Positions 1 to 64,000 of a stretch of 64,000 nt of DNA are shown here, one piece after another. Position numbers and translations under genes: made by a program. Source of the stretch: an uncultured Gammaproteobacteria bacterium (GTDB taxonomy: Bacteria; Patescibacteriota; Microgenomatia; Curtissbacterales; GWA2-41-24); NCBI GenBank assembly GCA_964492425.1, contig CAZBKB010000003.1, forward strand, positions 6,682 through 70,681, written 5' to 3'. The notes beneath the pieces are model-generated. The model worked only from the letters and a program-made list of their open reading frames with translations. It had not been told where the DNA came from and ran no database searches. The number at the start of each line of letters is the position of its first letter. Within the stretch, counting starts at the first letter, position 1.

Positions 1-204
1 GCTTCAAATGACAAAAAAGTTTTTGTTCTCTGGGCACAGTTGGAAAACGCCAACGACCCACAGATTTACACAAACAGCAGCGCTCTTTGCAATTCCAGCG
101 ACCCGGATTTCTCAACCAGTCCTTCAAACACCTCACCTTTCAAAGGACTAGACCAATTCGCAGGCAGCGGCTTTAACTATTGCGTCAAATCACCACCGCT
201 CTAG
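1..204 (+). CDS. 3' end of an unidentified CDS, partial. Frame 1 is open from the window edge to a TAG at 202-204.
   Basis: Open frame from position 1 translating ...NSSDPDFSTSPSNTSPFKGLDQFAGSGFNYCVKSPPL*. No start codon inside the window. No recognisable domain. Confidence 0.25.
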   Translation, partial: ASNDKKVFVLWAQLENANDPQIYTNSSALCNSSDPDFSTSPSNTSPFKGLDQFAGSGFNYCVKSPPL

Positions 205-364
205 CTACCTCCACTCCACTATAAGCCTAACACCCCCCCAATGCAAAGCCAGGCTTTGAAAGCTAAAATACCCGAGTTAAAAAAATATATAAATATACTA
301 TCAGTCTTTTATTATAGAGTGCACAAACCGTATGTGTTGATGATATAATTGTCTACGAACTTTT

Positions 365-435
365 ACGGGCGTCGTTCAACGGCAGGACAGCGGTCTCCAA
401 AACCGCTAATGAGGGTTCGATTCCTTCCGCCCGTG
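365..435 (+). tRNA. tRNA-Trp (anticodon CCA)
   Basis: Manual cloverleaf. Acceptor ACGGGCG/CGCCCGT (A1-U72). D-stem GTTC/GGAC. Anticodon stem GCGGT/ACCGC with loop CTCCAAA (U33, CCA, A37). Variable loop TAAT. T-arm GAGGG-TTCGATT-CCTTC. Discriminator G. 71 nt, no encoded CCA. Confidence 0.8.
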
Positions 436-441
436 CAAGGC

Positions 442-1398
442 CTATTTAGGTGCCACTCTCTGCTCAGGATGAAAATAAAGGATAGCGCTTGCAATCCCTC
501 TTATATTAAAAAGCGTTGTTTTATTTTGATTATTACTAGGATCTTCCAAGTCTTTGTTAATCTCAGCTTGGTCCAATACCTGAAAAACATTAAGTCCCTT
601 CTCTTTTATGTATTCTCTATAATCCCCAATTACATCACCGTGCAATGCTGCATATTGGTCAAGAACCCCCTGAACTCCTTTGGGGCCCTTATGCCAGCTC
701 CAAACCACAAAACCCTCGTTGTCACCGAAAATTTTAGCGCTCCTGTTAAGATAAGCGGCAACCACAGCAGCAGATTTATCATGATCTAACCTGTCATCAT
801 TTTGATCGTTAGTTATATTCATTCCAAACTCTCTTCCCACCGCTTCTGTTATCTGATAATCTCCCAATGCACCTGCATCTGTCATAAACTCAAGCCCACC
901 CAGTTTGCCTCCAAGCGATTCAGCACCAAGCAGAAGAACAAAATCCTCGCCAGGTATATGAGTATACTCAGAGATTTTTTTAATTGTACCCATCCTTTTA
1001 TCTATATTGTCATAAGATTCCTGAGTTAGCCGGTCTCTCATATCAGCTTTCACAACATTAATCTGAATCTTGAGTGTCTCTCTGTCTTTGCCTTCCAGGT
1101 GGGGGTAAAAAAGATCGATTATTTCCTCCTCTGAAAGTATTTGCTCGATAGGTGCAATTTCAACTTTACCCTGTGGAAGCTCCGAAATATTACTGAGCCT
1201 GTTAACTAAATCAACATATGCCTGCTGAGGATTATCTACAATTTCAACAACAGCCCTGGCACTTTCTGCAGGGTGTGCAGCAGCAACACCGCCACCAGTA
1301 GCAAGACCAATCGCAAGCACAGCCCGACCTGCTGGGATAAACCCTGATTTTCTTGGACGACTAACTCTTTTTTCTCCTGACTTCTCGTCCATAAACAT
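442..1398 (-). CDS. Secreted lytic transglycosylase-like protein (SLT domain)
   Basis: N-terminal hydrophobic segment. SLT signature: catalytic ES (..LGAESLGG..) followed by GALGDYQIT (GLMQ-type motif) and the AAYL motif. Confidence 0.65.
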   Translation of the reverse strand: MFMDEKSGEKRVSRPRKSGFIPAGRAVLAIGLATGGGVAAAHPAESARAVVEIVDNPQQAYVDLVNRLSNISELPQGKVEIAPIEQILSEEEIIDLFYPHLEGKDRETLKIQINVVKADMRDRLTQESYDNIDKRMGTIKKISEYTHIPGEDFVLLLGAESLGGKLGGLEFMTDAGALGDYQITEAVGREFGMNITNDQNDDRLDHDKSAAVVAAYLNRSAKIFGDNEGFVVWSWHKGPKGVQGVLDQYAALHGDVIGDYREYIKEKGLNVFQVLDQAEINKDLEDPSNNQNKTTLFNIRGIASAILYFHPEQRVAPK

Positions 1399-1447
1399 AT
1401 TCTAGCTTGAATCATCCTAAATTTGAAGGCATAATATAAAAATTCAT

Positions 1448-2533
1448 ATGGCAGATAGATTCGCGCAAGCTCACGAAATTCTAAAAACACGCCACCTAGA
1501 TTCACTTCTGGTCACCAACCCAACAAATATTTTTTACCTGACCGGTTTCAGGGGTGTTTCCCCCACAGAACGCGAGGCACTGCTTGTCGTCAAAAAGCCA
1601 AAAAACATTTTAATAACCGCCAAACTATACCAAGCGGAAGCTAAAAAAGTCGCGTCTAACAATCTGACAGTTAAAATCGCAGCTGAACGCAACGAATACG
1701 AAGACTTTATAAAAGAATCATTAAACGGCATAAAAAGGCTGGGGTTTGAACAGGATGACCTAAAATTTTCAGAATACAAAAAATTCAAAAAATACCATAA
1801 AGATGCAAAATTTATCCCGACGAACAACTTGATAGAAGACTTAAGATCCATAAAAAGCAATGACGAGATTCAATACATCACCCGCGCCCAGCTTATCACC
1901 CAAAAAGTTTTTAACGAAATCATCAAAACTATCAAGATTGGCCAAACCGAAGCCGAAATCGCACAGCGGCTCAAATCAATAACACACCATTTTACGCACC
2001 AAAGCCTGGCTTTCGAACCTATCGTAGCATCTGGACCTAATTCTGCACGTCCTCACTACACAACAGGGAAACGAAAAATAAAAAATGGGGACATTCTACT
2101 TTTCGATTTTGGCGCAACATACAAAAACTACTGTGCCGACTTCTCAAGAACAGTCTTCATTGGCAAGGCAAACAGCCAGCAGCAAAAAATCCACGAACTT
2201 GTCTTCAACTCCCAGCAAGCTGCCATCAAAACAATAAAAGGAGAAACCTTGGCCAAAAAAGTATTCGAGTCTTCCCACAAAGTTTTCCGCAAAGCTCGGC
2301 TCGATCGTTATTTCATCCACAGTCTGGGCCACGGTATCGGACTCGAAGTACACGAAAAACCTTCACTCTCACGAAAAAGCAAGGACACACTCAAACCCGG
2401 CATGGTCTTCTCAGTCGAACCAGGCCTTTACTTTCCCTGGGGCGGGGTAAGGATAGAAGATCTCGTATTGGTCTTGCAGCATAAAGGCAGTATTATAGGT
2501 AAAAGCGCCATCTTTATTGAGGTTAAACCTTAG
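1448..2533 (+). CDS. Xaa-Pro aminopeptidase/dipeptidase (M24B family)
   Basis: Creatinase-like N-terminal domain (LVTNPTNIFYLTGF). M24 metal-binding motifs (DFGATY, HGIGLEVHE, VEPGLY, RIED). Confidence 0.8.
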   Translation: MADRFAQAHEILKTRHLDSLLVTNPTNIFYLTGFRGVSPTEREALLVVKKPKNILITAKLYQAEAKKVASNNLTVKIAAERNEYEDFIKESLNGIKRLGFEQDDLKFSEYKKFKKYHKDAKFIPTNNLIEDLRSIKSNDEIQYITRAQLITQKVFNEIIKTIKIGQTEAEIAQRLKSITHHFTHQSLAFEPIVASGPNSARPHYTTGKRKIKNGDILLFDFGATYKNYCADFSRTVFIGKANSQQQKIHELVFNSQQAAIKTIKGETLAKKVFESSHKVFRKARLDRYFIHSLGHGIGLEVHEKPSLSRKSKDTLKPGMVFSVEPGLYFPWGGVRIEDLVLVLQHKGSIIGKSAIFIEVKP

Positions 2534-2548
2534 GTGTAAAATAAGTTT

Positions 2549-2944
2549 GTGAACAAAAAAACAATTTTTTCCATCATAGTCGCTGTCAGCCTTACAGCAT
2601 TATTAATATTCGCTTTCCTTGTATCCCACAACAAAGTATCTGCACCAACCACACAGCAAGAATCAACCCGGCAAGCGCAAACAAACAGCCCAAACTTTAA
2701 GGGTAATGAGGATGCATTTAAAAATGCCCTAAACCTTTACATCCAAAAAAAACAGGAAGGTGTAGATATGTCAACCGGTCCATGCCTTGGCAGGGTCGCT
2801 GACGATTGGGTTTTGGATATTGCCCACAACCCCAGACAAGCAGTCGACGACAGCGCAGAAAATCAGTGCCAGGATTTCAAAAACGGCAACGTGAAACATT
2901 TCATAGAGTTTGACCCAAATGGTGAACTAATTCGCTCCCAGTAA
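2549..2944 (+). CDS. Hypothetical membrane-anchored/secreted protein
   Basis: N-terminal TM helix (FSIIVAVSLTALLIFAFLV). No recognisable domain. Confidence 0.4.
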   Translation: MNKKTIFSIIVAVSLTALLIFAFLVSHNKVSAPTTQQESTRQAQTNSPNFKGNEDAFKNALNLYIQKKQEGVDMSTGPCLGRVADDWVLDIAHNPRQAVDDSAENQCQDFKNGNVKHFIEFDPNGELIRSQ

Positions 2945-2964
2945 CTTCTAATATTCGCCAAAGT

Positions 2965-3531
2965 ATGAGATTATTAATCGTGATGTTGCTGCTCTCCAAA
3001 AATCACAAAGGGTCAATTTTGATTCCCCTCATAATTTTGCTGCTGATATCCACAAGTGTGCTCTTACTCTCAAAGTTTCTCTCAACATCCCAAGCAAATG
3101 TCGAAACAGCGATTGATAGCCGATACCAAACGTCCCTTTCTGCCAAAATGGACCCTCCCAACAACTGGGTAAAAGCCGAAAATAAACGTTACAAATTCAG
3201 CATTTTCTACCCAAAACAATGGGTCGGGTCACTCAATCCAAAGCCACGAGGAAACGAGTTGTTTATACTTGAGAAATTCCTCTCAAATAAAATCAAATTG
3301 AAAGTGACGGTCATGTCCAAATATGAAATCCCTCAAGGCACAATAGCAATAAAATTCAATAAAAATACCTTTCACCTCCAAACTGACGAATCCGCCACTA
3401 AACTAGCCATACTACAAAACGGGGGATTTTATTACTTACTGGAACTCACCAATAACACTTATTTTGCCGAAGAATTAGACTTCAAGAGCACTTTCTTCCA
3501 GATACTTAAAAAATTCGAAGAACTGGAATAG
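2965..3531 (+). CDS. Hypothetical membrane-anchored protein
   Basis: N-terminal TM segment (IPLIILLLISTSVLLL). No recognisable domain. Confidence 0.4.
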   Translation: MRLLIVMLLLSKNHKGSILIPLIILLLISTSVLLLSKFLSTSQANVETAIDSRYQTSLSAKMDPPNNWVKAENKRYKFSIFYPKQWVGSLNPKPRGNELFILEKFLSNKIKLKVTVMSKYEIPQGTIAIKFNKNTFHLQTDESATKLAILQNGGFYYLLELTNNTYFAEELDFKSTFFQILKKFEELE

Positions 3532-3539
3532 TACAAAAT

Positions 3540-3809
3540 TTACTGCCTGGGTCCATTATCGGCTTTAGGTCTTGCTTCGGAAACATACATTTTTCTGCCT
3601 TCAACCTCTGTTTCATTAATTTCCGCAATTGCTTTCTTTGCGTCATCCTCAGTCTTCATTTCAACAAAACCAAAGCCTCTCGACCTTCCTGTTTGCTTAT
3701 CCATCACAACATTGGCATCAACAACTTCTCCAACTTTCGCAAAAACTGCACGCAAGCCGTCTGAAGTCATAGAATATGACAAGTTGCCAACAAATAATTT
3801 AGTACTCAA
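3540..3809 (-). CDS. RNA-binding protein with a single RRM domain
   Basis: RNP-2 LFVGNL and RNP-1 RGFGFVEM motifs. 89 aa. Confidence 0.8.
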   Translation of the reverse strand: MSTKLFVGNLSYSMTSDGLRAVFAKVGEVVDANVVMDKQTGRSRGFGFVEMKTEDDAKKAIAEINETEVEGRKMYVSEARPKADNGPRQ

Positions 3810-3988
3810 TTAAATCACGCTCCTTTCATCAATAACTTTGGGATAACATTAATAATTCAAGAAGATTATACTTGCGCCGCTCAACTTTCTAAAATTATTT
3901 TAACTAAATCCATTACTATTAGTCAATACCGTTTTACCACTTGTAAAATTTCGGTAACTAGGTTTAAATCAACCCAAAGTCTGCTTTA

Positions 3989-4336
3989 GTGGAAAATGTA
4001 AAAAATACTTCACTAGTTATATCTACAAAAAATGTGCTCACAATTAGGGCAAATATTTCTTTTAAAAAAATTCTCAAAAAAATTTACAAAAATAAAAAAG
4101 CGGATATCGTCATACTGGAAAAAGCAAAGTCCAACCAAATGGCGGCTATCCTACTATCTCGTCTCATGGGCAAGAAGTTCATTTGGGCACAATGTTTTTC
4201 CAATCCGCCAACTCCTAACTTTCCGGCCAAACTACTGATGAATCAAGCGGATACCATAATTGTCGCTTCCAAAAAATCGGCTGCCAAACTTCACTCGTTT
4301 GGTATCGACAAACCCAAGATTAGAATTAGGAAATAA
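3989..4336 (+). pseudogene. Possible truncated fragment of a GT4-like glycosyltransferase (N-terminal half only)
   Basis: Weak resemblance to the GT4 N-domain (ADIVILEK..AAILLSRLMGKKFIW ... ADTIIVASKKSAAKL). Only 115 aa, in an AT-rich region, with the overlapping ORF 4032..4238. Could also be noncoding. Confidence 0.2.
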
Positions 4337-4343
4337 TTTTAAA

Positions 4344-4736
4344 TTAACCCAAAACTACCCACGGCCTCAAATCCTTCTTCTTAATAACCGGCGCAATGAT
4401 AAACTTTGTAGCAGATTTGATAAACATCAGTGTCACAAAATTCACCTTCTCATGCTCATTCCAAAACCCGACCGGCACCCCAAGGTCATCACCGTAGGTC
4501 TTCTTAATAAGTTCTACCTCCTCAACTCTCGGATGGTCAAAATAGAAAACCCGATCAACTATAAATTGACCCACTATTTTTTCGCCGGGCACTTTTAAAA
4601 GCACCACATCCCCTGCCGCAACTTTACCGAAAGGATCAATCTTAATCTTAGAAAATCTTCCCTCTATCCTCTTACGGCCGCTAAACATCGCCTCAATTGC
4701 CTCACTTTTCAAAATAGCCAGATGCTTACCCATCAC
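4344..4736 (-). CDS. ASCH (PUA-like) domain protein
   Basis: Pattern HLAILKSEAIEAMFSGRKRIEGRF...GDVVLLK typical of ASCH domains. 130 aa. Confidence 0.45.
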   Translation of the reverse strand: MMGKHLAILKSEAIEAMFSGRKRIEGRFSKIKIDPFGKVAAGDVVLLKVPGEKIVGQFIVDRVFYFDHPRVEEVELIKKTYGDDLGVPVGFWNEHEKVNFVTLMFIKSATKFIIAPVIKKKDLRPWVVLG

Positions 4737-4784
4737 AGGGATTTTAATCCATTTGACAAAAAGATTCTATGCATCAGTAAAATG

Positions 4785-5669
4785 TTAGAACTCCAAACTT
4801 TTGAGGTAATCCCGCAACTCATCACCTATATCATCGCGCAAAAGACCATAATCTATAACAGTTTTCAAGTACCCAATTCTACTCCCGCAATCGTAATATT
4901 TGCCATTTTCAATCTCAATCGCATGAACCTTTTTACCATCCGAAATCATATTATTAACGCCATCTACATAGTAAAGTTCTTCTCCTTTGTCTATGGTGGT
5001 AGGCATCGCCCGCTCCAGTGCCTCAAATATATCCGGTGTAAATAAAAAACCGGATACTACAGCCAGATCACTCGGTGCCCTCTCCACTCCGGGTTTTTCA
5101 ATAAAAGTCTCAACATCAATAACTCCATTTGCAACCTCACGGCCCCCAACATATCCATACTTCTTTTTATCATCAGCATCCGGCCGCACAATACCAGACA
5201 AGATTGAAGTTCCATATTTTTCATAAGCTGTAATCATCTGCTTTGTCCTCGATGGTTTTGCCGCTACAAAATCATCTCCCCACAACATTACTACCGGCTC
5301 ATCCCCAACAATTTCGCGAGCCACCAGCAGCGCGTGACCGTTACCGAGTGCTTCTTTCTGTCTAACATACACAAAGTTGGCCAGTTCCGAAATTCTTCTT
5401 ACTTCCTCAAGCATTTGAGTTTTTCCGTCTTTTTCCAGTCTCGCCTCAAGCTCAAAATGCTTATCAAAATGATCCTCTATCGCCCGCTTGTGCCACCCAG
5501 TCACCAGAATTATCTGCTCTATACCTGCTTCTATCGCTTCCTCAACAACATATTGAATAATAGGCTTGTCAACCACAGGCAGCATCTCTTTGGGCATTGC
5601 CTTGGTTGCCGGCAAAAACCTCGTCCCAAACCCCGCCGCAGGAATTACTGCTTTCCTCACCTTTTTCAT
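4785..5669 (-). CDS. galU: UTP--glucose-1-phosphate uridylyltransferase
   Basis: N-terminal VIPAAGFGTRFLPATKAMPKEMLPVVDKPIIQY nucleotidyltransferase motif. Length 294 aa. Confidence 0.85.
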   Translation of the reverse strand: MKKVRKAVIPAAGFGTRFLPATKAMPKEMLPVVDKPIIQYVVEEAIEAGIEQIILVTGWHKRAIEDHFDKHFELEARLEKDGKTQMLEEVRRISELANFVYVRQKEALGNGHALLVAREIVGDEPVVMLWGDDFVAAKPSRTKQMITAYEKYGTSILSGIVRPDADDKKKYGYVGGREVANGVIDVETFIEKPGVERAPSDLAVVSGFLFTPDIFEALERAMPTTIDKGEELYYVDGVNNMISDGKKVHAIEIENGKYYDCGSRIGYLKTVIDYGLLRDDIGDELRDYLKSLEF

Positions 5670-5782
5670 TAGTACAAGAAATTATCTCCCAAAAACTATC
5701 CTAAATCAACTTATTTATTGCTTATTACTAATTGCTTTTGGTATCATAACCAACAACCTTTGACAAAAAGGAGAGTTGTTTA

Positions 5783-5974
5783 GTGGTATTTAACCCTTTA
5801 GAGTACGTAAAAGAATCAAGGGCCGAACTGGAAAAAGTAGTTTGGCCAACAAAAACAGAGACCATCAAGTTAACTGTCTTAGTTCTCATAGTCTCTGTAT
5901 TAGTGGGTGCTTACATCGCAGGGCTCGATACACTTTTTACACTGCTGGTTGAAAGATTTCTACAGAAAGGATAA
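5783..5974 (+). CDS. secE: Preprotein translocase subunit SecE
   Basis: 63 aa with a single C-terminal TM. ELEKVVWPTK motif. Sits immediately upstream of nusG. Confidence 0.8.
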   Translation: MVFNPLEYVKESRAELEKVVWPTKTETIKLTVLVLIVSVLVGAYIAGLDTLFTLLVERFLQKG

Positions 5975-5977
5975 CAA

Positions 5978-6712
5978 GTGGACGACAGTCAAAAAAATAT
6001 AAAAAGCACGGAAGAAAAATCAAAAAAGACGGAAAAATCCGAAAATTCTGACCGAGGCGACAAAACCGCATCAACTATACCGTCAGAAGTCATAGATCAG
6101 TCCAAAAATACAGACAATACTAATGTTATCAATCAGGTCGATGATAATGAAAAATCCAAACCCCGCCCAGTAGACACTCCACCATTAAAAGGTGCCCACT
6201 GGTATGTTGTCCATACATATTCAGGCCACGAAGCAAAAGTCGCCGCAACTTTAAAACAACGGATTGAATCCCAAAAACTCAGCGACAAAATACTCGACAT
6301 TCTGGTTCCAACACAAGACAAAATAGAAATTAAAGAAGGCAAAAAATCTACAGTCAAAGAAAAGATTTTTCCCGGCTACTTACTTATTAATATGGTACTG
6401 GACGATAACACCTGGCTTGCGGTAAGAACCACACCGGGAATCACCGGCTTTATCGGCACTGCAAACAAACCGACACCACTTCCTGAGGCAGAAGTAGAAA
6501 CAATCAAACGCTTCATGAACTTGGAAGCTCCAAAGTTCAAGACGGCTTTCTCGCAGGGCGAAGCCGTAAAAATTACCGATGGACCCTTTGCCGAATTCTT
6601 GGGAACAATTTCTGAAATAGATGAAGAAAAAGGCAAACTTAAAATACTAGTTTCTATCTTCGGGCGCGAAACACCTGTTGAGCTTGATTTTCTACAAGTT
6701 GCAAAACTTTAA
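5978..6712 (+). CDS. nusG: Transcription antitermination factor NusG with a K/E/D-rich N-terminal extension of about 70 aa
   Basis: NGN domain ([15 protein letters not shown]) and C-terminal KOW ([22 protein letters not shown]). Conserved position secE-nusG-rplK. Confidence 0.9.
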
Positions 6713-6713
6713 T

Positions 6714-6992
6714 ATGGAAACCTTAAGAATCGCAGATAAAGTTTTGACAGTCTCGCAAGTTGCAGAAAAAATCCATATCGCTGCAGCCGATTTATCAGCC
6801 CTTGTGGATGCAGGAGTATCTCATAAAAAAGTCATGCCGCAAGCAATAATGGTGACACACGCAGCAATAAAAGTTGCAGAAAAAATAGACGGAATAACCG
6901 CCGAAATAGAAGACGCAGCACGTGACCTGCAAAATACGGTAGACAAAAAGGTCCAAAGGGGTAAAAGAATAGAGATAAGAATAGTAAAATAA
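6714..6992 (+). CDS. Hypothetical small protein between nusG and rplK
   Basis: The ATG at 6714 lies just after the nusG stop. The listed ORF 6678..6992 overlaps nusG in another frame. No recognisable domain. Confidence 0.35.
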   Translation: METLRIADKVLTVSQVAEKIHIAAADLSALVDAGVSHKKVMPQAIMVTHAAIKVAEKIDGITAEIEDAARDLQNTVDKKVQRGKRIEIRIVK

Positions 6993-6996
6993 AGAT

Positions 6997-7887
6997 GTGC
7001 CCAACATCAATAAAATCAAGCGCACGATAAAAAGGAATCGCTTAAAAATATTACTACTCGCCATTGCAGTCAGTACCATCACCTTCTTCTCATTAAATGA
7101 AATCTCACCAAACCAAATTGCCACAGAGCAAAATAAAACGCCATCTCCTAACCCAAACCAAATAACCACAATTACCGAACCTGATTCAAATATCCAAAAT
7201 CTTCTGCAAACAGAAATTCAACAACTTACAGGCACTTACAATATTGTCATAAAAGACCTAAAAACAAACCAGATTTACTCCATAGGACAAAACCAAAAAA
7301 TCCCCAGCGCCAGTATTTATAAACTTGCCGTTATGTACAAGGCTTTCGATGCGTTAGAAAAAGGAGAACTAAAAAAAAATCAGATTCTCTCAAACGGCCT
7401 AACTGTTGAAAAAGCACTGGAGCAAATGATAACTATATCCGATAACGAATCCGCCCTCATATTGGCAGAAAAACTAGGCTGGAAAAACATAAACTATTTT
7501 CTTCAAAGTGAAGGGGTTACAGGTTTTAACCTGATGATTAAAGATTACCCAGAAACAACTGCCAGGGCCACCGCAGATCTCCTTGAGAGAATTTACAGAA
7601 AAACCGCAGTCTCCGCCCAAGCATCGCGTGAAATGCTAGAACTACTGCTTGCTCAGCAAAAAAATGACCGAATCCCATCCCTTCTGCCACCAAATATCAA
7701 AGTAGCACATAAAACCGGAGAATTGGACAACTTCCGCCATGATGCCGGCATTGTCTTTGGCAAAAGAAGTGATTACATATTTGTATTTTTAACAGAAACA
7801 CCAGTCCCCGAAGATGCATACACAAACATTGCCAATCTCTCAAAAACCACGTTCGATGCACTGGAAAATCCCAATACCTTGAAATAA
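6997..7887 (+). CDS. Class A beta-lactamase-like serine hydrolase (membrane-anchored/secreted)
   Basis: N-terminal TM. SxxK (SASIYK), SDN (ISDNES) and KTG (HKTGEL) motifs in the canonical order and spacing. Confidence 0.65.
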   Translation: MPNINKIKRTIKRNRLKILLLAIAVSTITFFSLNEISPNQIATEQNKTPSPNPNQITTITEPDSNIQNLLQTEIQQLTGTYNIVIKDLKTNQIYSIGQNQKIPSASIYKLAVMYKAFDALEKGELKKNQILSNGLTVEKALEQMITISDNESALILAEKLGWKNINYFLQSEGVTGFNLMIKDYPETTARATADLLERIYRKTAVSAQASREMLELLLAQQKNDRIPSLLPPNIKVAHKTGELDNFRHDAGIVFGKRSDYIFVFLTETPVPEDAYTNIANLSKTTFDALENPNTLK

Positions 7888-8005
7888 AGTCAGCATTTAG
7901 CGTATACTTTCAACTTAATTGTTAGATTGTTGCATTGCAACTCCGAGCTAGATAGACACTCTCAATATAACGATTTATCAATAAAACAATATAACTATCT
8001 AATCC

Positions 8006-8431
8006 ATGACAAAAAAAGTTAAAACCTTCATTAAGTTAACCCTCAAAGGCGGACAAGCAACTGCCGCCCCCCCAGTTGGAACGGCACTCTCACCTCAAGG
8101 TATACCTATAATGGACTTTGTCAAAGCTTTTAACGACAAAACAAAAGATCAAATGGGGACTCCCCTGCCTGTTGTAATTACAGTTTTTGAAGACAGGACT
8201 TTCGCTTTTATTGTAAAAAAACCTCCTGTTGCAGTCCTTATTAAAAAAGCTCTGAACATTGAAAAAGGTGCCCAAACTACAAGCAAGCAGACTGTTGGCA
8301 AACTATCAATCAACCAGGTAAAAAAAATCGCTGAAGAAAAAATGCCGGACTTAAACACCAAAAACATAGATGCTGCAACAAGAATAGTCCAAGGAACCGC
8401 AAGATCCATGGGGGTAGAAACCGAAATTTAA
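8006..8431 (+). CDS. rplK: 50S ribosomal protein L11
   Basis: MTKKVKTFIKLTLKGGQATAAPPVGTALSPQGI... signature. 141 aa. Confidence 0.9.
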   Translation: MTKKVKTFIKLTLKGGQATAAPPVGTALSPQGIPIMDFVKAFNDKTKDQMGTPLPVVITVFEDRTFAFIVKKPPVAVLIKKALNIEKGAQTTSKQTVGKLSINQVKKIAEEKMPDLNTKNIDAATRIVQGTARSMGVETEI

Positions 8432-8463
8432 AATTTCAAATTTAAAATTAAAAATTAATTAAT

Positions 8464-9435
8464 ATGGGCACCACTCGCATAAAAGTTATCGATCTTTCTT
8501 CAAGTCAGCAGGAAATTAAAACTGCAAGAAAGCACGCGGAAAAACTTTCTGGCGCAGTAAAAATTAAAAAGGATAAAACGAAAGCAGAAACAATACCTGC
8601 AAGCGAAATTCCAACCCAGGAAATACAAGCGACCTTGGCCCAAACACAAGAAATGCCGGTTGAACAAAAAGACTCAATCCCCGACACAAAAGTAAAGGAG
8701 GGAAAAAATCAACCAACCCCAATAGTTAAAAAAACAAAAGAGTCACCGCTCAAAAAACACGCACGCCACAAGGGCGCAAAATACCAAAAGGCAGCAGCTT
8801 TAATAGAGCCAAAAGACTATTCTCCAAAGGAAGCTTTCAAACTGCTACCCATGACATCTTTCACCAAATTCGACCCAACAGTGGAGGTACACCTGGGCCT
8901 TTCTGAAAAAAATATCAAAGTTACAGTCAATATGCCCCATTTTAAGGAAAAAAAGGACCATCACCCAAAATACTTAATTTTTGCCGACCAAAAAACTCTC
9001 CCCAAAGAAGCACAAGTAATCTGGGGTAATGAAAAAACAATTGCTGAGGTAGAAAAAGGATCCCTCAAAGCCGGTCGTGATTTTACAGAAGTTATTGCAT
9101 CTCCACAATACATGCCAAAACTTGCAAAAATCGCCAAAATCCTTGGACCAAAAGGTTTAATGCCAAACCCCAAAAACGAAACTGTTTCAGAAAATGTTGA
9201 AAAATTTTTCGATGGGTCTGCAAGTTTAGCCGGAACAACCGTAAAAACCGATCCAACAGCTCCAGTTATTCACACGAAAATCGGTAAACTTTCCCAGAAA
9301 ACAACCGAACTGGAAGCCAACTTCAAAGCACTCATAACTGCAATCGGCACCACAAAAATTAAAAAAGCAACGCTTACAACCTCGATGGGCCCACCAATCA
9401 GACTCGACCCTAATAAATTAACCGCTGCCCAATAG
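8464..9435 (+). CDS. rplA: 50S ribosomal protein L1 with an N-terminal K/E/T-rich extension of about 95 aa
   Basis: The L1 core begins near KHARHKGAKYQKAAALIEPKDYSPKEAFKLL...FDPTVEVHLGL. No Met is near the core start, so the extension appears to be translated. Confidence 0.85.
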   Translation: MGTTRIKVIDLSSSQQEIKTARKHAEKLSGAVKIKKDKTKAETIPASEIPTQEIQATLAQTQEMPVEQKDSIPDTKVKEGKNQPTPIVKKTKESPLKKHARHKGAKYQKAAALIEPKDYSPKEAFKLLPMTSFTKFDPTVEVHLGLSEKNIKVTVNMPHFKEKKDHHPKYLIFADQKTLPKEAQVIWGNEKTIAEVEKGSLKAGRDFTEVIASPQYMPKLAKIAKILGPKGLMPNPKNETVSENVEKFFDGSASLAGTTVKTDPTAPVIHTKIGKLSQKTTELEANFKALITAIGTTKIKKATLTTSMGPPIRLDPNKLTAAQ

Positions 9436-9537
9436 CCCAACGCCTACTTGTCCTACATCTACCGAAGTATCAATCTTGGAAATTTATAAAGCCACATAAA
9501 CAAGAAATTACCTAATTAATTACCCCAGCCACGACAC

Positions 9538-9567
9538 TTGACAACCCCCCCCCCACAATGATAGACT
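9538..9567 (+). promoter_or_regulatory. Sigma70-like promoter candidate for the inserted operon: TTGACA - 18 nt spacer containing C10 - TAGACT
   Basis: TTGACA at 9538-9543, TAGACT at 9562-9567, about 40 nt upstream of the 9607 start. The spacer contains a 10-nt homopolymeric C run in an otherwise low-GC genome. Confidence 0.4.
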
Positions 9568-9606
9568 ATGGGTCTTGAATTTCTGCCCAAATTTTTATAG
9601 GTAAAA

Positions 9607-12201
9607 ATGCCTAAAGAACAGCCACCGCTAAATTTAGAAGCCTTACAGGCAAAAGAGAGAAAACTGCAAGGCAGCCTGCTAAAGGCCGATCGCGTTGAGC
9701 TTACTTATACAGCCCGAATATACGCACCACATCTTGAGGAAGCAGTCAGAAAATCACCCGAAAAAGCAAGGTCTTGGGTCAACAAAGGCCAATTACTTCA
9801 GCCCCAGCACATTGCACTTGAAGCAAACATTCGGGTTGCCGATATTCGCGGAGCAATAAGGGACAATGCGATCCCGAAAATAGTGCAAAGCCTTGGCAAG
9901 ACCCAGGAGCAGATAAGAACACAAGACGAATCACCTGAACAAATAAGCATGTACGCCAGCCACCTTGAAGAATTAAAACGGGCAGCAACCTATGTCGAAG
10001 TCACCAAAGACAGAGTTATAGCAGGGCTTCTTACAAGCGGTGACCTAGACGAGGTCAAGGCTTACTACAGCAGCATAGAAAGCCTCCAGCAAACCGACCC
10101 CGAGCTTGCCCGCGCAAAAGAGGTCTACTTGGCAAAATTACAGAAGCAAGAAAGACAAGGCAGAACTACTTTTATCCCCCCAATTGAAAAACGAACTGGC
10201 AACGAACAAGAACCCCTAGCCTCTTTGAAAATCGACCGCAGCGTAAGTACAGTCCAAGTTGGTGGAAATGAGGTGGTTACACTGACCAAGGCTCAAATGG
10301 CCATCTTTGCAAGGCTGGCAAGGGAAACTAATGAAGCGGTGAAGCCGAAAACCCTGCGCGGTGTTCTAAAGAACGCGGGAGTCAGTCCTAAAACAAGCAT
10401 CACACAGGTCATTAATGAAATAAGAGCAAAAATTGAAGTAGATCCAAATGCACCTAAAATCTTAACCATGACTGGTTCAAGAAACGGTGCGAAATATGCC
10501 ATTAATGCCAATGTTGAATTTATCGGCAAATCAGAACGGTCAAGATTATCCAAAGAAGGATGGAAAATCTTCGAGATCGAGATGCCAGACGGTCAAGTTG
10601 TCAAAATTCAGGGTCAAAGATATGCCGATACCTTAAAACACTTGCTTCCGGCAACAATCGATAACCCAACAGGAACAGAAAGTCTATCAATGCAACTTTA
10701 TGGTAAAGCAGACAGAAGTAGTAGGAGCAGAGTTGCAAGCAAGGTAGCGAAGGTTAAAAGTGTACTCAAACCATACAATTGGACTGTAATTCAGCCTGTC
10801 CCACACGAAGATCTCAAATTTAAAAAGGGCGTAAAAAGCACTGAGCAACAAATCCCAAACGCCAAATATTATCTCGAAAAAATCACACCAGACGGTGTAC
10901 AAGCCAAACCGGCTACCTTTCCGCCAACCCCACCCGTTGAAACTCCGCCCGTACAAATTCCACCTGTAGAGTTTGGTCTTCGCCAAAGCCACCTAGACAC
11001 ACTCGACTACATCAGACAAAACCCAGACGGCCGGATGCAAACCGCAATCGCACTGCTTCGTACAACCAAGAAAGGCATTCCCCACACAAGGCCTCAAGCT
11101 GCTTTTGCAGCCAATCGCGCACTTTGGCATCTTTTCAACAGGAACCAAATGGGTATCGCAACAGAGGCAGAACAAGCTTTAAAAACCAACATCGAACAGG
11201 CACTTGGCTTAAAAGACGTTGAGGCAAAAGCCAAATTCAAAGAAATCGTAACCAACTTTTTCAGTTCAGATAGAAAGCAAGTTGAGGAAGTGCTTAAAAG
11301 CAAGGAAGTTAAAGAACCCATCAAAGAATTACCAACGGAAGCCGAAGTAGCACTTCTGGTAACTATCTACAAGCTAAGAAGAGACATTATTAAAAAATAC
11401 GAGCTGCCCCAACTCCCCCAAGATATAATCGAAGAGGCGTTAAAAGCATTCCCGGGAAGGCTAGATCTCGCAGCTGACGAGATAGTGAGCTTGCGCAATA
11501 GCGCCTACGACAAATTTGCAAGCATTGTCCAAAGCGACCAGTTAAACGAACTCTACGATCAAGCACCAGAAAGTACCAAGAAACTTATTATATATTTCAT
11601 GGAAATTGACCCTGAGACGCAACTTCAAGCACTCAAAGAAGCTTTACTTGCACCAACAGAAGCAGGATGGAAAGTGGTATCAGGCAGAGTTCAAGAATAC
11701 TGGAAAGGATTAGACGGCCATGAAATCAAAAGTGCCCAAACAGGGATAAATCCAATCCCAGATCCCGATGGGAAACCCGAAAATCAAAAACATACAGATT
11801 TGGCCGACTTAAGCACATCAAGTGTTTCCCCAGATAACCAAACAAACTCGATAACTGAAAAACCAAAGGTCTACAGCCTTGAGCGCCATGATCCCCAACT
11901 AAGGCAAAGAATACAGGGAATTCTGGACCAACTCGAATCAATAGCTGCCGACAGAAGTCGGACTCTCACGGTTCCGCAACTCGGTAATCTTGGCATCAAA
12001 GCAAAATTCGCCCAAAAAGTAGAGAGGGAGGGTTATATCCAAAGTAAAAAAGGACGAGACCATCATCCGATATTTACAGTCCATGAAGTAGCAATTCTTC
12101 TTTATTTAAAAGATTTTGCAAACGGTTTAAGCAAAAGAGACAAAAAACAAATAAGACATTTCGTCCAAGAAGAGTTGGCAAAACGAGATGAACAAAACTA
12201 A
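9607..12201 (+). CDS. Large (864 aa) protein with an internal OmpR/PhoB-type winged-helix DNA-binding domain. First gene of a three-gene insertion in the rplA-rplJ junction.
   Basis: Residues around 225-300 (VVTLTKAQMAIFARLARETNEAVKPKTLRGVLK...ITQVINEIRAKIEVDPNAPKILTMTGSRNGAKYAI) fit the trans_reg_C pattern. A Pro-rich linker PPTPPVETPPVQIPPVE follows. The rest is mostly helical with no other recognisable domain. Confidence 0.5.
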   Translation: MPKEQPPLNLEALQAKERKLQGSLLKADRVELTYTARIYAPHLEEAVRKSPEKARSWVNKGQLLQPQHIALEANIRVADIRGAIRDNAIPKIVQSLGKTQEQIRTQDESPEQISMYASHLEELKRAATYVEVTKDRVIAGLLTSGDLDEVKAYYSSIESLQQTDPELARAKEVYLAKLQKQERQGRTTFIPPIEKRTGNEQEPLASLKIDRSVSTVQVGGNEVVTLTKAQMAIFARLARETNEAVKPKTLRGVLKNAGVSPKTSITQVINEIRAKIEVDPNAPKILTMTGSRNGAKYAINANVEFIGKSERSRLSKEGWKIFEIEMPDGQVVKIQGQRYADTLKHLLPATIDNPTGTESLSMQLYGKADRSSRSRVASKVAKVKSVLKPYNWTVIQPVPHEDLKFKKGVKSTEQQIPNAKYYLEKITPDGVQAKPATFPPTPPVETPPVQIPPVEFGLRQSHLDTLDYIRQNPDGRMQTAIALLRTTKKGIPHTRPQAAFAANRALWHLFNRNQMGIATEAEQALKTNIEQALGLKDVEAKAKFKEIVTNFFSSDRKQVEEVLKSKEVKEPIKELPTEAEVALLVTIYKLRRDIIKKYELPQLPQDIIEEALKAFPGRLDLAADEIVSLRNSAYDKFASIVQSDQLNELYDQAPESTKKLIIYFMEIDPETQLQALKEALLAPTEAGWKVVSGRVQEYWKGLDGHEIKSAQTGINPIPDPDGKPENQKHTDLADLSTSSVSPDNQTNSITEKPKVYSLERHDPQLRQRIQGILDQLESIAADRSRTLTVPQLGNLGIKAKFAQKVEREGYIQSKKGRDHHPIFTVHEVAILLYLKDFANGLSKRDKKQIRHFVQEELAKRDEQN

Positions 12202-12225
12202 GATAATTAAAACAATTCAAAATAA

Positions 12226-13695
12226 ATGAGCGAGAGAAAACCACTTTTTATTCAGGAAGATATTGTAAATGCCCACAAGTACGTGGAGCGAGTAAAAGGA
12301 CGCGTTGATGCAGGCCAACTTACAGACGAACATCTGCAGAGTGCCCAAGCATATCTTGCGGGAGTAGAATTTTACGAGCCCCACCGACCACATCAGCTGT
12401 CAAGACAAACAATACGTTCAAAAGAAGAGGGAGAAAAGTTTCTACCAAAAATCTTAGTTAATCCAGAAACAAAAAGGGTCGAAATACCAAAATACGAAAT
12501 CGCCACAAAAATACCAGGAAAAGTCGAATGGGTACTATTTACTTACCTTGCACAAAATCCAAATAAAGACCTTCCTAAACAGATTTTAATCGCGGTTGCC
12601 CAACAAGCCGGTTCTAGTGCAAATGATATTAGAGATTTAATCTATCGCTTAAGAAAGAGTTTGGAACCGGATTCTAAAAACCCACTAATAATTACTACCA
12701 CCAAAATAGATAGCAAGTATTTCTATAGCTTAAACGCCAAAGTAGAATTTGTAGAAGATGAAAAAGAAAAGGAAAAGAAAAAAGTAACAAAACCAAAAGA
12801 AACACAGGAAGAAAGGCGAAGCTATACCATTAATTTATCAGAACGATCCCTAACCGATCAAGTGACGGGCACAGTGTTGGATATTATCGACGATCTGGAT
12901 TTTGTTATTTTAGCTAAAATTGCCCAGTCACAACAAAAAGGCTTTCTCGGAGAAACAATTGCCAGAATCTGTCGTGAAGCAGGCGATAAAAAAGGACCGT
13001 CACACGGAGTCATCAAAAGATTAAGGAGTATCTTTAATGACACTGAAGATACTCCAAAAATCATCACTCAAACTGGCAAAACGAGAGGCACAAGATACTT
13101 TCTAAATGCGGACGTTGAGCTCATAAGCGATGAAAAGACAATTCAAGAAGTTTCATCCACCCAACCGGAAACAGACGAGAAACAGCCTGTTGCAAGCCCA
13201 GACCAGCAAGCCGCTGGCTCACCAAGGATTGATTCAGCACAACGAACCTACGTACCATACAAAGCAACAGAAGATGAAAAGAGATCCAGTGCGGAAAACC
13301 GTACATTAAAAGCAGTTATCTTGGCAATTCACCCAGTAAACAACACAATAGACTTTGAAACGCTGCAGAAAGGGTTATTTTCCCCGGATTCGATTTATCA
13401 AACACCAACCGGTAAATGGATCACTATAAAACAGGCAGATGAAATAATTGAGGTTTTTGACAGAGCTGTTGCTAAAATTCGCGAAGAGGCAGCAATACCT
13501 GCACTTCGCCAAAACTGGACCGACGGGGACAAACAAATCTGGGAAATACTGAACGAATCGATAAACCGTGTGTCCTCCGGAAATGTTGCAGAGTATTCCA
13601 AAAAACTTAAAAGTAAAATTAGACAGTCTCAAAATAGGTACTACAAGCAACCCCGCCCACAAAACGGTAACACCGTTTTTAGGATTAAAATATGA
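12226..13695 (+). CDS. 489-aa protein with two OmpR/PhoB-type winged-helix domains. Second gene of the insertion.
   Basis: Two trans_reg_C-like segments: KVEWVLFTYLAQNPNKDLPKQILIAVA...IRDLIYRLRKSLEPDSKNPLIITTTKIDSKYFY and VILAKIAQSQQKGFLGETIARICREAG...GVIKRLRSIFNDTEDTPKIITQTGKTRGTRYFL. Starts 24 nt after the upstream gene. Its stop overlaps the next start (ATGA). Confidence 0.5.
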   Translation: MSERKPLFIQEDIVNAHKYVERVKGRVDAGQLTDEHLQSAQAYLAGVEFYEPHRPHQLSRQTIRSKEEGEKFLPKILVNPETKRVEIPKYEIATKIPGKVEWVLFTYLAQNPNKDLPKQILIAVAQQAGSSANDIRDLIYRLRKSLEPDSKNPLIITTTKIDSKYFYSLNAKVEFVEDEKEKEKKKVTKPKETQEERRSYTINLSERSLTDQVTGTVLDIIDDLDFVILAKIAQSQQKGFLGETIARICREAGDKKGPSHGVIKRLRSIFNDTEDTPKIITQTGKTRGTRYFLNADVELISDEKTIQEVSSTQPETDEKQPVASPDQQAAGSPRIDSAQRTYVPYKATEDEKRSSAENRTLKAVILAIHPVNNTIDFETLQKGLFSPDSIYQTPTGKWITIKQADEIIEVFDRAVAKIREEAAIPALRQNWTDGDKQIWEILNESINRVSSGNVAEYSKKLKSKIRQSQNRYYKQPRPQNGNTVFRIKI

Positions 13696-15230
13696 AGGAA
13701 CACGAGCCTGTAATTAAACTAATAATCGAAGAGAAGTTCTCGCCCGGAGCAATAGAAGCTCTAATGGCTAATTACCGGGATGCCCAACTGGCTTTTTTAG
13801 AGCTTATAGATAATGCCATTGACAACCGTATTGAGGGCAGTGCCAATCCCCTGCAGGTTCGTGTTCGGGTTTCCAGAGACGAGCTCTCTGTCCATAATCA
13901 GGGTGGTGAGGGCTTAGACCTTTCCGGTCTTACAGACTTTTTCAACTGGGGCCATTCCGAAAAATCCGGGCGCATCGGCATTTGGGGTGTAGGCGGTAAA
14001 GGGGCTGCCGGCTATCTCGGCCAAAGCTTGGAATTAGTTTGCTCTGCCAAAGCTTCTCAACAGGAATACAAAGTAGCGGATCCAAACTGGACAAGAAGAG
14101 TAGAAGGCGAAACAAAACGACTCACACCGGAAGTGAAAAAGGCGCATACCGAAGACGGCTATTTCAGGATCAGAATAACCAATCTGACCAAAGAAGTTAA
14201 TGCGGCTGCTCTTACAACGAAACTTGGAGATATCTACCGCCCCCTGCTTTTAACCAATAGGGTCAAGATTAAAGTTAATGGTAAAGACGTTGAACCTCTT
14301 CAAATTCGCTATGTTGAAAACGATCCAAAATTAAAGCCTGATAATTTGCTTGTTCAAACACGCTTTGGGGACCATTTTGAGTTAAAAGTTGGGATAATGG
14401 AAGAAGGCCAAATCCTTAAACCGGGTATCCGATGCTATTATCATGGGCGTTTAATAGAAGCGGAGCATTTTTTCGGTCACCCAACTCCAGCCCAAATGCC
14501 CGAAGCGGCAAGACTAATTGGTGAGGTAGACTTCGATTTCGTCCCGGTAACGCCGAATAAATCCAGCTTCATACACTCCTCACCTCAATGGATTCATGCT
14601 TCAAAAAGAATGCAGGAGGTACTAACTCCATGGAATGATAAATTGCAAGGTATAAAAATAGACCACAGGACACCAGTTGAAAACTACGAAAAAGAGTTAG
14701 CCAGAAAAGCAAAAAGGGTACTCGAGCACGTCCTTGCAACCACCGGGATAATCACCAAAACTATGCTGCCGGGAGAATCCGAAGGCCGCAGACCGCCAGG
14801 CCCAAGTGGTAAGCCAAAGGTTAAAACCGGCAGAACAAGTTCAAGCCGTGGTCCCCAGGAAGGTCAGACAGCTCCTGTTCTCGACGCAACCATCGGTGAA
14901 ATGAAACGCTGGGGTGCTTTGCACGAGATAGATGTTGCTCCAATGGGAAATAACGGTAGAAGAAGTGAAGCAATAGACGAAAAAGGTCGGAAAATTTTAA
15001 AAATTAACTCCGACCATCCTCTATATCAAGCCGAAAAAAAGGCTGGAGACGACGCCCTGGGTCTTTATCAGACGGAAACCGCCATTTTAAAAATTGCCGA
15101 GCTTGCAACACAAGGCAAATCAATTGAGGAATACATCGAGCTTGTTGACAATCTTTCTCGAGAATGTGGAGCTGTTTATAATGCTCGACTGGCCCAAAGA
15201 GATAGAAAAAACGGGAGAAGAAAAAAATAA
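13692..15230 (+). CDS. MORC/Hsp90-like GHKL (Bergerat-fold) ATPase. Third gene of the insertion.
   Basis: N-terminal GHKL motifs. N-box FLELIDNAIDN. G1-like VHNQGGEGLD. G2 box GIWGVGGKGAAGYLG (MORC-type GxYGxGxK). 4-nt overlap with the upstream gene. Confidence 0.6.
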   Translation: MKEHEPVIKLIIEEKFSPGAIEALMANYRDAQLAFLELIDNAIDNRIEGSANPLQVRVRVSRDELSVHNQGGEGLDLSGLTDFFNWGHSEKSGRIGIWGVGGKGAAGYLGQSLELVCSAKASQQEYKVADPNWTRRVEGETKRLTPEVKKAHTEDGYFRIRITNLTKEVNAAALTTKLGDIYRPLLLTNRVKIKVNGKDVEPLQIRYVENDPKLKPDNLLVQTRFGDHFELKVGIMEEGQILKPGIRCYYHGRLIEAEHFFGHPTPAQMPEAARLIGEVDFDFVPVTPNKSSFIHSSPQWIHASKRMQEVLTPWNDKLQGIKIDHRTPVENYEKELARKAKRVLEHVLATTGIITKTMLPGESEGRRPPGPSGKPKVKTGRTSSSRGPQEGQTAPVLDATIGEMKRWGALHEIDVAPMGNNGRRSEAIDEKGRKILKINSDHPLYQAEKKAGDDALGLYQTETAILKIAELATQGKSIEEYIELVDNLSRECGAVYNARLAQRDRKNGRRKK

Positions 15231-15299
15231 TAATTGCCAGTACATTGACAATCGACATTCATTATTGCTATATTTCCCCTAGTCCAAAGACCGTAGCTA

Positions 15300-15514
15300 T
15301 TCACTTCGTTCAGAATAAACTCGAGCAAAGTGAGGTTAAATTTCAAAGGTCACTCAGGGTCTACCCTGAGGAGTACACGATGAAGGGCTACGCAGGCGAA
15401 GCCCCGTTTGACGGGGCGAAGCGCTCTTAAGCTTTCCTGTCCTTCGTAGTTTTAACGAATAAGGAATGCGAGGGAGGAAAAAAAGGTCATAAAATTCAAA
15501 TTTTTTGACCATCC
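15300..15514 (+). promoter_or_regulatory. Structured 5' leader upstream of rplJ (candidate L10 autoregulatory leader)
   Basis: About 310 nt noncoding before rplJ, with stable hairpins CTCAGGGT-CT-ACCCTGAG (15353-15370) and GCCCCGT-TTG-ACGGGGC (15401-15417). The position matches the known rplJ leader in other bacteria. The L10-binding structure itself was not verified. Confidence 0.3.
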
Positions 15515-15539
15515 AACGTCTCTTTGGAGACGTTTTTTT
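15515..15539 (+). terminator. Intrinsic terminator/attenuator hairpin immediately 5' of the rplJ start codon
   Basis: AACGTCTC-TTTG-GAGACGTT followed by TTTTT, ending 1 nt before the rplJ ATG at 15540. Confidence 0.5.
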
Positions 15540-16091
15540 ATGAAAAAACAAACTAAATCTGCACGCGAAATAAAAGAAGATAAAGTTACCGCGTTTAGTG
15601 AAAAAATAGAAAAAGCAAAAACTGTAACTTTTGCCGACTACCGTGGTTTAACCGCAAATCAGCTGACAGAATTAAGAGCAAAAGTAAAAAACGTCGGTGG
15701 TGAATTTTTAGTCGAAAAAAATAATTTGATCAAGATCTCCTTAAAATCTACAAAACACCAAATTCCATCGGGCCAAGATCAGTTGCTAGTAGGCCCCACA
15801 GCCGCAATCGTTGCATATGACGATGAAATTGCACCAATAAGAGAAATCGCCGAAAGTAACAAAAACTTTGGTCTTCCAATTTTTAAGTTCGGCTTTTTTA
15901 ATGAAAACTTTTTAACTTCAGAAAATGTCGAAAAACTATCCAAAATACCAAGTAGGGACGCGCTTCTTCAAAAAATGGTTGCCTCTCTCAACTCACCGCT
16001 TTATGGAATAGTTTCGGTTCTTTCTGCAAATCTCAAAAACCTTGTTTACACGCTAAGCGCAATAAAAACAAGAAAGGAAACTAACACCTAA
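15540..16091 (+). CDS. rplJ: 50S ribosomal protein L10
   Basis: TFADYRGLTANQLTELRAKV motif. 183 aa. Upstream of rplL. Confidence 0.85.
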   Translation: MKKQTKSAREIKEDKVTAFSEKIEKAKTVTFADYRGLTANQLTELRAKVKNVGGEFLVEKNNLIKISLKSTKHQIPSGQDQLLVGPTAAIVAYDDEIAPIREIAESNKNFGLPIFKFGFFNENFLTSENVEKLSKIPSRDALLQKMVASLNSPLYGIVSVLSANLKNLVYTLSAIKTRKETNT

Positions 16092-16163
16092 TTACTGGCA
16101 ACTAAAGTTCTTGTGTCAGTCGCCAGACTTAATGCGTTAGACATTGAACGGAGGTGAATTTAT

Positions 16164-16745
16164 ATGGCAGACAACAATCAAAAAGCAGCCGGTGCTGCAG
16201 TCGATGCAGAGGAAGCCGCAAAAGAAGCACAAGATGCTGCACAAAAGGCTGAAAAGGCAGCAGATGAGGCCAGGGAGGTAAAAGAGGAGGTAAAAGAAGT
16301 CGCACAAAAGGTTGAAGAGAAAAAAGTGGAATCAAAAGAAGAAAAACCACAAGTAAAAGTATCTGCAAATTTAGAAAAGATTATCAAATCAATTGAGGGA
16401 CTTTCTATTTTGGAATTAGCAGATTTAGTAAAAGCTCTTGAGGAAAAGTTTGGAGTTTCGGCAGCAGTACCGACAGCAGCAATAGCAGCAGGCACACCGG
16501 CAGCAGGCACTGAGCAGGAAGGAAGTGAACAAACAACTTTCAATGTAATTTTAGCAGACGGCGGTGCAAACAAAATTTCAGTGATTAAAGCTGTTCGTGA
16601 GCTTGTCCCAACACTTGGCCTTGCAGAAGCAAAAACTTTAGTCGACACCGCTCCAAAAACAGTTCTTGAAGGAGTTAACAAGGAAAACGCAAATGAAGCA
16701 AAAACTAAGCTTGAAGCAGTTGGCGCGAAAGTCGAGCTAAAGTAA
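16164..16745 (+). CDS. rplL: 50S ribosomal protein L7/L12 with an A/E/K-rich N-terminal extension of about 68 aa
   Basis: GGAGGTGA RBS 8 nt upstream of the [66 protein letters not shown]...[12 protein letters not shown]. Confidence 0.9.
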
Positions 16746-16760
16746 ATAGATCACATTTTA

Positions 16761-16794
16761 AAAACGACTGACTGTAAATTATCAGTCGTTTTTA
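16761..16794. terminator. Bidirectional intrinsic terminator between rplL (+) and the convergent gene 16792..17184 (-)
   Basis: AAAACGACTGA-ctgtaaattat-TCAGTCGTTTTT, with an A-run 5' and a T-run 3'. Confidence 0.6.
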
Positions 16795-17184
16795 AATGGC
16801 CTGTCTCAAAAGAGTAAACGTGTAATCTCCCGAATTTCTCAGATTCATTGTGGACTCAAAAATCTCAAAACCTTCTGCACCTACAGTAATTTTATAATCT
16901 CCTGCTTCCAGTCTCCTTATCAAAAATCGTCCGCCTGAATCTGCATACATGTAGTTATTTTTTCCATCCCGGGCAAGTACAACTCTGGCACCGCTCACAC
17001 CAATGCCACTCTCATCAGTTATTCTTCCGCCAGCAGATAAACGCAAACTATTATCAAGTGCAGCATACGGTTTCAAGTCCCCATAAACTTGCATAATCAA
17101 AAGAGAAGCGATAATCACAAAAATCCACACCAATATGCTTGCAAAAACCAAAATTCTAAACCCGACTTTATGGCGCGCATTCAC
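16792..17184 (-). CDS. Membrane-anchored protein with a carboxypeptidase-regulatory-like (transthyretin-fold) domain
   Basis: N-terminal TM. GARVVLARDGKNNYMYADSGGRFLIRRLEAGDYKITVGAEGF resembles CarbopepD_reg-like domains. Confidence 0.4.
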   Translation of the reverse strand: MNARHKVGFRILVFASILVWIFVIIASLLIMQVYGDLKPYAALDNSLRLSAGGRITDESGIGVSGARVVLARDGKNNYMYADSGGRFLIRRLEAGDYKITVGAEGFEIFESTMNLRNSGDYTFTLLRQAI

Positions 17185-17582
17185 TTTACATTCACCTTTC
17201 CCACAAAATTTGCTGTCTTATCAACATAAGAATATTCTCCAGCATTTTCAAATTTAAAACTCAGGGTCTCTCCTGGCTCTAAATACTCGTTTATAGCAGC
17301 CAGATTATCCAAACTCGTTGAGAGGGTAAACATAACACTGTGTTTATAACTGCCATTATTAATCCATTTAATCTGGGTCCCGCTTTTGATGGTAATGTTT
17401 TCCGGATTAAAACCTTTGTCGCTGGCATAAACCGTCACTTCTCCTTCTCTGCTTACCTGAGGTATAACACTGGCAGATATCTTTTCATCTCTGGCGCTAA
17501 ATAGAAAATATAGTATTATCGAAAAAACAACAACACCACTTACAAAAGCAAAGGCCCAAAACTTGTTTTGCACAAGCCCCAT
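17181..17582 (-). CDS. Membrane-anchored cupredoxin-like fold protein (no Cu ligand set)
   Basis: N-terminal TM. ITIKSGTQIKWINNGSYKHSVMF resembles plastocyanin/pseudoazurin beta-strands, but no Cys/Met ligands are present. 4-nt overlap with the downstream gene. Confidence 0.3.
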   Translation of the reverse strand: MGLVQNKFWAFAFVSGVVVFSIILYFLFSARDEKISASVIPQVSREGEVTVYASDKGFNPENITIKSGTQIKWINNGSYKHSVMFTLSTSLDNLAAINEYLEPGETLSFKFENAGEYSYVDKTANFVGKVNVK

Positions 17583-17767
17583 ACACTAATTATATGCACT
17601 TCTTGGCAAAAATAACCAATTTCCCCCATTGACGAGTCTAATCTTGCGTGATACATTAAAGTCCATAATTGACTTGTTAGTTTTGTAATAAGACTCACTA
17701 ATAATCATAAAACCTCTACTTACTAAAAACAATTGACTATGAACTATCAACTACCAACTATTTATAA

Positions 17768-17980
17768 ATGGCACTAGGAGATGACTGGCCGGATTTGCTA
17801 ACAGTTAAGGAAGTTGCAAAAATACTTCGGGTTGCTCCACTTACAGTCAAACGATGGGGCAAGCGCGGTAAACTGCCGGCAATTAGGATAAACTCCCGCG
17901 GCGACCGCAGATATAAAAAAGAAGCAGTGCTTTGGCTACTCGGCGCGATCAAATCTGTAGACCAGTCTTTAAATCAATAA
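17768..17980 (+). CDS. HTH_17 (excisionase/MerR-like) family DNA-binding protein
   Basis: LLTVKEVAKILRVAPLTVKRWGKRGKLPAIRI matches the excisionase-family HTH. 70 aa. Confidence 0.55.
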   Translation: MALGDDWPDLLTVKEVAKILRVAPLTVKRWGKRGKLPAIRINSRGDRRYKKEAVLWLLGAIKSVDQSLNQ

Positions 17981-18088
17981 ATCCAAAACTGCTGTTTTAT
18001 TAAGGGACTCCGCACCAGAAAAATTAGACAAAAATTATGCTATCGCTTGCTTTTTGCCTAAACACCATATAAACTCAACATTAACAAA

Positions 18089-18655
18089 GTGCAAAGTAAA
18101 CTCCAAATAATAACTAAATCCACAACAACCAAAACAATTTTAGCAACTATTGCCGTATCAGCACTGATTGGCTCCGCCATAATCTTCCCTTCTCTACCAT
18201 ATGCAATCAGCAAATTCACCAAGCTTAATACTAAAAAAGAAAAATACTATCTCAAAAAAGTTTTCAAAAAGCTTGAAAGGCAAAACCTCATATCCATCTC
18301 CGAAACATCGGATGGAAAAGTAAAAATTACATTAACGGAAAACGGTAGGGCAAGAATTCTAGACCATAAAATAGATGCTATAACAATTAAAAAAGCAGAT
18401 AACTGGGATAAAATATGGCGACTAGTAATCTTTGATATTCCAGAAACCAAAAAAGTAAATCGAGATATATTTAGGCAAAAGTTAAAAAACTTAGGTTTCT
18501 ATCCCCTTCAAAAAAGCATCTTTGCGATTCCTTATCATTGCAAAGACGAAATAGACTTTCTAAAACACAACTTCGGCATTGCAGATCACGTTACATACAT
18601 CGAAGCAAAATATATAGACAAGCAAAACCACCTAAGAAACTATTTCCAAATTTAA
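18089..18655 (+). CDS. PaaX-like regulator (wHTH plus PaaX_C/Cas2-like C-terminal domain) with an N-terminal TM
   Basis: WRLVIFDIPETKKVNRDIFRQKLKNLGFYPLQKSIFAIPY matches the PaaX C-terminal motif (W..V.F.iPE..R..R..L..LGFg.L...vw). N-terminal wHTH-like ISISETSDGKVKITLTENGRARIL. Confidence 0.45.
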   Translation: MQSKLQIITKSTTTKTILATIAVSALIGSAIIFPSLPYAISKFTKLNTKKEKYYLKKVFKKLERQNLISISETSDGKVKITLTENGRARILDHKIDAITIKKADNWDKIWRLVIFDIPETKKVNRDIFRQKLKNLGFYPLQKSIFAIPYHCKDEIDFLKHNFGIADHVTYIEAKYIDKQNHLRNYFQI

Positions 18656-18825
18656 CCTAAGCACTTATCCATTATCGCGAACATAAATTAGAACTTTTTT
18701 ATGCGACCGCATATTTTCGTTCCAAATGAAGATCTATAATAAATTACCCTCACATGAACAAATATTCTCCCCACTTTTCACTAGGTTGTAAAATACTCTC
18801 CTAAAATATATACTCAAGCCAAAAT

Positions 18826-19572
18826 ATGTTAGACGTAGCAATTCAAGCAGCAAAAGCCGGTGGACAAGTAGCCTACTCATACTTCAAAAACATCCCAAAA
18901 GTGTCTTACAAGGCCGATCACAGCCCCTTTACCAAAGCAGACATTGAAGCTGAAAAGGCTATGAGAAAAATAATCACCAAGAACTTTCCTGACCACGAGA
19001 TAATAGGAGAAGAATCCGGCTCAAACCGCAAAAAAAACACGTATCACTGGGTAATCGATCCAATAGACGGAACAAGATCGTTTATAAGGGACATTCCTCA
19101 ATGGTGTGTTTTAGTATCAGTAATGAAAGATAACAAGCCTATAATTGGAGTCTCTTATTACCCTAACCAAAATGATTTGTTCACTGCCCAAAAAGGTAAG
19201 GGTACTTTTTTCAATGGTAAAAGAACAAGGGTCTCAAAGATTAAAAATCTCGAAGAAGCATCTATTTCTTACTACAATGTCAAACACTTTGCGCGTCTTA
19301 AAAAAACCCAAAATCTCGTCAAACTGTGTCAAAAATCTTTCTATACGATGAGCTACTCTCCTTTCGGCATAAATTACCTGCTGCAAGGAAAAATCGATGC
19401 GTACATCTGCGCTCATGGTCTGATTTGGGACTTTGCGGCACCATCAATTTTAACTACAGAAGCAGGCGGCAAATTCTCTGACTTCGCAGGGAGAAATTCT
19501 CTGACGTCTGACGTCGCAGTTTTCTCAAACGGTGCCATTCACAATCAAATACTAAAAATACTCAATACTTGA
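18826..19572 (+). CDS. Inositol monophosphatase family protein (SuhB/HisN-like)
   Basis: IGEESG...WVIDPIDGTRSFI metal-binding motifs. Confidence 0.8.
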   Translation: MLDVAIQAAKAGGQVAYSYFKNIPKVSYKADHSPFTKADIEAEKAMRKIITKNFPDHEIIGEESGSNRKKNTYHWVIDPIDGTRSFIRDIPQWCVLVSVMKDNKPIIGVSYYPNQNDLFTAQKGKGTFFNGKRTRVSKIKNLEEASISYYNVKHFARLKKTQNLVKLCQKSFYTMSYSPFGINYLLQGKIDAYICAHGLIWDFAAPSILTTEAGGKFSDFAGRNSLTSDVAVFSNGAIHNQILKILNT

Positions 19573-19623
19573 TAACCCATATCTCATAGCAAACAAGCCG
19601 CCACATTAATCCCCGATCTATCC

Positions 19624-19700
19624 AAAAACACGCCTAAAGCCAGGCTTTAAAGTTAAGAATGCAAAAACACGCCTAAAGCCAGGCTTTAAAGCTAAGAATG
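19624..19700. repeat. Tandem direct repeat (2 x about 39 bp), each copy containing the palindrome AAAGCC-A-GGCTTT. Probable bidirectional terminator between convergent genes.
   Basis: caaaaacacgcctaaagccaggctttaaag(t/c)taagaatg occurs twice in tandem. The same core (caaagccaggctttgaaagctaa) occurs at 244-268. Confidence 0.6.
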
Positions 19701-19753
19701 GCAAGATAGAACAAAATTGAAGCTAAAGTAACTGTCAGTGATTTGTAAGTCCC

Positions 19754-21142
19754 TTAGTGTACTTTCCCCCACTCCAGGTTCACACCCTCAACTTTATACT
19801 TTTCCAGCGCCTCTTCCACCACTTTTTCAATCTCATTAAGTCTAGCCTCAGTACTGGCCTCAGCCCGCAGTGTCAGCTGTGGTTGCGTGTTAGAAGCCCG
19901 AATTACTGCCCAACCATCGTCCCACTCAAGCCTTATCCCATCGATTGTTAAAAATTCATAACCTTTTTCGGAAAAATATCCCTTCAGCTCCTCAACCATT
20001 TCGAATTTTCTATTATCTGGCGCAAATATTCGCGTGGTCGGAGCAGATACATATTTGGGCAACGTTTGAACAAGCTCAGCCAAAGTTTTCTCCTCCAAGC
20101 TCAAGTATTCTAAAAGCCTACACGCCGCATAAATAGCATCGTCAAACCCATACCACCTGTCCTCAAAAAATATATGCCCGGAAGTTTCCCCTGCCAGTTC
20201 CGCACGATCATTTCTCAAAGCCTCCTCTATATAAGAATGACCAACTCGAATCAGCTTAGCCTTACCTCCATGCTTTTCAACATCATCAGTCGCACTCTTG
20301 CTGCACTGAAGCTCAAAAAGAATAAGCCCCCCAAGTTTATCCTCAAGAACCTTTCGCGCACACAAAGCTGTAATCTGGTCTCCCCAAATAATATTTCCTA
20401 AGTTATCGACTACCCCTAGCCTGTCCGCATCGCCGTCAAACAAAAGCCCACAATCGTACTTGCCAGCTTTAACCTTTTCAATCACATATGGATAAGCTTT
20501 CGGGTCCTGAGGATCTGGCGGGTGGTTTGGCTGGGCAAAATCTATGTCACAAAAAAGCTCTTCGACATCTGCTCCGACAGCGCGAATCACCTCCGGCACA
20601 TACGGCCCGCCGGTCGAGTTACCACAATCGACAATTACCCGAATCTTCTTGGCAAGTTTAACTTTCGAGACTATATCAGCCTTATATTCTTCAAATATTT
20701 TCTTATCAGAAACCTGACCCTCCCCAGACTCAAAGTCTTCAGCAATCATCAATCTCATGATCTTTTGGATCTCTTCCCCAAACAGCGCCCCCCCTCCAGA
20801 AGCCGGTTTAAACCCATTAAACTCCGGCGGATTATGCGAAGCGGTAATATTCATTCCACCGTCAATCTTGTAAAACTTCCTGGCCCAGTACATCATGGGC
20901 GAAGTTACCAGGCCTATTTTGACAACATTGATTCCCGTGAACAAAAGTCCCTCGATGCAGGCACTGTAGTATCCTTCTGAACTCTCTCTCGCATCGTAAC
21001 CAATCAATGCTTCCTTCGTCCCTTTTCGCAACAGATATGTCCCGAAAGCCTTGCCTATACACGCGGCAAATTCCTCGCTTAAATCATCGCCGACAATCCC
21101 ACGAATATCATAGTCACGAAATATCGACTCATTAACCTTCAC
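19754..21142 (-). CDS. Phosphomannomutase/phosphoglucomutase (alpha-D-phosphohexomutase family)
   Basis: Active-site TASHNPPEFNGFK. N-terminal DYDIRGIVGDDL. 462 aa. Confidence 0.85.
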   Translation of the reverse strand: MKVNESIFRDYDIRGIVGDDLSEEFAACIGKAFGTYLLRKGTKEALIGYDARESSEGYYSACIEGLLFTGINVVKIGLVTSPMMYWARKFYKIDGGMNITASHNPPEFNGFKPASGGGALFGEEIQKIMRLMIAEDFESGEGQVSDKKIFEEYKADIVSKVKLAKKIRVIVDCGNSTGGPYVPEVIRAVGADVEELFCDIDFAQPNHPPDPQDPKAYPYVIEKVKAGKYDCGLLFDGDADRLGVVDNLGNIIWGDQITALCARKVLEDKLGGLILFELQCSKSATDDVEKHGGKAKLIRVGHSYIEEALRNDRAELAGETSGHIFFEDRWYGFDDAIYAACRLLEYLSLEEKTLAELVQTLPKYVSAPTTRIFAPDNRKFEMVEELKGYFSEKGYEFLTIDGIRLEWDDGWAVIRASNTQPQLTLRAEASTEARLNEIEKVVEEALEKYKVEGVNLEWGKVH

Positions 21143-21176
21143 AGCTTAGTTTAAAGTAAGTTCCTAAAGTTTAACA

Positions 21177-22055
21177 TCATTTTGGTATCTCCTGCCTCAG
21201 CGTTTCCGCCGCATCTACCGGGTCAACAATATTCACCTGTATTCCCGTTCCAAGCTCAAATCCCGCCCTATGAACCAGCCTTGGAATAATCCTGAGATAC
21301 CAGTCTTTCCCATGATGAATATAGAAGTTATATGCCGGGCCATCCTTAAACGGGATCATGGGCATTCCCGGATGGACATGTTTTCCACCCACAAGATGAT
21401 AAAGCAGTCTATTCAAAGTATCCTTAAGAATAAAGGCCAGCTCATGTATCTCGTAATCTGTTATTTCACCAAAAAACTTACCCTTGCTTTTTGGCGCAAT
21501 CCAGACTTCAAACGGCCACTGCGAAAAATCCGGGCAAAAAACGGTAAAATACTTATTATCCCCAACCACATTCACAATAGGCTCAAGTTCTAGAGTATCA
21601 ATATTAATCTGCTTAGGCACTACAACCAGCTGGGAATGAGGATGACGTATAGAAGCCCCGGCTGCCTCTCCAACGTTGTTAAAAATAATCACATGCCCTC
21701 GAGTTGAGTTTGTCACAAAACGATGCCGATAAGCGGCAATAATAAGCTCTATCTGGGGCACAGGTAAGGTGTCAATGTCATCTTTATCATCCACAGAATG
21801 AATAATTACCTCGTGATAGTCCGTAATAGGGTATTTGTTCTTAATTACCCTAACCTTCCAGCCCCTTTCGTATGGTTTGCCTTCACCTATCCTATAAATC
21901 TCCTCACCAGGAATACGCTCAAAACCAGGGCAAAAGACACAAATCTTGTTAATGTTTGCTGCCTCGGCAAGTTTGGTGTCTGTCGGCCTTTTTGTACGGC
22001 CTTCAGCCACAATTACCCATCTGTCGGTAGTTATATCCGGAACATACTTAGCCAT
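21177..22055 (-). CDS. galT: Galactose-1-phosphate uridylyltransferase-like (GalT/HIT superfamily)
   Basis: Zinc motif CVFCPGFE and the HPH..Q active site (IRHPHSQLVVVP). Confidence 0.7.
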   Translation of the reverse strand: MAKYVPDITTDRWVIVAEGRTKRPTDTKLAEAANINKICVFCPGFERIPGEEIYRIGEGKPYERGWKVRVIKNKYPITDYHEVIIHSVDDKDDIDTLPVPQIELIIAAYRHRFVTNSTRGHVIIFNNVGEAAGASIRHPHSQLVVVPKQINIDTLELEPIVNVVGDNKYFTVFCPDFSQWPFEVWIAPKSKGKFFGEITDYEIHELAFILKDTLNRLLYHLVGGKHVHPGMPMIPFKDGPAYNFYIHHGKDWYLRIIPRLVHRAGFELGTGIQVNIVDPVDAAETLRQEIPK

Positions 22056-22062
22056 AAAATTG

Positions 22063-22094
22063 GTTTATAGTTTATAGTTTATAGTTTATAGTTG
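22063..22094. repeat. Tandem octamer GTTTATAG x4 immediately upstream of the galT start
   Basis: ggtttatagtttatagtttatagtttatagttgac, directly 5' of the galT start codon on the minus strand. Confidence 0.6.
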
Positions 22095-22222
22095 ACATAA
22101 GCAATAATCTCAGAATTCAAAGATTAAAAACTATGAGACTTTCCATAAAAGATCAGTAAGTCAATCTAAAATACAATATCGAACACAACTTTTAACCTAT
22201 TAGAAATCAACATAATCATATC

Positions 22223-22263
22223 TGAAAATTTAAAATTGAAAATTTAAAATTGAAAATTTAAAG
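22223..22263. repeat. Tandem 14-mer TGAAAATTTAAAAT x about 3 in the tagA-galT intergenic region
   Basis: tgaaaatttaaaattgaaaatttaaaattgaaaatttaaag. Confidence 0.6.
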
Positions 22264-22301
22264 AATGCTATAAGTCAGCATTTTTAAGACTATAGTAAGA
22301 A

Positions 22302-23096
22302 CTAGAAGACAATTCTATAATTTTTGTAAATTTTTGTCGGAAAACTTTTTTTGTAAAATTTGCCAAAAAACCAAAATTGAAAAACCGGCAAAACCCTCAT
22401 CCGCCAAATTCTCACCGGGTCAAGTATTAGTCGCCATAACCATTCAAGTCCCATTTTCTGCAAAAACACCGGCGCTCTCTTTTTTTTCCCGGCAATATAA
22501 TCAAAGGCTCCACCGACACCGATATATAGGCCTACATCCAATTTATCCCTCATTTTTTCAATCCAAAACTCTTGTTTTCCCATCCCAAATGCAACAAACA
22601 GGACATCTATCCTCCCAATCGCCTCTAACTCAGACTTTAGCTTCAAGTTTCGACCTATAGTTGATTCTCCAGGCTTTGCGTACACAACATTCATGCGTGA
22701 GTACTTTACAAGCTGGCGCTTTGCGACCAAAGCTGCCACATCACCAAAACCGCCCATATAGCCTATTCTAATAGGCTTATCATTTGCTATTTTACTAACC
22801 ATTTCTACTAATTCCACACCTGTAATCCTGTCTTGAGAACTACCCCCGCAAATTAGCTTCGATTTAGCTACCCACCAACCATCAGCAACAGAAACGTCGG
22901 AATTTGCCAATATTTGGGCAAATTTACGATTCCTATGGGCCATCATTATAAACTCGCTGTTTATAGTAACTAAATAATGACCGCATCCGGCTGCTTTTGC
23001 CAATCTCAATATCTCACGCTCCACTTCTCTTTTACCAAGATCATCTACACCAACTCCGAATACGTTAATACGACTAAAATTACTCCTTTTTTCCAT
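22302..23096 (-). CDS. WecB/TagA/CpsF family glycosyltransferase (GT26)
   Basis: C-terminal GLEWLWRL motif and overall GT26 pattern. 264 aa. Confidence 0.75.
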   Translation of the reverse strand: MEKRSNFSRINVFGVGVDDLGKREVEREILRLAKAAGCGHYLVTINSEFIMMAHRNRKFAQILANSDVSVADGWWVAKSKLICGGSSQDRITGVELVEMVSKIANDKPIRIGYMGGFGDVAALVAKRQLVKYSRMNVVYAKPGESTIGRNLKLKSELEAIGRIDVLFVAFGMGKQEFWIEKMRDKLDVGLYIGVGGAFDYIAGKKKRAPVFLQKMGLEWLWRLILDPVRIWRMRVLPVFQFWFFGKFYKKSFPTKIYKNYRIVF

Positions 23097-23847
23097 GATG
23101 TCTTGACTGTTCTTGTTAAACTAAAGCCTTTAAAATCGTTTTTATCGCCTCGCAATATTCAAGGCCAAAAACAAAATTATGTACACTTTAATTCTAACTC
23201 ATATAAAGCCCCATGCCTAGTAATGCAATTATTGAACCTGATACATAAGATACTTGATATATAAATATAACTATATTATATAGAAATATATAATATGATA
23301 TAAGAAACACAAAAGTTGGTGGTCATTCCATATTTTGCCAAGATGCCAGCCTCATAAATTTCCTCAGGCATGAAAACATATTACATCCTCAAAAAACATT
23401 ACGCGATTTAAGCAAAATCACGAATCTTTTGCCTTCCAGCCTGAATAAATTATTTGTGATTAACACCGGGTTATAAAAAATAGAGAAATTCAGGCAAAAT
23501 AAAAAAATATAATCGCCTCCCAAAACTTTCCCATTTTCTTCTCTTTTCTCCAAAAAAAACGCAAAACAATCACAAAAATTCACTGCTCACCAAAAAATCA
23601 ATTATTAAATTGCATTATCCTACCCCAACAACCTAAACATAAAGATTAACCGGCCTGGCATTTAACCGTCCCAATTGCTACAAAAAATTTAGCTTTGCAA
23701 AAATGTTCACAGTAAAAAATACTTAAGAAAACAGTAGATTTCACCAAAAAATTACCAGCAAAACCAATAAAATTTTCGGCAACCACGAAACTTTACTTTT
23801 GATAACCTATATAGACACAAAGTGGATCAGACAAATACAATATTTAT

Positions 23848-24876
23848 TTATCTTCTCTGCAGAATTTTTCGCCAATTATCAATGTTTTCCAAAGCAACCC
23901 CGGTACCATACACCACACACTGAACAGGATCTTCTGCAAGATGCACACTCACACCTATCTGGTTGCTGACATACTTATCCAAACCTTTAAGCTGTGAAGT
24001 GCCCCCGCAGAGCACAATCCCCCTGTCGATAATATCCGAGGCCAGCTCCGGTGGAGTTTGTTCAAGAACTGCCTTTATACAGGCAATAATGGCCCCTAGA
24101 ACCGGATTTATTGCTTCTGTCACCTCTAAAGAATCGACCGTGACTGTCTTGGGCATGCCGGAAATTGCATCCCTCCCTTTTACCGCCATTGTCCTCTTTG
24201 AGGTTGAAGCAATTGCAGAACCTATAGCCAGCTTTACTTCCTCTGCCATCCTATCCCCGATAATCAGATTATGTATCCTTCGGATATAAGCAACAACAGC
24301 CTCGTTTAATTTATCCCCTCCTGCACGTGTTGAACCTGCCGCTACTATTCCGCCCAAAGAAACGACAGCCGCACCCACCTGTCCGCCTCCAATATCAACA
24401 ATCATAGATCCGTATGCAGCGTCAATCTGAACCTTGGCACCAATTGCAGCCGCAAGCGGAGCTTCAATCAAATAAGCAGTCTTAGCCCCGGCAGAAAGTG
24501 TAGCTTCTAAAACAGCCCGCCTTTCTACTTGTGTAATACCATACGGTACGCAAACCATAACCTCCGGTTTGGCAAAACGCGAATAGGCAAGCACCCTGTC
24601 CATAAAATATTTGAGCATGGCCTCACACACCAGATAGTCAGCCACGACACCGTCGCGCAGAGGCCTCTGGGCAATTAGATCGCTGCCGGTTTTCCCGAGC
24701 ATTTCATGGGCACGTGTCCCCACAGCCACTACCTTACCGCTTAGGGAATCGACAGCCACGACAGAGGGTTCCGAAACAACAATGCCCTCCCCACAAGACC
24801 AGACAGAAGAATTAGAAGTACCTAAATCAATACCTAAACGTTTAGAAGAAAATAAAGGAAAACGCATCGGTGGCAT
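23848..24876 (-). CDS. mreB: Rod shape-determining protein MreB
   Basis: Actin-fold motifs GIDLGTSNS and DIGGGQ (..MIVDIGGGQVGAAV..). 342 aa. Confidence 0.85.
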   Translation of the reverse strand: MPPMRFPLFSSKRLGIDLGTSNSSVWSCGEGIVVSEPSVVAVDSLSGKVVAVGTRAHEMLGKTGSDLIAQRPLRDGVVADYLVCEAMLKYFMDRVLAYSRFAKPEVMVCVPYGITQVERRAVLEATLSAGAKTAYLIEAPLAAAIGAKVQIDAAYGSMIVDIGGGQVGAAVVSLGGIVAAGSTRAGGDKLNEAVVAYIRRIHNLIIGDRMAEEVKLAIGSAIASTSKRTMAVKGRDAISGMPKTVTVDSLEVTEAINPVLGAIIACIKAVLEQTPPELASDIIDRGIVLCGGTSQLKGLDKYVSNQIGVSVHLAEDPVQCVVYGTGVALENIDNWRKILQRR

Positions 24877-25037
24877 TGTAAAACCCCGGCACCTAAAGCC
24901 GTCAAGGGGTAGGTATAAATTTATAGACGCAAATAGGCACTAAAGATATCAAACACGAATTGATAATTTTCAATTCGAAATTCGAAATGAAAATTTAAAA
25001 TTATAAATTAAAAATTTACCAGTTGCCTCCGGCCCCC

Positions 25038-28000
25038 CTACGGCGAGGCCTCTTGCCAGCCAACCGAAGAACTGGCCAGAAGCGTGTTCAAAAGGATTAT
25101 ATATTTGGGATCAAATTTGAAAACATCCGAAGGATATAGTGTATTTACAACTGGATCACTGTAATATCTCAGCAAATTAGCCTTCGTTCCTTCTTCGCCA
25201 TCAACATATAAACTGCCATTTACAGTTAATGCATTTGCAGCTGAGTTAAATATGTGATTTTCTCCTCCAAATTCGACATCCGTATCGGCAAATCCTTTTC
25301 TTGCAACATATATGCCATCAAGCCTATTTACCATTCCAGCAGTGTACAACCTGTTAACAGTAATATTGCCCCCAACCACAAAAACAGCCGCATTATCCCC
25401 GGAAGTTACGGTAACGTTGGACCTAACCCTTAAATTACCATCGACAAAAAACACCGCTTTGCCGCCTATTGTCACACCCCCGTCCACAACTTCGGCATCC
25501 CCACCGCAATAATACAGCCCGTTGTACGTGTTGTTACTAATAGTGCAAGCCGTCAACCCGCCGGCAATTGCTTTACTTCTGAACCTGGAAGCAAAGTAAT
25601 TGTATACCCCGCCGCCGGGAACCAGGGGCTTGATGTAATTTGTAAACCTAATCCCTCCTCCAGGATAACAAAAACCAACAGTTGGGAAGCCGCCAAACGA
25701 TGAATAACCCGAACCACCGTTGGTAACCGTTACCGAACTGATTGCACCCCCCGAAACCGTAGCTTCCGCCGTAGCACCGCTTCCGGAACCTCCGTATAAC
25801 AAAACTGTTGTGCCGTTTGAATAACCGGCGCCTCCACTCGTGACATTAACGGCCGTAACCGCACCAGAACTGATAGTGACCGTAGCAACCGCAGCAGTCA
25901 CAATGGCCTTGCCTTTAATTTTTGCACCTATGCTACCTCCTGCAATCACATAATCCGATTGGTACTTCCCAAAGCATGACCTATCCACATCCGCAGAAAT
26001 AATTCCCGCAGCCCCTACATCCCCACCCTGCGTTTCAAAAAATTTCGGGACACCCACGCTATATAGAAATCTGGGCCCACCGCTAAAACGCGAATTATTG
26101 TTTACCCAATTGTACTCGCTTAGACCCCCACCTACCATACAGGTTGGCATCACATACGCAACTCCTTCAAAAGTACCCGGTGTGGACCCAACAATAAATG
26201 TTACAGTCTTGGTAACTGACCCGCCCAATGGGATCGAAGAAGTAATAGGATAACCGCGTTGGTTACCCGCTCCGTCTAGCGGGGCAGGATAAAAATCAGC
26301 GGTCCCCGGGGGGCTTGGACAAGTTGGCACACCTGAGTTTTGGTAGTAAAAAAAGAGGTCGGTACCATTCGTAGTAAGTTGTGAACTTTTTATATTTTCA
26401 ACTTTGAAATCCACATCAACACTTTCTCCGGCGACAAACGCAGTTGTATGCTCCTGGGTCGCACTCTTCCTGGAACTTCCCGCAACCATGCTAACCTTCA
26501 AATCGTAACCTTCTTTACAAATAGGTATCCAAAAGGGCAAACCGCTATAGTTAAGCGTTGAGCTGGCAGTACCATCCGGGTACACATAACTGCTTTGACC
26601 GGCTGCCCCCATCGCTTTAACCCTCCAGTAATATCTGGTCTCTTCAATAGGCACACGCTCACTTCCCGCCGGAGTAACACCCGGGTTTGCGTTGGCCCAG
26701 CCAAGAGGGCTGGCCGCACTCCAGGTAAATGTGACAGTACCCCCGGACCCCGGGTTCGCCGGCAAAGATTTCACTCCCCACATGTTCGAAGGATTTGTGG
26801 TGGCAGGGCCGGTAAACGGCTCCCTGGAAACTTCCAGGGTATAACCGGTTTCACTGCTGGAATTATCCATAAACTTTAAATCTATCGATGGTAAATACTG
26901 AGAATTACAACCTACACGGTAAGCGGGCAAGACTGGTGGAGTCGCCTCCGCCAGCAAATTATTCGGCGCATTCGGCACAGGACCGCAAGTCACATCCACA
27001 ATTGTAATAGTGTTTGAATCAATGTCACTAGTGGATGTCAGAATTTTCCAAGTATGCGTGCCAGTGCCATCTAGGCTTGGATTATAATCGTTGCCTTGGG
27101 TAGAAACTATGAAATATGCATTACTTGTGTAAGAATAATCGGCGGAAAACTGATAGTCACTAAACCCATCATATCGAACGGTATAAACATAATTCCCGCC
27201 GTTCCAGTACAAAAATCGCTTTGATACTCCCTCGTCACAATAACTGAAGCCGTGAAGATCAGTCGGATCAGCGGGATCTTCTAAATGATAAGTACACTTG
27301 TAAATACCTTCAGACTCTTCAGCCACAGATGGATACCAAACATTGTTGGTCATCCGCGTATTTATTCGCCAATAGTAATGGGTTGTGGCAGTAAAGCTAA
27401 CGTTTGTTCCCTGGTAAATCCCGTCGGCACCGTTTTGGCCCTCAAGCACCATGCCAGTAGTGATATTCGTATCCGGCGGAAACGCAGGGTTAGTCGAATA
27501 TTCAAGCTTTTCCTCTTGGATCAAACTATTCGGAGTCGCTCTGCTCCATCGAAATTGCATATTATTTGGGACAGCATTATACCCTCCCCACGCGCAGAAC
27601 GTTAAATCAAGCGCTGACGCGGGCACATTTGCCGGGCATGAACTGGGCGTTGTAAAAGTATTGGTGGTCGAATAATTCACCTCGCCGGTTCCCATTTGAA
27701 AAGCCTGAACGCGCCACCAGTACTGTGTACCGGCGGCAAACGCGTCGACATTCATATACGTATTGGTAAGAGGACTTGGAGTAAAAATTACACCCGGCCA
27801 CGGCCCGGATGCACTTGTAGAATTTGTTTCCACACGATACTCAGAAATTCCGGGCGCAGCCGGATTCCAGGAAAATTCTACTCTAAACGCCAGCGGTGAA
27901 GGGCTAATGCAATTAATATTGGCACCAGGGCTTGAGGGCGGTGTAAAAGTTCCCGGACAGGTAAATTGCCCGTCGGCAAACACTGAATTATTGTCCGGCG

Positions 28001-28625
28001 AATTCGTAAATGCCTTGACCCGCAAGGTCCAGGTGCCATTGGCCAGTGAATTTAAAGCATTCGGCAAACTGGTATTTGGCAAACTATAACTATTGGTGCC
28101 CGAAACATAATTAACCGTTAGTGGACTGCCATCGCTGTCCGGAGTCCCGCTAAGCGACTTATAAACCTTAAAGTAAGCAATGTTGGCACCACCGTAGCCG
28201 GAGGTCACATTCCAGTATATTTGCCCGTTACTATTATTACAATTGGTTGAAGTTACTGTTATTGTGCTATTCGGCGTCGTACAGTGTACATTCTGCTCAG
28301 CAAATGTGTAGGCGCCTCCTGTGCCCCCGGTCGAGGACGAACCCAAATTACAGGCTGTAAACCAGGTGACAAATGGAAAATCCCCTGAAGTAATTGATTG
28401 CGGAGTCAGGTATTGCCTGGCACCAGCTGCAACTACTTGCGAAGAAATAGTACCTGCTGAGCCGCCGCTTTCGTTTTTAACACTAAAGCTTACGGTTACC
28501 GCAGTGCTCCCTGCCCTGTTGTCTAACCATCCCTCAATTGTCGCCGCAAAAGTATCGGCTGCAAAAACACTCTTTATGGCAAATATCAGAAAAAATACAG
28601 TCGCCAGTTTAAAAAAAGTTCTCAT
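25038..28625 (-). CDS. Giant secreted surface protein (1195 aa), paralog of 29443..32400
   Basis: Signal peptide [26 protein letters not shown]-rich Ig/FN3-like modules. A GGxGY repeat insertion. C-terminal roughly 300 aa homologous to the C-terminus of the next large ORF (..[61 protein letters not shown]). Confidence 0.6.
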
Positions 28626-28630
28626 ATTAC

Positions 28631-29464
28631 TTACTCCAAAAGTATTTGCTCGGGAATCTTAGCCCCCAAAGTCGCCAGCAGTTGCTTCAGCTTTAAATAA
28701 TTGCTTTTTATGCCTTCGTCTTGTGTCCTTTCGTATTCGGAATAAAGAGACGACAAAACGTTCATATAGTTGTTTGTCTGGGTTGTCTTGTCCCCCGTCA
28801 CCGCCGCCGCGTCAAAATTGCGCCCAATCGCACCGCGAACCTCATCGTCAACTGCCGTGTTGCCTTCCAGATCTTTTATAATTTCCTCTACCTCCGGCGG
28901 ATATTTAGCCTCGCCGCAAAGTCTATCAATACAGGGAAAATCGTAAAAACCCTTGTCTTTTTCGTATTGAGCCGGATAGTTCTTCTTCATATAATCCTTA
29001 TACTCATCCAGCTGGACCCGGTAATCATAAGAGCTTGTAGAAAGATAAAAACCGCGCAAAAACTCAAAATCGTCCGTCAATAATTTATATCTAATGTCCG
29101 CATCTTTCTCTTCGGAAGCCCTTTGGAAATTTTCCAAAAACTTTTCTTTTAAAAAGTCGCTTGGGAATTTAACATCGTTAACATTCAGAGGATATTCAAA
29201 AGTCTGCTCCTGCCCTTTCGTGTCTTTCGACCGGTTCCTGGCTGATAATGTTGAGTAAACAACCCAGAAACTCACCAAAACCACTACCAGAAGGCATAAC
29301 AGCAGTATCAGCCGGTAATGGTTCGACCCTGGCCAGATTCTAATTCTTTTTGGCTTGAGAACTACCCTGATTCCCCGATCCCAGCTGGGCTTGTCCAATA
29401 ACTCGGCTTCCTTGGCATCTGCAACAAAGGGCAGTTTAGGCACTACGGTTCTACCTCCCTCCAA
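28631..29464 (-). CDS. Hypothetical membrane-anchored protein, co-transcribed with the giant surface protein genes
   Basis: [21 protein letters not shown]. Overlaps the upstream gene by 22 nt and ends 5 nt before the downstream gene. Confidence 0.4.
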
Positions 29465-32400
29465 ACAATCGGGCTCACCCCGATTAGGCTTTGAAGAGTC
29501 AAGAGATATTTAGGCTCATATTTAAACACATTAGACGGGTAAATATTATTAATTGGCGATGTAAAATACCTGGCCATAGAAACAATACCCCCCTCTTCAC
29601 AGTCTACATACAAACCACCATTAATTGTCAAGGCGCCCGATGGGCCTACTCCAGCACTTGGAATATCTGAATCAAAAAAACCCTTTTTTGCAATATAAAC
29701 CCCGTCAACTCTTGTCACATCGAGCTCAACCGTAATGTTCCCACTCACAATAAATGTGGCTGTGCTTTGCGCGTCTGGAAGCACAACATTATCCGCAATT
29801 CTCAAGTTGCCGTCCACAATCATCACCAAATTGCCGGAAGGAAAAATATCAATATTGCTTAAGACTCGCTCTGTCGCCCTGCAAAGCTTAATGCCAACAC
29901 TCATACCGCAATTCTCAGGAGGAGCTTTTTCCATAAGCCGGGTGTAAAAATAGTCGTAAATTCCGCCACCGGGAACTTGAGGTTTTATGTAATTACCCAG
30001 AATCTTACTATTCCTAGAAGTAACTTTAGAATCTATACTCTGCGCCACAATAATATAATCAGATTGATATTTCATGTCTGGAGAGGGAATGTCAGCAGAC
30101 CTGAAACCAACCGAGATATTAGCGGCTGCTCCAATATCCCCCCCGACAGTTTCGAAAAATTTATCAACAGAAACGCTGTAAGTAAAACCTCCGGACCTGT
30201 TATTGGAAAAATCAGGATCTACCCCCGGACTTGGCAAAAATGAACACGACGGTACAACATAGGCATATGCGGTAGCTGAAGTCTCCACAGGGCCAACCGC
30301 AAAACTAACAGGTACCTCAGCAGTCCCTCCGGCGGGGATTGATCCAACGGCATATTCCTGGTTAACATTGTTTCCATCCCTGGGTGGCACGGCAACCCCG
30401 GACCCCGGACAAACCGGCAAGCCGGCACCGTTATAGAAGAAATAGAACCTTGTCGGAGCTGAAGCGGTCAGTGAATTATTTCTCACCTCAACCCTAAGGG
30501 TCGCATTACTGCCCAACTCAAACGTCTGTGTAACAACACCGGCATTATTTCTCCAGGAACCGGGAACTATACTTGCTGACAAATCATAAGATATATTCAC
30601 ACAGTTCAGCGTCGTAACAGCCGTTCCGGGCACAGTTGTAGAATTTGCCGGATAAATATGTGAACTGTCCCCAGTTGTATTACTATGTGCCTTAACACGC
30701 CAGTAATATGTTTTGCTATTGGCCGGCACAACCTGGTCTCCAGCAGTCCCTGGGTCCACATCGCTGCCTACAGTAGTATCCATTGTGTTTGCAGCAGACC
30801 ACACGAATGAAGGTGTAACCAAACCAGTACCACTTTTCTCGGCAGCGCTCCTATTAATAGTCTTTACCCCCCATGGGGATGGTAGTGTCGCACTTGTCCA
30901 GGCGGCACCGTTAACATCCAACCAGAAAAGGTCTTCAGTTGTCGAATTGTCTGTGAATGTAAAAGTCACAGTAGGTGCTCCCGCCGAACACCCGGCCACC
31001 GCCGACAATGCAGATGGGTTTGCAGGGCTAACTGTAACCGTAACCGAAGCCGATGTTGATCCACCAGCATTTGTGCAAGTCAGTGTATATGTTTTGTCTA
31101 CTGTCAGAGCCCCTGTTGATGCAGTGCCGTTGTTCATGGTAGACCAATTCCCCGCCGGCATATTAAGGGTATTGGTACAGCCAGTTGGAGAGCCTGATAT
31201 TGTCCAAGTTAAAGTTGATGCTGTATTGTAGGCAACTGGATTCGGGCTCGCAGTCAGTGTCACTACAGGCGCTGCTAAGGTTGTAAAGCTCATAACAGAT
31301 CCAAAAGCGGATCCGCTAGCGTTGCTTGCGATTGCACAATAGTAATACAGTGTACCAGTAGTTAAACCTGTAAGGCTTCGGCTGTATGAAACGGCTGCGG
31401 AACCTGAACCTAAACTGGTACCCCCGCTAAGTGGGGCTCGCGTGCCAAAAGTATCATTACAGTTCGCACCAGGGTTGGTTGAACTATAACGAAACCAGCC
31501 TGTAGTTGCAGCACCGTTTGGATTAGCGGACCCGTTTAAGGTTGCGGTGGTTGTAGTTATGCTGGTTGCTGCGGAAGTTGTAACCGTTGGTACTGGTGTG
31601 TAAGTATATGTTGCATATATTGAATATGTCGTGTTGCTTTGCGGTGTACCTGCCGGGGCAGTTGCAGGAAATGCAGTTCCCCAGGTTAAAGCAAAGTATC
31701 TGAAGTTATTAGTACCTCCAATACTATCCAGTTTTGGATTATTTAGATTATTATTTGTGCCGTTTGTCGTATACATCAGCCAGTAAGAAGCATTGGCATT
31801 TAGAGTTGCCGGAGTAACTGCAATCGTATTCCAAGAATTGGCAACCAAAGTCCCTGATGCAGAATTTGTAACTTTGGTTCCCGGTACGCCTGCATTATCG
31901 TTGTAAATTACCACCGCGTAGCTTTTGCTGCCTGCAGCACCAACATTTCCGACATACACTGACATACTGGTAACTGTTCCGGATGTAGAACCCATTGTAA
32001 ACCTGGTACCACCAACATTATTTTGATCACAACAATCAGAGAATGCACCAATGGAACCGTACCCAAATGTTCCAGTTGCAGCGACCTGGCCTTGTCTTGC
32101 AAAAGTCGCAGGTTCGGAAAGATTGCTTGCTAACTTATCATCACCCCCAAAAGGCCTTGTTACAGTTGGAGAAACTAAAGCCTGGAGAGGCTCCCAGAAA
32201 CTTTCAGACTTATCACCTAAGTAGATCACAAACGCCGCCGATGCACTCAAGCCTACAAAAATCAAAACCAAAACGAGACCTGCTATTCTTAGCTTACACT
32301 TAACTATAACTTTTTGTATTTTTTTTCTATCTTGGGCAGACTGAACCACTAAAAAAACTTCCTCTAATTTGATGGTAGAGTAGCCATACCTGGGTGTCAA
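29443..32400 (-). CDS. Giant membrane-anchored/secreted surface protein (985 aa) with FN3-like repeats, paralog of 25038..28625
   Basis: N-terminal TM LRIAGLVLVLIFVGLSASAAFVIY. FN3-like module TLNGSANPNGAATTGWFRYSS...YYYCAIASNASGSAFGSVMSFTT, also found three times in 37664..39403. C-terminal domain shared with 25038..28625. Confidence 0.6.
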   Translation of the reverse strand: MTPRYGYSTIKLEEVFLVVQSAQDRKKIQKVIVKCKLRIAGLVLVLIFVGLSASAAFVIYLGDKSESFWEPLQALVSPTVTRPFGGDDKLASNLSEPATFARQGQVAATGTFGYGSIGAFSDCCDQNNVGGTRFTMGSTSGTVTSMSVYVGNVGAAGSKSYAVVIYNDNAGVPGTKVTNSASGTLVANSWNTIAVTPATLNANASYWLMYTTNGTNNNLNNPKLDSIGGTNNFRYFALTWGTAFPATAPAGTPQSNTTYSIYATYTYTPVPTVTTSAATSITTTTATLNGSANPNGAATTGWFRYSSTNPGANCNDTFGTRAPLSGGTSLGSGSAAVSYSRSLTGLTTGTLYYYCAIASNASGSAFGSVMSFTTLAAPVVTLTASPNPVAYNTASTLTWTISGSPTGCTNTLNMPAGNWSTMNNGTASTGALTVDKTYTLTCTNAGGSTSASVTVTVSPANPSALSAVAGCSAGAPTVTFTFTDNSTTEDLFWLDVNGAAWTSATLPSPWGVKTINRSAAEKSGTGLVTPSFVWSAANTMDTTVGSDVDPGTAGDQVVPANSKTYYWRVKAHSNTTGDSSHIYPANSTTVPGTAVTTLNCVNISYDLSASIVPGSWRNNAGVVTQTFELGSNATLRVEVRNNSLTASAPTRFYFFYNGAGLPVCPGSGVAVPPRDGNNVNQEYAVGSIPAGGTAEVPVSFAVGPVETSATAYAYVVPSCSFLPSPGVDPDFSNNRSGGFTYSVSVDKFFETVGGDIGAAANISVGFRSADIPSPDMKYQSDYIIVAQSIDSKVTSRNSKILGNYIKPQVPGGGIYDYFYTRLMEKAPPENCGMSVGIKLCRATERVLSNIDIFPSGNLVMIVDGNLRIADNVVLPDAQSTATFIVSGNITVELDVTRVDGVYIAKKGFFDSDIPSAGVGPSGALTINGGLYVDCEEGGIVSMARYFTSPINNIYPSNVFKYEPKYLLTLQSLIGVSPIVWREVEP

Positions 32401-32406
32401 GGAAAT

Positions 32407-32661
32407 TCAGAAGCCGTATGGAGAGTATTTACCACCAACAACAGGAGTTGCTGCCGTAAGTAACCCCTTTTGCAATAAAAATAAAGTAATTAAAAGAAAA
32501 AGTGCAACAACCGCAGCCAAAATTACCAGTCCGTTTTCCCTATAAAAATTCTTCTTCGTCAGACCGGGCGCGATATAGTATGGCGTTATATCAGCCATTC
32601 TTCTGTCAAAACTCTGCAATGTCGAAAGAGGCGGTACTCCGGCGATAACAGAATCAGGCAT
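32407..32661 (-). CDS. Small membrane protein
   Basis: 84 aa, one TM (LVILAAVVALFLLITLFLL). Confidence 0.3.
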   Translation of the reverse strand: MPDSVIAGVPPLSTLQSFDRRMADITPYYIAPGLTKKNFYRENGLVILAAVVALFLLITLFLLQKGLLTAATPVVGGKYSPYGF

Positions 32662-32744
32662 AACTTAAGCCTAAACCATTAAAACAAAAATATCAATAAA
32701 TCGCCGGCAAACAACTATAAGATAAATATTGTCTAAACTATAAG

Positions 32745-34292
32745 CTAATTATTTAATGGCGAGAGCTCATAGGTACAAAAACGTGGTTCAGCGATATATA
32801 CTCGGTTTCCTACAACCTCAAAAATGACATAAGGTTCAGCGGCACCTGTATAAAGATCAAATCTTTTAAAACCTAACCTTCGTCCGTGGGCGTCTGTCCA
32901 GTTATGGACAAAACCTACAAGAATTTTAAACCTTTCTCTCTGATAACCTTGTTGGTAATTTAGGTACATCTCCCTGGTCAATCGCTTTGGGACACCACCG
33001 GGGATGGGCCAATTGACGTTAACATCATACGTTTGCCCTTCATCCATTTCCAAACTGCATCGCTGAAGGATTCTTAAGTCAGCCTTATGGCTGTAAAGCC
33101 CAACTTCGTTAAATCGACCAAATTCCAGATTTTCAGGAACCTGCATGTTATACGCCGCTTCAAGATCAGCGGGAGTACCGGATAAAAGGTGATTTATAAA
33201 TTCCCAAGCCATATTGTAACTTTCCTCCTCGGCAAGCCTTGCCCATGCTTCACGCTGCGACGGATTGTATGGGTCGAGTCCCCGAATCCGGTCAACTGCT
33301 CCCCCGGGTGGTGAAGTAAGACCAGATTCCCATGGCGGCGAGACAGGGTCAACGGTAATTGGCCCCAAGGTTGGCACCGGAGCCATTGTCGGCCTCATTT
33401 CAACTGTCGGCGCAAGCTCGGCATCGGAATTACTCCAGCGGATATCATTTCTTATTATCCCGCCACATAATTTGATCGACTCCTCACCCGGTCCGCATCG
33501 TCGTCTGTCTGCAGTCCTTGCATCATCCTGGTCCTGATACATAATTCCCTTATAATCAGTCCCCGCTCCTTCTATAGTCCACCCCGACATAACAATCCTA
33601 TCTATCTCAATGGGCTTTCCGTTAAGTTCTCCGTAAAAATGCAGATGCTGGCCTTCTGTAGTACCCCCGGGAGGCGATTCACACGAAACATAACCAAGAG
33701 CATCTCCCTGCTCCACATACTGTCCTATTTCAACCAATATATTATCAAGGTGCATATAACCCGAAGTAAATTCCTCCCCATGGTCAATTTCGACAACACT
33801 GTGGAACTTATCAGCTGTATCATTTTCATTGCCAACAGCAGTCACTTCCCCGTTTGCAATGGCCCGAACAGTTTTTTCCATGTAAGGATTACTCCCAGGA
33901 CAAGCCCGCCGCACTCCAGCTGGTGTTACGTCAATTGCATACTTTACACCATTTGATAATGCGTCACTATGCGGGCCGCCTGTATACCACCACGTTTCAT
34001 ACGGACTAAACGGCAATATCAAGCTATATTTCAACCTCCCTTGAAGGTCAGATGTCTTCGGGGTATCCTCTTCCCCGCATACGGCACCGCCGTATACGGC
34101 AGCAGCTACTGCCATAGCAGTTGGAGTAATGTAGCGGGCAAGTTTCTTTGGTAAATATTTTGTAATATCAGGAAAATTTAACTTTCCGGGGCGATTTACA
34201 GCCTGTTCCGCTGCAACAGCCAAACCAACATTAGCGTCAATGTTGCCTCTCAAATCTTCATGAGGAAAAATTCCATCCTCTTTCATACGCAA
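32745..34292 (-). CDS. M23 family metallopeptidase (LytM-like) with extra domains
   Basis: HGEEFTSGYMHLDNILVEIGQYVEQGDALGYV...GQHLHF motifs (HxxxD ... HLH). Confidence 0.7.
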   Translation of the reverse strand: MRMKEDGIFPHEDLRGNIDANVGLAVAAEQAVNRPGKLNFPDITKYLPKKLARYITPTAMAVAAAVYGGAVCGEEDTPKTSDLQGRLKYSLILPFSPYETWWYTGGPHSDALSNGVKYAIDVTPAGVRRACPGSNPYMEKTVRAIANGEVTAVGNENDTADKFHSVVEIDHGEEFTSGYMHLDNILVEIGQYVEQGDALGYVSCESPPGGTTEGQHLHFYGELNGKPIEIDRIVMSGWTIEGAGTDYKGIMYQDQDDARTADRRRCGPGEESIKLCGGIIRNDIRWSNSDAELAPTVEMRPTMAPVPTLGPITVDPVSPPWESGLTSPPGGAVDRIRGLDPYNPSQREAWARLAEEESYNMAWEFINHLLSGTPADLEAAYNMQVPENLEFGRFNEVGLYSHKADLRILQRCSLEMDEGQTYDVNVNWPIPGGVPKRLTREMYLNYQQGYQRERFKILVGFVHNWTDAHGRRLGFKRFDLYTGAAEPYVIFEVVGNRVYIAEPRFCTYELSPLNN

Positions 34293-34606
34293 ATTTTATA
34301 TAAACCGAAAGGCTTCTCTTGTCAACGAGGGAATGGGTCATAAACTGCCCGCAAACTTGTCACACAAAGATTCATCGTGGTGGAAGCTTATGCGACATAA
34401 GGTTCAGGCTTTACCTCATTTCGGTTATACGAATCTACAAATCTATTCTACCCGACTACCGACCTTATTGGCCCATCGACCATACCGACCACCACATTAC
34501 AAATCAAAATATATCAAACAGTTATTTTTATATATCCTTTATGTTCTATTTTTTGTCTTTGACTTTTCCCCCCACTCTGTTAAAATTCTCACAACAGAGC
34601 CAGTTT

Positions 34607-35818
34607 ATGAAAAAATTGGGACAATACAGAGTCGCTTATTCAATAATAGTCTTAGCCACAGTCGCCATCCTTGCAACTATTGCCATATTTTACGCAAGGG
34701 GTTTTAAACCAAACCTCCAAAATGGCACAATAGACAGAACCGGGCTCATAGTCGCCAACTCCACACCTACCGGTGCAAACGTTTACATAGACGGACGTCT
34801 AGCCTCTGCAACTAATACGACTATAACTTACTTAGAACCTAAAACCTATCAGATCAGGATCGAAAAAGACGGTTATTCACCCTGGGAAAAAAGCGTCGAA
34901 ATCAAAGAGGACCTGGCAACAGAAATCCATGCCCTTCTCTTCCCGCTAGCGCCCGAAATAAAACCGTTAACCATCACTGGCGCAGTAAACCCCACTCTTT
35001 CCCCGGACGGCACTGAAATCGCCTATGGCGTCTCGGGAGAAAAAGGCGGGATTTGGATATTACCAATGGAATCCAGTCCATTCTCGTTTCGCCAAAATGC
35101 AAGGCAGGTTGCCAAGAATACAAGCAAGTTTGACTTCTCAAAAAGCACCTTTATTTGGGATCCAGATTCAAAACAGCTTATCACCCGTTTTGTTGACTCA
35201 AGTGGAAATGCAACTGCCAACTTGCTGCTGGACACTGAATCGGCAAATCAGGAGCCCAGAGATATCACAGCTTCACTAACTGCAACGCTTGCCAGTTGGC
35301 AGCAAATTATAAACGAACGCACCCAAACTGCGACATTAAATGTCCCAGATGCAGTCAAAAACGCCACAGCATCCGCATCCGTTGCTTCACCATCACCGGC
35401 ATCAACATCAAAACCGACAGCCAGCCCCGCTCCGAAAGCAATTGTAAATACATTAGTTCTTAATTATTTCCCAACAGGCATGATACTTTCTCCCAACGAA
35501 GAAAAAATTCTATACAAAAATAACGAGGGTAAATACAAAGTTTACAATTTAAAGGAAGAGAAAGAATTCACCCTGCCGGACTTGCCCCAAATAATTAATA
35601 TTTCATGGTTTCCTGATTCTGACCACCTGGTAATTGCCCAAAACGGTTCAATTTCCATAATCGAATCAGACGGTACAAATAACATAACAGTTTATACAGG
35701 AAAATTTGAAAACGGTTTTGTATTTGCCCACCCTTCGGCAACCAGGCTAATAATACTCACAACTCTTACACAGCAGGAAAGTTCCCCCGCTAACCTCTAT
35801 TCAATAAACCTTAGATAG
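34607..35818 (+). CDS. Membrane-anchored PEGA-domain protein with TolB-like (PD40) beta-propeller repeats
   Basis: In-frame ATG at 34607 with MKKLGQYRVAYSIIVLATVAILA (TM). The listed ORF starts upstream at 34319, which is unlikely. PEGA domain STPTGANVYIDGRLASATNTTITYLEPKTYQIRIEKDGYSPWEKSVEI. PD40-like LSPDGTEIAYGV. Confidence 0.55.
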   Translation: MKKLGQYRVAYSIIVLATVAILATIAIFYARGFKPNLQNGTIDRTGLIVANSTPTGANVYIDGRLASATNTTITYLEPKTYQIRIEKDGYSPWEKSVEIKEDLATEIHALLFPLAPEIKPLTITGAVNPTLSPDGTEIAYGVSGEKGGIWILPMESSPFSFRQNARQVAKNTSKFDFSKSTFIWDPDSKQLITRFVDSSGNATANLLLDTESANQEPRDITASLTATLASWQQIINERTQTATLNVPDAVKNATASASVASPSPASTSKPTASPAPKAIVNTLVLNYFPTGMILSPNEEKILYKNNEGKYKVYNLKEEKEFTLPDLPQIINISWFPDSDHLVIAQNGSISIIESDGTNNITVYTGKFENGFVFAHPSATRLIILTTLTQQESSPANLYSINLR

Positions 35819-35830
35819 TTCGTAGACAGG

Positions 35831-36514
35831 CTATTCACCCCCCACTGCACTTGCCGGTTTTGCGATAACCAACAGCCTTTTCCAGGTTGTTCCCGGTGGA
35901 TAACATGTTTGCAATACCAGAATTTGCTCTTGTGTCACAAGCGTAAAATAACTGACATCCTCCGGTTCAGTTATCTTTTTTTCCGTAACTTTATAGTTAA
36001 ACCTCTTGTTATTAAAAAACACTACAACATCATCCCCCGCCACTAAATCATTCAAAAGATAAAAAATCGCATTATACCTGGGAACGTTAAATATCGTATC
36101 TGTTGAATGAGCAAATAAGTATGTAACACCCGCCTGCCCCGGGAAAGACGTACCTAAGGCGTGTGCCACACCGCGCTTGAGAGCTTCATTATAAACTGCT
36201 TTATTAGAAGCATCTACATTGGGAATAACAGGTGCATCTGCTCCAATCTTTTCAACGATTATCGAAAAATTCGGGTCTTTTGGCACCAATAATTTTACAT
36301 TCTCATCTTCTCTACCCAACAAAGATCCGAACGACCGGCCACCACCCGAAGCCGACTGTGCCACTTCAAACTTTTTACCAGAAATACCGTCAATAGCATG
36401 ACCAATATACGCACCCATAACCGGCCAAAAAGTAAAACCTATGGCAACAAAAGCGCCAATAACTAAAAAGTTTCCGATGGTCCTGACCAAAAGGACTTTT
36501 TTGTCAATTCGCAT
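35831..36514 (-). CDS. Sortase family transpeptidase
   Basis: N-terminal TM. Catalytic His (TYLFAHST), Cys (LVLQTCYPPG, TLxTC-like) and Arg (KRLLVIA). Confidence 0.65.
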   Translation of the reverse strand: MRIDKKVLLVRTIGNFLVIGAFVAIGFTFWPVMGAYIGHAIDGISGKKFEVAQSASGGGRSFGSLLGREDENVKLLVPKDPNFSIIVEKIGADAPVIPNVDASNKAVYNEALKRGVAHALGTSFPGQAGVTYLFAHSTDTIFNVPRYNAIFYLLNDLVAGDDVVVFFNNKRFNYKVTEKKITEPEDVSYFTLVTQEQILVLQTCYPPGTTWKRLLVIAKPASAVGGE

Positions 36515-36611
36515 AGGGATATAGATTATTATAGAAGGTGAGCGTTAAATTTAAAAACCGACACATAGCAGGTTGTGCGAAGCGCAAGGCTGATATATAA
36601 TCTGGCAACAT

Positions 36612-36685
36612 GCGCCCGTAGTTCAACTGGATAGAACAGTCGCGTCCTAAGCGATCGGTTACAGGTTCAAGTCCTGTCGGGCGTA
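36612..36685 (+). tRNA. tRNA-Arg (anticodon CCU)
   Basis: Manual cloverleaf. Acceptor GCGCCCG/CGGGCGT. D-arm GTTC-AACTGGATA-GAAC. Anticodon stem GTCGC/GCGAT with loop GTCCTAA. Variable loop CGGTT. T-arm ACAGG-TTCAAGT-CCTGT. Discriminator A. 74 nt. Confidence 0.75.
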
Positions 36686-36788
36686 CAAATTATAATAAAA
36701 GGAGTTCGCTTCCAGGTAAAGCGAAGACTCTCGAAAGCAGCTCCATCCTAAATTACATAGGCGATAATTCAGTAGAGCCAGTAGTCAA

Positions 36789-37220
36789 TTAACAGCCGGA
36801 AGTACGGGTATACTTTTGATCTAACTCGATTTGAGATACAGACATATAGATTATCTTTAAGCTGCAAAGCGATTCCAAACTCAGCGTGTTTTTAAGCGAA
36901 AGCTGTGCAGCCAATTTATTGTCGATATAAACAGGCAGCGTCGAGCCCTCTACAAAAACGTAATACAAATTAGAATCGCTTGCATAAGTAATTTTGTAGC
37001 TGTCTGTCACCAGGGGGAAATTGGCTGTATTCACAACAACTTTATCCTTAAAAAAAGGCTTAAAAGTTACGCTAAGGCTCGCCTTATTAAGCGAATTTGG
37101 ATAATAAATGAGAGTAAAATAAACAAGAACAGCAAAAAAAACCAGAATTAGCCCCTGGAATGCTACCATCATTGGCTTGTGAATACCCTCTTCCAACTTA
37201 ATACCCCCTTGAAACCGCAA
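36789..37220 (-). CDS. Hypothetical membrane protein (TTG start)
   Basis: TM LILVFFAVLVYFTLIYY. No recognisable domain. Confidence 0.3.
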   Translation of the reverse strand: MRFQGGIKLEEGIHKPMMVAFQGLILVFFAVLVYFTLIYYPNSLNKASLSVTFKPFFKDKVVVNTANFPLVTDSYKITYASDSNLYYVFVEGSTLPVYIDNKLAAQLSLKNTLSLESLCSLKIIYMSVSQIELDQKYTRTSGC

Positions 37221-37531
37221 ACTGATGAAGAGATAGCAAAAGCGCGATAAACGTAAAAACTAAAATAGCCAAAGAAACGACAGGATCCAAAAGGAAACCG
37301 GTAAATGAATTGTCCCGACCAAAATGCCTCCTCCCAGGCTCCTGGAAACTGCGGCTTTTTTTCTTTTTCATGGGCAGGCTTAATTTAAGCTTATAACTTT
37401 AGCTTTACCCGTGTCAAACACAATACATCGTTACACATAGTTACATTGTTATATTGATATATTGGTTCTATAAAAAAGTTCTTAGACAATCTAACCATCT
37501 ATCCAACTATCTAACTAACTAACTAATAAAG

Positions 37532-37603
37532 TCGGGGTGCTGGGAATTGAACCCAGTGTCTCTCCGTCCCGAACGAAGCGTGTTACCGATACACTACACC
37601 CCG
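37532..37603 (-). tRNA. tRNA-Pro (anticodon CGG)
   Basis: Read on the reverse complement. Acceptor CGGGGTG/CACCCCG (C1-G72). D-arm GTGT-ATCGGTA-ACAC. Anticodon stem CTTCG/CGGAG with loop TTCGGGA (U33, CGG, G37). Variable loop AGACA. T-arm CTGGG-TTCAATT-CCCAG. Discriminator A. 72 nt. Confidence 0.8.
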
Positions 37604-37663
37604 CAATAACAATCTAAAATTCCTTAGGGAATTATACCAACTTTTAAAAATGAAGGGAGTTGA

Positions 37664-39403
37664 TTACAGACAATTAGTACTGACTTGGGCAAGAAGTACA
37701 GATACATCCTGCAAGGTAACCGAACCATTAGGTGGACCCGACCTCCATGGCTGGCCCGGGAATGGACTTGGAGTTCTGTCATACTCTCGACCATCTGCAA
37801 TACCATTTCCATTAAAATCACTATTGTACCTCATCCCGACAGCATTAGGTTGGCCACCATCGACAGTGCCTACGTAATAAAGAGCTGCAAGCACATCACC
37901 AAGGGTAACTGCCCGGTTTTTTGGCGAATTTGGGCTGGAAGCAGATAGATTGGGCACTGGCACATCACCAAAATCCCACGGGTTATTTGGGTCTCTTTGG
38001 CCGCCAAGCCTCCAGTTCCCTCCAAGCTCCTTGGCATCACTGCAGCCATCACCATCTGTATCTGCCAAAACTGTCGGAGTTGTAAAACTCATAACAGACC
38101 CAAGACCAACTCCACCGCCATTGGCGGCAATTGCACAATAGTAATATGTGCTTCCAGAGGTCAAACCCGCAATTGGCTGGTTGTACGCAACATCACTTGT
38201 CCCCGCACCCAAGAGGCTCACGTCAGTCTTAGTACCGAAAGTGTCATTGCAATTTTCCCCCGGACTAACTGAATCATATCTAAACCAACCGCCTGTTGCA
38301 TCGCCATTTGGATTAGCAGTTCCATTTAAAGTTGCAGAAGTTGAAGTAAGATTTGTCTGAATATTTGTGATAACAGTCGGTGCAGGCTGTGAAAGCGTAT
38401 CAAAGCTCAAGACGGTGCCGAACCCGTAACCACCCTCGTTCCTTGCGATCGCACAGTAAAAATATTGGGTGGAAGAGTTTAGGCCATTAACCGCTTTGCT
38501 ATACGCAACCGCGCTTGTGCCAGCACCCAACGAAGTTACCGGACTCGTTGCAGTACCAAACGTGTCGTCGCAAGTACCCGGATCAACAGTGTCATATCTA
38601 AACCATCCGTCAGTAGCACTATCATTTGGATTACCACTGCCGTTCAAAGTTGCCGCAGAAGTTGTAACACCGCTCACAGCAGAAGTTATAACTGTCGGCG
38701 GAGCCGCAGCCAGCACATCCGGCTCAAAGTCATAAGTTGTACCATTAATGGTAAGGTTGTCCACATTACCGTCAAATACCTCTGGGGTTGATCCAGGCCC
38801 AATTTCCAACCTGAACCCACCCGTACCATCTGCCCTATTAACAATTACTGGCGAAGAAGAAAAAGTGTTTACAAACGCAACATACTCAGAAAGTGTTCCG
38901 CCGGTAAATCCGGGGAAAATACTCGAAGTCCAAGCACCTGATTCAGTATCCCATGTTTGCCATTGACCAGGTTGTTCTGCCCGTGCTTGTTCTTCAGGAT
39001 CAAAACGAACCACATCAGTACCATAATCAGTCGTCACGTCTATCAAAACAACCGGATATTTGTTCCCATCCGCAACGCTGGAAGCAAAGGTAGAGTAATC
39101 CAAATTGGTTACACTTGAAAGTTGGGTACCTGCAAAACTAGTACGGTGTACCGCTATTCTTGAATTACCATGAGTCCCCGTAAACAACCTTACGCTACCA
39201 GTACCAAGTGGTGCGATATCCGGACCGGTTACAAACGTACCGGATCCATCCGGGCTCTGAACCTGGAATGCCCAACCATTCATATTACCTTGTGAAACGA
39301 CAGTAGCCGCAAGAACCTGGTTGACAACAAGGGTTAGGACTAAGACAACAGAAAGTATAGGCAGTGCGAGAAGCTTAAATATTATATTCGCGTCTTTCTT
39401 CAT
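37664..39403 (-). CDS. Secreted protein with 3 FN3-like repeats and a C-terminal TSP3/dockerin-like Ca-binding module
   Basis: Signal peptide. Three repeats of the TLNG..NPN..T.GWFRYD...C.DTFGT...YYCAIA.N.GG.G.G.V.SF.T type. C-terminal DTDGDGCSDAKE and DFNGNGIADG aspartate-rich loops. Confidence 0.55.
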   Translation of the reverse strand: MKKDANIIFKLLALPILSVVLVLTLVVNQVLAATVVSQGNMNGWAFQVQSPDGSGTFVTGPDIAPLGTGSVRLFTGTHGNSRIAVHRTSFAGTQLSSVTNLDYSTFASSVADGNKYPVVLIDVTTDYGTDVVRFDPEEQARAEQPGQWQTWDTESGAWTSSIFPGFTGGTLSEYVAFVNTFSSSPVIVNRADGTGGFRLEIGPGSTPEVFDGNVDNLTINGTTYDFEPDVLAAAPPTVITSAVSGVTTSAATLNGSGNPNDSATDGWFRYDTVDPGTCDDTFGTATSPVTSLGAGTSAVAYSKAVNGLNSSTQYFYCAIARNEGGYGFGTVLSFDTLSQPAPTVITNIQTNLTSTSATLNGTANPNGDATGGWFRYDSVSPGENCNDTFGTKTDVSLLGAGTSDVAYNQPIAGLTSGSTYYYCAIAANGGGVGLGSVMSFTTPTVLADTDGDGCSDAKELGGNWRLGGQRDPNNPWDFGDVPVPNLSASSPNSPKNRAVTLGDVLAALYYVGTVDGGQPNAVGMRYNSDFNGNGIADGREYDRTPSPFPGQPWRSGPPNGSVTLQDVSVLLAQVSTNCL

Positions 39404-39549
39404 TCTACAATCGCGAAAGTATATACTAAATCGTCAAAATAATCAAGTCAAGACAGTCTAAGTAGATCAAACAATGTCGGTTACCGGTGCATGGTTACCA
39501 GTCTATGGTTCCTAAGTTTATTGTTTTTGGTTAATGGTTAATACGTCTC

Positions 39550-40260
39550 TTGCCACATACCGTCCGTCGCGCTACTATGGAATTAATGCCCGATATGATC
39601 GCAAACAGACTACAGACTACAGACTACAGCAAAAAAAGGACAGTAGTCGGTAGTCGGTCGACAATCAGCAAACCCGCCTTCACCCTCATCGAACTCCTGG
39701 TGGCTTGCCATCCGAAGCTTCAGCGAAGGAAAGCAATTCCTGGCTTTACTTTGATCGAATTGCTGGTGGTTATCTCAATTATCGCAATTCTTATGGCCGT
39801 TGCCACAGTTTCCTACACCAACGCCCAGCAAAAAGGCCGCGACAATAAACGCAAGGCAGACCTCAAAGCCGTCCAACAAGCACTGGAGATTTACTTCAAC
39901 CAAAATGGAAAGTACCCAATTGACGGAGGAGCCGGCGGTGAAATCACCTGCAATGTTACCGGTGACTCCAATCCCCAACCATGGGGCACAGAATTTGATT
40001 GTGATGAAAACGGCTCCTCAACTGACCCAACAAAAATAACTTATATGAATCCACTGCCCAAAGACCCAGTATTTGTTTCAGGTTCAAGCCAAAACTATTA
40101 TTATGACCAGACCGGCACAAGTACGTACATCCTCAGTGCCAGATTAGAAAACACTAAGGATCAGGATTATAGAGGACACCCTACCACAAATACTTCCTGT
40201 ACACCACAAGGCTGGACAGCAGCCAATCTTGAACGAAACTACTGCGTCATCAACCCGTAA
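39550..40260 (+). CDS. Type IV pilin-like protein (prepilin class III N-terminus). The true start is uncertain.
   Basis: Canonical KAIPG|FTLIELLVVISIIAILMAVA with E5. An unusually long 72-aa leader if started at 39550. An upstream degenerate second copy KPAFTLIELLVA sits in the same frame. Confidence 0.65.
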   Translation: MPHTVRRATMELMPDMIANRLQTTDYSKKRTVVGSRSTISKPAFTLIELLVACHPKLQRRKAIPGFTLIELLVVISIIAILMAVATVSYTNAQQKGRDNKRKADLKAVQQALEIYFNQNGKYPIDGGAGGEITCNVTGDSNPQPWGTEFDCDENGSSTDPTKITYMNPLPKDPVFVSGSSQNYYYDQTGTSTYILSARLENTKDQDYRGHPTTNTSCTPQGWTAANLERNYCVINP

Positions 40261-40460
40261 AATTTTTAACTTTAAACCTGTCCGCAATGCTACGCATAGC
40301 GTTGCAGGCGGACCGTAAACTGTAAACAAGAAACCAGCGCAGAGCGTTAGTTAATGGTTAATGGTTCGTGGTTAATCAGGGCTTTCTAAAAGCTGGGATA
40401 AAAACGATAAAACACAAACGACCTACAAAATTTGAACCTAATATGTTATGATGACGGCGT

Positions 40461-40727
40461 ATGACAAACAACGATTTAATAACCCAAGACCCAAAAATCT
40501 TAGGCGGTAAACCAATCGTCGCAGGTACAAGGATGTCGGTTGAAAACATTCTTGAGCTGCTTTCTTCTGGTATGGAAATTAGAGAAATACTCAAAGAATA
40601 TCCTTTCCTGGGGAAAAAACAGGTGCAGGCTGCAATCGGCTATGCTGCCAAGCTGATCAACAAAGAAGAGAGTTACGTCTTTCGCAAGCCCTCTACTGTC
40701 GCCCATGAAATTTCTGGCCGACGTTAA
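40461..40727 (+). CDS. DUF433 family antitoxin-like protein
   Basis: DPKILGGKPIVAGTRMSVENILELLSSGMEIREILKEYPFL matches the DUF433 consensus. Confidence 0.65.
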   Translation: MTNNDLITQDPKILGGKPIVAGTRMSVENILELLSSGMEIREILKEYPFLGKKQVQAAIGYAAKLINKEESYVFRKPSTVAHEISGRR

Positions 40728-40950
40728 TATTCCCCAATCCGTAATTTTATTTCTTAGCAAGGCCGGTTACGATGTTTTGGACATTAAGAAAAAAAGCCTA
40801 AAATTAACAGATACAGAAATTGTTAGTATCGCCAAAAAAGAGAACAGGACTATACTTACAAGAGACAAAGATTTCATCGCCTTGACCCAATATCCGCAGT
40901 CCAAGCAAGAAACTACTGCCTCATCAATCCGTAAGTTGGTTGACAGTTGA
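40705..40950 (+). CDS. DUF5615 (PIN-like) toxin-like protein, possibly C-terminally short
   Basis: MKFLADVNIPQSVILFLSKAGYDVLDI...ENRTILTRDKDF matches DUF5615. 23-nt overlap with the upstream DUF433 gene. Confidence 0.5.
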   Translation: MKFLADVNIPQSVILFLSKAGYDVLDIKKKSLKLTDTEIVSIAKKENRTILTRDKDFIALTQYPQSKQETTASSIRKLVDS

Positions 40951-41221
40951 TCGATAGTTGATAAATTGAATATTTACTTAGATGCAACAGTTTCTAGCGC
41001 ATCTACTCTTGGTTCCAGATCATCTACTTTCATTTCAACATCCCCCAATGCGCCTACTGTGCTCAACAACAACCGCACCCACAGTTTCCGCAAGCGGTAC
41101 AATCCTGTGCTCTATATCTGCCAGTGCTCTCGAATGTGCAGCCTGAATTTGCTTTACATCCTTAATGTCTTCTTTAATAGGCTTCAGTTTTGTGTCTAAC
41201 AACCTCGAAATTTGATCTAAA

Positions 41222-41416
41222 CTAATATTTCCCGATTTCATTCTTGTCTTGAATCTTTATTTGGTATTTCCTGATCGCGTAGTCTTCAATTGGCTTGAAA
41301 CAATTATCACAGAACACTCCGGTTCTTAGCCTTTTACCGCTAAGTGAATTTCTGGTAAATGTTCCTACTTGCCTCCCGCAACCGTCGCAAATTGAAATGA
41401 TTGGCATAGAAACCAA
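41222..41416 (-). CDS. Small zinc-ribbon protein
   Basis: CDGC...CDNC pair of CxxC motifs. 64 aa. Confidence 0.3.
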   Translation of the reverse strand: MVSMPIISICDGCGRQVGTFTRNSLSGKRLRTGVFCDNCFKPIEDYAIRKYQIKIQDKNEIGKY

Positions 41417-41464
41417 TCTACATTAAGCAGCAAAGCCAAACAAGTAGAAAAAATTTACCCAAAT

Positions 41465-41719
41465 CTAACTCACCAGCACCAAAAACCCGGCCAGAAGCGC
41501 GATAAAGCCAATAAACAAATATTCCAAAATCACTCGCCTGGTAGTATCACCCTTCATGTGGTGGTAAACATAACCCCAAACCAAATAAAACAACACTAAC
41601 ATCATAAGAATCAGGTATTGCCTGGTGGCGTCAAAGCGCGAAAGATAAACCGCAATTACACCAACACCTAACCCCAGATATAAAAATGTATGCCAGAATA
41701 TATCGTGTTCTTTAATCAT
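41465..41719 (-). CDS. Small 2-TM membrane protein
   Basis: Two hydrophobic helices. 4-nt overlap with the upstream CAP-domain gene. Confidence 0.3.
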   Translation of the reverse strand: MIKEHDIFWHTFLYLGLGVGVIAVYLSRFDATRQYLILMMLVLFYLVWGYVYHHMKGDTTRRVILEYLFIGFIALLAGFLVLVS

Positions 41720-42735
41720 AGTATCGCCCCGCTTACCGCATACCAGATTACCAGTAGCACAAACCCCAGTAACCCAAGATGCGCCAATATTCCGCTTCTA
41801 AGCTTTAGATGCTCGCGGCGCACAACCATCACAACTTCGGCCGCAAATAATACAAATATAAACCCGACTAAACCTAGCGTTATGCCTTTAGAAATAGAAA
41901 ACTGGTTACTTGCAAGGACTGTGGCAGACTGCCCCACGTTATCCCCCACAATAATATCCGCCTGTGCAACAGCAATTGGTGTCGGGCTTGAGGATGGACT
42001 TGGCTCAGGTGATGGTGCAGGGGTTAACGTCGGGGTCGGGCTTGCCTGCGCAAACGAGTTGCGTATTGGTGTCGGGATTGGAGTAACGACAGGAGCCGGT
42101 GAGGGTGATGCCTGCGCCAAATTCTGCGGCACCGGAACCTGGGAAACAGGTGTTGCAAACAACTGCACTACCAGAATCCCCTCGTGTCCGGTTACATTTC
42201 CCGAAGCAACTGCAACCCCAATTTCCTTAAAGCCCCGGTCAAGTAAATTACTTTTGTGCGAAGGCGAATTCATCCACGCATTGACAACAGATTGTGCGTC
42301 ACCAAAATCACGGGCCAAATTTTCCCCTGCGTACACGTATTTATACCCGACAGAGTTCATAAAACTCCACGGGCTTTTCCCGCTCGGGCTAAAGTGCGCC
42401 CAGTAATTTTCCGCAAACATATTAGAAGCTTTAGCTGCAGCCGCCTGTGCCAGAAGCGGATTATAGGAAACCGCTCCTACCCCATTTTCTGTCCGCTTAA
42501 CGTTGGTAAGCTCAATAATCTGATCAGCAGTAAAAGTAACCACACCAAGAATCTGGGGAGCGGTAAATTTGATGACATAAAATCCGCCAATTGTAAAAGC
42601 AAATATCTGCATGTAGGCAAAAAGTGCAACGAGTGACAAACCGTGTGCATGGTGTTGCTGTCCATCCTCGTGAAGATGAGGCAAAACGTGGTGATGGATA
42701 CGCCTGAAATGTCCGGCTATGTGTTTTTTTACCAC
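41716..42735 (-). CDS. CAP/SCP (PR-1-like) domain protein with N-terminal TMs, a P/T/S-rich linker and a C-terminal TM
   Basis: YWAHFSPSGKSPW...GENLA...AWMNSPSHKSNLLDRGFKEIGVAVA (CAP motifs). Confidence 0.65.
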   Translation of the reverse strand: MVKKHIAGHFRRIHHHVLPHLHEDGQQHHAHGLSLVALFAYMQIFAFTIGGFYVIKFTAPQILGVVTFTADQIIELTNVKRTENGVGAVSYNPLLAQAAAAKASNMFAENYWAHFSPSGKSPWSFMNSVGYKYVYAGENLARDFGDAQSVVNAWMNSPSHKSNLLDRGFKEIGVAVASGNVTGHEGILVVQLFATPVSQVPVPQNLAQASPSPAPVVTPIPTPIRNSFAQASPTPTLTPAPSPEPSPSSSPTPIAVAQADIIVGDNVGQSATVLASNQFSISKGITLGLVGFIFVLFAAEVVMVVRREHLKLRSGILAHLGLLGFVLLVIWYAVSGAIL

Positions 42736-42873
42736 AAACTTATATTACATTGTTAGATAGCTTGATTGCTAGATTGTTAGTCAATCAAGACCCCACTAAA
42801 AAGCCCCAACCATGGGCAGGGGCTATTAGTCTAAACACGAATATACTAGTCACATCAGTTCACATTAACATGA

Positions 42874-43470
42874 TCAAAGTGTGTTAGAAGGTGCATTTAC
42901 TGTAACACCAACACTAGAACTTGCAGGCCCGGTAGTAATACCTACCGTACCGTTTGTGTTTTTCTTGGCCTTATTTTTACCTGTCTTTGCCTTTACCTTC
43001 GCATTGACACCAACAGTCGTCGCATTTAATTGCGAAACAGGCTGCACAATAGAATTCGTTTCCCCTGCAGTATTAGTTGATCTCGCACCATTGGCATCAA
43101 TCGTTACATCAAGACCGGTCACACATATACAACAATTCGGCAATTGAGCAGTATTTGTCGAACCGCCAACAACAACATTTACCGAACTGGTTGCTGCACC
43201 GGTACCAATGGTTACATCGCCTCCGGTGTTGCTGCTTGCTGTATTACCACCTGTGCTTGCGCTAACATCTGCATTCACACCAACAGTAAGACTGTTTGAC
43301 TGTGAAACTGTAGAAACGCAAGAATTTACAACATTTACGGTATTTTCGGAATTCGCACCATTATTTGTTATAGCAATAGTGGTATCTGCAAATGCAGCAC
43401 CAGCAAGACCTGATGCAATAAGTGCACCAGCTGCTATTGTTCCTCCAACTTTAAACATCAATTTTTTCAT
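42874..43470 (-). CDS. Secreted N/T/G/S-rich repeat protein (family shared with 60136..62322 and 62526..63794)
   Basis: Signal peptide. NTGGDVTIGTG motif and an NCCICVTG Cys pair. Conserved TTCACCTCCTTTC RBS context upstream. Confidence 0.5.
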   Translation of the reverse strand: MKKLMFKVGGTIAAGALIASGLAGAAFADTTIAITNNGANSENTVNVVNSCVSTVSQSNSLTVGVNADVSASTGGNTASSNTGGDVTIGTGAATSSVNVVVGGSTNTAQLPNCCICVTGLDVTIDANGARSTNTAGETNSIVQPVSQLNATTVGVNAKVKAKTGKNKAKKNTNGTVGITTGPASSSVGVTVNAPSNTL

Positions 43471-43776
43471 TTATTGTTCACCTCCTTTCGTTATCCATCA
43501 ATAATCGCCCCCCACACGTACGTTTACCCTGAGTAAATCGAGGGGTAGTTTCGAAAAAACCTGAAACATGATCGAAATGAGCACAACAGGATGGGCAGAA
43601 CATAATAATTTACTTCCTTTTGGGATAAAAGCGAGTCCTAATTCGCATCGGTAAATGTATAATTTACCGACAGTTTATGTCAACTGGAACAAAAAGGGCA
43701 AAATGGGGTCAAAAAAATACAAAGTATAGCCGCCCATTCTTACAATATCCTGTCCTAATAATCAATTCGTGAAAGT

Positions 43777-44703
43777 TTAAGAAATATCTCTGTGTTTCTG
43801 AAGTCTCTCCTCAAAAACATTTGATGCAAACTCGCCGGGGCTAACCTCTGGTAGTTGTTTTCTTCCCTTCCTGAACCTTGCAAGATACACTCCAAGTGGC
43901 GCTGCAGAAAACATCGATGCATACCCCAGCACTCCAACTCCTGTATCTGGCTGTTTAGCTGGAGCTTTCCCCGAAAGCACTTTTTCCCCGCCTGCCTTCT
44001 CACCGCTTACTGTAACGTTGACCGTCTGGTTATTGTTTTGTTCCTGGTGCTGTTCTTGACTGTTATCATTGTTATTGGTGTTTGTACTCGTGTTTCCCCC
44101 AACAGTCGGTGTTGGAGTAGGAACTGGCGATGGTGTGGGCGTTGCAGGGTTGCAGGAATCAGGATCCTTAACGAATACATAATCTATCATGTCGCTGCCG
44201 GCATAATTTGGTGGTGTTCGCACATCACTTGTCCTTGTCGCATCAACCTGGTACCAGCAAAAATCAGCATTTGGAACATCCACTTGGACTTTGAAATCAG
44301 ATACCCCCTGCGCAACATTAACTGTTTGCGATTTGACAAAAGCCTGGGACTTTAACCAACCTTGGCTTTCCGGCTCCTGTCTTGAACCGAATATTAGTAT
44401 ATAAACATTATCCGAACAATCCGGATTTGCTGCCTTATTATAAAAATAGCCAGTTATGGGGTTACCAGACAAATGGTTTCCAGAATATTCAAACCTTCCG
44501 TGAACATCCGTTGAGACACACGGGCCCACAGATGGACTTGGTGTAAGTGAAGGTGTATTTGTTGGTGTGGGGGTAGGGCTAGGGGTCTGATCACCTTCAA
44601 AATTATGACTTGCCAACACTTGAGTGTTAACATTCAGCGAAACAACTAGGGCAACTAATGCCGAAATTATCGCCGGAGCAATAAATTTTACTGCTTTTTT
44701 CAT
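43777..44703 (-). CDS. Secreted protein with PT-rich linkers and a C-terminal sorting-signal-like segment
   Basis: Signal peptide. Two PTPTP linkers. N/Q-rich tract. KQPDTG + hydrophobic VGVLGYASMFSAAPLGVYLA + RFRKGRK. Confidence 0.5.
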   Translation of the reverse strand: MKKAVKFIAPAIISALVALVVSLNVNTQVLASHNFEGDQTPSPTPTPTNTPSLTPSPSVGPCVSTDVHGRFEYSGNHLSGNPITGYFYNKAANPDCSDNVYILIFGSRQEPESQGWLKSQAFVKSQTVNVAQGVSDFKVQVDVPNADFCWYQVDATRTSDVRTPPNYAGSDMIDYVFVKDPDSCNPATPTPSPVPTPTPTVGGNTSTNTNNNDNSQEQHQEQNNNQTVNVTVSGEKAGGEKVLSGKAPAKQPDTGVGVLGYASMFSAAPLGVYLARFRKGRKQLPEVSPGEFASNVFEERLQKHRDIS

Positions 44704-44849
44704 ATAAAGTTTTGGCAGGGAATACCAGTGAGCAGAAGATTAAAGTTGCTATATTCTAGATAGTTATTTTAAGTTTGTCAAATTCCCCTGATAATATAAT
44801 TTATTAATATCTACTAGAACTTACAATATCAAACATTACTCACCACAAG

Positions 44850-47800
44850 TTATATTTTTTTACTACTATAAACAATCGTAGCCCCTCCACCATTTTCGTA
44901 GTACTCAAGCTTTATTACATGAAGCCCGGCTGTCATACTTTTGGTAACTTTATATGTAGTTGGTGGTTGGTCTATCCACTTGTCTATTACCAATTGCCCA
45001 TCGATAAAGAGCCTTATACCATCGTCTGCAGTAACTGTAAACTCATAAGTCCCTGCCTCAATGGTTTCTGTTTTGCCAAATCGTGCGCTAAAGTGGTCGT
45101 TTGGTATCGCCGGGTCTGGGGATCCATTACCCCAGTTGAAATTTATACTTAATTCTTGCCTAATAATCTTGGCAATTCCCGACAGACTAATATTGTCGAA
45201 ATATTCTGCTACGAAAAAATCGCCGCTTGGCGGTGTATCTATTTTGGCATAAGAAAATTTTGCAACTGCCCCACCGCTGTTTTCGTAATATTCAACTTCA
45301 ATGTCATGCTCTCCGGCTGTTACTGCTTTATCAACCGTATAAGTTGTCGGTGCATGATCGTTCCACTGGTCAAGTATCATAACGTTATCCAGATAAACCC
45401 TAATCCCATCATCCGAAACCATCGTAAATCGGTAATTCGCTGCCTCAAAAGTTTTCCTGGCTTTCCATCTGGCTATGAAGTGATCAGCATTAATGGCTGC
45501 GTCCGGAGAAACACCATCCCAATCAAAATTAATTTCTGCGTCATTCCTCACCAAATTGGCAGCTGTCGTCGGTATAGTTGGAGATGAACCATTACCCGCA
45601 TTCCAATAATACCCTTGGTAATCGCCAGTCGGTGGTGGAGGCGGTGGGAGTGAACCAGTTTTTAAGTAACCAAATTGCAAAACTGCCCCACCGGTTTTTT
45701 CATAATATTCTACCTTGACCTCATGCATACCCGCAGTTATATCTTTAGAAACTGTATAAGTAGTTGCCGCCTGGTCTATCCACTTATCCAGGATTAATAC
45801 ATTATCAATATATACCCGCACACCGTCATCAGCCGTTACTTTAAATTCGTAAGTACCTGCTTCAAAATTGTCATTTTTAACATATCGTGCCGAAAAATTG
45901 TCAGCTCCAATTAAAGGATCCGGCGAGCCATCGTCTCCCCAATCAAAGTTAATAGCTGGTTCATTTTGCTGGACTACCGAAGTACCCGATAACGTTATGT
46001 TATTAAAATATTGAGCCAGAAAGACACCGGCTGCCGGTATCGGCGCAGGCGCTTCGTCTATAATTTCCCAAAAAAGTTTTGCAACCGCCCCCCCGGTATT
46101 TTCAAAATATTCCATTTTAACATCATGTTCTCCGGCTGTTAAAGTAATATCCGCACTATATGTCGTAGGTGGCTGGTTTACCCACTTATTGATTATCAAA
46201 TTACCGTCAACATAAATTCTCACACCGTCATCTGCAGTGGTCGTAAACTTATATTTTCCAGCCACAAAATATTGTTTTTTTGTCCAACGCACCGAAAACT
46301 TATCAGTCCCGATACCGGCAGCCGGAGATTTACTTCCCCAGTTAAAATCAACAACCGTATCTTGTCTGGTCAATTTTGGGACTCCATACAAAGTCATATT
46401 TGTAAAATATTCACCCTTAAAGGGTGGCATTTCCAAATAATTGGCAACATAAGTCGTATCTGCTGCTGGCGTCGAAATTCTACGAGAAATCGCACCACCG
46501 TCCGACCAGTTGGCAAATTGGTAATTTTTACCACCTAAAACTTGAATAAGTGGCGCCTTAATTTCACGCTCGAAACTAACAACGCCGGTTACCGTTTTTG
46601 GTGTACCAATGAGCGTACCGTCTAAAAATAATTGCATGCCTCCAGGGCTTGTCAAAAGGGTAAAGTTGGAAGTTACCGGATATACACTCACAGATTTTGA
46701 AGAAACGAGGTTATCGTAATCACGTGCACTGACTTTAATTTCAAACCAGCTTTCTGCAGAATCCTCACCAGTCATCGGGACGGTAAACGACCCGCTTGTC
46801 CCGACTATTGGACCCAAAAATGGATGTATATGGGTCTGGTGGTGAAGTAAAATTTCAGTCGATACTGCGCTTGATGGCAAGTCAATTCCACGTCCGTCTA
46901 CTGCCGATGCTATCCAAAATATTGTATCGCCCGCTTTGTATTTGGCCCCATCTGAAGGCGCTCCAATAGATATAGTCGGTGGTACGCCAACATTAATTAT
47001 GATAGGTACAGATTGTGCACTGTTCACACCATCAGAAACTGTAAGTTGAACTGTAAAACTCCCCAGGCTAAAAATTTTAGTAGGGTTTGCCAGAATACTT
47101 TGTGTTCCATCTCCAAAATCCCAAAGATACGTTAGAGAGTCACCGTCTGGATCATACGTCCCACTGCTAGAAAAATGTACAGCAAGCGGCGCATCGTCAC
47201 TTGTAGTCACATCTGCAGAAGAATTGGCAATCGGTGTCTGGTTGCTTACAGAATAAGTTATCTTATATAACCGTCCTGGGAAATACGTTATGTAGTACAA
47301 AGAACCGTCTTGCGCCACCTTAAAATCAACAACACTGCCAGCATTCAGATCAAAATCGGCAACACTCACATAATTCCCGCTTGAATCAAGATTTAACCTT
47401 TTAATAAATCCTCCGGCGTAATCTCCAAAGAAGAGATCGCCCTTATACTCGGCAGGAAACATATTCCCTTGGTAAACTGGCCCCAAAGCAACTGCCCGGC
47501 TTGCACCATTATGGTTATAGGCATAAATTGGCTGAATATAAGGGCAACTGGATACACATGGCCCTTCGACAATCGGCCAACCGTAATTTCCACCTTTTTG
47601 AACTAAATCAATTTCTTCCCATGTTGCATCACCTACATCACCAACATAAAGTCGACCGCTATCAGGATCAAAACTAAGCCTCCATGGGTTTCTAAATCCA
47701 TATGCCCATATTGCGCCGTACTTACCCGCCTGTCCATAAAACGGGTTATCGACAGGAACAGTTCCATCACTATTAATCCTTAAAATCTTGCCGTGTGGGT

Positions 47801-48338
47801 TGGATAAGTCCTGTGGATTGCTGGTATCACCGTTATCTCCAACAGCAAAATAAAGTTTTCCGTCCGGACCAAATCCCAAACTTCCACCTACATGAAATTG
47901 CAGTGAAGGCGAATTTGTCCTATAAATTTCAACAGCATTTATTCCAACATCCGCCGAAGCATCAAGCCTTACAATCTTGTTCAATAAGTCATTTTTGGAA
48001 GTATAGTAAAAATACGCATAGTGATTACTGCTAAAATCCGGATCAAAAGCTACCCCAATCAACCCTCTGTCTCCGGAAGCCTCTGCATTTAAATCAACAA
48101 ACGGCGTTTGAAGTAAACTACCATTTTTGTAAATTTTTACTTTTCCTGCCCTCTCAAGTACAAAAATTCTGGAATCCGGTGCAATCGCAAATCCAGTTGG
48201 TCCATCAAGCCCGCTTCCAATAACTTGTGTTGTCTGAAAATTTACAGGTGGAGCTGCATATGTAAACTGCCGGGCTGCAAGAAATATAACGATAAAAAGA
48301 AAAATAAACCCCACACACAAACTCAATATTTTTCTCAT
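44850..48338 (-). CDS. Large secreted protein: glucose/sorbosone dehydrogenase-like beta-propeller + PKD domain + five PA14 domains
   Basis: GSDH-like motifs (GLIGVAFDPDF, HVGGSLGFGPDGKLYFAVGDNGD, GKILRINSDGTVPVDNPF, YGFRNPWRLSFDP, NYGWP). PKD YLWDFGDGTQS. Five PA14-like repeats (..FSVRWTK..ADDGVRIYVDGNLIINKW..). Confidence 0.7.
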   Translation of the reverse strand: MRKILSLCVGFIFLFIVIFLAARQFTYAAPPVNFQTTQVIGSGLDGPTGFAIAPDSRIFVLERAGKVKIYKNGSLLQTPFVDLNAEASGDRGLIGVAFDPDFSSNHYAYFYYTSKNDLLNKIVRLDASADVGINAVEIYRTNSPSLQFHVGGSLGFGPDGKLYFAVGDNGDTSNPQDLSNPHGKILRINSDGTVPVDNPFYGQAGKYGAIWAYGFRNPWRLSFDPDSGRLYVGDVGDATWEEIDLVQKGGNYGWPIVEGPCVSSCPYIQPIYAYNHNGASRAVALGPVYQGNMFPAEYKGDLFFGDYAGGFIKRLNLDSSGNYVSVADFDLNAGSVVDFKVAQDGSLYYITYFPGRLYKITYSVSNQTPIANSSADVTTSDDAPLAVHFSSSGTYDPDGDSLTYLWDFGDGTQSILANPTKIFSLGSFTVQLTVSDGVNSAQSVPIIINVGVPPTISIGAPSDGAKYKAGDTIFWIASAVDGRGIDLPSSAVSTEILLHHQTHIHPFLGPIVGTSGSFTVPMTGEDSAESWFEIKVSARDYDNLVSSKSVSVYPVTSNFTLLTSPGGMQLFLDGTLIGTPKTVTGVVSFEREIKAPLIQVLGGKNYQFANWSDGGAISRRISTPAADTTYVANYLEMPPFKGEYFTNMTLYGVPKLTRQDTVVDFNWGSKSPAAGIGTDKFSVRWTKKQYFVAGKYKFTTTADDGVRIYVDGNLIINKWVNQPPTTYSADITLTAGEHDVKMEYFENTGGAVAKLFWEIIDEAPAPIPAAGVFLAQYFNNITLSGTSVVQQNEPAINFDWGDDGSPDPLIGADNFSARYVKNDNFEAGTYEFKVTADDGVRVYIDNVLILDKWIDQAATTYTVSKDITAGMHEVKVEYYEKTGGAVLQFGYLKTGSLPPPPPPTGDYQGYYWNAGNGSSPTIPTTAANLVRNDAEINFDWDGVSPDAAINADHFIARWKARKTFEAANYRFTMVSDDGIRVYLDNVMILDQWNDHAPTTYTVDKAVTAGEHDIEVEYYENSGGAVAKFSYAKIDTPPSGDFFVAEYFDNISLSGIAKIIRQELSINFNWGNGSPDPAIPNDHFSARFGKTETIEAGTYEFTVTADDGIRLFIDGQLVIDKWIDQPPTTYKVTKSMTAGLHVIKLEYYENGGGATIVYSSKKI

Positions 48339-48466
48339 TGAAATTTAAAAGAGGCAGGAACATTAAAACATCGCGATTATAGGTTATAAAACCTAATGTG
48401 TCAAACATTCTTTTAACAGAACCTTAAAGAAACTAAAGGACAATTAGTGTATCAATTATTTACAAA

Positions 48467-49492
48467 TTACAGGACATTTAAATCATGGATTCTATAGTAT
48501 TTTTCAAGAATGGATTGGGCTTTTTTCTCCCCCAAATCACTAAAAATTGCACTCTCACCGCCAAAACCAACCCACCAATTTACCCCAACAATACTTTCCT
48601 GTTCAGATATCAAAGAGAGTACCCGCTCAATCCATCTTGACTGTTCTTCTTCATCCATCTCTCCATGAATGTGAAGGATTGGAGCTCCGAGTTCTCCAAG
48701 TATGATCTGTGCTTTGGTCGAATTTTTAAGTTCAACGATTTGGTCCACAAAATCCTCCGGCTTTCTAGTATAATGGTCAACAACAATTAAATTGTCCATT
48801 TCAGAAAGTGTTTTTTTATCAAATACTAACTTTGCCACATCCAAATTCATGGAAGTGTAATTTGTATTTACCTTTTTGCCGGTCTTTGCAAATTCCTCAT
48901 CCATCACTCGCCTCTCGCTGGTCATAAAAGTGCGAAAACCATCAATATCAGTATTATATCTTGGGTCACCCGGTCCACCGTTCTCACATTCCGGGCATGC
49001 TGTAAAAATGTCTCCATCTTCAAATAAATCAGCATTACTGCCAATAAACTGTTTTAATTTCTCAATATGCCCATCACGATTTAAATTCTTTTCGTAACCG
49101 AACCAACCTTCCCAGGACGAAAAGTTTCCTCGAAACCATACTTTCAAATTATATTGTCTGGCAAAGTTCACCCATCGTTTTAAATAAGGGACAAATTCCT
49201 GATCGTATGGGGTATCCACTGCAACATGGGTAGCACCAGTTTTAGAAATCAGTCCCATCTGCCTGTTTATTTCTAAATCAAAAGATTGTTCTTTGAACTT
49301 TATCCTCGCCTTGTCCCTGGAATCCTTCATCGTATCTATCGATTTAACCCGCCAAACACGCCCCGAGACAGGAAATTCCAATTGCTCACTATCTTTTTTA
49401 CCGGTAGCGTTAAAAAGAGATGAAAAAATTATTAATGCCCCAAAGACCAATATTGCAGAAATAACAATCTTCTTAATATTTACTAGATTCAC
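48467..49492 (-). CDS. Membrane-anchored putative TIM-barrel glycoside hydrolase-like protein
   Basis: N-terminal TM. Composition and length resemble GH5/GH113-like barrels, but no firm motif. Confidence 0.35.
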   Translation of the reverse strand: MNLVNIKKIVISAILVFGALIIFSSLFNATGKKDSEQLEFPVSGRVWRVKSIDTMKDSRDKARIKFKEQSFDLEINRQMGLISKTGATHVAVDTPYDQEFVPYLKRWVNFARQYNLKVWFRGNFSSWEGWFGYEKNLNRDGHIEKLKQFIGSNADLFEDGDIFTACPECENGGPGDPRYNTDIDGFRTFMTSERRVMDEEFAKTGKKVNTNYTSMNLDVAKLVFDKKTLSEMDNLIVVDHYTRKPEDFVDQIVELKNSTKAQIILGELGAPILHIHGEMDEEEQSRWIERVLSLISEQESIVGVNWWVGFGGESAIFSDLGEKKAQSILEKYYRIHDLNVL

Positions 49493-51192
49493 AGTTTCTT
49501 GTATATTTTTAGATTCCCCTCACTATAAACAACCTCAAAATTATTGTATAGCAGTTCTTTATTTTCCAAAAGTTCACCTAAAGCATCACCCGAAAGATTC
49601 TCATCAAGAACCACCCAGGTTGCATGTCGGGTTGGATCTGTTAGTGAATTCCTCCACCACTTTCTACTCCCTTCGTATATAAAATTGTTATAGGAAAGTT
49701 TAGTTTGAAACATGAAATTTTCGTGCCTATGAGCACTTACTAAAATTAAACCTCCGTCATAATTCTCGCGAAACCACTTTGAATACTCAAATTCAAGATA
49801 CTCGGCCTTTTTAGGAAGAGAAAAAGTCAATAAAAATGGTGTTGCAAATAATGTATAAAGCTGGAATATAATTAGCCCAAACACAATTCCGGTTAATAAT
49901 TTATTCCTGCCGTAAACGAGCCCAATCATAACTGCCATAAGTGGTAATGTAATTATTCCATAGCGAATATTAGAACTTGACCCAAAATTTAAATTCTTAT
50001 TCAAAATATTGGCAAAAGTTACCATTGGTGTTTCGATTTTCGGGATTAACCCTTTCGAATATCCCACAATTAAGAAACCGAATACGCAAAAGGTCATTAT
50101 AAAAATCGGGGTTAATAAAACATCTAATTTTCGCCTAACAACGTTTAGCAAATTTAGAGCACATAAGTACAAGAAGGCAATTGCAGCCAGAAGACTGATA
50201 ATAATACCATTTATAAAAAGCATAGCTGTGGAATAAATTTTTAAAGCATCGAATAATTTTATATTCCTATCAGGTTCAGAAACTGCCCCGACACCCTCTA
50301 CTGTAACCACTGGATCTACGGCAATGACCAGCTTTTTACCTGTATATAAATTTAACCAGTATATCGGATCCTTAAAAATTAAAAATGAATAAAATGACCA
50401 CAATAAAATACCAAAAACAGCCAAAGTTACAAAGAAAATAACTACACCCTGTATTTTCTGTTTGTTTTTAAGTGAATAAATTGCAGCCGAAACTGCCCCA
50501 ACACTCAATGTGGCAGCACCAAATAGTGCATAACCCTCATAACGGGTCAATGTTGTTAAAATTACAAACACTGCAGCATACAACAGATGCAAAATATTTT
50601 TGGTCTTTGCCCATTTGGTTAAAAAGTAAACAATCATGACCAGTGTGAAAAGGAAAAAAGATTCACTCATAGCCATAGTTTGCAAAAAAAGTATATTAAT
50701 ATTTGTGACATACACAAACCAGGCTAAAATTCCGCCAAACCTGTTTTTCGTGATTATATAAACAGTCTTGTAGAGAAACACCGCACTTATAATAAATGCA
50801 ATCATTGAAGGAATTGCCCCAGCCAGCCCGCTATGCCATAAGAATTTATTCCAAATAAATGGCAAAAATAATACCTGCGGAAATGGAAGCCAAATACCTC
50901 CAAGCTGAGCAAAGCCAGGTGTTAATGAATCAATAATTTTTCTTGCAATATTTAGACGTGCAATTGCATCATAATCTGCCAGATTCTTATTCCCCGAAAA
51001 ATAAAACACCAAAAAAGAAATAATGCTTATAAAAATTGTTGCCAGAATAAGCCAAAAATCAAACTTATTGTAAAAAAAATCCTTTTTAAAACCGTTTTTT
51101 TGCCTCTCTTTTCTCTCACCAATAATCGAATTCGCACTGGCAAGTGCTCCATGATTCGGCAATCTTGGTGCAATCACTTTATTCCCTTTCAA
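49489..51192 (-). CDS. GT-C superfamily glycosyltransferase (PMT/ArnT-like, GT39/83-type), about 12 TM
   Basis: Multi-TM architecture with a periplasmic loop. The 4-nt overlaps with the GT2 gene upstream and the TIM-barrel protein gene downstream suggest an operon. Confidence 0.5.
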   Translation of the reverse strand: MKGNKVIAPRLPNHGALASANSIIGERKERQKNGFKKDFFYNKFDFWLILATIFISIISFLVFYFSGNKNLADYDAIARLNIARKIIDSLTPGFAQLGGIWLPFPQVLFLPFIWNKFLWHSGLAGAIPSMIAFIISAVFLYKTVYIITKNRFGGILAWFVYVTNINILFLQTMAMSESFFLFTLVMIVYFLTKWAKTKNILHLLYAAVFVILTTLTRYEGYALFGAATLSVGAVSAAIYSLKNKQKIQGVVIFFVTLAVFGILLWSFYSFLIFKDPIYWLNLYTGKKLVIAVDPVVTVEGVGAVSEPDRNIKLFDALKIYSTAMLFINGIIISLLAAIAFLYLCALNLLNVVRRKLDVLLTPIFIMTFCVFGFLIVGYSKGLIPKIETPMVTFANILNKNLNFGSSSNIRYGIITLPLMAVMIGLVYGRNKLLTGIVFGLIIFQLYTLFATPFLLTFSLPKKAEYLEFEYSKWFRENYDGGLILVSAHRHENFMFQTKLSYNNFIYEGSRKWWRNSLTDPTRHATWVVLDENLSGDALGELLENKELLYNNFEVVYSEGNLKIYKKL

Positions 51193-52084
51193 AAATGGTT
51201 AAATTTTGAGAGTTAGTCCTGAGGTTAAAGGTTACATACCGAGAAAAATTTACCGCAAATTCCAAAACCGCAAGTATAGTAAATATTGGCGACTTAAAAA
51301 AACTCAAAAAAAGCTGCTTTAAAAGTAAAATCCTGGGAAACCTGTATTCAATGTCAATATATTGCTTGTCGAAATATTGAGACAAGGCTGATTTTCCAAG
51401 ATAAAATTTGTCGCTATGTGCTTGCCGATCCTCAGTCGTACTAATATTCTTTGCTAACACCCTGGCGTCGTTTGCCTTCACCATCAGGAATCCAAGTTCT
51501 TTTAGCCTTAAATAGCAGTAGCAATCTTCAGGTACATCAGATGGAAAAAATAATTTTCTAGAAAAGCTGCGTGCAATCGCTCTCATTGTATGGCCGCTGC
51601 AATTGTATAAATTATCACCTCCGCGAAATTTTTCGAACGCGTTTTGCTTTATTTCATTTTCAGTCCGAAAAACTTTCTCAAAGAACGTTCTTGGAGTTTC
51701 CATAATATCCCTTCCAACCACCATACCGATTCTAGAGTTGTCACAGTCATGATACGGTTTAACCAGTTTTGCAAGCGTCCAACAGTCATATGGTACAGTA
51801 TCAGCTTCCACTATAACCAAAATATCCCCCTTAAATTTTGCAATCATTTGATTCTGTCTTGCCTGCTGACTCATTCTTTGTCCGTCATCATAAAACTTTA
51901 CCCTTCTATCCTTTATACTTTTAACTATTTGTGCAGTTAAATCAGTGCTCCCGTCAGAAATTATCAAAACCTCACTAAGTTTGAAACCAACCTCCTTTTG
52001 CGAAAGTATCAGCCGAACGAGCTTTCCAATATTTTTTTCTTCGTTGTAGGCAGGAATTCCGACCGTTACTTGTAAATTTTTCAT
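51179..52084 (-). CDS. Family 2 glycosyltransferase (polyprenyl-phosphate sugar transferase-like)
   Basis: VGIPAYNEEKNI...ISDGSTD motifs. Confidence 0.75.
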   Translation of the reverse strand: MKNLQVTVGIPAYNEEKNIGKLVRLILSQKEVGFKLSEVLIISDGSTDLTAQIVKSIKDRRVKFYDDGQRMSQQARQNQMIAKFKGDILVIVEADTVPYDCWTLAKLVKPYHDCDNSRIGMVVGRDIMETPRTFFEKVFRTENEIKQNAFEKFRGGDNLYNCSGHTMRAIARSFSRKLFFPSDVPEDCYCYLRLKELGFLMVKANDARVLAKNISTTEDRQAHSDKFYLGKSALSQYFDKQYIDIEYRFPRILLLKQLFLSFFKSPIFTILAVLEFAVNFSRYVTFNLRTNSQNLTIFERE

Positions 52085-53163
52085 ATTGATATTTTTGTAA
52101 ACTTGGCAAATTTCAGGGTGTTTTTTATGATTGAGCTTATCTCTTTACCTTTTAATCTTGGGTAAAGCGGCAAGCTTACACACCTTGCACCTATAAATTC
52201 TGTATTTCTTAAAGAACCTCGAAAGTATTTCTTGTAACCTTTCATTTTGTGAAGAGGCAAATAGTGAATCCCCAGATGAATTCCTGCTTTTCTCATAGAA
52301 ATCAGGAACCGGTCCCTGTTTTCAACAAGTATCGGGTACAGATGGTTGCCAGTGTTCTTAAAACCAAAAGCCTTGTTGTACTTATTAACTATTTCATTTC
52401 TTTTATTGTTAAACTTCTCAACCTTTAGAAGCTGCTTCCGCCCAATGGCTGCCTCAACATCTGTCATATCAAAGTTCCAGGAAGGAAAATCTACCTCCCA
52501 ATAAAATCCGGATGGGTCATCAACTTTTTCCCTGCCTCGGTAACGCGCCAGTGTATCTTTGGTTAACCCTCCATGGCACGCTTTTTGGTAAAAGTTCCAA
52601 TCTTTTTTACTGTTTGTCGCAATCATACCACCACGAACAGTCGTCATATTCTTGACAGCATAAAACGAATAACAGCTCACATTGCCACGAAAGTCATTCT
52701 TTTCAATTCTATGTGCACTATCATAAATAACCGGAACACTAAAACTGCTAAAACCGGTAGCATATCGTGCAGCAAAGTGTACAGGAATGATAGCTTTGGT
52801 TTTTTTAGTAATCTTACGCTTGACATCTGCCGGATCCAGACACCAATCGGACAACTTTACATCCGCAAAAACCGGCACACCGCCTGCATGTATCACCACA
52901 GCAGCTGTTGCAGTCCAGGTTAAAGAAGGCACAATCACTTCATCACCAGACTTTAAATTCAACTTGGAAAGTGCCAGGTAAAGCGCCATAGTACAACCGT
53001 TTGTAGCAACTGCATATTTTGAACCGATAAATTTGGCGAACTCTTGCTCCAGGGCAACACAATGCTGACCGCGAATGAGCCATTCCGACTTCAAAACCGC
53101 AACTGCTGCGTTTATCTCATCCCGGCCAATATTAGGTCTTGATAAATTGATAGACTTTCTCAT
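52081..53163 (-). CDS. DegT/DnrJ/EryC1/StrS family PLP-dependent sugar aminotransferase
   Basis: GDEVIVPSLTWTATAAVV, pyridoxal-Lys region SFYAVKNMT. Confidence 0.8.
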   Translation of the reverse strand: MRKSINLSRPNIGRDEINAAVAVLKSEWLIRGQHCVALEQEFAKFIGSKYAVATNGCTMALYLALSKLNLKSGDEVIVPSLTWTATAAVVIHAGGVPVFADVKLSDWCLDPADVKRKITKKTKAIIPVHFAARYATGFSSFSVPVIYDSAHRIEKNDFRGNVSCYSFYAVKNMTTVRGGMIATNSKKDWNFYQKACHGGLTKDTLARYRGREKVDDPSGFYWEVDFPSWNFDMTDVEAAIGRKQLLKVEKFNNKRNEIVNKYNKAFGFKNTGNHLYPILVENRDRFLISMRKAGIHLGIHYLPLHKMKGYKKYFRGSLRNTEFIGARCVSLPLYPRLKGKEISSIIKNTLKFAKFTKISI

Positions 53164-54161
53164 AAAACCAGCCTCTCGATCATCACCCTTTTTCTGTAAT
53201 TGGGTCTGTTTATATGATTTCTAAGGTATTTAACACGAAAATACTCATCGTCACCTAGATCTTGTATCTCTCCATTCTCAAAAGACTTATAAAGCTCTGA
53301 AATTGCATCTTTTATTGTGAAGCGGCACTTAAACTTTAATTCACTCTTAATCCTGGAAAAATCAACAAGATAACTTCTTTTATCAACATTGTCATAAAGT
53401 TGTACAAACTCAACCTTTGGTAAATATTCGGCAATTTTTACGCCCAGCTGAGAAATTTTAAAATTCTGGTCGTTCGAACCGACATTAAAAACCCTATGTT
53501 TTGGACTTTTAATATGAAGAGCAAGATAAATTGCGCTTGCAACATCCCTGACATGAACAACCGGTCTCCATTGTTCCCCACCGTTTACAACTATTTTCTT
53601 TTCAAAAAAACTGTTTCCTATCATTGTATTAACCACTAAATCAAATCGTGGCTTTTTTGAATACCCATAAACTGTTGCAAGCCTCAAAATTATGCCATTT
53701 ACGTCAGAATCTAAATAAAATTTCTCAGACAGCATCTTTGTTCTTGCATATAAAGAAACAGGATTAGGTTTGTCCAGCTCATTAAAGATTCCTCTGCTGC
53801 TAAAGCCATAAACGGAACAAGATGAAGCATAAACTACCCTTTTGTCTGTTGACCTGCACAAATTGGCAATTGTCTCGTTCGCCCGATAATTTATTTCCCA
53901 GGTTAATGAAGGCGCAAGGTCAGAAGCAGGATCGTTAGATATCGCCGCCAAATTTACGATTGCTTCATGGCAGTCAATGGCCGGTAACAAATCATTGATA
54001 TTAGTAACATCAGCATGAATAAAATTACATCCGGCGTCAATTTTTGTACCTTTCTCATATAAAAGGTTGTCATAAACAGTAACCTCATCACCCCGAGATT
54101 TTAGATATTCACACAAAACAGAACCAATAAAGCCAGCCCCGCCTAAAATTAAAACCTTCAT
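53160..54161 (-). CDS. NAD-dependent epimerase/dehydratase (extended SDR)
   Basis: MKVLILGGAGFIGSVLCEYL Rossmann motif. 333 aa. Confidence 0.8.
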   Translation of the reverse strand: MKVLILGGAGFIGSVLCEYLKSRGDEVTVYDNLLYEKGTKIDAGCNFIHADVTNINDLLPAIDCHEAIVNLAAISNDPASDLAPSLTWEINYRANETIANLCRSTDKRVVYASSCSVYGFSSRGIFNELDKPNPVSLYARTKMLSEKFYLDSDVNGIILRLATVYGYSKKPRFDLVVNTMIGNSFFEKKIVVNGGEQWRPVVHVRDVASAIYLALHIKSPKHRVFNVGSNDQNFKISQLGVKIAEYLPKVEFVQLYDNVDKRSYLVDFSRIKSELKFKCRFTIKDAISELYKSFENGEIQDLGDDEYFRVKYLRNHINRPNYRKRVMIERLVL

Positions 54162-55285
54162 AATCTCTGCCTTTCGCGTTTATCCAGATCAACAACCTCA
54201 CGGCAAAAGTTGGCATAATCTCGCGAGATATTATTCCAACCATATTTTCTGGCAAAAGGCCTGGCAGATTTAGATAATTTCAGCCGAAGCTTAGAATTAG
54301 TCGAAATTTCAATCAATTTTTGAGATAGTTCATCAACCCTGAATGGTCTCGCCTTTAGCGAAACATCATCCGTAACCCACTTCATACCGGCAACATCAAA
54401 GCAAACAACCGGTTTTGAAAAACTCGTATATTCCAGAGGAACCAGTGGAAAATCTTCAAAACGTGAAGGATACACACCAAACTTTGCACCGCGAAGTAGC
54501 AGCTCTTTCTTTTTCCCATCAGCCCTCCCGACAAATCTGACTTTACCTTCAAGTTTTTTCTTTTTTATAAGACCGACAAGTCTTTTTTCCTCATCTTTTG
54601 GTCCATTTCCTGCAATTACAAGCTTTGTCGAAACCTTCCCATTTATCCTTGCGAATGCTTCAAGTAACAAGTCCAAACCTTTTTGTACAATATCAATCCT
54701 GCCGATAAAAAGTGCATAGTTCCCATCTTTTACTTTTTTTGTAAATGCTTCCTCGCCAATACCGTTCGGAATAAGCCGAAAATGAATTTTCGGATTCATT
54801 TTCAACATTTTTTTCTGGTTTATAGGTGAATATGCAAGAAAATATTTATAGAATCTAACACCCAATTTTTCAACTAAATGAAACGGCAAATGATACTTCT
54901 TGGAAAATTCACCGGCTTCGAACATTGTAGGCATCCCGATTACAGGAATCTTGGTATAAAGCGGCGAAAAACAAGTTGAAATCGGGGCAGTAAAACACTC
55001 AATAATAACGTCTGCCTTAAATTTCCAAAGTGCAAGAGGAAGAGCCACAAAGAAAGCTGCATTGTTAAACCGTATATTAGCACTCCCCAAACCTATGTGC
55101 TTATAAAAAATCCCATAATACTTTTGGTCCTTGGATTTCGGGTACCTTGAACAAATTATCGTTACCTTATGACCCATTTTGACCAGACGCCTGCTCACCT
55201 CAAAAGTTGCCCTTGCCTGGCCACCAGACAAAAAAGGATTTTTAATATCATCAAAATCAACAAATGTTATGTGTAACTTCTTCAT
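54158..55285 (-). CDS. Family 4 (GT-B) glycosyltransferase
   Basis: GT4 C-terminal domain with an E-x7-E-like FEDFPLVPLE. Confidence 0.7.
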   Translation of the reverse strand: MKKLHITFVDFDDIKNPFLSGGQARATFEVSRRLVKMGHKVTIICSRYPKSKDQKYYGIFYKHIGLGSANIRFNNAAFFVALPLALWKFKADVIIECFTAPISTCFSPLYTKIPVIGMPTMFEAGEFSKKYHLPFHLVEKLGVRFYKYFLAYSPINQKKMLKMNPKIHFRLIPNGIGEEAFTKKVKDGNYALFIGRIDIVQKGLDLLLEAFARINGKVSTKLVIAGNGPKDEEKRLVGLIKKKKLEGKVRFVGRADGKKKELLLRGAKFGVYPSRFEDFPLVPLEYTSFSKPVVCFDVAGMKWVTDDVSLKARPFRVDELSQKLIEISTNSKLRLKLSKSARPFARKYGWNNISRDYANFCREVVDLDKRERQRL

Positions 55286-58200
55286 ATTTTCTCCCCACCC
55301 AAAGCCACGTTCTCAGTAAATTTCGGACTTTTAGCTGAATTCACTTCCCTAAGTATTAGATTGTAAAAAGCAGTGGAACTACGCTCCCATGAAAATTGGG
55401 ATGCCCACAAAGTACCCTGACGCTCTAACCTTTTTCTAAGTTCTTCATTGGATATTAAGCTTAAAATTGAACTTGAAAATGAATCTACGTTTCCCCACTC
55501 AACCAGAAATCCGTTATAGTTGTGGACAACTGAATCACGAAGACCAGCAACGCTGGAAGCGATAACAGCCGTGGAGCAAGAACTTGCTTCCACTACCGAG
55601 ATTCCCCACCCCTCTAGCATTGATGGTTGTACAAATATCCAAGATTCTGAAAGTAATTTCCACTTCAGCTCGTCATCAACCCGACCCATGAACTCCACCG
55701 AACTTACGAGTCCTAATTTTTCGACTAATCGTTTCAGAAAATCTTCACTCTCCCCTTCTCCAGCAATGATTAGTCTAGCCTTAGGATAAACAGATGCAAT
55801 TTTTATCATCGAATAAATCAATGTATCAATAGATTTATACGGTTTTAATCTACCCATGTATAAAAGTTGCGGGTATTGGGTCTTTGCATATTTATTGACG
55901 TTTACATTGTCAACTCCAGGATTAATTACTTCTATACTGTTTACAAAGCCAAGTTTTTCCAAGTCAACTTTCGAAGAATTAGACACAGTCACAAGCTTCT
56001 TATTCCTGTACGCAACAGGCATCAAAAACCCTTCTAAAACCTGTGCAATTTTATTAAACGGAAACGCAAGCTGTGTTCTAAAAACTTCTTGATGCACGTG
56101 ATGTACCAGTACAATGATCGGCAAATTTGAATACAGAGGTGTAAAAAACGGGATTCCGTTTTCGCAGTCAATCACCAGATCAAATTTTTTCCTAAATCTG
56201 AAAATGTAATAAAGAAATGCCCATATATACACTGTATAAAAACCGCCACGTCTGATAATATTTACACCATCAATTTTTTCAAACCTCAAATTATGGCCAT
56301 CATTACCGCAAAATATAGTAACCTGATGGCCCTGTTTTACTAAATTTTTTGCAATCTCATGGGCATATATCTCTGCTCCTCCTGCCCATTTGTGCTTTAA
56401 GTCTCGCCAGTTCATAATTAAAATTCTCAAGTTTGGATAAATTAATGCTTTTTTATTCTTATTAGGCGCAAACAGTAATACCAAATCCTCTAAATTCCTA
56501 CTAACAACCCGCACCCTCTCTTCAAATATGTGCATTAACAGCAAGACCACGAAACCCGATATGCTTACAATAAACATTCCGTTCACTATCTGACTAATAT
56601 TGGAATGGAAAATGGAAATCATAAAAATTTCGAAGAGTGCCAATGCTAATCCAACCGCAGGAAATAAATTTAGTTTTCTTGTCTGATGAAAAAGCATCAG
56701 AGAGGTTGATATAGTAAAAAGCAAAATCGCAAACCCAAATAGCGGCAAAAACTGCGCAATCACATGTGCCTTATCACCAAATAATATTGGCGCACTTATA
56801 TGCCCAAAAAGACCAATTGCAATATATGCCCCACAGGCACCGATTGACGAAAGTGCGAAAATTTTATTAAATGTGCTCTTACTCTTTTGGCCCTCTCCTT
56901 CTTCTTTAGAAACTATTGGAGTAATAAATTGCGAAAAAAGGGAACCTATAAAGAAAATCGACTTGGCGGCAATAGAAAGTAATGCGTACCTCCCGGCTTC
57001 TTCATTTGGTAAATAATGCTTCGCTAAGATTAAATCCAAGCTTATAAATGCAACGATCCAAAACTTCGTCAAGATCGAAGTAATAAAAAACTTAGATGGG
57101 AATAAAAGATGGTCTTCAATTCTCTTATGTTTTGCCTTACCAAGCCTCGAAGCATAAATCCAACCTGCGCAAAATGCGATTACCAGTGAGATTGGAATCG
57201 CCACATAAACAAATCTTCCAAATCCCATTTCAACCAAGAACCAGGTAAACATTAACCTAGAAATAGCCTCAACGACTAAAAGGATCCCGACTGCCTGGTA
57301 CTTATGACTTCCAAAAATAAAACCTTCATCGACAGCTGCAACTGCACCAACGAGCCAAACCGGCGAAAACAGAATAAACGGCAAAATAGAATTTTCTCTA
57401 AAATAGACACTAAAAAACGGTGACAAAATGATCCATACAAGTGCAACCCCGCAGCTCAACAGGAAAACTTTCTTTCTTGTTTGCCTCCAAAATTCAGATA
57501 TCACTTCCTTGTGCTTGCCCAGGAAAAAAGCGGTCTTGTGGGTAACAGTTCTTGAAAGTGATACGAAAAGTATTGTTGTTAAAAATGTAAAACTGCCGAT
57601 TAGAGAAATAAGTGCGTAACTTTCCAAAGAAACAGCTCTTGTTAAATATGCGTTGTAAATGAAATTCAAAAAGTTGGCAAATACTGTCGAAATCACCAAA
57701 AATGAACCGGAACCTGCCAGATAACCGGATATTTTTGGGAGTCCAGGAATATTATTCTTTAGCCTCGGTAAACTTAAAAAACTATATACCCCTTCAAATT
57801 GAGACCCAAATACTGCCTTAATATTTTGCCAAATAGATAATGTGCCGGATAGTTCGGTTTGTTTGATATTCAAACCGTGCTGTGTCTTTTCCCAAAAATG
57901 AGGCTTAAAGATTAACTGGTGCAACCCAACGAGAGCCGCAACACTCCCTAATAACCAGTACAAAGGAATTAAAAATACATATTTTACAAGAGACCACTGT
58001 TCACGTTTAGCACAACCGATCATGAAGAAATACATGTACATAAAGTTCCCAAAAACAAGGGAAATTATTGCCATATAAAAAACAGGTGCCGGATAAAGCT
58101 TATTTACGGTTTCCCCCATAATCGAAAAGAGCGGAAAATACAGTAGTGTTACTAACCACAAAATTGGGTTAATAAACATAAATGCAATTTTTCCACCCAA

Positions 58201-59994
58201 AAGAAGCTGGAATACAAATGCATGTAATCCATATTCTCTATAAAATTTCAGCGGGTTTCTCGTATGTACAAGATAGGTTTGCATGTAACCCTTAAGCCAG
58301 CGGGAACGCTGCCTGATCCAATTGCCAACCCTGCTATTTGCCTCTTCATACGTAGTAGAGTCAATAACAGCCGTTTTGTAACCTGCTTTGAAAAGCCTTA
58401 CGCCAAGGTCTGCATCCTCGGTAACATTAAAGGGGTCCCATCCTTCTAATTTTTTAAGTTCGTCAACCGGAAAATGGTTACTGGTTCCTCCAAGAGGAAT
58501 ATTGGTTTTAATGGATTGCAAACCCATAAGTACAACGTCAAACCAGAGGGAATATTCTGCTGTAAAAAGCCTGGTCAAAATGTTTTGATGGGCGTTGTGG
58601 TAGTTTAATTTCGCTTGAAGACACATCACATCCCGTGGTACTTTTGAGAAAGCTATGTACGCCTTTTTCAGCTGTTTTGGGTCCGGTACGTCCTCGGCAT
58701 CATAGACAACCAAAAGCTCTCCCCTCGCATGCCATAATCCCCAGTTACAAGCCTTGGGTTTTGTCTTTGGAAGAGAATCGGGAACAACAAGTGTACTTAC
58801 ATAAGATGGCAAATTACCCGCTTCGCACAACTCAATACTCTCACGGTCATCTTCCTCAAGAAGCAATATTGTATCCAGCTTGTCTTTTGGCCAATCCAGT
58901 TTATCAATTGCTCCTAAAAAATTAGGTAAAATTTCAGCCTCTTTATACAAAGGACAAAGTATTGTATATATTGGCAAATCAGATTCAACCAAAGCATCAA
59001 TTTCCTCATCAGTTACACTAATGGCAGACTCATGATGAAGGCTTCTTAAAATAAGAAAGAAGTTAAAAATTACATCAACAAAGTAAACAACGCTTAAAAC
59101 CCCAACGAATATTCCAAGTGTAAAAAGTACATTTTTGAAAAGACCATAAGACACCACACCAAACAAGAAAAATACAAATAATTTTTGCCAGGCAACAAAA
59201 TTTTCAAGAGCGCTTATATCGGATTTTAATATTGTATGTGTTATATATCTCTTTCCACCATACGCGACTCCCGCACCAATGTTTGTATCGCTCGCTTTGG
59301 GTTTAAAATAAACAGGTTCAATTCTTCTAAGCTTTAACAGCAGTGCATTTAGAAACAGTTCAACTGAGACTTTGCCAACATTAAGTTTAGATTTTCCAGC
59401 ATTTCTTTTTTTAAATTCAATATCATGGCTGCCGATAGTAAAACCGGCTTCTTTTGCCCTTTTCAAAAATTCAAGGTCAAATGTCCAAGCGCTTTTAGCC
59501 CTATAAGAGATAGTTTCTATCACCTCGCGCCTAAAAACCTTCAAACCGGATTGTACGTCGGCATTAATATCAAAAAATAGATTGGAAAATACGTTTTTAA
59601 AAGTTTTACTTAAAAAGGTTCTTAATTTACCGGTTTTATTTACTTTTCTGTTTGCAACAACAATATCGTAATCTTTTAATCTTTTTAACATTTCATAAAT
59701 CTCCCCGGGGTCATATTGTAAATCTGAGTCCAGAATTGCCAATATATCATATTTTGCGCTCAAAAATCCCTGAATTAGCGAATAAGCCTTACCCTTTTTG
59801 CCAGTTTTCCGAAATACGCGAATAGGGTGTAAACTTGAAAGCTCATTTAAAAACTCAAATGTACCATCCTCTGATTTATCATCAACAAAAATAATTTCAA
59901 ATTCCAAATAAGGTAATAAGGCCTCCTCAAGCCGCAAAATAAGAGGTTCAACGTTTTCCCTTTCGTTATATGTCGGAACAATGACACTAAGCAT
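55282..59994 (-). CDS. 1570-aa fusion protein: GT2 (Dpm1-like) + processive CESA-like GT2 (QxxRW) + multi-TM transporter/flippase-like region + GT4
   Basis: N-terminal VIVPTYNERENV. QRSRW motif. About 20 predicted TM helices in the middle. C-terminal EGWGISVVEA GT4 motif. One continuous ORF. Confidence 0.65.
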   Translation of the reverse strand: MLSVIVPTYNERENVEPLILRLEEALLPYLEFEIIFVDDKSEDGTFEFLNELSSLHPIRVFRKTGKKGKAYSLIQGFLSAKYDILAILDSDLQYDPGEIYEMLKRLKDYDIVVANRKVNKTGKLRTFLSKTFKNVFSNLFFDINADVQSGLKVFRREVIETISYRAKSAWTFDLEFLKRAKEAGFTIGSHDIEFKKRNAGKSKLNVGKVSVELFLNALLLKLRRIEPVYFKPKASDTNIGAGVAYGGKRYITHTILKSDISALENFVAWQKLFVFFLFGVVSYGLFKNVLFTLGIFVGVLSVVYFVDVIFNFFLILRSLHHESAISVTDEEIDALVESDLPIYTILCPLYKEAEILPNFLGAIDKLDWPKDKLDTILLLEEDDRESIELCEAGNLPSYVSTLVVPDSLPKTKPKACNWGLWHARGELLVVYDAEDVPDPKQLKKAYIAFSKVPRDVMCLQAKLNYHNAHQNILTRLFTAEYSLWFDVVLMGLQSIKTNIPLGGTSNHFPVDELKKLEGWDPFNVTEDADLGVRLFKAGYKTAVIDSTTYEEANSRVGNWIRQRSRWLKGYMQTYLVHTRNPLKFYREYGLHAFVFQLLLGGKIAFMFINPILWLVTLLYFPLFSIMGETVNKLYPAPVFYMAIISLVFGNFMYMYFFMIGCAKREQWSLVKYVFLIPLYWLLGSVAALVGLHQLIFKPHFWEKTQHGLNIKQTELSGTLSIWQNIKAVFGSQFEGVYSFLSLPRLKNNIPGLPKISGYLAGSGSFLVISTVFANFLNFIYNAYLTRAVSLESYALISLIGSFTFLTTILFVSLSRTVTHKTAFFLGKHKEVISEFWRQTRKKVFLLSCGVALVWIILSPFFSVYFRENSILPFILFSPVWLVGAVAAVDEGFIFGSHKYQAVGILLVVEAISRLMFTWFLVEMGFGRFVYVAIPISLVIAFCAGWIYASRLGKAKHKRIEDHLLFPSKFFITSILTKFWIVAFISLDLILAKHYLPNEEAGRYALLSIAAKSIFFIGSLFSQFITPIVSKEEGEGQKSKSTFNKIFALSSIGACGAYIAIGLFGHISAPILFGDKAHVIAQFLPLFGFAILLFTISTSLMLFHQTRKLNLFPAVGLALALFEIFMISIFHSNISQIVNGMFIVSISGFVVLLLMHIFEERVRVVSRNLEDLVLLFAPNKNKKALIYPNLRILIMNWRDLKHKWAGGAEIYAHEIAKNLVKQGHQVTIFCGNDGHNLRFEKIDGVNIIRRGGFYTVYIWAFLYYIFRFRKKFDLVIDCENGIPFFTPLYSNLPIIVLVHHVHQEVFRTQLAFPFNKIAQVLEGFLMPVAYRNKKLVTVSNSSKVDLEKLGFVNSIEVINPGVDNVNVNKYAKTQYPQLLYMGRLKPYKSIDTLIYSMIKIASVYPKARLIIAGEGESEDFLKRLVEKLGLVSSVEFMGRVDDELKWKLLSESWIFVQPSMLEGWGISVVEASSCSTAVIASSVAGLRDSVVHNYNGFLVEWGNVDSFSSSILSLISNEELRKRLERQGTLWASQFSWERSSTAFYNLILREVNSAKSPKFTENVALGGEKI

Positions 59995-60135
59995 GGCAAG
60001 CTAATTTTTAGGGATATTAAAAATCCCAACGGGCAGCGCAAATTAACGATTGAACATATTATCATATAGTAATCACGTTTACAAGTTAAATCCAAAATAT
60101 TAAATATCTTATAATTTTGAGGTGTAAGCTAAAAC

Positions 60136-62322
60136 TCAAGCTTTTTGAAGATCTGTTTTCCTGCGGAGAACAAAAGTTGCAAGCCCAAGAATAGCAAATG
60201 CAATTGCCATTCTAAGATAAATAGGCATACCAAAATCAAACGGGTCTCTTTCCGCCCTATATGTGGTTATAGATTGGACTTGGGTATCTGGCCCCTCACC
60301 TTCAACTGACCCGCCGCCAGCTTTTGAGAAGAAATTTTGATTTAAAATAGCAGCAACTTGAGCCGATAATCCTGAATCTCCTCCAGATGTTGAAAAACCA
60401 TCATCCGAAGAATTCGAAGAAGAATTTGAGCTAATCGCGCTGTTTGTTTGGGAACTTGAATTTCCTACATTTACTCCCCCGACTGCAGGAATTTGACCTG
60501 TAAATCCTGCCGGCACGAAATTACCAATCCAGGATCCAAATACGTTTACCAATGTCATCACAACTTTGCGGCCTGAGAAATTTGAGTTAATAAAGTTGAT
60601 CACATTCACTACAATATTAGCATCACCTGTTGTGATACTTGAATTTCCACCTGTATTCTTGCTTGCATCATTTCCACCAGTATTGGCATCGATATTAATA
60701 TTGTTAGTAATTGTCCCGTTATTATTTATATTTGTGTAATTTGTATTTGTATTGTTAATCTCTGAACTGTTAACAGAATCTGTCCCGTTATTTTGGTTCA
60801 TAGCAACCAACTGACCATTTTGATCTACAAAGAAAATTGAACCATCCGATGTATAGAAATAAGTGCCTGGTGCCGCCCCTAAAATCTGTCCCTGCCAATC
60901 TCCCGAAATGTCGTTTATGAATACAAAATAGATAGGTTCGCAGCTTCCGGCCGTTACGTTTACGTTGGCAATGTTGACAACGTTTGCATCAACATTGACA
61001 TCCCCCGTACTTATAGTGCTGAAACCTCCTGTATTGCCACTTGTACTGTTACCACCTGTACTTGCGTCTAGGTTAAGGTTATTTTCAACTGTGGTCTTAT
61101 TGGTTACATTGGACGTATCTGTGTTTGTGCTGTTAACTGTCGCGTTGTTTGTCGAATCGCTCCCGTTGCCTATATTGGTTGCTGTCATATCTTGGCTACA
61201 TTCACAGGAACAATCAGACGTGGGTCCTGTAATACCTGGCTGGACAATGTTTCCGACCATATCACCGAAGATGTTAACAACATTCATAGCACCATCTACA
61301 ACAGTATTTAGTGCGTTTACTACATTGGCAACTACATTAGCATCACCTGTATCGATGGTAGAATCACCACCAGTGTTTTTACTTGTCTTGTTATAACCGG
61401 TATTGGCATCTATATCGATATTATTTACGATATCCCCATTGTTATTGACCGTCTCCACATTTGTATTTGTATTATTAATTGTCGAATCATTTGTAGAATC
61501 TGAACCATTCCCTATATTTTGTGCAGCCAATGTTGAGGAGTCCAAAAGTATATCCCCATTATAGTTTCCGTTAACATCAAACTGATAAACTCCAAGGCTT
61601 ACTTCATTAGCATCTGTAATCACCGTAACAACAACATTTGCATCGCCTGTTATGATCTCGCTGTCTCCAACATTGCCTGATGCGTCGTTGTAGCCGGAAT
61701 TAGCATCGAAATCCAAGTTATTGTCAATATTTGCATTATTGTTAATGACTACGGCTGTATTATTGTTATTGTTTGCAGTTGCTGTATTGTCCGATCCCGA
61801 TCCGTTTGCACTGTTTGTGACGGTCGTATCGCCGACACAGGCACTACAATCGCCATCCGTAGAAATTGCAGTATTATTGGCGCTGGTTGTCAAAACGCCG
61901 TTGGCATTGGCGTCGCCGGTATTAATAGAAGTGTCTCCGACATTTCCGCCACCGTCTATTCCTCCGGTAGAATCAGTAGCACCGGGGTTCTGGCTTGCAA
62001 GCCAGGCCTGGTATTCCTGCCATCGCCTTTCTTTCTCGTCATCACTAATGTAATAGTCGGTTTTACTATCCCCGTCACGGTCATCTGGATCAACCACACT
62101 TGGGCCATCCCAACTGCTAACAGGTGTAGGCAAAGGTGACGCTACTATAGTTGGATCCGGACTTGAAGCCGGGCTCGGTTCCGGACTTGGTGAAGGCCCA
62201 GACTCAGAATCTGACGGCGCGTCTAGGCCTGGATCATTCCCTGCCATTACCACCATGGTCGGGTTCAAAACCAAGCTCAAAGACAGGAATATGGATATTA
62301 ATGTTTTTTTCAGTTTAATCAT
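60136..62322 (-). CDS. Secreted 728-aa N/T/G/D-rich repeat protein with a C-terminal TM + RRK tail
   Basis: Signal peptide. PSPEPSP linker. Repeats of NTGG(D/N)S(T/S)I(D/T)TGDANVV.NV.N. Cys pairs (DCSACVGD, DCSCECSQD). C-terminal MAIAFAILGLATFVLRRK. Confidence 0.5.
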   Translation of the reverse strand: MIKLKKTLISIFLSLSLVLNPTMVVMAGNDPGLDAPSDSESGPSPSPEPSPASSPDPTIVASPLPTPVSSWDGPSVVDPDDRDGDSKTDYYISDDEKERRWQEYQAWLASQNPGATDSTGGIDGGGNVGDTSINTGDANANGVLTTSANNTAISTDGDCSACVGDTTVTNSANGSGSDNTATANNNNNTAVVINNNANIDNNLDFDANSGYNDASGNVGDSEIITGDANVVVTVITDANEVSLGVYQFDVNGNYNGDILLDSSTLAAQNIGNGSDSTNDSTINNTNTNVETVNNNGDIVNNIDIDANTGYNKTSKNTGGDSTIDTGDANVVANVVNALNTVVDGAMNVVNIFGDMVGNIVQPGITGPTSDCSCECSQDMTATNIGNGSDSTNNATVNSTNTDTSNVTNKTTVENNLNLDASTGGNSTSGNTGGFSTISTGDVNVDANVVNIANVNVTAGSCEPIYFVFINDISGDWQGQILGAAPGTYFYTSDGSIFFVDQNGQLVAMNQNNGTDSVNSSEINNTNTNYTNINNNGTITNNINIDANTGGNDASKNTGGNSSITTGDANIVVNVINFINSNFSGRKVVMTLVNVFGSWIGNFVPAGFTGQIPAVGGVNVGNSSSQTNSAISSNSSSNSSDDGFSTSGGDSGLSAQVAAILNQNFFSKAGGGSVEGEGPDTQVQSITTYRAERDPFDFGMPIYLRMAIAFAILGLATFVLRRKTDLQKA

Positions 62323-62525
62323 TTTTTGTTTACTACTCTAAGCCTAAAAGGGCAAAGTCGCTATCTTTTATATTATTTATATTCTTCAAAATTTTCTTTT
62401 TCGTTAAATGTTACTGTTTATTGTTAACTGTTAACTTTTTCCATCTATTCTTGGAGGCTACCCTTCAGCTTACCTAGGTGGTTCAACCTAATCAGGTAAA
62501 CCTCCAAGAATTCAGGAATTCTGCT

Positions 62526-63794
62526 TTAAGCAATTAATGCCAAAAGCAATAAGAGAACAGACATAGAACCACCCATTTCCGGAAGGTCAAAATCTACATC
62601 TCCAAGTACGTTAGAGTTTGCAGTGTTCTCTACTTCTACGTCTGCGTCTGCATCACCAGTGGTAACCGATGGATCACCACCATGGGTGTTGTCATTGACA
62701 TCGTTTTTACCGGTGTCCAAATCAACATCCACTTCGTTGCAGTCATTCTTGTGACCACGCCAGAACCATTCCTGGTATCCGCCTTTGCCACAATCATAAT
62801 CGTTTGTTTGGGTAATATACTTAACAGATGTCAAGTATGCCTTAACAGTATTGTCACTGTCAGAACCGTTACCCTTTACTAGAACGTCTAGGTCTTCAAG
62901 ACAACCACAACCTTCTAGCTCTGCTGCATTGAAGTTAGCCATATTACTGACATTAACGTCTGCATTTGCATCACCTGTGTCGATTGAAACATCGCCACCT
63001 GTGTTGTCATTTGCATCGTTTTTACCTGTATCGGCGTCTACGTCGACATCGTTAGAAATGTCAGCATAATTGGATTGGTTGATAGTGTTATTAGAAGTCA
63101 AATTAACTTTGACTGTATTGTCGCTATCAGAACCGTTTCCAGAAATTTCGACAGCTACTCCACCGCCGTTTCCGCCGGTAATAGCCGCCCAGTTTGCGTT
63201 TGCTTGGTTACTTACAGTAACGGTCGCATCTGCATCACCAGTTTCAACGGAAACATCACCACCCGTATTACCGTTTGCGTCGTTCTTGCCGGTGTCTAGA
63301 TCAACATCGACATCGTTATCGAACTCAGCATTGTTCGTCTGGGTGATGGAATTTGTGTTGTTAGACGTGAACTTTATTTTGTTCTCATCATTGTTTCCAT
63401 TGTCTGTTCCGTTACCCTTAATGGTTAAGGTAACGTCATCTGGACAACATCCGTCAACGCTAGCCTGGTTTGAATTAGCAGTGTTTGTAACACTTACTGT
63501 CGCATCAGCATCACCTGTGTCGATAGAAACATCGCCACCTGTGTTGTCGTTTGCGTCATTGTTACCAGTGTCAGCGTCTACATCTATGTTGTTGGAGATG
63601 TTAGCTGTATTGGTTTGGTTAACGGTAGTTGTGTTTGTTTGGTTAACTTCAACAGTGTTGTCGCTATCCGAACCGTTTCCAGAAATTTCAACTGTTGTTG
63701 CCGCAAGAGGCATAGCAAATGAGGAAACTACCAAAGCAGCTGTAGAAGCAGCAGTTGCAAGTTTTATTGCAATTTTGTTCATATTATTTTTCAC
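62526..63794 (-). CDS. Secreted 422-aa N/T/G/D-rich repeat protein with a C-terminal LPEMGG + hydrophobic tail
   Basis: Signal peptide. Four repeats of NGSDSDNTV.VN.TN...N.DVD.DTGKNDANDNTGGDVS(I/V)(D/E)TGDA(D/N)A.V.V(S/T)N. Cys pairs (DGCCPDD, EGCGCLED). C-terminal DLPEMGGSMSVLLLLLALIA. Confidence 0.5.
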   Translation of the reverse strand: MKNNMNKIAIKLATAASTAALVVSSFAMPLAATTVEISGNGSDSDNTVEVNQTNTTTVNQTNTANISNNIDVDADTGNNDANDNTGGDVSIDTGDADATVSVTNTANSNQASVDGCCPDDVTLTIKGNGTDNGNNDENKIKFTSNNTNSITQTNNAEFDNDVDVDLDTGKNDANGNTGGDVSVETGDADATVTVSNQANANWAAITGGNGGGVAVEISGNGSDSDNTVKVNLTSNNTINQSNYADISNDVDVDADTGKNDANDNTGGDVSIDTGDANADVNVSNMANFNAAELEGCGCLEDLDVLVKGNGSDSDNTVKAYLTSVKYITQTNDYDCGKGGYQEWFWRGHKNDCNEVDVDLDTGKNDVNDNTHGGDPSVTTGDADADVEVENTANSNVLGDVDFDLPEMGGSMSVLLLLLALIA

Positions 63795-64000
63795 CTCCTT
63801 TCATCCTTTGAAGCTTTAGCGAAAGAGGACTTCCTTGCTAAACTTCTTTAATTCCGTTAACTCTCCTCCAACACCTTATGCGAAAGAGAAAACGAAAACG
63901 GAGGCTCATCACCTAGACAATATTATCTAAGTAACGAACCTCCGTTTGCGGTCGGCTCTGTCGTCCGTAGCCTTAGCAAAGGACGACCGTTATTCAATTT

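Follow-up and report, generated by a model that had tools for sequence, protein, structure and literature searches.

In Neisseria, the opa genes carry a CTCTT repeat in the region encoding the signal peptide. REP- and REPIN-like short palindromic sequences represent small mobile elements that target hairpins, and the STRR of cyanobacteria are intergenic heptamer repeats. Comparable to the latter, intergenic direct repeats of the heptamer TAACTGA occur in Beggiatoaceae, Cyanobacteria and Bacteroidetes (PMC4679880). In E. coli K1, neuO undergoes phase variation by slipped-strand mispairing at the heptanucleotide AAGACTC, which is present in 3-53 units (PMC13001214). Type IV pilins are synthesized with leaders of 6-26 aa, and those of type IVb with leaders of about 15-30 aa (PMC4471445).

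The locus described here is part of a 64-kb stretch of DNA (the window) and encodes the major type IV pilin of an uncultured and ultra-small Curtissbacteria-like CPR bacterium. Type IV pili are thought to serve CPR bacteria (Patescibacteria) in host attachment and DNA uptake. We consider it moderately probable, taking the explanation as a whole, that this pilin is produced with a long leader from a leaderless mRNA, that heptad repeats render this leader switchable by slippage, and that a mobile 66-nt insert resides in the part of the leader that is discarded. The features on which our analysis relied are compiled in Table 1.

Table 1. Features of the pilin locus, with positions in the window
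Feature	Position	Strand	Description
Upstream four-heptad array	39515..39542	+	AGTTTAT TGTTTTT GGTTAAT GGTTAAT; just ahead of the -35 box
Sigma-70-like promoter	39550..39578	+	-35 TTGCCA 39550-39555, 17-nt spacer, -10 TACTAT 39573-39578
Leader, class III signal peptide type	39586..39744	+	predicted 53 codons, ending with Gly-1 (GGC 39742-39744)
Heptanucleotide tract (ACAGACT)x3.6	39605..39629	+	5' arm of the leader hairpin; candidate slippage tract
(GTAGTCG)x2.3	39643..39658	+	3' arm of the leader hairpin; hairpin ~39608-39659
First motif copy, truncated, A/FTLIELLV	39676..39702	+	without subsequent hydrophobic stretch; predicted part of the leader
Spacer core GCTTGCCATCCGAAGCTTCAGCGAAGGAAA	39703..39732	+	30 nt, GC-rich, conserved at the nucleotide level
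Stem B, 5' arm AGCAATTC	39732..39739	+	pairs with 39757-39764
Stem B, 3' arm GAATTGCT	39757-39764	+	Glu5-Leu7 codons of the second motif copy
Mature pilin	39745..40260	+	predicted 171 aa plus stop, from Phe+1 of the canonical motif FTLIELLVVISIIAIL
Downstream four-heptad array	40349..40376	+	AGTTAAT GGTTAAT GGTTCGT GGTTAAT; 79% identical to 39515-39542
Pilin 3'-end relic AACTACTGCCTCATCAATCCGTAA	40909..40934	+	NYCLINP*; after an inserted DUF433/DUF5615 pair

The pilin gene and its leader

The pilin ORF (236 aa) matches the Pfam family N_methyl (PF07963) with E = 3.5e-12 over aa 65-85, a segment that corresponds to the second of two FTLIELLV motifs alone; the first motif gave no match to this family. 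The DNA segments coding for both motifs, located at 39679-39701 and 39745-39767, are in frame and offset by 66 nt, with a DNA identity of 74%, so that the two in-frame prepilin motif copies reported in the preliminary description of this locus are indeed both there. They are the only perfect FTLIELLV-coding matches in the 64 kb (0.12 expected by chance). The second copy conforms to the N-terminal methylation/cleavage signature of type IV pilins, G/F-x-x-x-E (the slash marks the cleavage position) with some 21 hydrophobic residues after it, and FTLIELLVVISIIAILMAVATV is legible in the sequence. It is the sole copy with the full hydrophobic helix after it and the expected processing site: cleavage would occur between Gly-1 and Phe+1 (39744 and 39745) of G/FTLIELLVV, and the mature pilin would begin with FTLIELLVVISII. 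The predicted form of the mature N-terminus reads methyl-Phe-TLIELLVVISII, and tryptic peptides encoded in the leader include, for instance, TVVGSR and STISKPAFTLIELLVACHPK.

Among 1545 pilin homologues, the top-ranking ones are pilins of Curtissbacteria, and the alignment of the mature part of pilins contains 38 invariant columns. The gene order, consisting of a gene for a large secreted protein, the pilin gene, and genes for DUF5656 and CAP proteins, is syntenic with that of relatives. A search for a prepilin peptidase near the pilin gene came back empty, as none of PilD, PilB and PilC was found among the 26 ORFs of the 64-kb window that were scanned against Pfam. An Rfam scan of the whole window at the gathering thresholds returned tRNAs only, all of them away from the pilin locus, and an E-value-based Rfam scan of 39400-40450 returned chance-level matches only. 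Related loci were collected in a metagenome scan with the pilin motif trimmed off, i.e., with the mature domain only as the query; the generic FTLIELLV, used as a pattern in GTDB genomes, led to unrelated pilins.

The promoter directly abuts ATG 39586, and a Shine-Dalgarno sequence is absent ahead of this codon in the window gene. For these reasons, the pilin mRNA is probably leaderless and transcribed from the A of this ATG, which is also the most likely translation start. In the related loci, a -10 box lies 6-7 nt ahead of the conserved ATG in 29 of 32 cases, and an SD-like sequence is missing in 31 of the 32. Two further start codons were considered and rejected, as TTG 39550 is the -35 box itself and ATG 39577 overlaps the -10 box; an internal promoter within the spacer (with TTGCCA as the -35 element) lacks an acceptable -10 box.

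Counted from ATG 39586, the predicted leader amounts to 53 aa and thereby lies outside the 6-26 aa of short class III leaders. The previous assertion that the leader is unusually long consequently holds, and this is a family-wide trait, but its length falls below the 60-70 aa that had been estimated. According to the gene calls, leaders of relatives have a median length of 31 aa and a maximum of about 60-63 aa. The window leader is hydrophilic and basic, yet contains FTLIELLV. In 30 of 33 independently retrieved loci (mature domain only as the query), the promoter-proximal ATG is in frame and the leader is stop-free; leader lengths in these loci range from 36 to 168 nt, and every one is a multiple of 3. 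Frame 0 of 31 leaders is devoid of stop codons, as compared with 86 and 83 stops in the other two frames, frame statistics that are partly conditioned on our recognition of the conserved ATG motif. Repeat units of the leaders alternate, e.g., GTTAATG with GTTCATG and GTATCTA with GTATCTG, and a would-be in-frame stop is thereby avoided. Leaders are otherwise extremely diverse. Nearly all assembled loci are in the ON state, which is to be expected from consensus assemblies and from plain purifying selection alike. Shorter members of the protein clusters, examined as candidate frameshift variants, were alternative start calls (P0126 with identical DNA, P0143 in the same frame).

Heptad repeats, hairpins and the 66-nt insertion

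The upstream heptamer tract had been described as partly complementary to sequence further downstream, and our folding analysis bears this out: the two arms form a leader hairpin (-18.9 kcal/mol, z = -5.4) whose stability was reached by 0 of 200 shuffles. In the mRNA, some 22 nt separate the predicted 5' end from the beginning of this hairpin. Leaders of the family fold more strongly than body segments (mean z -1.68 vs. -0.25, p = 3e-4). A period of seven nucleotides pervades these regions, with a lag-7 autocorrelation of 0.50 in the leaders and 0.40 in the 63 nt upstream of the relatives' promoters (background ~0.26), as compared with 0.25 in the body. Within the window, 12 exact period-7 tandem duplications are present where 5.1 are expected, and four of the 12 reside in 39528-40366, a region that makes up 1.3% of it.

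The heptamer tract sits inside the predicted ORF. Seven nucleotides do not make up whole codons, and a gain or loss of one unit would hence turn the pilin OFF; in simulations with the window tract, the product of such a one-unit loss or gain ends at 17 or 24 aa. A natural ON/OFF polymorphism of this type exists among relatives. The gene L137 possesses three CCATTCA units, encodes a 50-aa stub and has the pilin out of frame, whereas L138 and L139, with near-identical adjoining sequence, possess four units and an intact ORF. L115 and L118b, in turn, are one AATTTTC unit apart. The proposal of a phase-variable pilin has hence become plausible, given a tract inside the leader and a relative in which three instead of four units break the frame. 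The clean ON/OFF polymorphism is a single case, found in a relative rather than in the window gene, and the OFF state of L137 could be an ordinary inactivating mutation; the 3.6 units of the window tract are short for a high-rate contingency locus.

The two motif copies are set apart by a 66-nt insertion, which consists of the first motif copy, the 30-nt GC-rich core and the 8-nt arm of stem B, and which is found in six CPR pilin genes. Its copy-plus-spacer layout occurs, besides the window, in L001, L002, L118/L123, L134 and L135, and the spacer, which measures 42 nt and was recognized here as a hairpin element at the nucleotide level, encodes the peptides AIPGFTLIELLVV... and a CHPK-containing stretch. 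In the window and L001 the spacer core is identical, as compared with an identity of 75-80% for the flanking motif codons, and in the six genes eight of the core codons are without any synonymous change. The 8 bp of stem B are 100% paired in the six genes, with compensatory double changes in three of the eight pairs, a value reached by just 3 of 500 shuffles. The same pairing is found in the single-copy genes L086 and L089, there in another reading frame, and stem B is present in 9 of 43 loci. The invariance of the spacer core and the covariation of stem B suggest more than simple tolerance, namely either a function or a templated mutational process. Two other foldings were discarded. Hairpin A, which would join the end of the first copy to the beginning of the spacer, shows good pairing in L002 and L118b, yet is unconserved and without covariation; stem C, in which GAATTGC pairs with GCAATTC of codons 14-16, is part of the minimum free energy fold of the window but is lost in L001 and L134. 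L136, whose body is a close relative of the L001 body (both fall into one protein cluster at 90% identity), misses exactly these 66 nt, and its single motif is a chimera of copies 1 and 2; the 66-nt unit is gained or lost between close relatives.

In an exhaustive phmmer search, 120 of the 147 top representative proteins exhibited two motifs with a similar spacer, and matching protein signatures were present in about 120 clusters, DUF1559 proteins among them; such protein-level matches are biased toward in-frame, stop-free gaps. At the nucleotide level, we find a family of hairpin elements of about 30-40 nt with a conserved 14-nt loop GAAGCYTNRGCGAA, a 6-bp stem and a 5' GnCYTG, copies of which are located on many unrelated contigs, in either orientation and near gene starts. 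In the alignment of this family, 98.9% of the cells are paired and three pairs covary, with sequences that were pre-selected for three flanking pairs. Owing to its homology with the spacers of L002 and L134, the spacer core of the window appears to be a diverged member of this family; it retains CTTG, CCGAAGC and GCGAAGG, and its stem is eroded. A covariance model built from 31 copies on other contigs matches the L002 and L134 spacers (E = 4.5e-4); in the window it matches 63949-63998 with E = 0.12 and does not list the window's own spacer at E <= 10. A related element is read in a different frame in L084 and inside the promoter of L091. The exact CPR spacer had no match in IMG/VR, 14 viral loci carrying the hairpin element had no match in Rfam, and tblastn of the GC-rich duplicated motif against plasmids gave no match, the non-CPR examples being known from proteins alone. 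Our literature search on CPR pilin leaders, phase variation in Patescibacteria, the spacer peptide and the element core strings returned nothing relevant, and the motif-duplicating 66-nt insert is apparently previously undescribed.

A bolder reading, which we put forward tentatively and regard as unlikely in its entirety, views the 66-nt unit as the footprint of a hitherto undescribed small hairpin element that specifically colonizes the conserved prepilin N-terminal coding sequence in several phyla, in CPR pilins as well as in DUF1559-type proteins. By regenerating the motif as a direct repeat, the element would allow the host gene to survive and would itself be translated and then clipped off together with the leader. 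In combination with the heptad hairpins, the leader would then be a translated landing pad for mobile or slippery DNA and at the same time a device for ON/OFF switching and for the tuning of expression. Stem B would in this case contribute to the function of the element, for instance in its propagation or in the control of pilin translation.

The data on the window gene and its relatives lend themselves to the following scheme for the explanation that we favor, the slippage-switchable long leader. Transcription from the A of ATG 39586 would provide a leaderless mRNA, from which the 53-aa leader is translated. Prepilin peptidase would subsequently remove this leader between 39744 and 39745, and the first motif copy would simply depart with it. 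In this pilin family the leaders are hypervariable and modular; heptanucleotide repeats, both tandem and inverted, and short hairpin inserts rich in GC are their building blocks, and they would be strictly in frame and stop-free because they are translated before they are discarded. Slipped-strand mispairing would change the number of heptamers by one and switch the pilin OFF, following the contingency-locus logic of Opa and NeuO. The 66-nt unit would move among pilin genes and would be lost again via recombination at the conserved motif sequence.

Alternative explanations

The most serious competitor, which we judge rather unlikely, regards the repeats, the hairpins and the 66-nt insertion as tolerated junk, that is, as selfish or mutational debris in a discarded part of the protein from which selection purges nothing but frameshifts and stops, with neither regulated switching nor any role of the RNA. 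Slippage, template switching and REP-like insertions would be its sources. In agreement with this notion, one and the same pilin body can carry unrelated leaders, classical short leaders (MKRG/ and MPKLKKG/) occur in the same pilin family, near-identical genes differ in whether they possess inserts of 21-33 nt, the non-coding region upstream of the promoter is likewise filled with heptad arrays, and most assembled loci are in frame. Mere tolerance is at odds, however, with a spacer core in which not even synonymous sites vary, unlike the diverging codons on either side, with the compensatory changes that preserve the pairing of stem B, with leaders that are significantly more structured than body segments, and with the clustering of heptad duplications at the pilin locus.

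It is likewise conceivable, though in our view unlikely, that the RNA itself is functional. The heptad hairpin would then stabilize the transcript or tune initiation, stem B, which encloses the cleavage-site codons, would modulate translation or membrane targeting, and slippage would be a side effect. The leaderless promoter geometry, with a hairpin so close to the predicted 5' end, the family-wide enrichment of structure in leaders, and the covariation of stem B together with its recurrence in a different frame in L086 and L089 can all be read in this manner. But the leader hairpins differ in sequence and position among relatives, and many leaders (L086, L089, L100 and L107) have z values near 0; stem B is limited to a minority of the loci; and Rfam contributed no matching family. 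Templated repair can, moreover, also yield compensatory-looking changes in short inverted repeats.

Distinctly improbable is antigenic variation of the Neisseria type, in which gene conversion from silent cassettes would use the GGTTAAT arrays and the duplicated motif as borders. The recombining cassette envisioned in the preliminary description is borne out in so far as recombination is evident from the mosaic leader modules and pilin bodies: the 5' modules of L115 and L118b are about 98% identical up to the motif and divergent beyond it, P0031 and P0094 are identical over their N-terminal ~92 aa and differ in their C-terminal domains, and the 66-nt unit is present or absent on pilin bodies that are close relatives. 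A relic of a pilin 3' end (92% identical over 26 nt to 40235-40260 in blastn and matched in tblastn as well) points in the same direction. The silent cassettes did not materialize, as this 26-nt relic is all that tblastn and blastn searches retrieved from the 64-kb window, in which a second copy of the pilin body is lacking; the mosaicism shows up when strains and metagenomes are compared with each other, and not inside a single genome. As to the flanking GGTTAAT repeats, they are real: GGTTAATGGTTAAT is found at 39529-39542, a copy with one mismatch together with degenerate units at 40349-40376, and further repeats with a 14-nt period at 39479-39510. Their similarity would fit cassette borders, but this role is not upheld by the relatives, where heptad arrays generally belong to the region upstream of the promoter. 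An orthologous upstream array exists in L091, and in tandem pilin arrays a heptad array lies ahead of each promoter, whereas the relatives that were checked have no downstream arrays. The downstream array of the window may be what is left of an array that once lay upstream of the promoter of a neighboring pilin gene, since lost.

We deem it very unlikely that the region up to the second motif copy is a 5' UTR or contains a uORF, with the true start between the copies at either GTG 39700, yielding MACHPKLQRRKAIPG/F, or ATT 39736, yielding MPG/F. In its favor, an SD-like GAAGGA is positioned 5 nt ahead of the ATT, the leader beginning at the GTG would have classical length and charge, and L115 and L118b, with a short uORF and a new ATG, demonstrate that an out-of-frame position of the conserved ATG does occur. 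It is true that no ATG exists between the motif copies, as had been stated, and the in-frame GTG at 39700-39702 is unconserved in relatives. The non-canonical internal initiation deduced earlier thereby loses its candidate codons: across the six genes, the corresponding Val codon reads GTG, GTC, GTG, GTG, GTC and ATC, and two of the six have ACT instead of the ATT, a change due to the covariation of stem B. The frame and stop statistics, furthermore, indicate that the upstream part is read.

Programmed translational bypassing, with take-off in copy 1, skipping of the 66-nt gap and landing in copy 2 to give a single-motif prepilin, is highly improbable. Such bypassing is known from gene 60 of phage T4 and from the mitochondrial byp elements, and mobile GC-rich inserts in coding sequences are the hallmark of byps. 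Here, direct repeats flank a GC-rich hairpin element just 3' of copy 1, and the SD-like GAAGGA precedes copy 2; against such a mechanism, four of the six genes have Leu7 and Val8 codons that do not match from one copy to the other, no stop follows the putative take-off site, and the gap is in frame and stop-free in the six genes with DNA, as ordinary translation explains.

Misassembly classically occurs at conserved repeats, but a chimeric join at the motif is almost certainly not at issue, given that four contigs from NCBI, JGI and ENA assemblies encode this 227-aa product, either unchanged or with one residue different, that five more genes from unrelated samples share the 66-nt architecture with its covarying stem, and that the two-motif layout extends to about 120 protein clusters.

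Comparison with known systems

The locus suggests that a leaderless mRNA can give rise to a CPR major pilin whose leader peptide is exceptionally long and encoded by repeats, and that heptanucleotide slippage toggles its expression, which would amount to a contingency strategy in an environmental episymbiont instead of a pathogen. It further suggests that small hairpin elements accumulate in the cleavable leader, which would also be the recombination joint where promoter-leader modules are swapped between pilin bodies. The duplicated FTLIELLV bears on annotation, both with regard to the start codon and to signal-peptide prediction, and together with its conserved spacer may mark a new kind of small element.

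In common with REP and REPIN sequences, this candidate element measures about 30-40 nt, has a covarying 6-bp stem as well as a conserved loop and conserved flanking bases, and is present on many unrelated contigs. It differs from them in lying in frame within the pilin coding sequence between direct repeats of 24-27 nt, which are atypical as a target-site duplication, in being known here without an associated transposase, and in the eroded stem of its pilin copies. The heptad arrays resemble those of TAACTGA and STRR as short tandem 7-nt arrays (2-6 copies) near translation starts; unlike these, their unit sequence is not fixed, they are concentrated at one gene family, and they comprise translated inverted pairs.

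As in Neisseria pilE/pilS (PMC4877100), a conserved N-terminal coding sequence stands beside a hypervariable body, and genes are mosaic, which points to recombination at conserved segments. Unlike in that system, the window is without silent cassettes, the leader/promoter module is the most variable and most exchanged part, and exchange is documented only between strains. The pilin shares with other type IV pilins the G/FTLIELLVV motif with Glu5, the hydrophobic alpha1-N and a hydrophilic, basic leader that ends in Gly. It departs from type IV and type IVb pilins alike in its predicted leader of 53 aa, which harbors a second motif copy and is made of nucleotide repeats.

Close parallels are neuO and opa, in which, as would be the case here, a tandem repeat with a unit length indivisible by 3 sets the frame from within a dispensable N-terminal coding part of a gene for a surface structure. 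In contrast to neuO, the tracts in the pilin genes comprise 2-5 units, possess an inverted partner with which they form a hairpin, and vary in unit sequence from gene to gene; and in contrast to both neuO and opa, the repeats are located in a class III (prepilin) leader, and the mRNA that carries them is probably leaderless.

Organism and architecture of the pilin locus

The closest homologues of the window pilin are pilins of Candidatus Curtissbacteria (CPR/Microgenomates lineage), and the same gene order recurs in several contigs (10 kb to 1 Mb long): a large secreted protein (minus strand), the pilin, DUF5656 and a CAP-domain protein. The window has a DUF433/DUF5615 pair inserted 3' of the pilin; at 81 aa, its DUF5615 ORF falls short of the 110 positions of the profile. 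The relic of another pilin 3' end listed in the Table lies within the end of ORF 40705-40950 and suggests that most of a second pilin gene, or of an earlier allele, has been deleted or replaced at this site. Neither pilus machinery nor a prepilin peptidase was found among the scanned window ORFs.

The preliminary description had reported a duplicated in-frame prepilin motif, an upstream heptamer hairpin and flanking repeats, and all three are present. In the window, the two motif copies alone match a degenerate FTLIELLV pattern perfectly (0.12 expected by chance); the copies are spaced 66 nt apart and 74% identical, and the Pfam N_methyl model does not match copy 1. The two heptamer tracts pair as a hairpin with a folding energy of -18.9 kcal/mol (z = -5.4). 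Exact period-7 duplications number 12 in the whole window versus 5.1 in shuffles, about a two-fold excess, and four of the 12 fall inside the 0.85-kb pilin locus. Other intergenic period-7 arrays (22063-22093, 22225-22262, 8424-8456 and 24956-25016, with units such as (GTTTATA)x4.4, (AAAATTT)x5.4 and (AAATTTA)x4.7) adjoin unrelated genes.

Features of the pilin locus and matches of the hairpin covariance model
Feature	Position	Strand	Remarks
Four-heptad array, upstream	39515-39542		79% identity to array 40349-40376
Pilin ORF as listed	39550..40260	+	two in-frame prepilin motif copies
-35 TTGCCA	39550
-10 TACTAT	39573
Start ATG	39586		predicted
(ACAGACT)x3.6 tract	39605-39629		5' arm of leader hairpin
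(GTAGTCG)x2.3 tract	39643-39658		3' arm of leader hairpin
Prepilin motif copy 1	39679-39701	+	in frame with copy 2
Prepilin motif copy 2	39745-39767	+	Pfam N_methyl match
Four-heptad array, downstream	40349-40376		79% identity to array 39515-39542
Relic of another pilin 3' end, 26 nt	40909-40934		NYCLINP and stop; 92% identity to 40235-40260; 3' of DUF433/DUF5615 pair
Covariance-model match	L002 and L134 spacers		E = 4.5e-4
Covariance-model match	L091 promoter insert		E = 0.035
Covariance-model match	63949-63998		intact-stem copy; E = 0.12

Three further observations concern the surroundings. Beside a tRNA (37532-37603), overlapping ORFs of 57 and 143 aa (36789-37371, minus strand) have no Pfam match; the smaller contains GFLLDPVVSLAILVFTFIALLL, a weak prepilin-like N-terminus that fits the degenerate motif pattern with two mismatches, and the ORFs may represent a degenerate or frameshifted minor pilin. 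Genes of the 23S_rRNA_IVP/bAvd fold adjoin the pilin in relatives (L002:1432-1788, L137:2019-2393, L138:2115-2489, L143:1613-2008); diversity-generating retroelements use bAvd as their accessory protein. These short contigs showed no reverse transcriptase, and no bAvd-fold gene was recognised adjoining the window pilin. The GC skew of the window is below zero in nearly all 2-kb bins regardless of gene orientation (cumulative -4.68); a complete Microgenomates genome reportedly, by the title of its paper (PMC7143001), has an unusual strand composition disparity.

A long leader and its probable promoter-proximal start

Leaders of type IV pilins standardly comprise 6-26 aa (PMC4471445). Called leaders exceed this length by far in nearly all of the 120 best homologues (median 31 aa, maximum about 63 aa), many of them starting MP... 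or MxLP.... Against gene-caller bias, we retrieved 45 metagenomic loci with the mature domain alone; in these, a conserved ATG (TTAATGCC or ATGnnnCTGCC) is positioned 36-168 nt 5' of Gly-1, the last leader residue before the predicted cleavage, and is in frame without stops in 30 of 33 distinct loci. In a frame test that rests on recognition of this ATG, 31 leaders (1067 codons) contain no stop in the pilin frame, versus 86 and 83 in the other frames. Where repeat units alternate, the unit that would otherwise give an in-frame stop is substituted, as in GTTAATG/GTTCATG, read VNGSWLMVH. With the best -35/-10 pair, the -10 hexamer falls 6-7 nt 5' of the conserved ATG in 29 of 32 loci, and 31 of 32 have no SD-like sequence before it.

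These sequence data argue that the long leader is a translated trait of the pilin family. We infer that the window pilin mRNA is leaderless and would be translated from 39586, yielding a 53-aa leader, MPDMIANRLQTTDYSKKRTVVGSRSTISKPAFTLIELLVACHPKLQRRKAIPG, followed by FTLIELLVV.... The best-supported reading is a leaderless mRNA whose long translated leader would be discarded at motif copy 2. The leader of 60-70 aa proposed earlier holds in kind, being long and shared by the family, and would shorten to 53 aa.

In two loci the conserved ATG heads an upstream ORF: MPFLKFSIFNLKF and a stop, 13 codons, at L115:1330-1400, and a shorter one ending in TGA at L118:1976-2040 (L118b). A few bases 3' of the uORF stop, within ...TCTAAATG, a new ATG opens their pilin ORF; such an arrangement could have become fixed as a rescue from loss of frame.

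The 66-nt unit and the exchange of modules

The 66-nt duplicated-motif architecture occurs in six CPR pilin genes (window, L001, L002, L118/L123, L134 and L135) with unrelated leaders and diverged bodies. Its 42-nt spacer contains a 30-nt core, GCTYGCCATCCGAAGC-NNNN-GCGWAGGAAA, in which eight codons are free of synonymous changes in all six genes; identity in the flanking motif codons is no more than 75-80%. A related element is read in a different frame in L084, giving LLALRSFSKGG without motif duplication, and in L091 it sits between the -35 and -10 of the orthologous promoter; the spacer element is therefore one defined at the nucleotide level. Its last bases on the 3' side, AGCAATTC (39732-39739), are complementary to GAATTGCT (39757-39764), the Glu5-Leu7 codons of copy 2. 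In this stem B, 48 of 48 cells are paired over the six genes, with compensatory double changes in three of the eight pairs (AATAATTC/GAATTATT in L001; AGCAACTC/GAGTTGCT in L134 and L135); three of 500 shuffles reach the same value, and slid controls are at most 52% paired. The pairing recurs in another reading frame in the single-copy genes L086 and L089. Mere tolerance leaves unexplained why the spacer core is invariant in nucleotide sequence and why stem B covaries; both findings point to an RNA or DNA function, or to templated (quasi-palindrome) correction.

Non-canonical initiation between the copies, suggested earlier from the lack of an ATG there, gains an in-frame GTG (39700-39702) as a candidate; this Val codon reads GTG, GTC, GTG, GTG, GTC and ATC across the six genes, and the candidate ATT is ACT in two of them, so that internal initiation is unsupported. 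Programmed bypassing at the motif copies and an assembly artefact as origin of the duplication were likewise tested and found no support.

Used as query in an exhaustive phmmer search, the 49 residues over both copies yielded 157 cluster representatives. Two motifs, mostly spaced 21-23 residues, were present in 120 of the 147 newly returned representatives inspected, with spacers including ACHPKPRRRTTRSA, ACEPKPWRRQVRRA and ACQPKLQRRQARGA; three copies or longer inserts are seen in some, and two of ten scanned carry DUF1559. The GC-rich core CCGAAGCCNTGGCGAAGG was found in 75 IMG/VR contigs (L144-L218), by rough estimate far more than chance would give. Thirty-one distinct copies share a covarying 6-bp stem around loop GAAGCCTTGGCGAA (5' GnCYTG, often 3' TCAT), its statistics coming from sequences chosen beforehand for three flanking pairs. 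On the other strand of cores with TCAT, genes begin ATGA-CC-N-CCTTCGCCAAGGCTTCGG, read M-[TI]-x-LRQGFGGQ. By its looks, this hairpin at gene 5' ends is a family of small repeats that has not been described; Rfam has no family matching the pilin locus or element sequences, and the spacer peptide strings, the core and its translations had no match in the literature searched. A covariance model built from the 31 viral copies gave the matches in the Table, from which the window spacer, a TTCA variant with an eroded stem, is absent.

Upstream of a repetitive secreted-protein gene (62526-63794, minus strand), the window carries two copies of the GC-rich hairpin element: GTCGTCC-GTAGCCTTAGCAAA-GGACGAC (63949-63998), with an intact 7-bp stem, and TCCTTT-GAAGCTTTAGCG-AAAGAGGA (63803-63830); the latter, on the complementary strand, adjoins the Shine-Dalgarno sequence of that gene.

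Gain and loss of the unit can be followed among relatives. L136, whose body is close kin of that of L001 (their products share one 90%-identity cluster), lacks exactly these 66 nt, and its single motif is copy 1 on the 5' side and copy 2 on the 3' side. L115 and L118b have promoter, leader and copy 1 in common; beyond copy 1, L118b continues with the 66 nt and then a body whose identity to that of L115, judged by eye, is about 75%. Unrelated leaders stand on the same body within 90%-identity clusters. The promoter-leader part would thus be an exchangeable module and the conserved motif sequence a recombination joint, and the best-supported reading of the 66-nt hairpin-bearing insertion is that it is mobile by recombination. 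The proteins P0031 and P0094, identical in leader and first ~90 residues with unrelated C-terminal domains, are a clear case of body exchange 3' of the conserved N-terminal helix. The recombining cassette proposed earlier is borne out as regards modules gained, lost and swapped among relatives, while silent pilin cassettes were not supported in the 64-kb window.

Heptad number and the reading frame

Typical leaders consist of heptad array, A-rich loop and inverted array, some with GC-rich inserts of 21-33 nt that are present or absent among near-identical genes. The lag-7 autocorrelation of leaders is 0.50, against 0.40 in the 63 nt 5' of the promoter-proximal ATG and a background value of 0.25 in the pilin body; they fold better than shuffles (mean z -1.68, versus -0.25 for equal-length body segments; Wilcoxon p = 3e-4). 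Over about 240 nt, L137 differs from L138 and L139 by one CCATTCA unit and two small far-upstream differences. With four units (L138, L139) the 189-aa prepilin is intact; with three (L137) the ORF from the conserved ATG runs for 50 codons before it stops, which leaves the pilin out of frame. The 5' modules of L115 and L118b, about 98% identical, are one AATTTTC unit apart, and simulated gain or loss of one unit in the 5' tract of the window leaves stubs of 17-24 aa.

That heptad tracts are able to toggle the reading frame of the pilin is the best-supported reading of these sequences. The phase-variable pilin proposed earlier is plausible in view of the frame break of a relative, the tract of the window itself being short. 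The repeat-number logic of frame switching in the pilin leader tracts is like that of opa and of neuO, whose coding region has heptanucleotide repeats at its 5' end (PMC13001214); the pilin leader tracts, however, are short.

Follow-up and report, generated by a model that had tools for sequence, protein, structure and literature searches.

Among the known systems closest to the locus described here are the side-chain systems of lactococcal PSP (WpsA/B-WpsG-WpsH/I/J) and streptococcal GAC (GacI/J-GacK-GacL), each a 'four-component transmembrane glycosylation system'. The pathway of these bacteria has been established biochemically (PMC10821137): WpsA/GacI, a TM-less DPMS-like GT2 carrying DxDxQ, the signature of Pren-P GTs, makes the primer C55-P-GlcNAc; cytoplasmic GTs then lengthen the monophosphate-linked unit, a MOP flippase of Wzx type carries it across, and GT-C enzymes polymerise it or attach it on the outer side. 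Strain-variable GT genes lie between the conserved genes. The operon investigated in this study resembles these systems in the types of its predicted components and in the placing of variable GT genes between conserved ones.

The four-module ORF and its modules

The window, meaning the whole 64,000-nucleotide stretch of DNA analysed, contains the 1,570-aa single ORF of the preliminary description at exactly the coordinates given there (Table 1), and the order and identity of its four modules, Dpm1-like GT2 (M1), QRSRW-bearing GT2 (M2), transporter-like core (M3) and GT4 (M4), were borne out by Pfam, PDB matches, motifs and a structure model. The identical protein was found on four contigs, one of them from an ENA metagenome assembly and one from the Logan assembly of another sequencing run, and an NCBI source is also listed for it. 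The 120 best listed homologues, from many samples, are 1,533-1,607 aa long and all colinear, with 98-100% query coverage and 44-60% identity; their named sources are Microgenomates/Patescibacteria, and the indels in their alignment are confined to the linker (aa 701-750) and the termini. The supposed rarity of such fusions holds across bacteria in general but not within Microgenomates, where the architecture forms a large family: the 120 best clusters at 90% identity are all full length, and many species-level genomes have it. Split or partial forms (M1M2 with separate M3M4, M2M3M4, and M1M2M4) occur beside the full fusion.

These data also bear on the suspicion that the long ORF arose as an assembly chimera or through frameshifts joining neighbouring genes, or that its middle is hydrophobic filler without transporter identity. 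The modules are split in four related loci, so that gene boundaries at the junctions are evolutionarily labile, as such an artefact would have it. Against this stand the identical product on independent assemblies, the 120 colinear homologues with their limited indels, the invariant motifs in every module and the confident modelling of the middle region as a MOP transporter; a chimera or frameshift is ruled out, and the artefact as a whole, whose probability we regard as negligible, is refuted as far as sequence data allow. The ORF encodes a genuine multi-enzyme, conserved in Microgenomates (CPR/Patescibacteria). Because each catalytic motif is fully or almost fully conserved in the 120 listed homologues, all four modules are under selection to remain active enzymes.

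Table 1. Coordinates of the four-module ORF, its modules and the other operon features in the window
Feature	Position	Strand	Basis or remark
Promoter-like site TTAACT-17-TATGAT	60061..60089	-	weak; site number does not exceed shuffled controls
Four-module ORF M1-M2-M3-M4, 1,570 aa	55282..59994	-	ATG start, without internal stop
M1, aa 1-260, GT2 of polyprenyl-phosphate glycosyltransferase type (DPMS/GtrB/ArnC/GacI/WpsA-like)	59215..59994	-	Pfam, PDB sequence matches, motif
M2, aa 265-712, membrane-embedded processive-type GT2 synthase (BcsA-type)	57859..59202	-	Pfam, BcsA match, motifs
Variable linker between synthase and flippase, aa 713-754	57733..57858	-	poorly conserved, with 44% gaps across the 120 aligned sequences
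M3, aa 755-1178, 12-TM MOP-superfamily PST/Wzx-like flippase domain	56461..57732	-	AF2, Foldseek, Polysacc_synt
M4, aa 1190-1550, GT4 (GT-B fold)	55345..56427	-	Pfam, PDB sequence matches, EX7E
Stand-alone GT4, 375 aa	54158..55285	-	overlaps fusion; operon-conserved in 20 related loci, 34-44% identity
SDR epimerase/dehydratase, 333 aa, variable gene for modifying a sugar nucleotide	53160..54161	-	Pfam Epimerase 4e-44
DegT/PseC/ArnB-type sugar aminotransferase, 360 aa, variable gene	52081..53163	-	Pfam DegT_DnrJ_EryC1 3e-75
Soluble GT2, 301 aa	51179..52084	-	homologues in 35 related loci
GT-C-fold glycosyltransferase, polytopic, 567-aa ORF (called 562 aa)	49489..51192	-	AF2 and Foldseek
Secreted/anchored protein w341, 341 aa, last gene of the operon	48467..49492	-	conserved at 40-48% identity

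DPMS, GtrB, ArnC and Ppm1 are polyprenyl-phosphate glycosyltransferases, and M1 (Pfam Glycos_transf_2 at aa 3-161, 1e-35) matches the first three by sequence (P. furiosus DPMS 5mlz, 1.3e-24; GtrB 5ekp, 8e-13; ArnC, 4e-11). Its DxDxQ motif, D89-S-D91-L-Q93 (nt 59716-59730), lies at the same residue numbers as the metal/diphosphate motif of Pyrococcus DPMS, D89 and D91 being present in 120/120 listed homologues and Q93 in 115/120. DPMS has four TM helices and GtrB two, whereas M1 has none of its own and is fused upstream of the TM domain of another enzyme.

M2 is the most conserved module, with about 80% column identity in the 120-sequence alignment. It matches Pfam Glyco_tranf_2_3 and Glyco_trans_2_3 at aa 343-653 (3e-29 and 3e-21), and its catalytic core matches BcsA (4hg6/5ej1, about 7e-07). 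The motifs D432AED435, T525ED527 and Q562RSRW566 (QRSRW at nt 58297-58311) are present in 120/120 listed homologues at every motif residue except T525 (116/120). Predicted TM segments at 272-290 and 297-315 precede the GT-A domain and about four follow it (591-628, 636-662, 673-696); all six helices were assigned to the synthase, and the N-terminal pair aligns with stand-alone orthologues, being included in the 51% identity over 445 aa to a Paraconexibacter MshEN-GT2 protein. Non-CPR orthologues of M2 (about 50% identity) bear N-terminal c-di-GMP-binding MshEN domains, through which c-di-GMP would gate the synthase in free-living relatives. In the CPR protein, M1 stands where these domains would be, so that no second-messenger control is apparent, and neither a PilZ nor an MshEN domain was found in the four-module protein of this window.

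The middle region proved transporter-like, as had been proposed. The Polysacc_synt match of M3 itself (1e-05, 25.5 bits) is below the gathering cutoff of 28.2; among 30 relatives, however, 11 matched Polysacc_synt in M3 (best 4.6e-11). The AF2 model of aa 745-1185 reached pLDDT 90.7 and pTM 0.90, its best 50 Foldseek PDB matches listed belong to the MOP superfamily only (MATE, WzxE, MurJ), and its TM-scores to WzxE are 0.64-0.72, with 0.67-0.72 for 9g9o; judged by this model, M3 is a Wzx-type MOP flippase domain. The PST/Wzx flippases characterised so far are known to have polyprenyl-linked glycans as their cargo. The exporter core of roughly 20 TM helices envisaged earlier thus stands as to the transporter but not as to its size, since hydropathy and model helices give about 18, of which 2+4 flank the second GT2 and only 12 form the MOP domain. 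M4 matches Pfam Glyco_transf_4 and Glycos_transf_1 at aa 1205-1528 (5e-17 and 9e-40) and, by sequence in the PDB, PimB' (3okc, 4e-13), PimA (2gej, 2e-12), TarM and BshA; its EX7E motif, E1461...E1469 (nt 55588-55614), has both residues in 120/120 listed homologues. M1-M2-M4 variants without a MOP domain occur in five loci, whose examined flanks contained no separate MOP gene of the M3 type; therefore the flippase is not indispensable in cis.

The operon and its counterparts in other genomes

The fusion is not the self-contained synthase-exporter first supposed, as it heads a conserved, syntenic operon with further GTs, a GT-C enzyme and a conserved secreted protein. A 141-nt AT-rich gap lies upstream of the ORF and holds the weak promoter-like site of Table 1. 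Gene junctions overlap by 4 nt, including that between the fusion stop and the next start, and by 14 nt at 51179-51192; such overlaps point to translationally coupled operon genes, the fusion and the stand-alone GT4 included. All NCBIfam matches of the SDR product are below cutoffs, and so are those of the aminotransferase to PseC (3.5e-62) and ArnB (1.6e-60). Just upstream of the fusion, large secreted, C-terminally anchored Ser/Thr/Pro-rich proteins are encoded; sortase genes lie nearby in related loci.

The GT-C protein has no Pfam match of its own, and PMT_2 was matched in 10/120 listed homologues and PMT in 1. Its AF2 model (pLDDT 88.9) retrieved only GT-C enzymes at Foldseek PDB ranks 1-31 (DPY19, STT3, ALG12, ArnT, PglB, Pmt4, Emb, AftA); D70/R74/R79 in its N-terminal region are invariant, and homologues were found in 62 loci. 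Homologues of w341 occur in 24/27 loci, generally directly after the GT-C gene, with invariant D/E residues and the motif GELGAP here (GEFGAP in the family consensus). No solved relative of w341 was found by sequence; Glyco_hydro_cc was weakly matched in 4/23 family members (best 8e-4), and we tentatively assign w341 to clan GH-A-like glycoside hydrolases, probably as an exo-hydrolase, the assignment being weak.

Nearly all full-length CPR loci are ordered fusion, variable GT2/GT4 genes, mp510, GT-C, w341; further cytoplasmic GTs are always in the operon, and nearly all full-length loci carry one or two GT-C genes and the conserved secreted protein. The mp510 protein is homologous to the 567-aa GT-C protein (hhalign 92%, E 5.6e-07), and most loci have two GT-C paralogues per operon. 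The mp510 gene is absent from this window, and therefore the pathway differs between genomes.

Outside CPR, 31/39 loci have a GT-C gene that is either fused to M2 or lies close by in the locus, most often directly next to it; 11 of these loci have an M1-like GT2 scoring at least 85 bits. Alternative fusions are also found: M1-M2 and M3-M4 as separate two-module proteins (three loci), M2 apart from M3-M4 (two), M2-GT-C in Chloroflexi (four), and a MOP domain fused to an M1-like domain (one). Such 'Rosetta stone' fusions are evidence for functional coupling between the modules, and in the comparison across phyla the M2 synthase is linked to two partners, a GT-C gene and one resembling a Pren-P GT.

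Pathway readings

From the module identities, motifs, operon, GT-C fold and cross-phylum linkage observed, we infer a mechanism in which one polypeptide would unite the steps that a hybrid pathway to a surface glycan carries out at the membrane, a reading to which we give about an even chance. All three GT domains would face the cytoplasm, which requires an even TM count (2+4+12). The BcsA-like M2 would polymerise a backbone glycan from NDP-sugar and extrude it through its own TM channel. M1, TM-less like GacI/WpsA and tethered by the fusion, would transfer a sugar to polyprenyl phosphate; M4 and the strain-variable soluble GT2/GT4 enzymes would extend the monophosphate-linked glycan, probably using in this window an amino sugar from the SDR and DegT enzymes. 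The Wzx-like M3, which in many relatives is also fused to M4 as a separate two-module protein, would flip the glycan, and GT-C would transfer it, outside the membrane, to the polymer made by M2 or to a different acceptor in the wall (protein or peptidoglycan being the alternatives), possibly after polymerisation of the unit by mp510 where present. The last gene product would trim or release the polymer. The fusion itself could serve co-localisation or reflect CPR genome streamlining, rather than substrate channelling.

Two other readings were weighed. The polypeptide may carry two independent pathways, M2 by itself making and exporting a homopolymer exopolysaccharide and M1, M3 and GT-C forming a separate system of the GtrABV/Ppm1-Pmt kind, whose targets would be surface proteins or components of the wall, such as the upstream anchored proteins; the fusion would then merely ensure co-expression, or tethering to the membrane, as part of genome streamlining. 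Such a division, which we consider rather doubtful, is favoured by the PMT_2 and PMT matches, as these are protein O-mannosyltransferase families, by DPY19, STT3 and Pmt4 among the structural matches of GT-C, by Dol-P-Man synthase as the best solved relative of M1, by the upstream anchored proteins and nearby sortases, and by the MOP-less variants. The Chloroflexi M2-GT-C fusions and the near-universal M2/GT-C adjacency across phyla nevertheless argue that M2 and GT-C share one product; in other loci the surface-protein genes found upstream here are not retained beside the fusion, and variable cytoplasmic GTs flanked by conserved genes would fit an oligosaccharide unit better than one sugar.

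Quite improbable, in our view, is a lipoglycan pathway of LM/LAM or LTA-like type, in which M4 and the soluble GTs would glycosylate a membrane lipid anchor on the cytoplasmic side, M3 would flip the glycolipid, GT-Cs supplied with Pren-P-sugar by M1 would elongate it outside, and M2 would contribute an additional polymer or another type of head group for the glycolipid. PimB' and PimA as solved relatives of M4, the DPMS/Ppm1 resemblance of M1 and the paired GT-C paralogues of most operons, like the PimE/Mpt enzymes, agree with it, and the M3-M4 fusion suggests that the cargo of M3 is the lipid-linked product of M4. Yet the GT4 similarity is generic (E about 1e-13, many families equally close), M2, the most conserved module, is given no clear role, and the cargo of characterised PST/Wzx flippases is polyprenyl-linked (PMC10821137).

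Comparison with known systems

The hybrid pathway that we prefer has counterparts in several systems. M2 shares the D, DxD, TED and QxxRW motifs, and a GT-A domain flanked on either side by TM helices, with BcsA-type synthases (BcsA, PgaC/IcaA, NfrB, hyaluronan and chitin synthases), but the BcsA match is weak and no BcsB/PgaD-like co-polymerase was seen. Like NfrB, the orthologues of M2 outside CPR are c-di-GMP-receptor (MshEN) fusions; the identity of M2 to NfrB is only 22%, however, and MshEN is C-terminal in NfrB but N-terminal in the M2 relatives. The constant partner of M2 is a GT-C enzyme, a pairing that is not known for any characterised synthase and of which our literature search found no description. 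M3 has the 12-helix MOP fold and the Polysacc_synt family signal of Wzx/PST flippases (WzxE, TacF, GacK) and MurJ, yet only 12-15% identity to solved MOP members, and it sits between two enzymes in one chain; the canonical Wzx/Wzy partners (phosphoglycosyl transferase, Wzz) were not found in the operon genes scanned. The likeness to the mycobacterial PIM/LM/LAM pathway, with its PimA/PimB'-related GT4, DPMS-like Pren-P-sugar synthase (Ppm1) and several GT-C enzymes, is at family level only, and that pathway has unfused genes and neither a processive GT2 synthase nor a Wzx-type flippase.

The proposed pathway is built from known kinds of system, in a form not yet described. In comparison with the PSP/GAC systems, the primer GT, the flippase, one elongating GT4 and a BcsA-type synthase are here one polypeptide; the GacJ/WpsB activator is absent, the fusion providing the tether, and the presumed acceptor backbone would come from the synthase, instead of the ABC-transporter-dependent rhamnan found there.

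The fusion protein and its four modules

In this study, the gene encoding the fusion protein was found to be an uninterrupted ORF that starts with ATG and runs for 1,570 codons. Our ORF call and the Pfam annotation bear out the coordinates, length and domain order offered in the preliminary description; Pfam places three glycosyltransferase (GT) regions at aa 3-161, 343-653 and 1205-1528. An earlier suspicion of an assembly chimera or frameshift was not borne out. Gene calls on four contigs give the identical 1,570-aa product; two of these contigs come, respectively, from an ENA metagenome assembly and from a Logan assembly of a separate sequencing run, and an NCBI source is also listed. A homologue search of 5.8 billion proteins gave 1,508 matches, and the best 120 of these are colinear and full-length (1,533-1,607 aa, query coverage 98-100%), with pairwise identities of 44-89% (median 51%) and indels restricted to the linker at aa 701-750 and the termini. 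The identical products, the colinear homologues and the indel pattern rule out a chimera or frameshift, leaving virtually no chance that the long ORF is an artefact. Named members of these 120, on which the taxonomic placement of the window protein is based, belong to Candidatus Curtiss-, Beckwith-, Levy- and Gottesmanbacteria, Microgenomates or Patescibacteria; their database label is just 'glycosyltransferase'. Such four-module fusions had also been called rare; this one is not rare within its own clade, nor is it mechanistically exotic, and taken singly its modules are ordinary representatives of known superfamilies.

The hydropathy profile displays two helices at aa 272-315 and about four at 590-696, followed by about twelve that form a block at 759-1154. 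The transporter-like core of roughly 20 transmembrane (TM) helices described earlier holds for the block of twelve, which is the MOP block, and fails for the two and about four helices that flank the GT domain of the second module, M2. Since GT domains require cytoplasmic NDP-sugars, the TM counts must be even, and we infer a 2+4+12 topology.

M1 (aa 1-260) matches Pfam Glycos_transf_2 at 1e-35. Its closest solved relative in a PDB sequence search is the Pyrococcus dolichol-phosphate mannose synthase 5mlz (1.3e-24), followed by GtrB 5ekp (8e-13) and ArnC (4e-11), and partial NCBIfam matches to PgfS, ArnC and AglJ all fall under the equivalog cutoffs. The DxDxQ motif, an extended motif common to Pren-P glycosyltransferases (PMC10821137), is present as D89-S-D91-L-Q93, with D89 and D91 in 120 of 120 homologues and Q93 in 115. 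M1 is predicted to use an NDP-sugar as donor for the glycosylation of polyprenyl monophosphate. No TM helix belongs to M1 itself; the pair at 272-315 was considered as a GtrB-style anchor and rejected, since stand-alone M2 orthologues have an N-terminal TM pair with which it aligns.

M2 (aa 265-712), matched by Glyco_tranf_2_3 / Glyco_trans_2_3, is the most conserved module (about 80% column identity in the 120-homologue alignment) and matches the BcsA catalytic core at about 7e-07. The motifs D432AED435, T525ED527 and Q562RSRW566, the last of which had already been recognized in the second GT2 domain, occur in 120/120 homologues except for T525 (116/120). They correspond to the D, DxD, (T)ED and QxxRW set of membrane-integrated processive GT2 synthases (BcsA/PgaC/HAS/Chs type). 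Residues 240-720 align with a stand-alone Paraconexibacter protein over 445 positions at 51% identity; this alignment spans the helix pair 272-315, which was assigned to M2 for that reason. The two helices predicted before and about four after the GT domain are retained in stand-alone orthologues and may form the translocation channel. Processive polymerization coupled to export would be expected from the family motifs. Kinship with E. coli NfrB is only distant (22% identity, E 0.004), so a close relationship was rejected. No PilZ or MshEN c-di-GMP receptor domain was matched by Pfam in the fusion protein of the window, and the class of c-di-GMP-gated synthases consequently does not fit the CPR fusion.

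For M3 (aa 755-1178), Polysacc_synt (PF01943) scored 25.5 bits in the window protein, below the cutoff of 28.2, and was clear in 11 of 30 family members (best 4.6e-11), with one member matching Polysacc_synt_3 and one MatE. PDB sequence searches, with the single sequence or a profile, gave nothing usable, and a fold search was needed instead. An AlphaFold2 (AF2) model built on 33 family sequences reached pLDDT 90.7 and pTM 0.90; the best 50 Foldseek matches listed from the PDB all belong to the MOP superfamily (MATE, WzxE, MurJ), and the TM-scores against the lipid III flippase WzxE were 0.64-0.72. The transporter character claimed for the middle region is upheld by this 12-TM MOP fold, and on the model M3 is a Wzx/PST-like flippase domain that, given its family and context, would translocate a polyprenyl-linked glycan. 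Among 1.84 billion cluster representatives, 1,160 were retrieved by an M3 profile at E <= 1e-30; going by protein length and by where the match falls, four-module proteins are far less numerous than MOP-GT4 proteins (~800-865 aa) and stand-alone forms (~400-475 aa).

M4 (aa 1190-1550) is a glycosyltransferase of family GT4 (GT-B, retaining); it matches Glyco_transf_4 as N-domain (5e-17) and Glycos_transf_1 as C-domain (9e-40), and E1461 and E1469 of its EX7E motif are found in 120/120 homologues. The invariance or near-invariance of these catalytic motifs argues that all four modules are maintained as active enzymes.

The operon and its surroundings

The fusion is the first of seven genes with overlapping ends, 4 nt at five junctions and 14 nt at the remaining one, and it is preceded by an AT-rich gap of 141 nt. 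The sites given by a promoter and terminator scan did not exceed shuffled expectation.

Features of the operon and of the remaining window
Feature	Position	Strand	Description
tRNA-Trp	365-436		
Very large ORF	9607-12201	+	
Phosphoglucomutase/phosphomannomutase	19754-21142		
Very large ORFs	25038-32400	-	
tRNA-Arg (CCT)	36612-36686		
tRNA-Pro (CGG)	37531-37603		
Very large ORF	37664-39403	-	
Secreted protein	44850-48338	-	1,162 aa; GSDH (glucose/sorbosone dehydrogenase) beta-propeller, PKD domains, four PA14
Perfect sigma-70 consensus	48404-48376		TTGACA-17-TATAAT, directly upstream of the 1,162-aa GSDH gene
Operon gene 7	48467-49492		secreted or anchored protein, 341 aa
Operon gene 6	49489-51192		polytopic protein, 567 aa; GT-C fold by AF2/Foldseek
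14-nt overlap	51179-51192		
Operon gene 5			soluble GT2, 301 aa
Operon gene 4			DegT/PseC/ArnB-type aminotransferase
Operon gene 3			SDR epimerase/dehydratase
Operon gene 2			GT4, 375 aa
Operon gene 1 (fusion)	55282-59994	-	M1-M2-M3-M4
Upstream protein	60136-62322	-	728 aa
Upstream protein	62526-63794	-	422 aa

The 567-aa protein itself has no Pfam match; among its 120 listed homologues, PMT_2 is matched in ten and PMT in one. Its AF2 model (pLDDT 88.9) retrieved GT-C enzymes at all Foldseek ranks from 1 to 31, including DPY19, STT3, ALG12, ArnT, PglB, Pmt4, Emb and AftA, and the invariant D70, R74 and R79 probably lie near the first external loop. The 341-aa protein carries acidic residues that are invariant, as well as a motif, GELGAP, that reads GEFGAP in the consensus of its family; Glyco_hydro_cc is weakly matched by 4 of its 23 relatives, and it may tentatively be regarded as a clan GH-A-like hydrolase. 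PDB profile searches with the GT-C protein, with w341 (the family of this last operon gene) and with mp510 (a second polytopic family of related operons) yielded nothing usable. No phosphoglycosyl transferase (Bac_transf or MraY-like PF00953) was detected in the fusion or the operon genes scanned. Because an enzyme of this WbaP/WecA type, which forms the Pren-PP-sugar, is lacking from the operon, the canonical Wzx/Wzy scheme misfits and was not adopted.

Directly upstream of the fusion, the 728- and 422-aa proteins each have a signal-like helix at the N-terminus and a TM anchor at the C-terminus and consist of degenerate repeats rich in N/D/T/G (…GNGSDSDNTV…DVDADTGNNDANDNTGGDVSIDTGDADA…); the larger one also has a Pro/Ser-rich stretch. 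Neither has a Pfam match, and related genes were noticed near the fusion in just three other loci; they are possibly surface or S-layer-like proteins and candidate glycosylation targets. The window also encodes an M23 peptidase, a PEGA-domain protein and a CAP-domain protein, and its phosphoglucomutase/phosphomannomutase could supply sugar-nucleotide synthesis. The very large ORFs (1,195, 985, 864 and 579 aa) had no Pfam match at 1e-5 and are typical CPR 'dark' proteins, while the Rfam scan of the window recorded the three tRNAs only. GC skew is negative in nearly all 2-kb bins, adding up to -4.68 over 64 kb, and the minus strand carries most long ORFs of the second half; this pattern fits a window that lies within one replichore and has neither origin nor terminus.

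Distribution of the modules within and outside the CPR

Scanning one genome per GTDB species, we observed that a relative is encoded in at least 596 matched stretches among the matches listed, and module HMMs were mapped onto 87 loci. The CPR loci are strongly syntenic, in the order M1-M2-M3-M4, variable genes, mp510, GT-C and w341, the variable part comprising GT2 (~300 aa), GT4 (~370-400 aa) and sugar-modifying genes. M1, M3 and the GT-C gene, co-encoded in the operon of the window, recur together in nearly all CPR loci that were available at full length. The mp510 family (~500-555 aa) is homologous to GT-C (hhalign 92%, E 5.6e-07) and, in about 35 related CPR loci, immediately precedes the gene for GT-C; a tblastn of the whole window found no trace of it, and the side chain may be non-polymerized in this organism. 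Other architectures were M2-M3-M4, M1-M2-M4 without MOP, and M1-M2 with a separate M3-M4, as well as splits after M2 (M2 and M3-M4), after M1 (M1 and M2-M3-M4) and into M1-M2 and M3. Locus L031, from a MAG titled Saccharimonadales, harbors two tandem M1-M2 paralogues and an M2-only gene, each adjoining its own GT-C gene, beside a four-module gene. Many species-representative MAGs (L009, L011, L012, L021, L023, L026 and others) are titled 'uncultured Gammaproteobacteria', 'Bdellovibrionales', 'Pseudomonadales' or 'Verrucomicrobiia' and carry a CPR-type operon with 45-56% identity to Microgenomates proteins; this gene content and identity suggest that the titles are taxonomically wrong.

Outside the CPR, M2 orthologues (45-56% identity) were noticed in Chloroflexi, Solirubrobacterales/Paraconexibacter, Paenibacillus, Cohnella, Desulforamulus, Sporolactobacillus and others, where M2 lies C-terminal to one to six MshEN domains, sometimes accompanied by DUF4388; examples from Actinobacteria, Chloroflexi and Firmicutes are L052, L055, L057, L064 and L075. 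MshEN is a c-di-GMP receptor domain (PMC5013675). In 31 of 39 non-CPR loci, M2 is either fused to a GT-C of the family seen in the operon or shares its locus with such a gene, in most cases as the next gene; in Chloroflexi/Ktedonobacteraceae (L053, L054, L056, L060) the two form single proteins of ~960-1,000 aa. An M1-like GT2 (>=85 bits) is present in 11 of these loci, and in L080 (Solirubrobacterales) an M1-like domain is fused to a MOP domain (698 aa). The triad of synthase, GT-C and Pren-P GT with the c-di-GMP receptor occurs in Paenibacillus (including P. polymyxa homologues), Cohnella, Desulforamulus and Paraconexibacter. The Paenibacillus proteins carry only generic names, and the MshEN-GT2 family, labelled just 'glycosyltransferase family 2 protein' even in P. 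polymyxa, looks like an uncharacterized c-di-GMP-controlled glycan system of cultivable bacteria. The literature gave nothing relevant on the CPR fusion or on MshEN-GT2 in Gram-positive bacteria, and no paper on the triad, which, as literature coverage was incomplete, is absence of evidence.

Proposed assembly route and its relation to known systems

The module identities, motif conservation, synteny and fusions are established by the data, and we infer the substrates, carrier lipid, acceptor and coupling as follows. M2 would extrude a backbone glycan, while M1 would prime polyprenyl phosphate, on which M4 and the variable GTs would assemble a side unit, in the window probably one with an amino sugar supplied by SDR and DegT. 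M3 would flip this unit, GT-C would attach it and the last operon gene would trim the polymer. That synthase and lipid-linked GT-C track are coupled in this way to one product seems to us about evenly balanced between right and wrong. Synthase-dependent and Wzx/GT-C-dependent routes are textbook alternatives that are normally held separate; the M2-GT-C and M1-M2 fusions argue that both tracks serve one product. Two independent pathways, including protein O-glycosylation, seem to us unlikely. An LM/LAM-like lipoglycan route is quite improbable; the similarity of M4 to PimB', PimA, TarM and BshA is generic.

Returning to the coupled synthase and GT-C system, the fusion might serve as Rosetta-stone evidence of an unrecognized multi-phylum route in which a BcsA-like synthase is obligatorily coupled to GT-C and a polyprenyl-P-sugar or oligosaccharide supply, its backbone being decorated or extended extracellularly from lipid-linked units. 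This route would be gated by c-di-GMP via MshEN in Firmicutes, Actinobacteria and Chloroflexi; in CPR it would be hard-wired into one polypeptide. Taken jointly, these elements form a tentative reading, somewhat short of an even chance. If true, the route would be a hybrid of synthase-dependent and Wzx/GT-C-dependent assembly, and its product possibly the main wall glycopolymer of Microgenomates. From the M1-M2, M3-M4, M2-GT-C and MOP-M1 fusions, one would predict that a processive synthase works directly together with a lipid-linked Wzx/GT-C system, which is genetically testable in cultivable carriers of the triad. CPR/Patescibacteria live attached to other cells, and to our knowledge next to nothing has been established about their cell-surface chemistry. 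Encoded at the head of an operon that varies between strains, this conserved 'all-in-one' enzyme is a strong candidate for the synthesis of the major CPR surface glycopolymer, and hence a candidate for host and phage recognition. In the fusion we see a testable, so far undescribed connection between two ways of assembling polysaccharides, and one that is likely to be a key to the surface of CPR cells.

Side-chain synthesis for the lactococcal PSP and the streptococcal GAC starts with a DPMS-like GT2 that lacks TM helices and primes C55-P; the unit is then lengthened by cytoplasmic GTs and exported by a flippase of the Wzx type, and its polymerization or attachment falls to GT-C enzymes (PMC10821137). 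The component set found here follows this 'four-component transmembrane glycosylation' logic, and, as in the multi-component systems Gtr, GacIJKL and WpsABGJ, the Pren-P GT, flippase and GT-C are co-encoded. Compared with PSP and GAC, the extra element of the fusion is a processive synthase that is physically joined to the system.

Follow-up and report, generated by a model that had tools for sequence, protein, structure and literature searches.

What are the three repeat-built proteins encoded at this locus, and what might they form on the cell? Genes A, B, and C, whose ORFs all lie on the minus strand of the 64,000-nt stretch of DNA that was analysed (hereafter, the window), each encode a predicted Sec signal peptide followed by copies of one repeat module (Table 1). 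Judged by their sequences, A, B, and C are Sec-exported paralogues of an undescribed family specific to Microgenomates (OP11, CPR), and this family is probably a major cell-surface structure of these bacteria.

Repeat register and extent of the family

A repeat profile with 87 match positions, derived from 40 orthologues of A, matched A four times (E 1e-28 to 3e-37), B in four complete copies (E 5e-14 to 3e-16) and one half copy, and C twice (E 1e-18 and 2e-16), with no match outside these genes in the six-frame translation of the window. An earlier sequence-only reading had proposed three secreted repeat proteins, with the third at 42874..43470, and the ORFs, signal peptides, and profile-matched copies (4, 4.5, and 2) bear this out. 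The NTGG..TGDA and DVD.DTGKNDAN blocks are as it described them, and the conserved register that it expected is present in the alignment, with position-specific invariant columns and conserved N/Q/T/G columns in every repeat. Its period of 70–75 aa has to be replaced by 87–92 aa in A and C and 100–125 aa in B, where the period is longer because of inserts. The biased composition (N+D+T+G about 50%) and the long ORFs that also occur on the opposite strand could point to a low-complexity artefact or to ORFs that are not genuine genes; this is refuted by N, G, Q, and T columns that stay invariant at fixed positions across 40–190 orthologues, by the conservation of lengths, signal peptides, Shine-Dalgarno (SD) sequence, and leader, and by synteny in 77 loci.

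Table 1 Features of genes A, B, and C in the window (whole-stretch coordinates)
Feature	Position	Strand	Remarks
Gene A	62526..63782	-	418 aa; Sec signal peptide; 4 module copies
A leader hairpin	63898..63945	-	ACGGAGG..CCUCCGU, then U-run; conserved
Unpaired 5' flank of A leader hairpin	about 63946..63955	-	GACCGCAAAC; conserved
SD of A	63790..63802	-	GAAAGGAGGTGAA; 11-nt perfect match to AAAGGAGGTGA
A signal peptide	63699..63782	-	MNKIAIKLATAASTAALVVSSFAMPLAA, then TT; basic n-region, hydrophobic core, A-x-A site; read from the sequence
A repeat 1	63438..63695	-	residues 34-119 (422-aa numbering); E 2.7e-35; closes with CC pair, nt 63444..63449
A repeat 2	63165..63419	-	E 1.2e-28; followed by Gly-rich junction without Cys
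A repeat 3	62901..63155	-	E 3e-37; closes with CGC pair, nt 62901..62909
A repeat 4	62598..62888	-	E 3.5e-32; specialised last repeat
A C-terminal tail	62529..62597	-	..DVDFDLPEMGGSMSVLLLLLALIA; acidic/hydrophobic; invariant Pro, then short hydrophobic or amphipathic end
Gene B	60136..62322	-	728 aa; Sec signal peptide; 4.5 module copies
B half repeat	61843..61971	-	profile match E 1e-5
B four full repeats	61573..61824, 61273..61527, 60934..61185, 60553..60807	-	conserved insert after each
B C-terminus	about 60166..60228	-	TM helix + RRK, preceded by a Ser-rich linker
Gene C	42874..43470	-	198 aa; Sec signal peptide; 2 module copies
SD of C	43477..43489	-	GAAAGGAGGTGAA, same as SD of A
C signal peptide	43387..43470	-
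C repeats 1, 2	43126..43380, 42877..43110	-	CCIC after repeat 1; second repeat Lys-rich; no tail

The start of A is placed at ATG 63782, since the GTG at 63794 sits within the SD sequence and orthologues begin MNK.... The signal peptide is conserved in the orthologue alignment (A1), and mature A begins directly with repeat 1. In its specialised repeat 4, a 16-aa insert is bracketed by the conserved C335 and C352 (the insert lies at HMM positions 33/34 in 135/187 orthologues), and an invariant Pro (P375) occurs in NTHGGDPS (A1). The tail is neither a TM anchor nor a sortase signal; among orthologues, tails carry an 18-aa hydrophobic stretch in 4/77 cases and a basic residue within the last 15 aa in 5/77. 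In B, a Pro/Ser-rich linker follows the signal peptide, and 59 of 67 B orthologues share the TM segment with its basic tail. The second repeat of C is the sole basic repeat of the family, with a charge of +3 at the same positions where the repeats of A carry -5 to -7.

A, B, and C had no match at E<=1 in either Pfam or NCBIfam, searching PDB sequences with phmmer and with profiles returned only noise (E > 0.5), and a Foldseek search of the AlphaFold models of A and C against the PDB gave no match at E<=1e-3. A tblastn search of phage and plasmid collections with A yielded no match, literature searches yielded no description of the family, and a collagen-like repeat was rejected (no run of >=4 G-X-Y triplets in A, B, and C). 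The earlier view that this is not a described family thus holds across Pfam, NCBIfam, PDB, and Foldseek, and homologues in databases are all annotated as 'hypothetical'. The family comprises 3024 clusters at 50% identity, with >766 homologues of A (length ~410–430 aa), 511 of B, and 151 of C; genome matches number 176 at species level, and named records belong overwhelmingly to Microgenomates phyla. Across candidate phyla, A keeps four repeats, 410–430 aa, and 45–60% identity. Neither the abundance of the family (~3000 clusters) nor the standing of A, B, and C as three of four paralogue classes of an operon had been seen in the first reading.

Strand pairing and cysteine pattern

The AlphaFold models are all-beta with strands of 18–32 residues (A: pLDDT 73.6, pTM 0.67; C: pLDDT 70.6). 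Weak Foldseek matches of both models are all beta-solenoids or the amyloids FapC and CsgA, none of them significant, with FapC as the top match for both (E 9e-3 and 5.7e-2, probability <=0.25, TM <=0.23). AlphaFold over-predicts solenoids for repeats. Across 1388 repeats, positions 23–41 coevolve with positions 63–80 along a ladder (i+j ~104) that is restricted to conserved odd positions (mean 0.4–1.0 vs. background -0.04) and absent at variable even ones. This shows that, within a module, the two long strands are packed with their faces together. The extra Cys of C-type repeat 1, located at position 21 or 23, opposite the junction Cys at 82/83, provides an independent check on this strand pairing. 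Outward-facing positions are T/N/D-rich and variable (entropy 3–3.6 bits), and the GNG loop (positions 7–11) is coupled to the NTGG tip (50–52) at the opposite end of the module. When direct coupling analysis (DCA) was applied to repeat pairs, (i,i') couplings between neighbours dominated; concerted evolution would also give these, and they were therefore not taken as proof of in-register stacking. A strong 2–15 coupling, considered as an inter-repeat contact, proved to be intra-repeat. We infer in-register stacking from the DSSP strand lengths and from the nature of the non-significant fold matches (best E 9e-3, TM <=0.23).

Cysteines follow a strict pattern in A, with a pair after repeat 1 in 187/187 orthologues and after repeat 3 in 186/187, and none after repeat 2 in any of the 187. 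The fourth paralogue class (D, see below) has the same arrangement, with pairs after repeats 1 and 3 and never after repeat 2. All Cys segments listed beforehand (DGCCPDD, EGCGCLED, DCSACVGD, DCSCECSQD, and NCCICVTG) were found, but the idea that a pair separates every repeat from the next was not borne out.

Operon, anchoring signals, and leader RNA

The usual gene order is a DUF4352-like membrane protein, A, B, D, sortase, and C. B lies immediately downstream of A in 67/77 loci. The class D paralogue has three repeats and an LPXTG signal with hydrophobic stretch and basic tail. At least 30 loci have D behind B; the motif LP[AVIL]TG (LPATG/LPVTG) occurs in at least 20 of these 30, and the gene directly after D is a sortase in 26 of 30. 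Class D and a D-linked adjacent sortase are absent from this genome. In its closest relative (L001), C directly follows B, and A-B-C-CAP are contiguous; here, C is 17 kb away from A and B.

A sorting signal, composed of an LPXTG-type motif, a hydrophobic segment, and a basic tail, is absent from A, B, and C: A ends in ..LPEMGGSMSVLLLLLALIA without basic residues, the TM helix and RRK of B come without the motif, and C is tailless. Sorting signals do occur in two unrelated nearby proteins (QPDTG at 43777..44703; LAATG upstream of the window). A sortase link in this genome was rejected, as the nearby sortases (35831..36514, and another upstream of the window) pair with other LPXTG/LAXTG proteins. 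A link to glycosylation was discarded as well: a glycosyltransferase/sugar cluster (51179..59994) directly follows B here, and the neighbours differ in the closest relative, so that this adjacency is not conserved and was therefore not counted as evidence.

Among the 48 genes of the window, only A and C are preceded by an 11-nt SD, the next longest being that of rplL (8 nt). The identical ribosome-binding context noted for two genes is thus the SD shared by A and C, of which the sequence given at the time, TTCACCTCCTTTC, is the reverse complement; B has no SD. The A orthologues listed are preceded by GGAGGTGA/GGGGGTGA, with the exact GGAGG pattern in 40/77. Long structured 5' UTRs had been proposed for the same two genes, and this stands for A (z = -7.1) and fails for the region upstream of C (z = +1.2). 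The leader hairpin of A shows covariation over 22 pairs, with compensatory changes in 12, and in metagenomes an A-like gene lies downstream of the hairpin in 13/13 testable copies: the leader hairpin is specific to gene A. Rfam searches of the window and of the A leader returned only tRNAs and spurious miRNA-hairpin matches, and no leader family.

Proposed assembly, alternatives, and known systems

With a probability of roughly 0.55, we favour a reading in which A, B, C, and D form an abundant, envelope-anchored, disulfide-stapled beta-solenoid-like assembly, with A as the main subunit, B and D as anchors, and the basic C as adaptor or cap. The unit would be an all-beta module of ~88 residues whose strands (~23–41 and ~63–80) pack through a conserved V/A/N/Q face and whose ends are closed by the conserved turns GNGxxSxN, TGxN, NTGG, TGDA, and NxN. 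Successive modules may stack in register into a flattened, beta-solenoid-like body with an Asn ladder, and the Cys pairs at alternate module junctions would act as disulfide staples; any stacking of Asp over Asp would require counter-ions. The free and very acidic A, with its very strong translation signals, would be the bulk subunit, B a membrane anchor or base held by its C-terminal TM helix, and D a component that its neighbouring sortase attaches to the wall. The small C, with a second repeat that is basic at the very positions where A is acidic, would bind to A or to anionic polymers of the wall. All of them would jointly build an abundant envelope-attached fibre, sheath, or S-layer-like coat. 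A beta-solenoid-like surface structure, as first suggested, fits the secondary structure of the AlphaFold models, the kind of weak fold matches, the coevolution, and the gene context; the beta-roll idea fails (see below), and a fibre would be one possible form. The specialised repeat 4 of A (invariant Pro, Cys-loop insert) and the tail could serve as a cap, which would favour a finite complex or monomer over an open polymer. More speculatively, and in our estimate rather doubtful, A might be the subunit of a new class of bacterial surface polymer, a cross-beta/solenoid ribbon with one entire 88-residue module per rung, assembled with no need for outer-membrane secretion machinery, started or held by B and D, bound by the basic cap C, crosslinked by inter-rung disulfides, expressed at a level set by the leader RNA, and forming the main envelope structure of OP11/Microgenomates. 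To our knowledge, an 88-residue rung would be several times larger than the rungs of known beta-solenoids or functional amyloids.

Two alternatives are each unlikely. Each protein could act on its own as a monomer, serving an episymbiont as an adhesin or host-binding protein. The paralogues would then be self-contained beta-helices, of which B (TM) and D (sortase) are displayed and A and C are released to bind host cells or polysaccharide, with no higher-order assembly. Secretion and anchoring, weak fold matches that include the adhesins Ag43, TibA, SRRP, and tapirin, the cap-like appearance of repeat 4 of A, and the host attachment that is thought to occur in CPR bacteria (PMC13293708) agree with this. 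However, adhesins usually change fast in length and sequence, whereas A keeps its size, repeat number, and identity; the strongest SDs of the window precede the free, anchorless classes A and C; and the fixed class stoichiometry in one operon, together with the charge complementarity of A and C, points to interacting paralogues. A variant of the favoured assembly, about as improbable as the adhesins, is a two-dimensional S-layer lattice instead of a fibre, with A tiling the surface and B and D as stalks or anchors. A is acidic, its translation signals are strong, and its 5' leader is structured, all of which is typically found in S-layer genes. S-layers have been reported for some Patescibacteria (PMC13293708), and the coevolution between GNG loop and NTGG tip could reflect a lattice contact between subunits, although it may reflect subfamily signatures only. 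Against the lattice, Pfam and NCBIfam revealed neither SLH nor any other domain recognised for the anchoring or lattice of S-layers, little conservation from phylum to phylum is the norm for S-layer proteins, and a published survey of candidates names only unrelated, much larger Parcubacteria proteins (~1100–1260 aa).

Two further readings are very improbable. Calcium-binding, RTX-like beta-roll exoproteins would account for the Asp/Gly/Asn-rich composition, the TGxND-like turns, and the very acidic pI, and some orthologous loci have RTX genes nearby. The first reading had suggested a beta-roll, but membership in the RTX family is refuted: the GGxGxD nonapeptide has 0 matches in A, B, and C, HemolysinCabind (PF00353) has none at E<=1, the repeats have a period of 88 residues instead of 9, and predicted N-terminal Sec signal peptides take the place of a C-terminal T1SS signal. 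The proteins may nevertheless bind Ca2+. Binding of ice, minerals, or another flat crystalline surface by Thr/Asn arrays on a flat beta-solenoid face, just as improbable, would suit the several weak Foldseek matches to ice-binding beta-helices and the T/N/D-rich outward positions, but none of these matches is significant, it is the outward positions that vary, and among homologues from many unrelated metagenome and MAG projects no link to cold habitats is visible.

Microgenomates (OP11) are an uncultured group that covers a large portion of the bacterial tree, and we know of no characterised proteins of their cell envelope. The lineage-wide distribution, tightly conserved length and register, strongest SDs of the window, own membrane and wall anchors, and own leader RNA therefore make the family a concrete candidate for their main surface structure. 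The family could provide a handle (antibody, tag, or proteomic marker) for imaging, enriching, and typing Microgenomates cells, and, as it has no representative in Pfam, NCBIfam, or PDB, its definition would also give an annotation to thousands of 'hypothetical proteins'. Structural biologists may find in it a beta-solenoid/amyloid-like architecture in which the rung is unusually large and the disulfides are regularly arranged.

Compared to known systems, the family shares Gly/Asp/Asn-rich turns, acidity, and possibly parallel beta structure with RTX beta-rolls and Ca2+-bound beta-helices, but differs in its Sec signal peptide, its 88-aa period, and the lack of a nonapeptide or Pfam match. Class D resembles Gram-positive sortase-dependent surface proteins and pili in its LPXTG, hydrophobic stretch, basic tail, and neighbouring sortase gene, whereas A, B, and C here have no sorting signal; as the presumed major subunit A lacks LPXTG, a sortase cannot catalyse its polymerisation in the way known from pili. 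Imperfect N/Q/G/A/S-rich repeats with fixed conserved Asn/Gln also occur in curli (CsgA/CsgB) and Fap (FapC/FapB), each of which has, as proposed for the present family, a major subunit with a surface-tethered paralogue. Their repeats are shorter (curli ~22 aa, Fap ~35–40 aa) than the 88 aa of the Microgenomates family, and both need outer-membrane secretion machinery (CsgG, FapF) that is absent in this monoderm-type lineage. Relationship to curli was rejected, with an hhalign probability of 0.1% for the repeat profile against E. coli CsgA and no Pfam Curlin_rpt match. In the archaea Methanospirillum and Methanothrix, the sheath is an envelope polymer of cross-beta proteins interlinked by disulfide bonds (PMC11576556), comparable to the assembly proposed here. 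That sheath belongs to another domain of life, with no sequence similarity detected to the present family. Streptomyces chaplins (ChpA-H) are also secreted paralogues with varying numbers of one small beta domain, and they carry conserved Cys. Some chaplins are anchored to the wall by a sortase signal and are considered to hold the free members, which polymerise (PMC8300730). The chaplin module is hydrophobic and ~40 aa long, unlike the strongly polar/acidic 88-aa module, and chaplins are surface functional amyloids. The present family has additional TM-anchored and basic classes. With no sequence relation and no Pfam chaplin (PF03777) match, the analogy lies only in the architecture of paralogues and anchors.

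The repeat module and the three proteins built from it

The three secreted repeat proteins proposed by the sequence-only reading were all recovered on the minus strand (see table). Genes A, B and C encode proteins with typical Sec-type signal peptides, judged by eye from sequence to end in PLAA before TT (A), VVMA before GN (B) and AAFA before DT (C). Translation of A begins at ATG 63782 and not at GTG 63794, because the latter falls within the Shine-Dalgarno (SD) sequence GAAAGGAGGTGAA, an identical database protein is 418 aa long, and A orthologues start MNK.. About half of the residues of A are N, D, T or G. With a calculated pI of ≤4.05, mature A and B are both very acidic; C, at pI 7.85, is near neutral.

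Genes and other features in the window and, where a locus is named, at related loci (L081 is the window's own contig beyond the window edge)
Feature	Position	Strand	Remarks
A (ORF)	62526..63794	minus	corrected start gives 418 aa
B	60136..62322	minus	728 aa
C	42874..43470	minus	198 aa
A leader, hairpin then U-run	63898..63945 (element 63898..63955)	minus	hairpin preceded by GACCGCAAAC
CAP/SCP-domain membrane protein	41716..42735	minus	follows C here and in L001, L003, L012, L013 and L019
Sortase substrate	43777..44703	minus	308 aa, secreted, Pro/Thr/Ser-rich; QPDTG, hydrophobic stretch, RFRKGRK
Inserted block between B and C	44850..59994	minus	glycosyltransferase/sugar genes: 1570-aa GT2-GT2-GT4 fusion with large membrane region, further GT4, epimerase/dehydratase, DegT aminotransferase, GT2; two uncharacterised membrane proteins; 1162-aa secreted GSDH-PKD-4xPA14 protein
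Sortase	35831..36514
Large secreted/membrane proteins	25038..34292	minus	1195, 277 and 985 aa, without family match; adjoin M23 peptidase and MreB
Three consecutive proteins	9607..15230	plus	864, 489 and 512 aa; weak Trans_reg_C (winged-helix) matches only; between rplK-rplA and rplJ-rplL
Second sortase and LAATG substrate	L081 6487..7832		just upstream of window
DUF4352-like gene	L081 9021..9704		just past window end; weak DUF4352 match
RTX (HemolysinCabind) protein	L004 15121..16014		few genes downstream of operon

Based on an alignment of 40 A orthologues, GNG anchors at residues 39, 127, 219 and 309 define four repeats (R1–R4) with a period of 88–92 aa, and 68 columns are invariant, nearly all of them N, G, Q, T or A. 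The repeat noted earlier is real, with this period of A replacing the proposed length of 70–75 aa. An 87-position repeat profile found four copies in A (E 1e-28 to 3e-37), four full copies (E about 1e-13 to 1e-16) and one half copy in B, and two in C (E 1e-18 and 2e-16); the window, translated in all six frames, contains no further copy. Conserved 20–45-aa inserts after each B repeat (e.g., VVNIFGD.GDI and VVNVFGSW.GDFV) extend its period to 100–125 aa. Turn motifs of the module are GNGxxSxN (positions 6–13), TGxN (43–46), NTGG (51–54), TGDA (60–63) and NxN (74–76); in the stretches between them, conserved V/A/N/Q residues are interleaved with polar positions that vary.

The repeat family and its module are without a described relative, as the sequence-only reading had supposed. 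The HMM search it proposed gave no Pfam or NCBIfam match for A, B or C at E ≤1, neither single sequences nor profiles matched PDB sequences, phage and plasmid collections gave no match, and all database homologues bearing a name are ‘hypothetical protein’. RTX nonapeptides and collagen triplets, the kinds of known repeat that might have undone the claim of novelty, are absent from all three proteins. Membership failed for the RTX, collagen-like, curli, chaplin, sortase-substrate and recognised S-layer families, and a profile-profile comparison with CsgA was null for kinship with curli. Our literature search found no published description of the A/B/C family; the Patescibacteria candidates of an S-layer survey are only large Parcubacteria proteins unrelated to it. 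A 2019 survey reported 35 Microgenomates-enriched families, mostly hypothetical, and near-ubiquitous sortase in that group (PMC6744442).

Distribution and gene order

A profile built from the ten window repeats matched 3024 clusters at 50% identity (2020 of them at E ≤1e-10); the best 150 of these 3024 are mostly proteins of ~400–440 aa with four repeats or ~700–800 aa with five. Relatives of A are encoded at 176 loci in one-genome-per-species contigs, the named ones being from Curtiss-, Gottesman-, Woese-, Chisholm-, Davies-, Levy- and Amesbacteria, and we read the ‘Gammaproteobacteria’ titles among them as mislabelled assembly records rather than real taxonomy.

Gene order across the 77 surveyed loci with A is strikingly constant: DUF4352-like protein, A, B, D, sortase, C. 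The single-pass DUF4352-like protein lies at most three genes upstream of A in 72 of the 77 and may help to assemble the system. B is next after A in 67 loci, and in 59 of these it carries a C-terminal transmembrane helix and a basic tail. A itself lacks an anchor: hydrophobic stretches of 18 aa occur in only 4/77, and only 5/77 have basic residues close to the C-terminus. Class D, a paralogue of ~385 aa with three repeats, follows B in at least 30 loci, bears an LP[AVIL]TG sorting signal in at least 20 of 30, and has a sortase directly 3' in 26 of 30; the ~200-aa class C follows the sortase, often on the opposite strand. Taken together, we regard this descriptive core as nearly certain: the repeat family is real, secreted and undescribed, spans Microgenomates and has an operon that is conserved.

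Class D is absent from the window's own sublineage. The closest relative (L001, A 79% identical) has the order A-B-C-CAP, compared to which a ~17-kb block is inserted in the window between B and C-CAP; besides the genes listed for it in the table, this block includes a sortase substrate. The position of the CAP/SCP gene after C, in the window and several related loci, suggests that it is part of this conserved gene set. Upstream of the window, the same contig encodes an LAATG protein, a sortase, two small proteins and the DUF4352-like gene. Elsewhere in the window, the run of large secreted/membrane proteins forms another block of uncharacterised envelope genes, and the three consecutive plus-strand genes are an unusual insertion in a normally compact ribosomal protein cluster. 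At four loci (L004, L034, L049 and L073), genuine RTX proteins are encoded downstream of the operon at a distance of a few genes; they are unrelated to the A/B/C repeats, yet confusable with them.

Expression signals and the leader RNA of A

Among the 48 window genes, a perfect 11-nt SD (AAAGGAGGTGA) occurs only on A and C; the runner-up is rplL (8 nt), and 27 genes, B included, have none. GGAGGTGA or GGGGGTGA precedes the gene in the A orthologues listed, and the exact GGAGG pattern is found in 40/77. Folding of the 218-nt region upstream of A is far more favourable than that of shuffled sequences (z = -7.1), with no such excess upstream of C (z = +1.2). Thus, of the ribosome-binding context and structured 5' UTR that had been ascribed to two genes, the former is common to A and C and the latter belongs to A only.

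The same leader element aligns in L001, L003, L005 and others. Its hairpin has 22 pairs, 12 with compensatory changes, comprising an invariant lower stem (AAACGGAGG/CCUCCGUUU) and a covarying upper stem; its 5' flank is conserved and unpaired. Of 81 loci, 41 have a single exact match to ACGGAGG-N20-45-CCTCCGT, which lies upstream of A, and the window likewise has just one. In at least 10 loci, a sigma-70-like promoter (TTGACA-N17-TAnnnT) lies 20–60 nt upstream of the box, placing the hairpin in the 5' UTR of A. Scanning metagenomes with a 15-mer gave 120 matches, 14 with the full hairpin, and an A-like gene came next in 13/13 testable cases; 98 chance matches had neither. The leader RNA, GACCGCAAAC plus hairpin, belongs to gene A alone, and Rfam contains no family of this kind. 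The 5' arm of the hairpin is a near copy of the SD, and the leader could work by transcriptional attenuation, by mRNA stabilisation or as an SD decoy competing with the genuine site.

Module structure and a possible surface assembly

AlphaFold2 models made with family alignments are all-beta for A (pLDDT 73.6, pTM 0.67) and C (pLDDT 70.6, pTM 0.46), each repeat comprising a short strand, a very long one (reaching 30–32 residues in A), a pair of short ones around NTGG and another that reaches ~19 residues. Foldseek gave nothing significant against PDB for either model; every weak match was a parallel beta-solenoid or functional amyloid, with FapC on top for both, then SufD, pectate lyases, tapirins, Ag43/TibA, ice-binding proteins and CsgA.

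As an independent test, direct-coupling analysis of 1388 distinct repeats revealed, as its strongest signal, an antiparallel ladder (i+j about 104) of more than a dozen pairs between positions 23–41 and 63–80 that also joins 48 to 56/58; other couplings mark a 2–15 hairpin and link the GNG loop with the NTGG tip. The ladder is carried only by conserved odd positions (mean score 0.4–1.0 vs background -0.04), with no signal at the highly variable even ones, the pattern predicted by face-to-face packing of the two strands (beta-arch or sandwich) and not by an in-plane hairpin. Further support for this packing comes from an extra Cys in R1 of about half of the C-type proteins; it lies at position 21 or 23, where the ladder register makes it directly face the junction Cys at 82/83. 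Very strong couplings also link matching positions of adjacent repeats, and they were not counted, since concerted evolution would also yield them. We reasonably infer that modules would be stacked in register into a flattened solenoid, one per rung. A beta-solenoid-like structure, one option of the sequence-only reading, fits the models and the weak matches; its other option, a beta-roll, fails as an RTX-type structure, given the missing nonapeptide.

Cys pairs follow R1 and R3 of A (187/187 and 186/187) and never R2, whose junction is Gly-rich and Cys-free, so that the earlier view of Cys segments as repeat separators holds only for alternate junctions. They likewise follow R1 (37/38) and R3 (34/38) of D and R1 of C (138/139), and in 135/187 an insert bracketed by Cys is present in R4 of A. 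The occurrence of two such pairs in a protein, at every other junction, suggests that those of R1 and R3 come together over the side-chain-free R2 junction and form two disulfides. Single-CxC proteins, many of them C-type, would require a partner elsewhere. Disulfide-forming machinery (MdbA-like, VKOR) is reported to be enriched in CPR (PMC6744442), and none of its genes lies within the window.

All A repeats are strongly acidic (tip third net -5 to -7), and within the family only repeat 2 of C is basic (tip +3, stem +2.5; n = 142). This repeat has Lys at 38, 40, 42, 45, 47, 49 and 50, and A has Asp at five of these (38, 40, 42, 47 and 50), so that Lys/Asp pairs would become salt bridges if C docked in register on A. 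Alternatively, C may be bound to anionic wall polymers instead.

We slightly favour, at a probability of about 0.55, a lineage-specific, abundant, envelope-attached assembly of paralogous beta-solenoid-like proteins, in which A would be the bulk subunit, B the membrane anchor, D, where present, the wall anchor, and C a basic adaptor or cap. In the main rival reading, A, B and C are independent adhesins sharing no common assembly; an S-layer lattice in place of a fibre is a variant inseparable from the assembly reading. The original observation stands with corrections, and its interpretation is borne out in part only. Such an assembly is of a kind already known, combining anchored and free paralogues of a beta-repeat surface protein. 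The closest systems in logic, none of them kin by sequence, are chaplins, with free and sortase-anchored paralogues (PMC8300730), curli and Fap, with a major subunit and a tethered paralogue, and methanogen sheaths, made of disulfide-linked amyloid (PMC11576556).
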